Shown here: positions 1-19,919 of the stretch, one piece after another | Layout: each line of letters starts with the position of its first letter | Position numbering within the stretch: position 1 is the first letter of the stretch | Assembly (NCBI GenBank): GCA_964399335.1 | Contig: CAYNQI010000019.1 | Location: forward strand, 1 to 19,919 | Reading direction: 5' to 3' | Length of the DNA: 19,919 nucleotides | From: an uncultured Thermoplasmata archaeon | Lineage (GTDB): Archaea; Thermoplasmatota; Thermoplasmata; Halarchaeoplasmatales; Halarchaeoplasmataceae | The notes under the pieces: generated by a model | What the model was told of the DNA's origin: nothing | The model's database searches: none | Seen by the model: only the letters and a program-made list of their open reading frames with translations | Made by a program: the position numbers and the translations under genes

Positions 1-298
1 GGTACAGTAACTCAGGTGGTTCGAACTCACCATCTATCTGAACCTCTACAGAGTGGCCATAAAGGGCTCTGATCCTGCCACCGTCGATCTCGAATCGATT
101 ACGGTCACTTTCCATGACTAACTTTTCAATCTTTTCCAAATCGATCCATTCGTAACCGGACTCTTTTAGATGAGATATGACCTCGTTTAGTGGTGCAAAA
201 CCTTCTTCATCCAGTTCTAAATTGGCTGTTCCAGGATCGTGCCTTAATATATATGATAGATGCTTACTCAATTTAGTGAATTTTTCAGATGTTACCAT
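1..298 (-). CDS. kptA: RNA 2'-phosphotransferase (Tpt1/KptA family), runs off the window edge (3' part missing)
   Basis: Not in the ORF track. Manual translation from ATG 298: MVTSEKFTKLSKHLSYILRHDPGTANLELDEEGF...NRFEIDGGRIRALYGHSVEV...EPPELLY. It has the SxxLSYILRH, RF(E) and IRAxYGHS motifs of Tpt1/KptA. Confidence 0.93.
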   Translation of the reverse strand, partial: MVTSEKFTKLSKHLSYILRHDPGTANLELDEEGFAPLNEVISHLKESGYEWIDLEKIEKLVMESDRNRFEIDGGRIRALYGHSVEVQIDGEFEPPELLY

Positions 299-366
299 GA
301 TGTCACTTAACAAATTTGATAGACACATTTATTTATCTTTCGTCACTACATAAACGCGTGGTATCC

Positions 367-636
367 ATGAACATCGCATTCGATTCGGTACTCCTAGGTA
401 TATTACTGGTTTTATCGATCCTAGGAACTATCACCTCTACGATATCTTACTTTCAGTTAAGAACAAGAAAGGTCATGGCGATAACGATTTTATTTAGCAT
501 TTTTCTCATAAAAAGTTCTGTGATGGCGGTCTCAAGGTTATGGTATCCCATCATCTCGAATTCCATAGACCCGATAATTTTAGTTCTAGATATATGTATT
601 TTAGCTGCGCTTTTCCTATACGGTTTTAAGGAGTGA
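367..636 (+). CDS. Small (~89 aa) membrane protein, 3 predicted TM helices; partner of the downstream wHTH regulator (module A)
   Basis: Three hydrophobic stretches; aligns by eye with 19556..19822. ATG 367 is preferred over TTG 316 because it matches the paralog's length and leaves room for a promoter. Confidence 0.8.
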   Translation: MNIAFDSVLLGILLVLSILGTITSTISYFQLRTRKVMAITILFSIFLIKSSVMAVSRLWYPIISNSIDPIILVLDICILAALFLYGFKE

Positions 637-642
637 CACCAC

Positions 643-1149
643 TTGACAGATGACACTTTAGAGCTTGGACCTAGAAAAAAGATCTACCAGACCATAGATG
701 ATTCACCAGGTCTTCATTTGAGGCAGATAGATCGCAAGCTCGATATCCCTCTAGGTACCATAAGGTATCATCTTAGAGTTCTAGAAAAAAAGGATCTAGT
801 CACCTCCAAAAAAGAAGGTAAGTACAAGAGATTTTACGCAAAAGGAAGTATCGATAGGAGCGACAAAAAGATACTATCATCATTAAGAAAAGAGATACCC
901 AGGACCATCATCTTGTTCTTGATGGAGTATCCCCGTTCCACTCACAAAGATATCAACGCAGCATTAGATATCGCACCTTCTACACTCTCGTATCATTTAA
1001 AGAGACTAAAAAACAAAAGTATAATCATCAACAAAAACAAGGAATACAGTATCAAAGACCCGGATAAGATCGCTGACCTGTTGATCCAATATCAACAAAC
1101 TTTCTTGGACAGTTTGGTGGATAGGTTCGTAAGGATCTGGAACAAGTAA
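643..1149 (+). CDS. Tandem winged helix-turn-helix transcriptional regulator (ArsR/MarR-like folds), module A
   Basis: Two HTH units (PGLHLRQIDRKLDIPLGTIRYHLRVLE; STHKDINAALDIAPSTLSYHLKRL). TTG start preceded by GGAGTGA. Paralog of 19013..19546. Confidence 0.88.
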   Translation: MTDDTLELGPRKKIYQTIDDSPGLHLRQIDRKLDIPLGTIRYHLRVLEKKDLVTSKKEGKYKRFYAKGSIDRSDKKILSSLRKEIPRTIILFLMEYPRSTHKDINAALDIAPSTLSYHLKRLKNKSIIINKNKEYSIKDPDKIADLLIQYQQTFLDSLVDRFVRIWNK

Positions 1150-1153
1150 TAGG

Positions 1154-4100
1154 TCATTCATCGTCTTTTGGATCCTTTTTCTTGAACTTGAATATCAATA
1201 GATTAAAAATCAAAATAAATCCTATAGATAGGGTAAATCTTCCAAACTCGAATTCTGGTATTGTGGTAATATCTACAGCCTCGTCGAAGGCACTGCTGTA
1301 ATAAGACCCTACATACAGTGTAGTTTCGTCGGTTACGTTACCAACATCCGCAGGGATCTCGATCTCCAAAGAAACATCGATAGATTCACCGCCGTTCATC
1401 CAACCGGTATCCGGGATACCATCATCAGTGGTGTCCCAGTCAGGGTTCACATGATCCCAATCTCCATCACCGCCTATATCCATAGCGATCAGTTCTCCAT
1501 GCTCGGAATACAGTGACACGTTGAACCCCTGAGAAGAAGTTACAAGCATATGGAATACATCGACGCCTGAACCTGTGTTCTGGATCGTATGTTCGTAAGT
1601 CACGTTACTACCAGCTTGAGCCGTATCGTTATGGTCGGGATACACATCTACACCAGATACCACATCGAACGTACCGTAGCCAAAAGAAGTAACACCGTTG
1701 GACTCGATAGCTTCGATCTTGATATCGTAACTTCCCGTAAGAGCGTCTTCAGGAAGGTCAAAAGAGTGAGTGAAATTCGCCCAGTAAGATGGGTCAGATG
1801 GATCAACTTCATCCAATTCCATCGGTTGGCCGTCTAAAAGCACGGTCCCGTTGGGATCAGATATCGAAACGTTAGCGCCGGCGATATCATAACTTCCTAT
1901 AGGATCACCTATCATAGCCTCGACACTGACTTCCTCACCGGCTGAGAATTCATCAGTTTCCACTTCACCGTCATAGGTTTTAACGTCCAAAACTTCGATA
2001 TATGTATCTGTAAGAACTTCTAACCTGGAATCGTACTCACCGCTGTTGTAAAGAACTGTTATATCAGCTTCACCGGTGGATACCTGTAATTCCAATGGAT
2101 TTCCCTTAGAAATCATGTGATCCGTTGAAAATGAGAAGGTATACCATCCTTCCTCTTCGATGTCGGTGATGGTATCAGTACCTATGACATCGCCTTCCTC
2201 GAATAGAGAAACCGTAACGTCGGGCACTCTATGACCGCTGGGATTAGGATCTATGTATATATGGACTAGAGCACTATCAATTAACGAAAAATCTTCAGCC
2301 ATGTCAGGATCCTGAACCCATAAATTACTCTCACCGGCTTCGATAGTGGTTTCAACGGTATCGTCTCCCATGAAAGTGTTCAAAATATCATCATTAAGCA
2401 AGTAAAATGTTTTCATCTCCTCTGACAAGGGGATCTCCGTAGTGAAAATAGCATCATCGGATACGTCCGTAAAATTCATGGAAACGGCATGTAACTCCGT
2501 CTCGTCTTTCAAACCTTCACTATCCTCTGGAACTACTTTTTCAAAAGAAAAGGTCTTCTCTTGGGTTTCCTCGATGAAGACTTCAAGCTCACCTGCAGAA
2601 TCCCAAGAAGTATCCACCCAATCCCACTCACCAGTACCACCTATATCTTCAGCGATCAAATACCCGTCGTAATATAGATTGGTTGTCCAACCTCTGCTGG
2701 ATACACCCGGTTCCAATTTGTACGAATCGTCGACATTACCTATGTTTTTCACATTTACTGTAAAATTAACTTTTTCTCCAGACTGGGCTATTTCATGTCC
2801 GTCAGGATAAACAGAAACTCCAGGATCATCGGGGATCGAAAAATATGTGACTCCAGTGTGTGCATTGTCCTGGTTATCCCAAGCGTTAACTCTCACTTCG
2901 TAGCTCCCGCTAGGTGTATAATCTTCTAAAATAAATGAATAATTATAAAGTGTGTAAAACGGAGGTTCCTGGCTATCACCATCATAAAATTCCATCTCAT
3001 CCTCTAAAAGGACAGAACCGTCCGGATAATAAACTGTGACTTGGTTTCCCTGGACTAGATCTGTGCTGATAGCATGTGTTACATTCCCCCTGATCTCTAC
3101 TTCGTCACCACCTTCAAAAAAGTCCTGTGACTCCCCGTCCTCATCAAAGGTCTCTACGTCAACCACTTCGATGGTAGTATTGGTCGGTAGCCTCAAGCGG
3201 GAAGCTCTATCTTGGGAATTGTAATATACATCTAACTCCAAAGACTCGGTATCCTCAGGACCAGTGATCGATGTAGTTAGAGTCAGTGATTCACCTTTTG
3301 GGATCTTATGGTAATCTAATTCTAATGGGATAGTGTACCAACCTTCGGAGGATAACCCATCTCTCTCTCCTTGAGATATCACTCCCGATCCTGTCGATAA
3401 AGTTACTCTGACCCCGGGTTTATTAGCGCCCCTAGGAGTGGGATCTAGATAAATCAAAGCCTCCATATCACCAGTTATCTCAAAGTCATCAGCAAACTCC
3501 TCAAACATCCAATCGTGTTCCCTTTCTCCATCTCTATTAACTAAATTCAAAATTGATTCATCAGTACCTCTTTGAGTCCGTAAAACATCGTTACCACGCA
3601 AGTAGAAATTTTGAGTGGTTTCAGTACTAGTGAGTACCATATTTGGACCATCCTGTACTGTGCTCAAAATCACAGAATCTCGATTGGTGCTCCAATCAGA
3701 AGTCACAAAAATAACTTCAAAGCCATCTAAAAGCCCTTCTAACCCATTACACACGAATTCCATAGAATTGCCAGTGATTGCAAAATCTAAATCAATATCC
3801 ATATCCGACCATCTACCACCACTCCATCGCTGAACTTCAAAATCCCGAACCTCACCGTACTGCCCTTTGAACCGTATCTTATACTCAGCCCTTGAACCCA
3901 TTATATCATAACCATCTCCATCACCGCTGTCGAGGTAGACTTCGATGGTATCTTCACCTGTACGTAATGGATCAGGTCTAGGACCGATGTACCTGGAAAC
4001 CTCTCTTCCCCAGTACCTTTCAGGTATCTTTGGATCCTCTGGAATAGTCGTGTTCAACCATTTATCGGGACCATACGGCCAATCAGCGACTCCGTCACCA

Positions 4101-6487
4101 TCTACGTCTGGAAGAAGTTCACCATCAACCTCCACGAACATCTCGGAATCTGGGGTACCGTCGTTAGTAAAGTCATTCGGATAAGGATCATATTTATCCG
4201 GGATCCCGTCACCATCGGAGTCTCTTAGTTCCTCAACATATCGTTCAACACCCTCAGGTATAGCTGTACCCCCAAGGATGTTATCCCGAGTGCTTAACAT
4301 GAAATAACCGCTGTCATCGAACATCTGCATACCATATCTCTTGATGTCGATGCGATCAGGTACATCACTTTCAGGAGCCTCCTCGTACCTTCCCCAATCA
4401 CCAAAGGCACCGTCTATAACCACTTCGTCGGGAACTTCTTCGAAGTAATAAAATCCACCTGAACCAACGATCCTATTCACTGCATCGGACTCTACATCGA
4501 CTATCTCCAACCCCACCATCTTCCCAGCTTCAACAGCAGGCACTCCCGATACAGAGACCCTAAATTCTTCTTCACTCTCAAGCTCCAAAGGAAGATCTAG
4601 TTCAGGGTCAAAAGATATGGATTCGAAATGTTCATCTCCTCTAAACTCCAAGGTTTCTACCTCTACAGGGCCCCCATAAGATCGGAATACGAGTTCGGAT
4701 ACGATAATATCAACACTTTCTAAAACGTCTTTATCTAAACCGCTTTGGTGAACTGTAAGCGATGGTTTATCAGGAGATATTAGCTGTTCAGCCTCAGCTT
4801 CGTTTCCAGTATGGTCCAAAGCTATCAATTGTGAATGAACTTCACGGCCCCTAACATACATATCTGGAAAAGAAAACTCTACCTCATTTCCAGATCTCTC
4901 TATCTCCAATCCTGCAAGATGTCTCCAACCGAACCAATTGTTATCGAGTGTTTCGTTCTCGTATCTGTAAAGCTGGCCGTACACACTATCACCCCATCCT
5001 TGTATCTTGACCATATACTGAGCTTCTAATTCACCGGTTCTATAGAACTCTGATCCATCTCCTGTTTGAATAAAAACATAGACGGCATCCATCCTTTTAT
5101 CGGATCCTCCGACTAAAGCATCCTCTTCCGTCTTAAAATAATAGTTAAGTCGGTCCCGGGACCTTTCTACAGCACATTCAACTATATTTGCACTCGGAGA
5201 GATACCTACCATTTCGATTTCTACCCTATCTACATCTTCCCAATCTTCGAAATCGCCGTCTATGACGATACCTTCATCCGGTTCTTCATAGATAAAAAAG
5301 TGAGCAGAGCCTAATAATATTCCAATTATCAAGAAAAATATCACAGCAGACACAACTGTTTTTTTCCATTTTAAACGGCGTTCTAATGAACGCTTTTCTT
5401 CCCTGAGGCCGTTGATAAAACCAGCCTCACTTTTAGAATCGGTCTTCGAACCGTTCTCCAAACCGTTGATAAAACCAGCCTCACCCTTAGAATCGGTCTT
5501 CGAACCGTTCTCCAAACCGTTGATAAAACCATCATCGTCCTTAAGTTTAGTATCCCCTTTAGATCCGTTTTCTAGTCCATTGATGAATCCGTCTCTCTGG
5601 GAATTCGGAAATCCGCTTAAATTTCTACTTTTTAACTTACGGGGAGATTTAGACAAGTCGAAACCATCCCCTTCGATCGATTTTAAAATATAGTCGACGT
5701 AAACTTTTGCATCTTCAAATTTACCTAAAGAATATATCTTTTTCAAGCGGGTCAAGTGGTTATCTATATCATTTATAAGTTCATCATCATCAAAGTGTTT
5801 TACCTTTTCATTCAGTTTATTTATCGAATCCCCAACAGATTCCATAACATCTATGCCGGACTCTAAATTTTTTAAGACCTCAAAACAGGCATGATATCTC
5901 CCTTCGGCCTCCAACTTTTTAATTTTATTGAGCAGTAAGTTTATCGACCTTATGTGTGATGAATAGATGAATTCTTCCTTCTCAAGGTTATTTATTCTTT
6001 CTCTTACGCCTTTCAATTTCTGATCCAACTCTATCTTTTTCTTTCTGTTATTCACAAATATGTTGACAAGATTTTCACCAATGTCGTGTTTCTTTGACTG
6101 TCTATCGATCATCCCAGATATCTTATTGTAAAATACATTGCCCTTACCAACTGGATGTACAAGTTCGCTTTTACTTTGTACGAATCTACCAACGATACTA
6201 TCTTCAGTTCTACCGTTGATAGTTTCTTCACAATACGGACATGTCTGATCATTTTCGAAATAAAAACCACAACTATCGCACTTCTCAAGATCATCAGTCA
6301 AATCCCTAGCACTCTCTAAAATCATTTTGGCCTTATGATCACCTATCCCAGGTATGTCTTTTAATTTATCATGACCTAATTCTAACAGACCCTCGACTCC
6401 TTTAATCCCTTCCCTTTCATATAAAATTTTAGCGGTTTGGTCCCCGATATATCGGATCCTCTTTAATCTGTTTAGTACCTCATTCAT
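1154..6487 (-). CDS. 1777-aa membrane-anchored surface protein: HhH, Zn ribbon, GFINGL repeats, TM, acidic Ig-like/beta-rich exodomain, PEF-CTERM-like tail
   Basis: Long ORF with SD GAGGAG before ATG 6487. IPGIGxxKA HhH motif, CDSC..CPYC, hydrophobic helix after RRLKWKK, DSDGDGIPD Ca-binding-like motifs, many NxT/S sequons, and terminal IPEF + hydrophobic helix + KFKKK. Confidence 0.9.
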   Translation of the reverse strand: MNEVLNRLKRIRYIGDQTAKILYEREGIKGVEGLLELGHDKLKDIPGIGDHKAKMILESARDLTDDLEKCDSCGFYFENDQTCPYCEETINGRTEDSIVGRFVQSKSELVHPVGKGNVFYNKISGMIDRQSKKHDIGENLVNIFVNNRKKKIELDQKLKGVRERINNLEKEEFIYSSHIRSINLLLNKIKKLEAEGRYHACFEVLKNLESGIDVMESVGDSINKLNEKVKHFDDDELINDIDNHLTRLKKIYSLGKFEDAKVYVDYILKSIEGDGFDLSKSPRKLKSRNLSGFPNSQRDGFINGLENGSKGDTKLKDDDGFINGLENGSKTDSKGEAGFINGLENGSKTDSKSEAGFINGLREEKRSLERRLKWKKTVVSAVIFFLIIGILLGSAHFFIYEEPDEGIVIDGDFEDWEDVDRVEIEMVGISPSANIVECAVERSRDRLNYYFKTEEDALVGGSDKRMDAVYVFIQTGDGSEFYRTGELEAQYMVKIQGWGDSVYGQLYRYENETLDNNWFGWRHLAGLEIERSGNEVEFSFPDMYVRGREVHSQLIALDHTGNEAEAEQLISPDKPSLTVHQSGLDKDVLESVDIIVSELVFRSYGGPVEVETLEFRGDEHFESISFDPELDLPLELESEEEFRVSVSGVPAVEAGKMVGLEIVDVESDAVNRIVGSGGFYYFEEVPDEVVIDGAFGDWGRYEEAPESDVPDRIDIKRYGMQMFDDSGYFMLSTRDNILGGTAIPEGVERYVEELRDSDGDGIPDKYDPYPNDFTNDGTPDSEMFVEVDGELLPDVDGDGVADWPYGPDKWLNTTIPEDPKIPERYWGREVSRYIGPRPDPLRTGEDTIEVYLDSGDGDGYDIMGSRAEYKIRFKGQYGEVRDFEVQRWSGGRWSDMDIDLDFAITGNSMEFVCNGLEGLLDGFEVIFVTSDWSTNRDSVILSTVQDGPNMVLTSTETTQNFYLRGNDVLRTQRGTDESILNLVNRDGEREHDWMFEEFADDFEITGDMEALIYLDPTPRGANKPGVRVTLSTGSGVISQGERDGLSSEGWYTIPLELDYHKIPKGESLTLTTSITGPEDTESLELDVYYNSQDRASRLRLPTNTTIEVVDVETFDEDGESQDFFEGGDEVEIRGNVTHAISTDLVQGNQVTVYYPDGSVLLEDEMEFYDGDSQEPPFYTLYNYSFILEDYTPSGSYEVRVNAWDNQDNAHTGVTYFSIPDDPGVSVYPDGHEIAQSGEKVNFTVNVKNIGNVDDSYKLEPGVSSRGWTTNLYYDGYLIAEDIGGTGEWDWVDTSWDSAGELEVFIEETQEKTFSFEKVVPEDSEGLKDETELHAVSMNFTDVSDDAIFTTEIPLSEEMKTFYLLNDDILNTFMGDDTVETTIEAGESNLWVQDPDMAEDFSLIDSALVHIYIDPNPSGHRVPDVTVSLFEEGDVIGTDTITDIEEEGWYTFSFSTDHMISKGNPLELQVSTGEADITVLYNSGEYDSRLEVLTDTYIEVLDVKTYDGEVETDEFSAGEEVSVEAMIGDPIGSYDIAGANVSISDPNGTVLLDGQPMELDEVDPSDPSYWANFTHSFDLPEDALTGSYDIKIEAIESNGVTSFGYGTFDVVSGVDVYPDHNDTAQAGSNVTYEHTIQNTGSGVDVFHMLVTSSQGFNVSLYSEHGELIAMDIGGDGDWDHVNPDWDTTDDGIPDTGWMNGGESIDVSLEIEIPADVGNVTDETTLYVGSYYSSAFDEAVDITTIPEFEFGRFTLSIGFILIFNLLIFKFKKKDPKDDE
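5409..5590 (-). repeat. Coding tandem repeat: two 54-bp units plus degenerate copies, encoding four GFINGL motifs
   Basis: Units 5409-5462 and 5463-5516 differ at 2 nt. The third unit starts at 5517 with 14 identical nt and then diverges (60 bp). A fourth motif lies at 5577-5590. Confidence 0.95.
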
Positions 6488-6597
6488 TGCTCCTCTTTTA
6501 ATAAGAAATCTTGATCATGCTAATAATTTATTTGGTTCCTTAAAAACATTCCTTATTCCTATTGATGAATACTATATTGAATTTAGTGACTACGTAA

Positions 6598-6614
6598 GGA
6601 AAAGTTTTAAAATA
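6598..6614 (+). promoter_or_regulatory. Putative BRE/TATA promoter of the trxB-like gene
   Basis: GGAAAAG followed by TTTTAAAA (6605-6612), ending 28 nt before ATG 6641. Confidence 0.55.
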
Positions 6615-6640
6615 AGTTCATAGGATGAAGTTTAGATACG

Positions 6641-7552
6641 ATGTATGACGTTTTAGTAGTAGGTACAGGTCCCGCAGGTTATACTGCTGCACTCTACGCC
6701 GCAAGATACAAACTCGATACAATAATGATCGGAGAGATGCCTGGGGGCTTGATATCTGAAGCACCAGATGTTTGCAATTTTCCCAGTAGAAAGAGTATCA
6801 GTGGGATGGAACTAGCCAGCAAGATGGAAGAACAGGTAAAAGACCTGGGTGTAGAAGTTGTTTATGATAAAGTCGAAGACATCAAAGGCAGCGATAATGA
6901 CTTCAATATCGTCGCTTCAAGAGATGGATATAAAGCGAAAAAGGTAATTCTGGCTACAGGTCAGGAAAGAAGAAGGCTTGGTTTGGAGAGAGAAGGTAAA
7001 TTAACTGGTAGAGGTGTGAGTTACTGTGCTACTTGCGACGCAGCATTCTATAACGATAAAACGGTAGGTGTTGTAGGTGGTGGAGATGCTGCACTGGCTT
7101 CAGCACTATTACTAGAGGAATATGCTGAAAGGGTTTATATCTTATACAGGAAAGATAATTTCTTCCGTCCGGAACCCATCAGGGTCGAAGAGGTGGAACA
7201 AAACGAGAATACCGAATCTATCTTTAACGTTAATGTCGAAGAACTCATAGGAGATAAAAAACTCACTAGTGTCAGGCTAGATAACGGTGAAACTCTGGAA
7301 CTCGATGGTCTCTTCATAGAAATAGGTTCGATACCCAACAACGAACTGGCAAAACAGATAGGGGTCAAAATCGTCGATGATGGTTATATCAAGACAGATG
7401 AGAATAGAAGAACTAATGTTCCAGGTATATACGCAGCCGGGGACATAATCGACTCGCCGTTAAAACAGGCTATAACCGCTGCGGGACAGGGCGCAGAAGC
7501 TGCTGCCTCGGTTTATGAAGATATTCAAAGGCAAAGGGTAAGAGATGAATAA
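6641..7552 (+). CDS. trxB: Thioredoxin reductase-like FAD-dependent disulfide oxidoreductase
   Basis: GTGPAGYTAALY FAD-binding motif, GRGVSYCATCD redox CxxC, VGGGDAA, and T.VPGIYAAGD motif. Confidence 0.92.
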   Translation: MYDVLVVGTGPAGYTAALYAARYKLDTIMIGEMPGGLISEAPDVCNFPSRKSISGMELASKMEEQVKDLGVEVVYDKVEDIKGSDNDFNIVASRDGYKAKKVILATGQERRRLGLEREGKLTGRGVSYCATCDAAFYNDKTVGVVGGGDAALASALLLEEYAERVYILYRKDNFFRPEPIRVEEVEQNENTESIFNVNVEELIGDKKLTSVRLDNGETLELDGLFIEIGSIPNNELAKQIGVKIVDDGYIKTDENRRTNVPGIYAAGDIIDSPLKQAITAAGQGAEAAASVYEDIQRQRVRDE

Positions 7553-7581
7553 TCAACTAAATTAGGAGATATAAAAACCAT

Positions 7582-8529
7582 ATGAAATCTACGAAAAAGG
7601 CAGGATTGATAACGGTGATCATAGCGATCACGATAATTGCTCTTATTTTAACCCATACATTTTTACCTACCTATATCAAAGACAGAGGTAATCTCTATAG
7701 AGATTGGGAAAAAGGACAATGGCATTTGAATAATGACGACTACGATGAACTATTTATCGAATATGATTATGTAGAGGGCTACAAGCCGAACACGACTGCC
7801 ATATATGAATTTGAAAATGTTTTAAGAGAATATACAGATAAAGAAGATATAACTCATCATATGGGTGATGTGATTCCATACCAGGATACGAAACCAGTTT
7901 ACGGTGAAAATGATCTAGCATTTCTTGAAAATAGATACAGGGATGAAGAGACTAAAGGCAATACACTGGTCATCTATGTATTGTATTTAGATGGGGAATG
8001 GAAGCAGGAGGATGTTCTAGGACTCTCTTATAGAGGAACGAACATCGTTATTTTCATGGAAAAAATAATGACTAGTGCCGACAGAAGTAACAACATAGGC
8101 CACGGTGACATAGAAACCTCCGTTCTGATCCATGAATGGGGGCATCTAATAGGACTCGTTGGAAAAGATTATGATGCAGATCACGAAGATACAGAATATC
8201 CCCATCACTGCAACCAAGAGGCAGGAAGATGTGTAATGGCAGCTTCCGTTGAGATTAAGGGTGGTGAAGGTTCACAACCTCCTCCTACTGAGTTCTGTGA
8301 ACTATGTCAAGAAGATATCGAAGAAATCAAAAATATGTATGATCCTTGGGGTCCAGCTGAAATCTTAACTTACATATCCATGGGTGGACAAACATTGATT
8401 GGTTTAACTTGGGTCGTTAGCGTTAGTAAACATAAAGAGGAAGAGATGTACAATAAAGAAACCTATAAGGATGGCCTTTCTCATGAGGAAATGGATTATA
8501 TCAAAGATGACGAGAAAAAATATTACTGA
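7582..8529 (+). CDS. Membrane-anchored putative zinc metallopeptidase (HExxH)
   Basis: N-terminal hydrophobic helix, LIHEWGHLIGLV followed by HED..HHC..CVM and CELC, and a second hydrophobic segment near the C-terminus. SD AGGAG upstream. Confidence 0.72.
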   Translation: MKSTKKAGLITVIIAITIIALILTHTFLPTYIKDRGNLYRDWEKGQWHLNNDDYDELFIEYDYVEGYKPNTTAIYEFENVLREYTDKEDITHHMGDVIPYQDTKPVYGENDLAFLENRYRDEETKGNTLVIYVLYLDGEWKQEDVLGLSYRGTNIVIFMEKIMTSADRSNNIGHGDIETSVLIHEWGHLIGLVGKDYDADHEDTEYPHHCNQEAGRCVMAASVEIKGGEGSQPPPTEFCELCQEDIEEIKNMYDPWGPAEILTYISMGGQTLIGLTWVVSVSKHKEEEMYNKETYKDGLSHEEMDYIKDDEKKYY

Positions 8530-9230
8530 TCTCCCATCTCATAAGAGAAACTATAATTAACCTCTAAATTTGAGCTGTTTTCCCTTTGGCTTCTCAATTC
8601 TCTCAACCTTACTGTTTCAACATCTTCGCCTTGGAGCTCTTTTAACAAGCCTGGCACGTGGCCATCACCAACAACCGCTATCACCGAGTCGTATCTTTTA
8701 TCTAACTCTTTGATATTCTCAGCCATGTGATCATTTCTTTCATCTATGAGTACACGAGATATCGAAGGCATGTTTTTTTCCAATATGTCCATGTAATCGG
8801 CCTCATTTTTCTCATATCTCTCCATTTCTTTCTCGACTCGTTCCTTACTTGTAAAAAGTCCCGCAACCATCCCGGCTATAAAGTATATTTTTTCTTTTAA
8901 GCTCATAGCTTTCATCATCTTCTTGAATGTTAAATTCGCTGGAAGGTCTATGAAAGCTACGCCTATCCCCAACTCTTTCGCTATTTCTACGGCTGCCAGC
9001 ATCTCACTACCAACCTTTACACCAAAGTCATCTGCTATCTTCTTTTGTAAGATACTCATGGCTCTGTACATCAGTGGAACATCTTTTTTATCGTCGCCCT
9101 CGGATTTCAAAGCCACATATCTCTGTTTATCCAGTTCTACAGCTATAACTGATGGGTTTCTTGAAACGATCTCCTCTCTCAATCTTTCTGAGATATCGAA
9201 CACATGAGCGGTACCGATTATCGTTATCAT
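8523..9230 (-). CDS. TraB/PrgY (TraB/GumN) domain protein
   Basis: IIGTAHV, VIAVELD, GSEM, LIDERNDHM and VVGDGH motifs typical of the TraB family. Confidence 0.88.
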   Translation of the reverse strand: MITIIGTAHVFDISERLREEIVSRNPSVIAVELDKQRYVALKSEGDDKKDVPLMYRAMSILQKKIADDFGVKVGSEMLAAVEIAKELGIGVAFIDLPANLTFKKMMKAMSLKEKIYFIAGMVAGLFTSKERVEKEMERYEKNEADYMDILEKNMPSISRVLIDERNDHMAENIKELDKRYDSVIAVVGDGHVPGLLKELQGEDVETVRLRELRSQRENSSNLEVNYSFSYEMGDQ

Positions 9231-9264
9231 AAGTTATTATCATTGGAAACGATGAAGGGAACGG

Positions 9265-9272
9265 TATAAAAA
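9265..9272 (-). promoter_or_regulatory. Putative TATA box of the TraB-domain gene
   Basis: TTTTTATA on the minus strand, ~35 nt upstream of ATG 9230. Confidence 0.45.
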
Positions 9273-9284
9273 TGTATTTGATTT

Positions 9285-10199
9285 CTAATCATGGCTATGT
9301 TCCTTTTCAGGATGACATATCTTCTGCACCGTATCATCACCACACTCCACGCACTCTAGTTCTAAAGTAGAATGATATATATGGAATTCGTTGTGGAGTA
9401 TATCACGTATATCGGTTTTGATCCGTTCCGACTCCATCATACTCATATCCTCAACCAATATATGTGCTGAAAAGGAATGGATACTAGAACATAGGGTCCA
9501 AAGATGTACATCGTGTATATCCCTAACTCCATCCAATTTTTTAATATGTTCTACCACATCGGACACTTCTAAATCCTCGGGGGTCCACTGCATTATAACT
9601 CCTATAGATTCTTTCAATAATCTAACCGAGCCTGATATTATCAACAGTGCTATAAGGACACTCAATATAGGATCTACTAGATAGTTGCCTGTTAAGTATA
9701 TAACAACAGCTCCCAATACTACCGCTCCACTGGAAAGGGTATCAGCTAGTAGATGTAGATATACCCCTCTCACATTGATGTCTTTATGTCCATGGAGTAG
9801 TCGTGTAGCATAAAGATTGCCCAACAAACCGATAACTGCCACAACGAGCATCTCAGTTGATTTCACTGCCTGTGGGGAAAGAAAACGCTGATAGGATTCG
9901 TAAAGTATGTAACCACTTACGAAAAGCAGTATCACCGCATTCAATAGTGCGGCCAGGACTTCCGCTCGATGATGACCAAAAGTCGCTTTATCGTGGGCTG
10001 GTATGGCTGCCAAGTTGATGGCAGTTAGTGAAGTAGCTATGGCAAATGTATCCGTAAGTACATGTCCAGCATCGCCCAGTAAGGCTAATGAGTTCGAGAT
10101 CAGATATCCAACCAAAGCTACTATCACCAAACCGATATTGATAGCCAATGCTATCCTTAGCTTACCTTTAGTACCTGTAAAAATGGATTTCAAACCCAT
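9285..10199 (-). CDS. Cation diffusion facilitator (CzcD/ZitB-like, probably Zn/Cd/Co efflux)
   Basis: SLALLGDAGHVLTD, TFGHHRAEVLAAL and HLLAD motifs (HxxxD/HxxxD site), six TM helices, and a His-rich C-terminal domain. Confidence 0.93.
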   Translation of the reverse strand: MGLKSIFTGTKGKLRIALAINIGLVIVALVGYLISNSLALLGDAGHVLTDTFAIATSLTAINLAAIPAHDKATFGHHRAEVLAALLNAVILLFVSGYILYESYQRFLSPQAVKSTEMLVVAVIGLLGNLYATRLLHGHKDINVRGVYLHLLADTLSSGAVVLGAVVIYLTGNYLVDPILSVLIALLIISGSVRLLKESIGVIMQWTPEDLEVSDVVEHIKKLDGVRDIHDVHLWTLCSSIHSFSAHILVEDMSMMESERIKTDIRDILHNEFHIYHSTLELECVECGDDTVQKICHPEKEHSHD

Positions 10200-11260
10200 G
10201 TCCGTATCACCTTTGCTAACTTTTGCAAACCTAGTGCGAGTTTTTGAGTCTCCATTCCAAAACAGAGCCTTATATGATCATCGCAACCTTTAGAAAAGAA
10301 TCCGCCCGGCGATACTAAGATACCCTCTTCAAGGGCTCTCTTTGAAAATTCATACGAATCACATGGGAGTTTTAATTTAGGGAATGATATGATACCGGAA
10401 GATGGTGGGACCCATTCGATATTTTTATTTCCTTCTATCCAACCCCTGACCATGGAAAGGTTCTTTTCAGTTAGATCTCTAACCTCTGCTAATAACGTAT
10501 CTCTGTTTTCTAGGACTTTCAAAACTAACTTTTCAGACAAGGTTGAATTCAAAAGGTTCATATCATATTTCATGCTATATATTTTCTTAATTAGCTCTTC
10601 ATTTCTAGAAGCTATCCAACCTACACGGATGCCACCCATACCAAAGATCTTCGAAAAACTAGATGTTACAATTACATTGTCCCCTGTTTTTAAAGCTGAA
10701 GTACCGTTCTTGACAAAATCTCTGAAGATTTCATCTACGATCAAAAGTATATCTCTATCTTCAAGGATCTGTTGTATCTCTTTCATTTTATCTTCATCTA
10801 AAAAAACTCCACTAGGGTTGTGTGGATTTGTTAAAACCAAGGCCTTTGTTTTTGAACTTATGATATTTTGTAATTCATCTGTTTGTATTTCAAAACCATC
10901 CGCATACAGTCTCTCAAACGGTTTAACTTTTAAACCTAACTTCCTTGGAAATTTCAACAAAGGTTGGTAAGTGGGAGTTTCTACTATTATTTCTTCGCCC
11001 TTTTCCAATAGAGTTAAAAAAGCTACTGAATTTGCAATCTGTGTTCCAGGTAGTGGGACCACTTCAACCCCTTTATAAATCTTAGATAATTTTTTTTGTA
11101 ATTTAAGGTCATATTCGTCTGTATAACCGGTATCAAAGGATGATGGGTATTCACCGTCATTAAAAATAGATATATCTCGCACACTACTTGAGGCTAGATT
11201 ATACTCAACATCCTCATTCTCTCTAAGAAAATCCCTTAATGGGAAAGTAGATTGTTTCAT
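10190..11260 (-). CDS. PLP-dependent aminotransferase, class I/II
   Basis: TNPHNPSG, IVDEIF, SSFSKIFGMGGIRVGW (PLP lysine) and HIRLCF motifs. Confidence 0.93.
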   Translation of the reverse strand: MKQSTFPLRDFLRENEDVEYNLASSSVRDISIFNDGEYPSSFDTGYTDEYDLKLQKKLSKIYKGVEVVPLPGTQIANSVAFLTLLEKGEEIIVETPTYQPLLKFPRKLGLKVKPFERLYADGFEIQTDELQNIISSKTKALVLTNPHNPSGVFLDEDKMKEIQQILEDRDILLIVDEIFRDFVKNGTSALKTGDNVIVTSSFSKIFGMGGIRVGWIASRNEELIKKIYSMKYDMNLLNSTLSEKLVLKVLENRDTLLAEVRDLTEKNLSMVRGWIEGNKNIEWVPPSSGIISFPKLKLPCDSYEFSKRALEEGILVSPGGFFSKGCDDHIRLCFGMETQKLALGLQKLAKVIRTWV

Positions 11261-11404
11261 AATTGAACCGATATATTTTGGATAGTTAAAAACAATTTCG
11301 GATTTTTGTGCTAAAAATCAGTTATTTTCAGGAAAAAATTAAATAATTTGGAAGGGATGGGAAAGCGCGTCAAAATACAGGGTTGAAAAGAAGGAGTAAA
11401 TCAG

Positions 11405-12523
11405 ATGAAAAAACTTATTCTCTGTGTGGACAGGGATGATGATATAGGGACTAAAACAGGCCTTAAAACACCTATTATCGGTAGGGAAGACATGCTCAAT
11501 GCAGCTGTGAAACTAGGTCTAAAGGATCCTGAAGATTCAGATACCAATTCACTGTTTTCTGCCTTATCTACGTATGATGAACTTAAAAAACAGGGAGAAG
11601 AAGTAGAGATCGCTTGTGTGACAGGTTCTCCTAACATAGGTTGGAGATCAGATGAGATCCTTGCTAAAGAACTGGATCATGTACTAGAAACCCTTAAACC
11701 CGATTCTACTATATTAGTTTCTGATGGTGCAGAAGACGAATACATAACACCTATTATCACTTCGAAAGTCAACATATCTCATGTTAAGAATGTTCATGTA
11801 AAACAAATGAGAAGTGTAGAAAATTTTTATTACATGTTAGTTAAAAGCATGCAGGAGGAAAAGACAAAAAAGAAAGTGCTTTTCCCTATATCTTTAGCAC
11901 TTCTTGTATACGGCTTTTTTACGGTATTATCCCTGATCGGAGATATATATTATAGAAGATGGGGGGCTCTAGAAGGTTTTTCTTCATTCGGTGTAGGTTT
12001 AATATCATTTGTACTCGGAGTTTACATAATAGGTAGGATATTCGAATTAGATAGAAAATTAATAGATGCATATTATGATTTGAAAAAAGCTATCAGTACA
12101 GCTGCGGTATGGCTTCCGTTCACAATAGTAGCTATATTAATAGTGTTAGGTAGTACTCAGTTAGGATGGGGGGCGATACTCAGATTAGACGATCCATCTA
12201 TGTCTATCGCCTTTCTGACATTTGCTAGTACTGTGATATGGTGGTGGATAGGAGCTATTCTACTTCACGAACTGGGACAGGTAATAGATATCTATTTAAA
12301 ACAAGGTAAGATAAAGAAGTCTTTCTGGGCGATATTGTTCTCCCTTTTAGCCCTTACATTCATCTTCTGGGGTGCCTTTAGTTACATCCGGGTTATGGTT
12401 GGGATGGAAGCAGCAAACGTTCTACCTATGGTAGCTATAAATATTACACTGGGATTATTGATCGGAATACTTGGTGGTATAACCCATACCAGTTTCGAAG
12501 ATGATGAAGACGAAGAGGAATAA
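11405..12523 (+). CDS. DUF373 family archaeal membrane protein
   Basis: LILCVDRDDDIG.K, DPEDSD.N and VSDGAEDE motifs followed by several TM helices. SD AGGAG upstream. Confidence 0.9.
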   Translation: MKKLILCVDRDDDIGTKTGLKTPIIGREDMLNAAVKLGLKDPEDSDTNSLFSALSTYDELKKQGEEVEIACVTGSPNIGWRSDEILAKELDHVLETLKPDSTILVSDGAEDEYITPIITSKVNISHVKNVHVKQMRSVENFYYMLVKSMQEEKTKKKVLFPISLALLVYGFFTVLSLIGDIYYRRWGALEGFSSFGVGLISFVLGVYIIGRIFELDRKLIDAYYDLKKAISTAAVWLPFTIVAILIVLGSTQLGWGAILRLDDPSMSIAFLTFASTVIWWWIGAILLHELGQVIDIYLKQGKIKKSFWAILFSLLALTFIFWGAFSYIRVMVGMEAANVLPMVAINITLGLLIGILGGITHTSFEDDEDEEE

Positions 12524-12543
12524 AAAATCAATAAGGTTTTGCC

Positions 12544-13179
12544 ATGAATTATAAAGATTGGAAACCGATATATGAAGAGATCATCAAGGATTTTGGTTAT
12601 TCAAAAGAAAAAGACATCATGGCCGCTAACGTACAGAGTGAAGTAAGGGGTTCAGATAGTTTAAAAATCTTAAAAAGATTACAGGGCTCCAGCGTAGAGA
12701 TATTAGGGCCGTATGCTGAAAATCCAAGTGAGAAAATCGTAATGATAGCTGGGGCATCCCTATCGCATCTAGATAAAATTGATATCGATAACTCTTTTTT
12801 AGTTACGGACCTGGACGGAGACACGATTTTACAGAAAGAAAAAAACAAAGATGGTCTAACTACCCTTATCCACGCCCATGGGGACAATATAGATTTGATA
12901 AAAAAATATAGTCCCGAATTCACAGGTCACGTGATATCTACATGTCAGTGCCGACCCTTAGAAAATGTTTACAATTTCGGCGGCTTCACAGACGGGGATA
13001 GATGCGTTTTTATCGCTGATCATTTTAAAGCTAAAAAAGTCATATTGAACGGCTGGGATCTAGAGAATCCTGCTCCGAAAGGGGATAAGAGGATAAAAAA
13101 GAAGAAACTTAAGTGGGCACATAAACTTATACGGTTAGTAGATATTCCGATCTCGGTAAAACAATCAAAGGGTTTATAA
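12544..13179 (+). CDS. mptE: 6-hydroxymethyl-7,8-dihydropterin pyrophosphokinase (MptE/DUF115 family)
   Basis: W.PIYEEI..DFGY, VTDLDG, HAHGDN, GGFTDGDR and KLKWA motifs. Confidence 0.88.
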   Translation: MNYKDWKPIYEEIIKDFGYSKEKDIMAANVQSEVRGSDSLKILKRLQGSSVEILGPYAENPSEKIVMIAGASLSHLDKIDIDNSFLVTDLDGDTILQKEKNKDGLTTLIHAHGDNIDLIKKYSPEFTGHVISTCQCRPLENVYNFGGFTDGDRCVFIADHFKAKKVILNGWDLENPAPKGDKRIKKKKLKWAHKLIRLVDIPISVKQSKGL

Positions 13180-13212
13180 CCATCGAATTTCATTCCTAAT
13201 TCCTTTACAGTG

Positions 13213-13232
13213 AAAGGGGAACCTTTATATAA
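13213..13232 (+). promoter_or_regulatory. BRE/TATA promoter of tfb
   Basis: Purine-rich AAAGGGGAA followed by canonical TTTATATA (13224-13231). Confidence 0.7.
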
Positions 13233-13270
13233 GCAACATAAAAATTAGAACGAAAAATGGGTATGTTAAA

Positions 13271-14206
13271 ATGGAAGATAAATCACAAAAAAAGATCGAA
13301 AAGATACAGCAGTGTCCCGAATGTTCGAGCGAACATATCTCAAAAGATTACAATAGGGGAGAGCTGTTGTGTGAAAATTGTGGTTTAGTTTTAGATGATG
13401 GATATATAGATGATGGACCCGAATGGAGGGCCTTCGACGCTAAACAGAAAGAAAAAAGGGCTAGAACTGGCGCCCCAATGAACTACCTGAGCCATGATAA
13501 AGGACTTTCCACATCTATATCTTGGAAAAATAAAGATGCTTATGGGAGGACAATACCTCACAAAAATAGAGGGCAGATCTATCGAGTCAGAAAATGGCAC
13601 AGGAGGATAAGGGTTTCTAACGCCACTGAGAGAAATCTAGCTACTGCTTTAAGAGAACTAGATAGATTATCTTCAAAGATGGGATTGCCTAGAAGTATAC
13701 GTGAAACTGCTGCTATGATCTATAGAAAGGCAGTTGAAAAGAATTTGATAAGAGGAAGAAGTATCGAAACTGTTATTGCATCCTCTTTATACGCCGGCTG
13801 CAGGAAATGCGACGTACCCCGGACGCTTACTGAGATCTCAGAGGTGGCCCAGGCCGATGAAAAACAGATCGGTAGAGCATACAGATTTCTTTCTAGAGAA
13901 CTTCAACTAAAACTACTCCCGACCAGACCTGAAAATTATATCAAAAGATTTTGCAGCAAATTAAATCTCGGGAGGAATGTAGTGAACAAAGGTGAAGAGA
14001 TCATAGAACAGGCTAACGAGCTCGGATTGACTTCGGGTAAAGGACCGACAGGTATAGCTGCCGCCGCCATTTATATCTCTTCAATATTAGAAGATACACC
14101 AAGAACACAGAGAGCGATCGCCGAAGTTGCTGGAGTTACTGAAGTAACGATCAGGAATAGATATAAAGAGATAGCTAAAAAAATAGGTATCACCATAGAA
14201 ACGTGA
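13271..14206 (+). CDS. tfb: Transcription initiation factor IIB
   Basis: Zn ribbon CPEC..CENC, GPEWRAF B-reader, two cyclin repeats, and [13 protein letters not shown]-terminal HTH. Confidence 0.98.
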
Positions 14207-14274
14207 TCACCATTATCACTTTAGGGATAATTTTATACGTTATTAAAATATTCTAAATGGGCTGAGGTATCGAT

Positions 14275-14655
14275 TTGGCTAGAGTTAGGATTGATGAATT
14301 CAAAAAGGCTGTAACCAAGGTATTGAAGGAGAGAGATATCGATCCTGAAGAAGCAGAAGAGATATCTGAGAAGATAATGAATCTATTTGGATACGATAAG
14401 TCAATAACGGATAATTTATTGTCTTCTAAAGAAAGGGATCTATTTTATATGCTTGAAGATTATGATATTTTAACTACTGAGGAAGAAACCGCCTATCTCC
14501 CTAGTGGAAAAAGGTGGAGGATACATTACTGGAAAATTAAGGAAGACAAGATAAGGGAGATATTATCTCAAGAGAATGAAAAGGATGAAGAGGAAAAAGA
14601 AAAGTCTATTTATGATGATATCTCAAATGATATATGGAAAAGAGCTAATACATGA
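14275..14655 (+). CDS. Conserved hypothetical protein (resembles the DUF6015-type family as I recall it)
   Basis: TTG start with GAGGT SD at 14264-14268. Motifs FGY...DN.L...R.LFY.LE and EE...LPSGK.WRI.YW. ATGA overlap with the next gene. Confidence 0.7.
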   Translation: MARVRIDEFKKAVTKVLKERDIDPEEAEEISEKIMNLFGYDKSITDNLLSSKERDLFYMLEDYDILTTEEETAYLPSGKRWRIHYWKIKEDKIREILSQENEKDEEEKEKSIYDDISNDIWKRANT

Positions 14656-15269
14656 ATGGCATTAAAAAAAAACATCTTGAAATAAAACTAGAAAGGGTCC
14701 CTCCTCATCCAGATCCTAAACCTGAACTTGAACAATATCCTACCCCGACATATGTTGCTACCGATATATTGTACAATGCATATCTAAATAGAGATATATT
14801 GGGGAAAAAGGTCTTTGATTTTGGATGTGGTACAGGAATTTTTTCTTTAGGGGCGGCGATACTAGGTGCTGAAAAGGTGATCGGAATAGATCTTGATAAG
14901 AAAGCAGTAGATATCGCTATCAAACTAGCAGAAGAGTGGGGTTTAGAAGATAAAATAGACTTTGAAGTAAAGGATGTAATAAATTTCAAAGAAAAGGGCG
15001 ATACTGTTTTGATGAACCCTCCTTTTGGATCTCAAAATAAAGGTGCTGATGTACCATTTTTAAATAAAGCTTATAAAAGCTCTATTAAGTTATACAGTCT
15101 GCATAATCAGAAAACTGAATCCTACGTCAGGAAACATATTATAGAAAATGGATTCAACATTTTTTGGGAAAAAAGATATATGTTGGGAATAGATAAGATT
15201 TTTGACTTTCATACAAATGAATCGAAGGATATAAAAGCAATACTATTTGCTGCTGAGAAAATTAAATAA
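14652..15269 (+). CDS. METTL5-like SAM-dependent (probably rRNA m6A) methyltransferase
   Basis: LEQY.TP, DFGCGTG SAM-binding motif, catalytic NPPFG; sits next to csl4. Confidence 0.9.
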   Translation: MNGIKKKHLEIKLERVPPHPDPKPELEQYPTPTYVATDILYNAYLNRDILGKKVFDFGCGTGIFSLGAAILGAEKVIGIDLDKKAVDIAIKLAEEWGLEDKIDFEVKDVINFKEKGDTVLMNPPFGSQNKGADVPFLNKAYKSSIKLYSLHNQKTESYVRKHIIENGFNIFWEKRYMLGIDKIFDFHTNESKDIKAILFAAEKIK

Positions 15270-15294
15270 GAGTAATTCATTAAGAGGTAATAAT

Positions 15295-15870
15295 ATGGAA
15301 AAAACAAAAGATAATCTTGTGGCTCCTGGAGACAAATTAGGAGCAAGTGAGGAATGGTTACCTGGGAAGGGAACTTACGAGGAAGAGGGTTATGTGTATT
15401 CATCAGTGTTCGGTAAAGTAGAATATGATGAGGATAATCTAGAAGCAAAAGTAATACCTGTAAACCCAGTTTCAGAAGTTAAAAAGGGGGATACTATCTA
15501 TGGTAAAATACGAAATAATAGAGGATCTATAGCTTCTATGTCAGTAAATCTAATTGAAGGTGAGCCTAGAGGAATATCTACAGATCTAGAAGGCTCCTTA
15601 CATATATCGAAAATTTCTGAGGACTATGTTGAAAGTGTGGACTCGGCTTTTAAAAAAGGTGACGTAGTCAGAGCAGAAATCATACAGGTTGAACCATCTA
15701 TACAGTTAAATAGCCAATCAAAGGACCTAGGTGTAGTCAAGGCATTCTGTGTTAACTGTAGAAAAGATTTACAATTGAAAAGGGGAAAATTATATTGTGA
15801 AAATTGTGACCATTACGAAAACCGTAAAATATCCTCAGCATATGGTAAAATAAAACTAAAAGATAGATGA
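15295..15870 (+). CDS. csl4: Exosome complex RNA-binding protein Csl4
   Basis: V.PGD.LG..EE..PG.GTY N-terminal domain, S1 domain, LGVVKAFC..C...C..C Zn ribbon and E.RK.S. ATG 15295 has a GAGGT SD. Confidence 0.95.
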   Translation: MEKTKDNLVAPGDKLGASEEWLPGKGTYEEEGYVYSSVFGKVEYDEDNLEAKVIPVNPVSEVKKGDTIYGKIRNNRGSIASMSVNLIEGEPRGISTDLEGSLHISKISEDYVESVDSAFKKGDVVRAEIIQVEPSIQLNSQSKDLGVVKAFCVNCRKDLQLKRGKLYCENCDHYENRKISSAYGKIKLKDR

Positions 15871-15890
15871 TGTATATTGGAGGTTAAAAC

Positions 15891-16130
15891 CTGTCAAGAA
15901 CTTCAAAAACATTGATGGCTCTAGAAGAGAGAGAAAAATGGAGAAGAAGAGAGAAAGAGATATTGGGGAAACTGAAAAAAATCCGTCGTAAAAAGAAAAA
16001 ATTAGAGAATGAAGCTAAGAAAATAAAAGAGAATATAAAACAGATAGAAGATGTTCTAAGGTCTGCTAAGCGAGATGAGATGAGCAAGGTAAGGATCACT
16101 GACAGGTTCGATGAGCACATTATAAGGTGA
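15891..16130 (+). CDS. Small basic coiled-coil protein (start uncertain: CTG 15891, TTG 15912 or ATG 15915)
   Basis: K/R/E-rich heptad pattern, codirectional and tightly packed. GGAGGT SD lies 6 nt before CTG 15891. Confidence 0.65.
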   Translation: MSRTSKTLMALEEREKWRRREKEILGKLKKIRRKKKKLENEAKKIKENIKQIEDVLRSAKRDEMSKVRITDRFDEHIIR

Positions 16131-16134
16131 TTTT

Positions 16135-16359
16135 ATGAAGGAAGCTAGTGTAGAGGATCTCCATAACGCATTATCAAGCTACAGAGAGAAGTACAGTGAA
16201 ATCAAGAAAAAAATTGACAAGCTTGATAAAGAGGAACAAAAACTAGAAAAAGAATTGGAAACTATCAGAAATCACCTTAGCTACTATGATTCTTTAGTTT
16301 CTGATATGAAAAAGAAAATGCAGGGCAGAAAAAACCTTGATTTTTTTGACCATTTATAA
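16135..16359 (+). CDS. Small coiled-coil protein (74 aa)
   Basis: Heptad pattern (IKKKIDKLDKEEQKLEKELETIRNHLSYYDSLVSDM). The SD AGGTGA includes the upstream stop codon. Confidence 0.75.
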   Translation: MKEASVEDLHNALSSYREKYSEIKKKIDKLDKEEQKLEKELETIRNHLSYYDSLVSDMKKKMQGRKNLDFFDHL

Positions 16360-16396
16360 CCAAAAGGGATTTAAATCCTACTTGGTTTCGGGGTAT

Positions 16397-16410
16397 GAAA
16401 AATTAATATA
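16397..16410 (+). promoter_or_regulatory. Possible BRE/TATA promoter for Roadblock-ATPase genes
   Basis: GAAAAA TTAATATA in the 108-bp gap. An alternative TTTAAA lies within a palindrome at 16367-16378. Confidence 0.35.
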
Positions 16411-16467
16411 GTGCGAAATACATTGTGTAAAAAATGATTCTTTCAAGTTATCAAGGAGTTTGAGATT

Positions 16468-16857
16468 ATGGCAATGAAAAGGGACGTAGAAGAGCTGTTT
16501 GAGAATTCTATAGAGGCAAACGATATACATGCTATCGCTTTGACATCTAAAAATGGTATACCCATAGCGAGTAAATTAAAAGAGGGAAACGAACATGAAA
16601 GTTTTAGTACCCTATCCGCTACTATACTAGGTGCCTCTGAAGTTATATTCTCAGCATTTAAAAAGGAACAACCAGACGATATATTGATAAAATCAAATGA
16701 CTCTATACTATTGATCAGGGAAATAAAATCTGATTCCGTACTTGCTTTGATGGGAAAATTAAAAGATAAAGATAAACTCATAGAAGTTATGGGTAATATA
16801 TCAAAGGAAATGGAGGATATAATAGAAAATTCTCCTAAATTCGAGGTGGCAAAATGA
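16468..16857 (+). CDS. Roadblock/LC7 (MglB-like) domain protein
   Basis: 129 aa; IALTSKNGIPIAS and FSTLSATILGASE match the Roadblock/LC7 pattern. SD GGAG at 16455-16458. Confidence 0.85.
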   Translation: MAMKRDVEELFENSIEANDIHAIALTSKNGIPIASKLKEGNEHESFSTLSATILGASEVIFSAFKKEQPDDILIKSNDSILLIREIKSDSVLALMGKLKDKDKLIEVMGNISKEMEDIIENSPKFEVAK

Positions 16858-18368
16858 CAAATGTAGAAGGTATTCCAAAAGAGATAATAGAATTTTTAAA
16901 AAAAGGTGGTGGATCATCCCTATTCCTTAAGGGTTCTGCAGGAACAGGTAAAACAACTTTAGCACTACAATTGATCGAAGAGATGGGACATCCTGATAAG
17001 AGTTTTTATCTATCAACTAGGGTATCGGATCAAAGCCTATACAATCAATTTCCATGGCTGGAAGAAAAAGAGATGAGGAGTAGAATTTTAGACTCAAGTA
17101 AAATATTTTTAGAAACGATTTATTCTGACGAAGAAAAAGAAGATGAAGATGAATTACCAGAATCTGAAAAAAAGAAAATAGAATCTGCGAGGAAATTTTT
17201 AGATAATATCGAAGAAAGAGGGGTTCCTGAAAAAGTCGATAGAACTCATCTAAATAGCTTAGATGAAAAAATACCTTCTTTAGTAAGGATATATGACAGG
17301 ATAGACAATATATTACCTGAAAGACCTATGTTGGTCATCGATAGTATTGAAGGTATTACAAGTAAATATGGTATCGATGAGGAAACTTTTATAATGACTC
17401 TTCAAAAGGATCTTGCTGAAAACTCTAATACAAATTTGATAATGGTTTTAGAAAAATCCGATGCAAAATCTTTAGAGTACTTAGTAGATGGTGTAACAGA
17501 ATTGAATAGGTACCAGTTAGATAAGAGAAATGTTCGAGAGATAAGGATGATAAAATTAAGAGGTATCGGTATAAAACAACCATCTTATCTCATGACCTTA
17601 AGCGGCGGCAGATTCAAATGCTTCGAACCCTATCAAATACCTGAAACGGGTGAATTAGAATGGGAATCTTTAGAGACTACAGAAGGTAAATACAGCACGG
17701 GGACTAAAGATCTCGACGATATCCTCAACGGTGGATTTGATAAAGGAACTTACAACGTTTTCGAGGTTAAAGAAAATGTCAGTAACGAGGAATATTTCTC
17801 GGTTATAAGACCAATATTTTTAAATTTCTTGACAAAAGATCGAGGCGTTCTTGCTGTTCTCTCCGGAGGTACACATCCAGAGAACCTAAGAGATGACTTA
17901 ATACGGTTTATTAATCCAGAACGATTCAACGAACGTTTTAGAATTGTGGACTACTTTACACCAGATACAGATAAACCATATATGATGGCACTAGGTGGTA
18001 AGAGTAGAGACGAAGTTGGACAGATATATTCTAAACACATAAGCGAGATCAGGGGTGAGGAAGATAGACCCCTATTAGAATACACTGGGTTCGATACCAT
18101 GGAGTATCTGATGGGTAACGAAATCGCCATAAAAGAACTCCTTGAGGCCGTGGCAAATACCAAGGCATCTAACAAGTTAGGTATCGGTATAGTTAAGCAT
18201 GGATTGAAAGTTGCTAGTGAAATCAAGAACATGGCTGACAACTACTTCGTGATAGCTAGCATAAACAAAACACCCTGTATATATGGTATCAAACCAAAAA
18301 CTGGACTCTATGCCATAGTCAGTGAGGAAAAGAGGATCCCACATATAGATTTAGTTCCGATCATGTGA
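16854..18368 (+). CDS. Two-domain RecA-superfamily ATPase, GvpD/KaiC-like
   Basis: Domain 1: GSAGTGKTT Walker A, LVIDSIE Walker B, KLRG arginine finger. Domain 2 starts STGTKDLDDILNGG but has no GK[TS]. ATGA overlap with the Roadblock gene. Confidence 0.85.
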   Translation: MTNVEGIPKEIIEFLKKGGGSSLFLKGSAGTGKTTLALQLIEEMGHPDKSFYLSTRVSDQSLYNQFPWLEEKEMRSRILDSSKIFLETIYSDEEKEDEDELPESEKKKIESARKFLDNIEERGVPEKVDRTHLNSLDEKIPSLVRIYDRIDNILPERPMLVIDSIEGITSKYGIDEETFIMTLQKDLAENSNTNLIMVLEKSDAKSLEYLVDGVTELNRYQLDKRNVREIRMIKLRGIGIKQPSYLMTLSGGRFKCFEPYQIPETGELEWESLETTEGKYSTGTKDLDDILNGGFDKGTYNVFEVKENVSNEEYFSVIRPIFLNFLTKDRGVLAVLSGGTHPENLRDDLIRFINPERFNERFRIVDYFTPDTDKPYMMALGGKSRDEVGQIYSKHISEIRGEEDRPLLEYTGFDTMEYLMGNEIAIKELLEAVANTKASNKLGIGIVKHGLKVASEIKNMADNYFVIASINKTPCIYGIKPKTGLYAIVSEEKRIPHIDLVPIM

Positions 18369-19016
18369 TCAATATCCGTATTCTCCTTTCAAAGGTACGA
18401 ACAATACCCCACCCAAATCCTTTTTCTTTATTTTATTCTCCTCGGTTTTAACTGCTAGTATTAAGTTCTGATAGAAAGAACCTCCAACAGGTATCAGTAT
18501 CTTGCCACCGATCTTTAATTGCTTTAATAAAGGTGGAGGTATCTCCGGAGCACCACAGGCAACTGAAATACGGTCATAGGGGGATTCCTGTTTAAATCCT
18601 TTAGAACCGTCGCCAATTACGACTTTAACATTACTGTATCCAGCCCCTTTTAAGACTGTTTTTGCATCACTAGCTAGTGATTCCAATAATTCCACTGTGA
18701 TAACTCTACCTTTTTCACCAACTACTTCTGCAATAACGGCAGCATGATATCCTCTTCCTCCTCCGATCTCTAAGACCTTTTGACCTTCTTTTAAATCTAA
18801 ATTCTCCACCATCATTGCAACCATATGTGGAGCGGAAATAGTCTGACCCTGGCCGATGGGTTGTGGACTATCTACATAAGCCCTCGACTTAACATTTTCT
18901 GGTACGAATAGGTGTCTAGGTACTTTGCTCATAGCCATTTCAACTTGCTCACTTTCTATATATCCATGGCGTTTCAGTCTTTGAACAAGTTTGGACCTTT
19001 CATGTTCATAACTCAT
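18369..19016 (-). CDS. pcm: Protein-L-isoaspartate O-methyltransferase
   Basis: VPRHLFVP, GQTISAPHMVA, VLEIGGGRGYHAA, GDGS.G and GG.ILIPVG motifs. ATG 19016 gives an ATGA overlap with the upstream regulator (ATG 19034 is less likely). Confidence 0.95.
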   Translation of the reverse strand: MSYEHERSKLVQRLKRHGYIESEQVEMAMSKVPRHLFVPENVKSRAYVDSPQPIGQGQTISAPHMVAMMVENLDLKEGQKVLEIGGGRGYHAAVIAEVVGEKGRVITVELLESLASDAKTVLKGAGYSNVKVVIGDGSKGFKQESPYDRISVACGAPEIPPPLLKQLKIGGKILIPVGGSFYQNLILAVKTEENKIKKKDLGGVLFVPLKGEYGY

Positions 19017-19546
19017 TTTTTCATCTCCAGCCATGTATCGACGAATCTGTCAACCGCTTTATCGATAAATGAAGCTTTATAGGTTATAAGTACTTGGGCG
19101 ATTTTATTTTCGTCGGAGCAGTAAAAAATTTTCTTCCTCCCTTGTTTCTTAAAATCTATCAATCCTTTCTCGTTGAGTTTTTTCAGGTGAAAAGAAAGTG
19201 TGGATTTGGATATGTCTACATCTTTAAGTATATCTGAGAAACCGGCTTCACCTTCATTCAGAAGCTTGATAAGGATCTGTCGTGGTATATTTTGCCTTAG
19301 AATCGAGATTATCTTCCTATCGGGATAATCAACTTCATCATCTACGAAATAGCGTTTTTTGTTATCGGCCATTTTACTTGAGAGAATACCTTTGTCTTCA
19401 AGGTATTTTAAGTGATATTCTGCTTGACCCATTGAAATATCTAAATCGCTTTGAATCTCTCTAAGATAAGTACCGGGATATTTGGATATTTTATCGAAAA
19501 TATCTCTCCTGACCTCTAATTCCAGGGCCTCTTTTCTCTCATTCAT
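19013..19546 (-). CDS. Tandem winged helix-turn-helix transcriptional regulator, module B
   Basis: Two HTH units (PGTYLREIQSDLDISMGQAEYHLKYLE; FSDILKDVDISKSTLSFHLKKL). Paralog of 643..1149. Confidence 0.88.
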   Translation of the reverse strand: MNERKEALELEVRRDIFDKISKYPGTYLREIQSDLDISMGQAEYHLKYLEDKGILSSKMADNKKRYFVDDEVDYPDRKIISILRQNIPRQILIKLLNEGEAGFSDILKDVDISKSTLSFHLKKLNEKGLIDFKKQGRKKIFYCSDENKIAQVLITYKASFIDKAVDRFVDTWLEMKK

Positions 19547-19555
19547 TAAAACGTA

Positions 19556-19822
19556 TCACTCCTTCAACACGGAAAGGTATAGCATGAATATTATGACAAG
19601 ATCGATGACCAGCATACTTATGACAGGAGGGTCAAAAGGTGAGAGAGATGTGTACGTAGCGATCAGGGCGTAAATTCCCTTGATCCCAAATATTAGAAAG
19701 GCAGTCGAGATGAATAATAATTTGTTTTTTCCAACCCTTTTGTAACTGATCATACCTACGATAGCTTGTAGTAAGGAAAAGCCAGCTACGCATATCGCCA
19801 AGAAAGAATACAGGACTCCCAT
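19556..19822 (-). CDS. Small (88 aa) membrane protein, 3 predicted TM helices; partner of the downstream wHTH regulator (module B)
   Basis: Three hydrophobic helices; paralog of 367..636; ends in the same K-E-stop sequence. Confidence 0.82.
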   Translation of the reverse strand: MGVLYSFLAICVAGFSLLQAIVGMISYKRVGKNKLLFISTAFLIFGIKGIYALIATYTSLSPFDPPVISMLVIDLVIIFMLYLSVLKE

Positions 19823-19851
19823 GATATCACAAATCTGGAGTGTTCTAATCG

Positions 19852-19865
19852 TTTAAAGTTTTTTC
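19852..19865 (-). promoter_or_regulatory. Putative BRE/TATA promoter of module B
   Basis: Minus strand reads GAAAAAAC TTTAAA, with the TATA element ~30 nt upstream of ATG 19822. Confidence 0.5.
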
Positions 19866-19919
19866 TTTAAAGATATAAAACATTTATAATACATGATGTT
19901 GATTAGTATCGTGAAATAA

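Follow-up and report, generated by a model that had tools for sequence, protein, structure and literature searches.

Repressors of the ArsR/SmtB family are typically encoded in the operon that they control, together with membrane exporters, and their alpha5 helix is a dimer-interface and allosteric element. The canonical members (SmtB, CzrA, HlyU, BigR and SqrR) are single-domain homodimers, with metal or thiol ligands provided by Cys in alpha3N and by His, Asp or Glu in alpha5. Winged-helix repressors are also combined with a membrane protein in the BlaI/BlaR1 and MecI/MecR1 systems, where the membrane partner is a sensor-protease. In Bacillus subtilis, SdpI, a multi-pass immunity and signal protein of the membrane, sequesters the ArsR-type autorepressor SdpR, and mutational data are reported to imply that a 3-TMS half of SdpI binds the repressor on the cytoplasmic side (PMC2910880).

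The window analysed here, a stretch of 19,919 nt that makes up the whole of contig C19 in a 1.57 Mb, 80%-complete metagenome-assembled genome, carries two copies of a gene pair joining a small protein of three transmembrane (TM) helices to a regulator with tandem winged helix-turn-helix (wHTH) domains. Near-identical public proteins carry the name 'Candidatus Saliniplasma sp.' (Thermoplasmatota). In pair A, on the forward strand, the gene for an 89-aa membrane protein (P0001; 367-636), a diverged DUF7471-like protein, precedes by 6 nt that of a 168-aa regulator with a TTG start (P0002; 643-1149). Pair B, on the reverse strand, encodes an 88-aa membrane protein (P0004; 19556-19822) and, after 9 nt, a 177-aa regulator (P0003; 19013-19546). 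Both pairs were found where the original prediction had placed them and in identical order, membrane gene first, and a GGAG sequence falls within the last two codons of either membrane gene. The whole-length similarity claimed for the two regulators was borne out by an end-to-end alignment at 40% identity (E 5e-41), and identity between the membrane proteins is 32% (E 3e-5). The pairs lie in inverted orientation with ~18 kb between them, and since the same inverted arrangement is present in a second genome of the genus (G404, contig C2), it is not an assembly artefact.

The pair resembles SdpR-SdpI in combining, within one transcript and without a kinase, a wHTH repressor of the ArsR type and a small polytopic membrane protein with a 3-TMS unit. 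The two systems differ in gene order, which is reversed, in the regulator, which in the window is a tandem two-domain chain and not a single-domain homodimer, and in the absence of any secreted ligand gene near the window copies. Moreover, no match to the SdpI family was found at E <= 1 in 27 members of the membrane-protein family, and the window regulators score 43.6 and 43.4 bits on the SdpR model NF033789, below its cut-off of 100 bits. The original prediction had held that no characterised mechanism was known for such a pair. This was put too strongly, since the sequestration of SdpR by SdpI is a characterised precedent for its logic (PMC2910880). The BlaI/BlaR1 and MecI/MecR1 systems are comparable in their combination of parts, and weak matches to Penicillinase_R were obtained for both regulators (P0002, 22.8 bits; P0003, 24.0 bits; cut-off 22.6). 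Their counterpart in the window is, however, an 88-89-aa protein without a zinc-protease or sensor domain, and nothing suggests proteolysis.

The N-terminal wHTH of both regulators belongs to PF24266 (HTH_HVO_0163_N), on which regulator A scores 61.3 bits and regulator B 57.2 bits, above the curated cut-off of 31 bits and also in a whole-genome search. The second wHTH is of the ArsR type (HTH_5/HTH_24) in both; on the NCBIfam ArsR/SmtB model NF033788 (cut-off 55 bits), regulator B scores 65.2 bits and regulator A 49.7 bits. An AlphaFold2 model of regulator B, computed with 40 homologues (pLDDT 88.9, pTM 0.72), contains two winged helices followed by C-terminal helices at residues 146-155 and 163-176. 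The nearest folds to the first domain are the Pyrococcus heat-shock regulator Phr and ArsR (Z ~12), and model residues ~52-177 align to the whole ArsR/SmtB chains HlyU, BigR, CzrA and SmtB (VIA Z 10.8-12.0). In Foldseek searches, no high-TM-score match spans both winged helices, and good matches are confined to single domains (TMt ~0.7). Six genomes of the family carry orthologues of regulator A at 64-85% identity. For one family member, the structure of the N-terminal winged helix is already available, since PDB 5DUK (a 77-aa 'putative DNA binding protein') matches positions 2-76 of the regulator profile (E 3e-23); this structure covers the first regulator domain only, and neither a paper on it nor attached functional information was found.

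The conserved C-terminal helix had originally been placed outside both HTH units. Because whole ArsR/SmtB chains align over residues ~52-177, it is instead the counterpart of ArsR alpha5 and part of the second domain. The second domain and C-terminal helices superpose on whole chains of canonical ArsR/SmtB proteins, SqrR included (Z 10.8-12.0), and the family departs from them in its additional Phr/ArsR-like wHTH fused at the N-terminus, by which a single chain takes the place of the homodimer, in its obligate membrane-protein neighbour, and in its lack of conserved metal or thiol ligands at the alpha3N and alpha5 positions. The motif quoted in the original prediction does correspond to the conserved core of the family in a 40-sequence alignment, where L8, L10, R13, P24, G25, Y44, H45, L46, T116-S118, H120, Y156, D162, V165, F168 and W172 are near-invariant and the recognition-helix motif reads S-T-L-S-x-H-L. 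The same alignment contains no conserved Cys and no conserved His beyond the recognition helices (H45, H120), and Pfam profiles detect no ligand-binding or sensor domain in the window regulators. Given the absence of a ligand domain and of conserved Cys/His metal ligands, a protein partner is the most plausible input for these regulators.

Such a partner could also act as a constitutive anchor, the small membrane protein tethering the regulator and its bound DNA in a structural or localisation role, with no switching in response to a signal. The stoichiometric coupling of the two genes and a membrane protein devoid of a sensing domain would fit this arrangement, and ScpB and RPC62, which are tandem winged-helix proteins, appear as weak fold neighbours of the regulator. 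These fold matches are nonetheless poor (TM ~0.3), the domains are ArsR/Phr-type repressor modules with the S-T-L-S-x-H-L recognition helix, and the module resides in ordinary operons with cargo such as pcm. We therefore regard a purely structural role as improbable.

Three membrane helices are predicted in the membrane protein by both hydropathy and AlphaFold2 (residues 2-30, 33-57 and 67-88; pLDDT 86-97). The loop after TM1 is strongly basic, so that the N-terminus would lie outside and the C-terminus, of two residues, inside the cell. The outer loop, modelled with low confidence, is short and differs in length between sequences. No extracytoplasmic domain is present in the protein, and any signal would therefore have to be sensed inside the membrane. 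The best-conserved positions are S26, Y/F27, R/K29, F42, K48, G49, D74, L81 and Y82, and across 318 sequences the strongest conservation is concentrated where TM1 and TM3 reach the cytoplasmic side. Positions 48 (TM2) and 74 (TM3) covary in the same set, uncorrected for phylogeny: K-D occurs in 185 sequences and E with T, S or N in 59, and K or R at position 48 lacks an acidic partner at position 74 in 3 of 318. In sequence terms, this pattern indicates a TM2-TM3 contact through a buried polar pair.

Neither window membrane protein has a Pfam match of its own, and P0001 and P0004 give no match to DUF7471 (PF24283; cut-off 27 bits) at E <= 1. Sub-threshold matches to DUF7471 were nevertheless returned for 20 of 27 relatives (best E 1.7e-5), both window proteins are recovered by a family profile constructed from relatives (with E 1e-21 for the close P0006 and 4e-13 for P0001), and a language-model search suggests a relation to DUF7471, DUF7521 and the bacterial DUF5985. 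By their sequences, the window proteins rank as distant DUF7471 relatives and not as members by the curated rule. The family comprises 757 clusters at E <= 1e-3; the best 150 of these are all 70-126 aa long and include no natural fusion of the membrane protein to the regulator.

The size of the membrane protein and its N-out/C-in topology of three TM helices resemble those of class I holins, and an ArsR-family repressor of the holin-like LrgAB is reported (PMC11009283). This raises the idea of a holin-like or toxin-like protein held in check by its repressor, in a lysis, addiction or defence module, for which that repressor would be a parallel. The C-terminal tail of only two residues does not fit this idea, nor do the housekeeping contexts of the pair and its wide distribution across the sampled families (216 of 401 genomes), and no PHROG family was matched by either membrane protein. 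A holin or phage origin was rejected on this last result, and a module of this kind is highly improbable.

The regulator was detected in 216 of the 401 Thermoplasmatota genomes sampled. Among regulator loci of this phylum sampled regardless of their neighbours, a membrane gene lies directly upstream and on the same strand in all 29 of the best loci with upstream DNA (a thirtieth, L028, was left out of the count because a contig end cuts its upstream DNA), and directly upstream in all 18 lower-scoring loci from other families. The adjacency test put forward in the original prediction hence yields a nearly obligatory pairing, with 47 of 47 sampled loci (29 + 18) and with 12 of 12 membrane matches adjoining a full-length regulator in the five genomes that were enumerated completely. 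In these five genomes a partner is present for 12 of 14 full-length regulators, the two exceptions (L045 and L046) being located in one genome, and no membrane partner accompanies the ~40 shorter tandem-wHTH paralogues, which form parts of larger proteins. At L046 (G007:C79, 1997-2680), the gene after the partnerless regulator encodes a 228-aa protein with one TM segment and a C-terminal domain rich in Cys, which may be an alternative membrane partner. The membrane gene had been missed or annotated on the wrong strand at several of the best 30 loci. In the public record of GCA_020697715.1 (L010), the membrane gene at 2689-2958 is likewise uncalled and a 74-aa ORF on the opposite strand is called instead; the family is probably under-annotated in public records.

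Genomes contain from one to four or more pairs and, one pair excepted, the spacers observed range from -4 (an ATGA overlap) to 45 nt, so that translational coupling is frequent. The two proteins have diverged in step, distances among the membrane proteins following those among the regulators (Mantel r 0.85, 0 of 2000 permutations). Pairs of the A type and of the B type both occur across the family, indicating that the duplication that separated them is old.

The module is not restricted to the Thermoplasmatota. A tblastn search of the regulator against plasmids returned 54 records, all from Halobacteria, 51 of which cover at least 80% of the query. The haloarchaeal regulators are 27-34% identical to those of the window over 88-97% coverage, C-terminal helix included, and score 75-136 bits on PF24266. 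The same layout was found in eight of ten inspected haloarchaeal plasmid loci: in four (L067, L092, L093 and L095) a bona fide DUF7471 gene (91-107 bits) abuts the PF24266 regulator, and in four others a weakly similar or unclassified membrane gene of 95-109 aa occupies the same position. Of the remaining two, one (L068) has nosL between a bona fide DUF7471 gene and the regulator, and one has no membrane gene beside the regulator. The Haloferax volcanii control genome matches both Pfam families above their cut-offs, and Haloarcula marismortui plasmids carry the pair.

Like those of the window, the haloarchaeal DUF7471/PF24266 pairs present a 3-TM gene followed by the regulator, often with a 4-nt overlap; this shared layout defines one conserved module over at least two archaeal phyla. 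Unlike them, the window membrane proteins miss the DUF7471 cut-off, and the window copies belong to a separate, uncatalogued Thermoplasmatota subfamily. The literature search returned no paper on DUF7471, a mention of HVO_0163 solely in an acetylome survey, and no tested function for any member of DUF7471 or PF24266. Given that members of the pair are hardly ever found apart in either phylum, it is very likely that they act jointly, as a membrane-controlled gene switch. The earlier view of the two genes as a functional unit, with no kinase involved, is supported.

Several haloarchaeal pairs (L065, L066, L068, L090, L091 and L093) adjoin envelope copper and redox genes. These neighbours include nosL/nosD/ABC genes, a plastocyanin/azurin gene with a metal transporter, an ApbE FMN transferase gene with one for a thrombospondin-repeat protein, and a PepSY protein gene, and they may hint at the regulon of some subfamilies.

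Haloarchaeal contexts of this kind would also suit a regulatory circuit in which the two proteins never touch, the 3-TM protein being a regulated effector, such as a small oligomeric channel for ions or solutes or a membrane-stress protein, that makes use of the buried Lys/Asp pair, and the regulator an ArsR-like autorepressor reading a cytoplasmic cue. The usual sharing of an operon between ArsR/SmtB repressors and membrane exporters provides a model for this, the conserved charged pair within the membrane fits a transport or channel role, and no covariation signal for an interface was obtained (see below). An autorepressor with its own cue is nevertheless difficult to reconcile with a regulator that has no ligand pocket, metal ligands or sensor domain, and the membrane protein matches no transporter family. 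The pairing is in addition strictly one-to-one, with ATGA-type coupling, and has been kept through duplication to four or more pairs; because this is more typical of interactors, interaction is favoured over an effector role, which we consider rather unlikely.

The interaction that we favour was adopted by analogy with SdpR-SdpI: the membrane partner would bind the regulator and thereby control its availability for DNA, a proposal to which we assign about an even chance of being correct. We infer a physical interaction because the regulator has no input domain and strict cognate pairing is typical of interactors. Each copy would then be a self-contained membrane-to-DNA switch. With its two ArsR/Phr-type winged helices, the regulator chain would form a built-in pseudo-dimer that binds DNA and most likely represses its own operon, including the co-transcribed pcm in copy B. 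The 3-TM protein, translated from the shared mRNA just ahead of the regulator, would bind it at the cytoplasmic face of the membrane and set the amount that is free for DNA. Since the membrane protein has no soluble domain, the input would come either from another membrane protein or from the membrane itself, for instance from its lipid or ion state. A candidate sensing element is the pair formed by the buried Lys of TM2 and Asp of TM3. On the regulator, the candidate contact is the acidic, alpha5-like C-terminal helix; opposite it would lie the basic juxtamembrane loop (S-Y-x-R...K) and TM3 with its L-Y-L end.

The C-terminal helix had been singled out from the start as the obvious docking candidate, and the data bear on it in two directions. 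With a charge of -2.2 it is the sole acidic segment of the regulator, and the cytoplasmic loop of the partner carries +4.4. The charges of helix and loop anticorrelate across pairs (r -0.41, as against -0.18 to +0.07 for other segments, without correction for phylogeny). On the other hand, inter-protein mutual information shows no enrichment at the C-terminal helix or at loop 1 (0.89x expectation), in an underpowered set of 74 pairs with ~63 effective sequences. An artificial read-through fusion of pair B, with the TGA read as W and an alignment of 15 paired and 58 unpaired rows, was folded at pLDDT 91.6 and pTM 0.69; in this construct TM3 runs on into the first helix of the regulator, and the confidence of the C-terminal helix is unchanged (83, versus 77-83). 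The C-terminal helix is hence weakly indicated as the docking site.

Programmed read-through to a fused regulator was considered in its own right, as the two genes of each window pair share a reading frame that is interrupted by one TGA only. It was rejected because only 23 of 53 pairs are in frame, because the orthologue L008 has TGA TAA TAA, and because many pairs overlap as ATGA.

Both window pairs are preceded by promoter elements ~30 nt 5' of the ATG of the membrane gene. For pair A, a BRE/TATA-like block (318-337, forward strand) contains the TATA-like sequence TTTATTTA at 328-335, and is kept in A-type orthologues from six further genomes of this family, where its flanks diverge. For pair B, the BRE/TATA element GAAAAAACTTTAAAC lies at 19851-19865 on the reverse strand, and its GAAAAA and TATA-like box are kept in the B-type orthologues of six other genomes; a second, upstream copy of CTTTAAAG is conserved within the genus only. 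Orthologue comparison revealed no conserved element beyond BRE/TATA in either promoter that could serve as operator. Two candidates were rejected, the GATA..TATC symmetry of promoter A because its spacing varies and the CTTTAAA direct repeat of promoter B because its conservation stops at the genus.

The promoter region between pair A and the divergent kptA gene (RNA 2'-phosphotransferase) is very short (window 296-328 and 318-337). If the longest kptA ORF were used, translation would begin at 328, within the TATA-like box of pair A; a start at the Met at 298 is more likely.

In copy B, the operon extends to a third gene, pcm, which encodes a protein-L-isoaspartate O-methyltransferase (18369-19016, reverse strand; PF01135, 242 bits). 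Its ATG at 19016 overlaps the stop codon of regulator B as ATGA (19016-19013). The longest pcm ORF starts at 19034 (18369-19034, reverse strand), and the start at 19016, which gives the length of the L008 orthologue, is probably the real one judging from this comparison and from the ATGA overlap. The order membrane gene, regulator, pcm is shared by five of the six further family genomes checked (L008, L082, L083, L084 and L086, not L070); pcm is present in none of the wider loci, and was rejected as a universal third gene.

Convergent with pcm (16468-18368, forward strand) are a Roadblock/LC7 gene and the gene for a 504-aa GvpD-like/KaiC-like ATPase (PF07088, PF20440), a neighbourhood also seen beside the B-type operon in L008, L082-L084 and L086; no gas-vesicle genes lie within the window. 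Copy A has no co-directional cargo gene. Regulator A is convergent with the gene for a 1777-aa surface protein (1154-6487, reverse strand), their stop codons being 5 nt apart. This protein carries a helix-hairpin-helix domain at its N-terminus, repeats of the GFINGLENGSK type and, near residue 370, a TM segment. Its extracellular part is very large and acidic, and a TM anchor lies at the C-terminus. Its gene is kept beside the A-type pair within the genus only (L072).

Little is understood of how signals from the archaeal envelope or membrane reach transcription, and two-component systems are few or absent in many lineages. The pair is small and very widespread, with 757 clusters of the membrane family, a regulator in 216 of 401 genomes of the phylum and many haloarchaeal replicons. 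Both of its halves are already catalogued as uncharacterised Pfam families (domains of unknown function), and its likely logic has a bacterial precedent in SdpR-SdpI. More specifically, the pair could mediate one-step archaeal transmembrane signalling, in which the 3-TM protein senses membrane potential, pH or lipid state through the Lys-Asp pair and grips alpha5 of the pseudo-dimeric repressor; we put this version forward tentatively, as less likely than not. If it holds, Thermoplasmatota and Halobacteria would share a signalling logic distinct from that of two-component systems, present as one to four or more pairs per genome. The close relatives in cultivated haloarchaea make the proposed mechanism open to genetic study there. 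In the organism of the window, copy B would couple the protein-repair enzyme Pcm to whatever its membrane partner reports.

Follow-up and report, generated by a model that had tools for sequence, protein, structure and literature searches.

In a halophilic Thermoplasmata archaeon, a membrane-anchored HhH2-zinc ribbon-bundle module is fused to a giant surface protein

The way in which the surface coat of archaea is linked to the cell interior is poorly understood, especially in wall-less or S-layer-poor Thermoplasmata. Proteins in which one transmembrane (TM) helix connects a small zinc-finger or DNA-binding head with a domain across the membrane are known among ZitP/GltJ-type bitopic proteins and among the LEM/HeH tethers of the inner nuclear membrane, and ToxR/CadC-type and anti-sigma (RsgI-type) proteins likewise have bitopic layouts. 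The protein described here, P0001, has in common with ComEA of bacterial competence a membrane-anchored (HhH)2 module, and with the PEF-CTERM proteins (TIGR03024; predicted archaeosortase substrates) a large surface protein whose C-terminus runs from P-E-F through a hydrophobic helix into a basic tail. Literature searches returned no published description of the P0001 architecture. Its gene lies in the window analyzed here, a stretch of 19,919 nucleotides from a halophilic Thermoplasmata archaeon of the order Halarchaeoplasmatales, whose closest named relatives are Candidatus Saliniplasma.

Architecture, topology and conservation of P0001

The features of P0001 are collected in Table 1; residues 1-399 correspond to window positions 5290-6487. 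We found four orthologues in other assemblies (P0002-P0005, full-length or near-full-length) that keep the whole architecture of P0001, with heads 41-67% identical to that of P0001 and with the same N-terminal residues at the start of the protein. Throughout, "five orthologues" denotes P0001 together with P0002-P0005, from five assemblies. A word-indexed search of longer proteins with the first 100 residues as query recovered the close orthologues alone. A sequence-only reading of this DNA had proposed that the head and the surface protein form one chain, had named an assembly chimera as what would undo that proposal and had suggested a search for the same architecture elsewhere; recurrence of the architecture in independent assemblies establishes that the fusion is genuine. 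One could still imagine that the true surface protein starts near the TM helix and that the head is a separate or spurious ORF joined to it by misassembly, and in-frame TTG/GTG codons do occur at residues 325, 343 and 379. The data already contradict this: the frame runs for 1777 codons uninterrupted by a stop, a Shine-Dalgarno site stands at ATG 6487, conservation of the head reaches back to its very first residue in five assemblies, its structural residues being invariant, and both the (HhH)2 domain and the helical bundle are modelled confidently.

Table 1 Features of P0001 in the window
Feature	Position	Strand	Basis
Whole gene P0001, two-anchor surface protein	1154..6487	(-)	Single ORF, 1777 aa; 4 orthologues alike
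Start signals	6488..6540	(-)	GAGGAG (Shine-Dalgarno-like) immediately 5' of ATG 6487; AT-rich TATA-like element ~45 nt upstream; read from sequence
(HhH)2 domain, residues 1-66	6290..6487	(-)	Pfam HHH_5, confident model, structural matches
C4 zinc ribbon, residues 67-90 (C70, C73, C83, C86)	6218..6289	(-)	Invariant Cys; model strands
Linker, residues 91-117, motif E-D-S-I-V-x-x-F	6137..6217	(-)	Low confidence; conserved motif
Helical bundle, residues 118-272	5672..6136	(-)	pLDDT 81-92; hhalign to tail-anchored relatives
Disordered juxtamembrane region, residues 273-372, four GFINGL motifs	5372..5671	(-)	pLDDT 24-44
Basic patch RRLKWKK and signal-anchor TM helix 377-400 (TM1)	5288..5371	(-)	Kyte-Doolittle peak 2.5; flanking charges; GxxxG
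Ectodomain, residues 401-1743	1259..5287	(-)	Beta-sandwich arrays, two DxDGDG Ca-binding loops, CARDB/DUF11/MG-like domains
Most conserved family block, residues 753-840	3968..4231	(-)	Ca-binding loops and WLNTTIPEDP..RYWGREVSRYIGP
C-terminal second anchor: P-E-F, TM helix 1748-1768, KFKKK	1157..1258	(-)	Kyte-Doolittle scan; conserved in orthologues

A Kyte-Doolittle scan of P0001 revealed hydrophobic segments at residues 377-400 and 1748-1768 only, and no hydrophobic segment at the N-terminus, so that a signal peptide is absent. Of the 15 residues ahead of TM1, 8 are K/R, whereas the 15 that follow it contain 0 K/R and 8 D/E; a GxxxG motif within the helix (G389, G393) is conserved, and 1377 residues follow it. 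The sequence-only reading had placed a basic patch and a TM helix at about 5365-5290 (i.e. residues 375-399), had noted the missing signal peptide and, by the positive-inside rule, had assigned the head to the cytoplasm, with topology prediction as a check. All of this is borne out: the topology indicators uniformly place the head in the cytoplasm, and the landmark positions then given for the ORF, the Cys motif and the TM helix are exact. The head is very probably cytoplasmic and functional.

The ectodomain (~1340 aa) is hyper-acidic, with a net charge of -224, and contains 14 N-x-S/T sequons compared with 7.3 +/- 2.3 in shuffled sequences. Its matches in Pfam and NCBIfam are weak (MG2, CARDB and DUF11), and a model of residues 401-1000 is all-beta, with CD109/A2M and transglutaminase barrels found by Foldseek at E ~1e-4; these fold matches are generic for beta-sandwiches and give no specific assignment. 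The block at residues 753-840 is near invariant across orthologues. A stretch of 85 residues of it is identical in a paralogue on another contig of the same genome (C16) that is otherwise 37% identical to P0001. At the DNA level the two copies are only 83.7% identical (41 mismatches in 251 nt), and almost all of the mismatches are silent; on this ground gene conversion between the two contigs (C19 and C16) was rejected as the source of the identity.

The C-terminal tail is tripartite, with P-E-F beginning at P1744, and IPEF is conserved in orthologues. The PEF-CTERM HMM (TIGR03024) failed to match the last 41-48 residues even at E <= 10, and the tail does not figure among its genome-wide matches. 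In the genome, which is 80% complete, we found archaeosortase of the ArtA type only (TIGR04125, scoring 145.8 bits where the cut-off is 75), and a search of the same 80%-complete genome for PGF-CTERM substrates found none.

The head and its stand-alone and swapped counterparts

Residues 7-62 match Pfam HHH_5 (PF14520) with 33.6 bits in the full sequence and 36.3 bits when only the head is searched, above the gathering threshold of 27 bits, and residues 1-66 are modelled with pLDDT 80-87. The two hairpins proposed from the sequence (YIGDQTAK and GIGDHKAK) do form an (HhH)2 fold when the head is modelled and compared domain by domain with Foldseek, as had been suggested, and with VIA. The domain aligns with PolX at Z 8.8 (rmsd 2.1 A, 68 residues) and with NusA AR1, Hef and AF1548 at Z 8.2-8.4 by VIA, and with NusA AR2 by Foldseek (TM 0.77, rmsd 1.6 A over 59 residues); a phmmer search of the PDB also finds PolX, at E 7e-5. 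Most of the best structural matches are (HhH)2 domains that bind DNA (PolX, Hef, FANCM/FAAP24, DisA, UvrC, LigA and Rad51), and the protein-binding ones (NusA AR1/AR2 and RNAP alpha-CTD) score equally. RadA models reach E 0.017-0.058 only, far short of their cut-offs, and RecR (TIGR00615) covers residues 51-93 only, at E 0.02 and 14 bits (cut-off 162). A further match, on contig C146, is the N-terminus of PolX and no relative. All five orthologues keep G47, G49, K52, A53 and K54 unchanged, and I14, G15, T18, A19 and K20 are the same in 8/8 sequences. The (HhH)2 domain is near neutral rather than basic (net charge -1), the zinc ribbon is acidic (-5) and the head overall is neutral. As far as sequence can tell, DNA binding by the (HhH)2 domain through a canonical GIGxxKAK hairpin is plausible.

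The motif CDSC..CPYC, noticed previously at 6280-6230, comprises Cys70, Cys73, Cys83 and Cys86 in the arrangement CxxC-x9-CxxC, invariant in the five orthologues, and the model places two short strands there (residues 67-69 and 76-78, pLDDT 61-71). Pfam Zn_ribbon_3 stays below its cut-off of 27 bits (12 bits, E 0.15), such short models being insensitive, and ESM Atlas returns DZR proteins below threshold only (0.78). In the linker (pLDDT <50), no variation is seen at I98 and F102 across 8 sequences, among them those of a sister clade (P0011/P0024) in which both the zinc ribbon and the helical bundle are missing. The helical region and the repeats expected after the Cys motif are present as a confidently modelled bundle and four GFINGL motifs. 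PDB matches to the bundle are generic, and Foldseek and VIA returned nothing specific: EzrA, at Z 7.1-7.3, does not rise above the noise for helical folds, and designed bundles likewise score Z ~7.

The head is a fused form of a membrane-anchored HhH2-zinc ribbon-bundle module that also occurs as stand-alone, tail-anchored proteins of Thermoplasmatota (P0009, P0010, P0015, P0019 and P0047). Alignment of head residues 7-273 with this family by hhalign gives a probability of 98.4% (E 1e-14), the CxxC pairs align, and phmmer matches P0009, P0010, P0015 and P0019. At 4/4 loci the tail-anchored gene follows, on the same strand and at a distance of 46-107 bp, a gene for a giant Pilin_N/CARDB protein with a pilin signal that is non-homologous to P0001; the four loci are mutually orthologous and so amount to a single conserved association. 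When the phylum was searched with the tail-anchored alignment, HhH-only matches (ORFs of ~290 aa, one of them uS3-like) dominated, and the result says little about the range of the family. P0001 and the tail-anchored proteins thus have in common a homologous HhH2, zinc ribbon and bundle, a membrane anchor that keeps these on the cytoplasmic face and a genetic link to a giant surface protein. They differ in that the tail-anchored proteins contain the module in one or two copies together with a further conserved region and Lys/Glu-rich tracts, and have their TM helix at the extreme C-terminus with nothing outside; their giant is a separate protein, whereas in P0001 head and giant are fused.

Homologues of the ectodomain (35-40% identity) carry other heads, namely an inactive KaiC domain (PF06745), DZR/TPR zinc-ribbon arrays or Asn-Gly repeats only. 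In 20/20 ectodomain homologues that have a cytoplasmic region, G-h-x-N-G-h repeats stand just before TM1, irrespective of the type of head. The KaiC- or DZR/TPR-headed giants resemble P0001 in their cytoplasmic head, these repeats, an acidic ectodomain and a PEF-type tail, but the P0001 head consists of HhH2, one zinc ribbon and the bundle, without TPR. Neither the interchangeable heads nor the second, PEF-TM-basic anchor figured in the sequence-only reading. On contig C16 of the same genome an operon encodes KaiC, then an inactive-KaiC giant, then a Zn-ribbon/HhH/DZR/TPR membrane scaffold whose N-terminus has the HhH2-then-ribbon order in common with the P0001 head (E 1e-5), and the giant-then-scaffold order is kept in the sister genus G096. 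A KaiC gene is adjacent to the giant at C16; none adjoins P0001 or the syntenic G096 locus, and the nearest KaiC/GvpD-like ATPase lies 10 kb from P0001. The neighbours of P0001 (TrxR-like, HExxH membrane protein, TraB and aminotransferase genes) are conserved in G096. A double-wHTH regulator gene that is convergent with P0001 and abuts its 3' end is not conserved at the syntenic G096 locus. Because the head-poor clade P0011/P0024 groups with the KaiC-headed proteins in a quick tree of ectodomains, the histories of head and ectodomain are not simple.

Possible roles of the head beneath the membrane

We favor a reading, to which we assign a probability of about 0.5, in which P0001 is a two-anchor, salt-adapted surface protein whose head acts as an inner adaptor in a trans-envelope assembly, with nucleic acid as its likeliest ligand. 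Homologous ectodomains with inactive KaiC or zinc-ribbon/TPR heads, and the same module as a separate tail-anchored protein beside giant surface proteins, argue for a general role at the inner face that is not specific to DNA, and the roles listed in the sequence-only reading (chromosome-envelope tether, receptor for DNA uptake, released sensor) would need recasting in this light. From the stand-alone module, the swapped heads and the giant-scaffold pairing, it follows that the head is probably an exchangeable adaptor of such an assembly. P0001 would form the membrane-spanning core, with the ectodomain contributing to the cell coat or to adhesion; the shared Asn-Gly repeats may dock a common cytoplasmic partner, and the exchangeable distal head may set a second partner beneath the membrane. 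For the HhH head this partner might be nucleic acid, bound without sequence specificity via the canonical hairpin, in which case DNA (the nucleoid) or a nucleoprotein complex would be held where the surface protein sits. We counted against this reading that no KaiC gene adjoins P0001 and that P0011/P0024 have neither ribbon nor bundle. DNA as the ligand is a tentative assignment, somewhat short of even odds, with the near-neutral (HhH)2 domain, the acidic ribbon and the equal scores of NusA AR1/AR2 and alpha-CTD counted against it. That the head binds chromosomal DNA, with P0001 and its split versions coupling nucleoid to cell coat, we consider doubtful.

The (HhH)2 domain, ribbon and bundle might instead bind proteins and not nucleic acid, making P0001 a pure signalling adaptor that links the surface protein to a KaiC-like ATPase hub and wHTH regulators, allowing signals to pass from outside to inside or the ATPase to drive control of the coat. 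Consistent with this notion, paralogous ectodomains with an inactive KaiC head are encoded next to an active KaiC gene and an HhH/zinc-ribbon/TPR scaffold, protein-binding domains are among the best (HhH)2 matches, the (HhH)2 domain is not basic, and a double-wHTH regulator gene lies at the 3' end of P0001. But neither the KaiC gene nor, at G096, the wHTH gene accompanies the P0001-type locus, and the GIGxxKAK signature of DNA contact is strictly conserved; we regard this alternative as rather unlikely, if the strongest of those considered. Much less probable is regulated intramembrane proteolysis, in which a signal at the ectodomain would lead to cleavage of TM1 and free the head to act on DNA. 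A nucleic-acid-type domain inside and a sensor-like domain outside would suit it by analogy with ToxR/CadC and RsgI-type anti-sigma proteins, and the membrane-anchored HExxH protein is a conserved neighbour; yet the protease match of that neighbour is weak (E 4e-4, far below cut-off), neither a cleavage motif nor a dedicated intramembrane protease was identified, HhH domains are without sequence specificity and the tail-anchored relatives have no ectodomain with which to sense. We think it slightly less probable again that P0001 is a receptor for DNA uptake or cell-cell DNA exchange, the ectodomain contacting cells or DNA and the head receiving incoming DNA. ComEA HhH modules do act in uptake, and the ectodomain is adhesin-like with its Ca-binding loops, but the HhH of ComEA is extracellular and that of P0001 inside, the P0001 locus contains no channel, ATPase or pilus genes, and one TM helix is unable to make a pore.

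On the favored reading, the inner adaptor, a giant surface protein is linked to a membrane-anchored nucleic-acid-type module in three forms (fused, adjacent and KaiC-replaced), and this link is a concrete candidate for trans-envelope coupling, be it anchoring, signalling or nucleoid attachment. The fusion also provides a Rosetta-stone argument about the partners of two uncharacterised protein families. Judged from sequence comparison, what appears to be new is the homology of the head to stand-alone tail-anchored proteins paired with giants, the swapped heads and the giant-then-scaffold order.

Comparison with described systems

Classical PEF-CTERM substrates have an N-terminal signal peptide where P0001 has a 375-aa cytoplasmic head; moreover, their HMM misses the P0001 tail, and their cognate enzyme would be of the ArtC type whereas the genome (80% complete) shows the ArtA type. 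With PolX/Pol beta, Hef/XPF, the RadA/Rad51 NTD, UvrC and NusA AR1/AR2 the head shares fold and Pfam family, including a GIG hairpin followed by K-A-K, but those proteins have a polymerase, nuclease, RecA or NusA core, and P0001 has none of these and is tethered to the membrane. RadA/Rad51 continue after (HhH)2 into a RecA-type ATPase core, and RecR combines HhH and a C4 zinc finger with Toprim, whereas P0001 is without an ATPase or Toprim domain. The HhH module of ComEA faces outward and has no ectodomain partner; that of P0001 is cytoplasmic and N-terminal to a positive-inside signal anchor. The resemblance to ZitP/GltJ and LEM/HeH proteins is an analogy of layout only, with no kinship of sequence or fold expected, and both groups belong to other domains of life and have other partners. 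Should the head bind chromosomal DNA after all, P0001 would give archaea their first trans-envelope chromosome tether, with a function that might be likened to that of the LEM/HeH and LINC-type tethers at the nuclear envelope of eukaryotes.

Topology and integrity of the giant surface protein

P0001 is a genuine bitopic surface protein with a folded cytoplasmic head, which consists of a paired helix-hairpin-helix domain, (HhH)2, a zinc ribbon and a helical bundle. The uninterrupted ORF that encodes it has 1777 codons, and the range 5290-6487 singled out by the sequence-only reading covers exactly residues 1-399; that reading also located the Cys pairs and the TM helix correctly. A hydropathy scan of the whole protein revealed two hydrophobic segments only, 377-400 (TM1) and 1748-1768, leaving the N-terminus without one. 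TM1 is preceded by 15 residues with eight K/R and followed by 15 with eight D/E and no K/R. The head is charge-neutral (the median net charge of the organism's own proteome is -0.04 per residue), and the ectodomain has a net charge of -224 and 14 N-x-S/T sequons, twice the 7.3 +/- 2.3 expected from composition. GAGGAG and an AT-rich element lie upstream of the ATG at 6487. Because hydropathy, flanking charges, net charges, sequons and start signals all agree, the predicted topology places residues 1-376 in the cytoplasm, as had been proposed for the head, and residues 401-1743 outside.

Four orthologues from other assemblies (P0002-P0005; three full length, P0003 being a partial record of 1388 aa) have every element in common with P0001; head identity is 41-67% and ectodomain identity 62-83%. 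One of them comes from an organism named Candidatus Saliniplasma (order Halarchaeoplasmatales). These four proteins with the full architecture led us to reject a chimeric fusion, and they uphold the earlier claim that head and ectodomain form one chain. Invariant among them are I14-G15, T18-A19-K20, G47, G49, K52-A53-K54 and the four Cys in the head, together with the GFINGL motifs, W374-K-K-T, the GxxxG in TM1 and the IPEF tail. P0011, a more distant positional orthologue in a sister-genus genome (G096), likewise has TrxR-like, HExxH-protein, TraB and aminotransferase genes upstream. It keeps the (HhH)2 domain, an E-D-S-I-V-x-x-F-type motif and two G-x-x-N-G-x motifs, and is without the zinc ribbon and the bundle.

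The model of residues 401-1000 is all-beta and weakly resembles macroglobulin/CD109 MG domains and transglutaminase barrels. Within the ectodomain, the block at residues 753-840 is identical in protein sequence in P0028, a paralogue on contig C16 of the same genome that is elsewhere 37% identical, yet 41 of 251 DNA positions differ, nearly all silently; this comparison indicates extreme purifying selection for an ectodomain function. The tail of P0001 (P-E-F, helix, KFKKK) is PEF-CTERM-like in appearance, though unmatched by TIGR03024 (PEF-CTERM), and the protein probably has a two-anchor layout. The sole sortase found in its own, 80%-complete genome is of ArtA type, and no PGF-CTERM substrates were detected there. 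Several giant proteins of this genome have PEF/SEF-type tails instead.

Features of P0001, its head and related loci
Feature	Location	Strand	Detail
P0001 ORF	window 1154-6487	-	1777 codons
Conserved block	window 3968-4231	-	residues 753-840; two DxDGDG loops + WLNTTIPEDP..RYWGREVSRYIGP
GFINGL repeats	window 5372-5671	-	members of the G-h-x-N-G-h juxtamembrane repeat
(HhH)2 domain	residues 1-66		pLDDT 80-87
Zinc-ribbon hairpin	residues 67-86		pLDDT 61-71
Disordered linker	residues 87-113		pLDDT below 50
Helical bundle	residues 118-271		pLDDT 81-92
Disordered stretch, four GFINGL motifs	residues 275-370		pLDDT below 50 (block means 24-44)
TM helix	end at about 398		pLDDT about 55-80
Double-wHTH regulator	window 643-1149	+	HVO_0163-type N-terminal HTH + HTH_24
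HEWGH protein	window 7582-8529	+	315 aa; N-terminal TM helix
ArtA-type archaeosortase	C6 (L002) 1408-2247	-	TIGR04125, 145.8 bits (cut-off 75)
Operon	C16 (L022) 6448-17209	-	148-aa ORF, KaiC, inactive-KaiC giant, scaffold
KaiC	C16 16077-16766	-	
P0028 giant	C16 10071-16068	-	inactive KaiC head, long x-N-G repeats
Membrane scaffold	C16 6448-9999	-	1183 aa
Giant + tail-anchored pairs, other Thermoplasmatota MAGs	L038 21-7638; L040 7-7179; L041 81-3193; L042 154-7140		

The head and its tail-anchored relatives

Pfam HHH_5 matches residues 7-62 with 33.6 bits (36.3 for the head alone) against a curated cut-off of 27, and confident structure matches to the head, modelled by AlphaFold2 with eight input sequences, are confined to the (HhH)2 part, bearing out the HhH character suspected for the N-terminus. 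The top Z scores are for PolX (8.8), NusA AR1 (8.4) and AF1548 and Hef (8.2), followed by FANCM/FAAP24, DisA, UvrC, LigA and Rad51; Foldseek matched this part to NusA AR2 (TM 0.77, rmsd 1.6 A), and phmmer against the PDB gave PolX (E 7e-5). NCBIfam matches, to UvrC, RadA and RecR, all fell below threshold, and structure searches with the bundle gave generic helical matches and no specific relative.

An exhaustive phmmer search with the head recovered, besides the orthologues, shorter Thermoplasmatota proteins (P0009, P0010, P0015 and P0019) in which HhH2, CxxC..CxxC and a helical region occur once or twice, and the very C-terminus is formed by one TM helix. Profile comparison aligned head residues 7-273 with this tail-anchored family at 98.4% probability (E 1e-14); by sequence homology, the head is a mobile module. 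Wherever upstream sequence was available, in four loci, the tail-anchored gene follows a giant gene (1916 aa or more) on the same strand at a distance of 46-107 bp; these loci are mutually orthologous (roughly 32-58% protein identity) and so represent one conserved association. The partner giants are homologous to each other and not to P0001, and have an archaeal pilin-type signal (Pilin_N) and CARDB, the Pfam evidence coming from the one complete giant, in L042. Asparaginase and HypA/HypD genes are found downstream of the pairs.

Other HhH proteins also surfaced. When the phylum was searched with the HhH profile, the many ORFs of about 290 aa (family f22) made up the bulk of the hits; one ORF (L008, G280:C12) reads as a ribosomal-protein-uS3-like KH protein with a C-terminal (HhH)2 extension; and a soluble 322-aa ORF (L020, G096:C11) has an N-terminal (HhH)2 followed by about seven Cys-rich FCS/TRASH-like zinc module repeats.

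Exchangeable heads and gene neighbourhoods

Searching with residues 400-1777 identified homologues with 35-40% identity across 99% of the ectodomain, whose cytoplasmic parts vary: HHH_5 (P0011, P0024), KaiC PF06745 (P0028-P0030, P0032), double zinc ribbons with TPR (P0036, P0045) or Asn-Gly repeats only (P0025-27, P0031). Whatever the head, G-h-x-N-G-h repeats directly precede TM1 in all homologues with a cytoplasmic region, numbering 2-4 in the orthologues and reaching eight or more in those relatives that have a KaiC head. A quick ectodomain tree recovers the HhH+ribbon proteins as a monophyletic clade and places the HhH-only clade with the KaiC-headed proteins, and thus, by this quick method only, heads appear to have been exchanged between ectodomains.

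The KaiC-like domain of P0028 has a degenerate P-loop, and its gene contains a 100-nt N run (C16 14981-15080). The scaffold encoded in the same operon has a Zn ribbon, HHH_5, about nine more zinc ribbons, TM helices and TPR; its N-terminus and the P0001 head have a common HhH2-then-ribbon order (E 1e-5), and the giant-then-scaffold order recurs in G096 (G096:C16). Unlike the C16 paralogue, the P0001 gene has no adjoining KaiC gene at the window locus; a KaiC/GvpD-like ATPase is encoded farther along the window, at 16854-18368. The HEWGH protein, whose 303-aa counterpart in G096 also neighbours the orthologue there, may be a membrane-anchored metalloprotease; its archaemetzincin match is weak (E 4e-4, far under the cut-off). 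The wHTH regulator is convergent with P0001, ending 5 bp from its stop codon, and is not conserved beside the G096 orthologue.

Proposed role of the head

The HhH2-ribbon module thus meets giant surface proteins in three configurations: fused, as an adjacent tail-anchored protein, and in a scaffold beside a KaiC-headed paralogue. We suggest that the head would serve as an intracellular adaptor for a trans-envelope assembly, in which the family-wide Asn-Gly repeats would dock a common partner and the variable distal head would pick a second. The F/L-x-x-G spacing of the repeats recalls, speculatively, the FxxA docking motifs of RecA-family ATPases.

Since GIGxxKAK is strictly conserved and the best structural neighbours are DNA-binding (HhH)2 domains, sequence-independent nucleic-acid binding is the single most likely activity of the head, at a tentative probability of 0.35-0.4. 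A pure protein adaptor is nearly as likely, because the (HhH)2 domain lacks a basic character and its matches to (HhH)2 domains that bind protein (NusA AR, alpha-CTD) are about equally good. Release of the head by proteolysis and a role in DNA uptake, both raised earlier, find little support.

A literature search found no paper describing the P0001 architecture. Two points appear new from these comparisons: the head has homologues that stand alone as tail-anchored proteins, and the pairing of these homologues with a different giant surface protein is conserved. The parts themselves are all of known kinds: (HhH)2, zinc ribbon, beta-sandwich adhesin-like arrays and a sorting-type tail.
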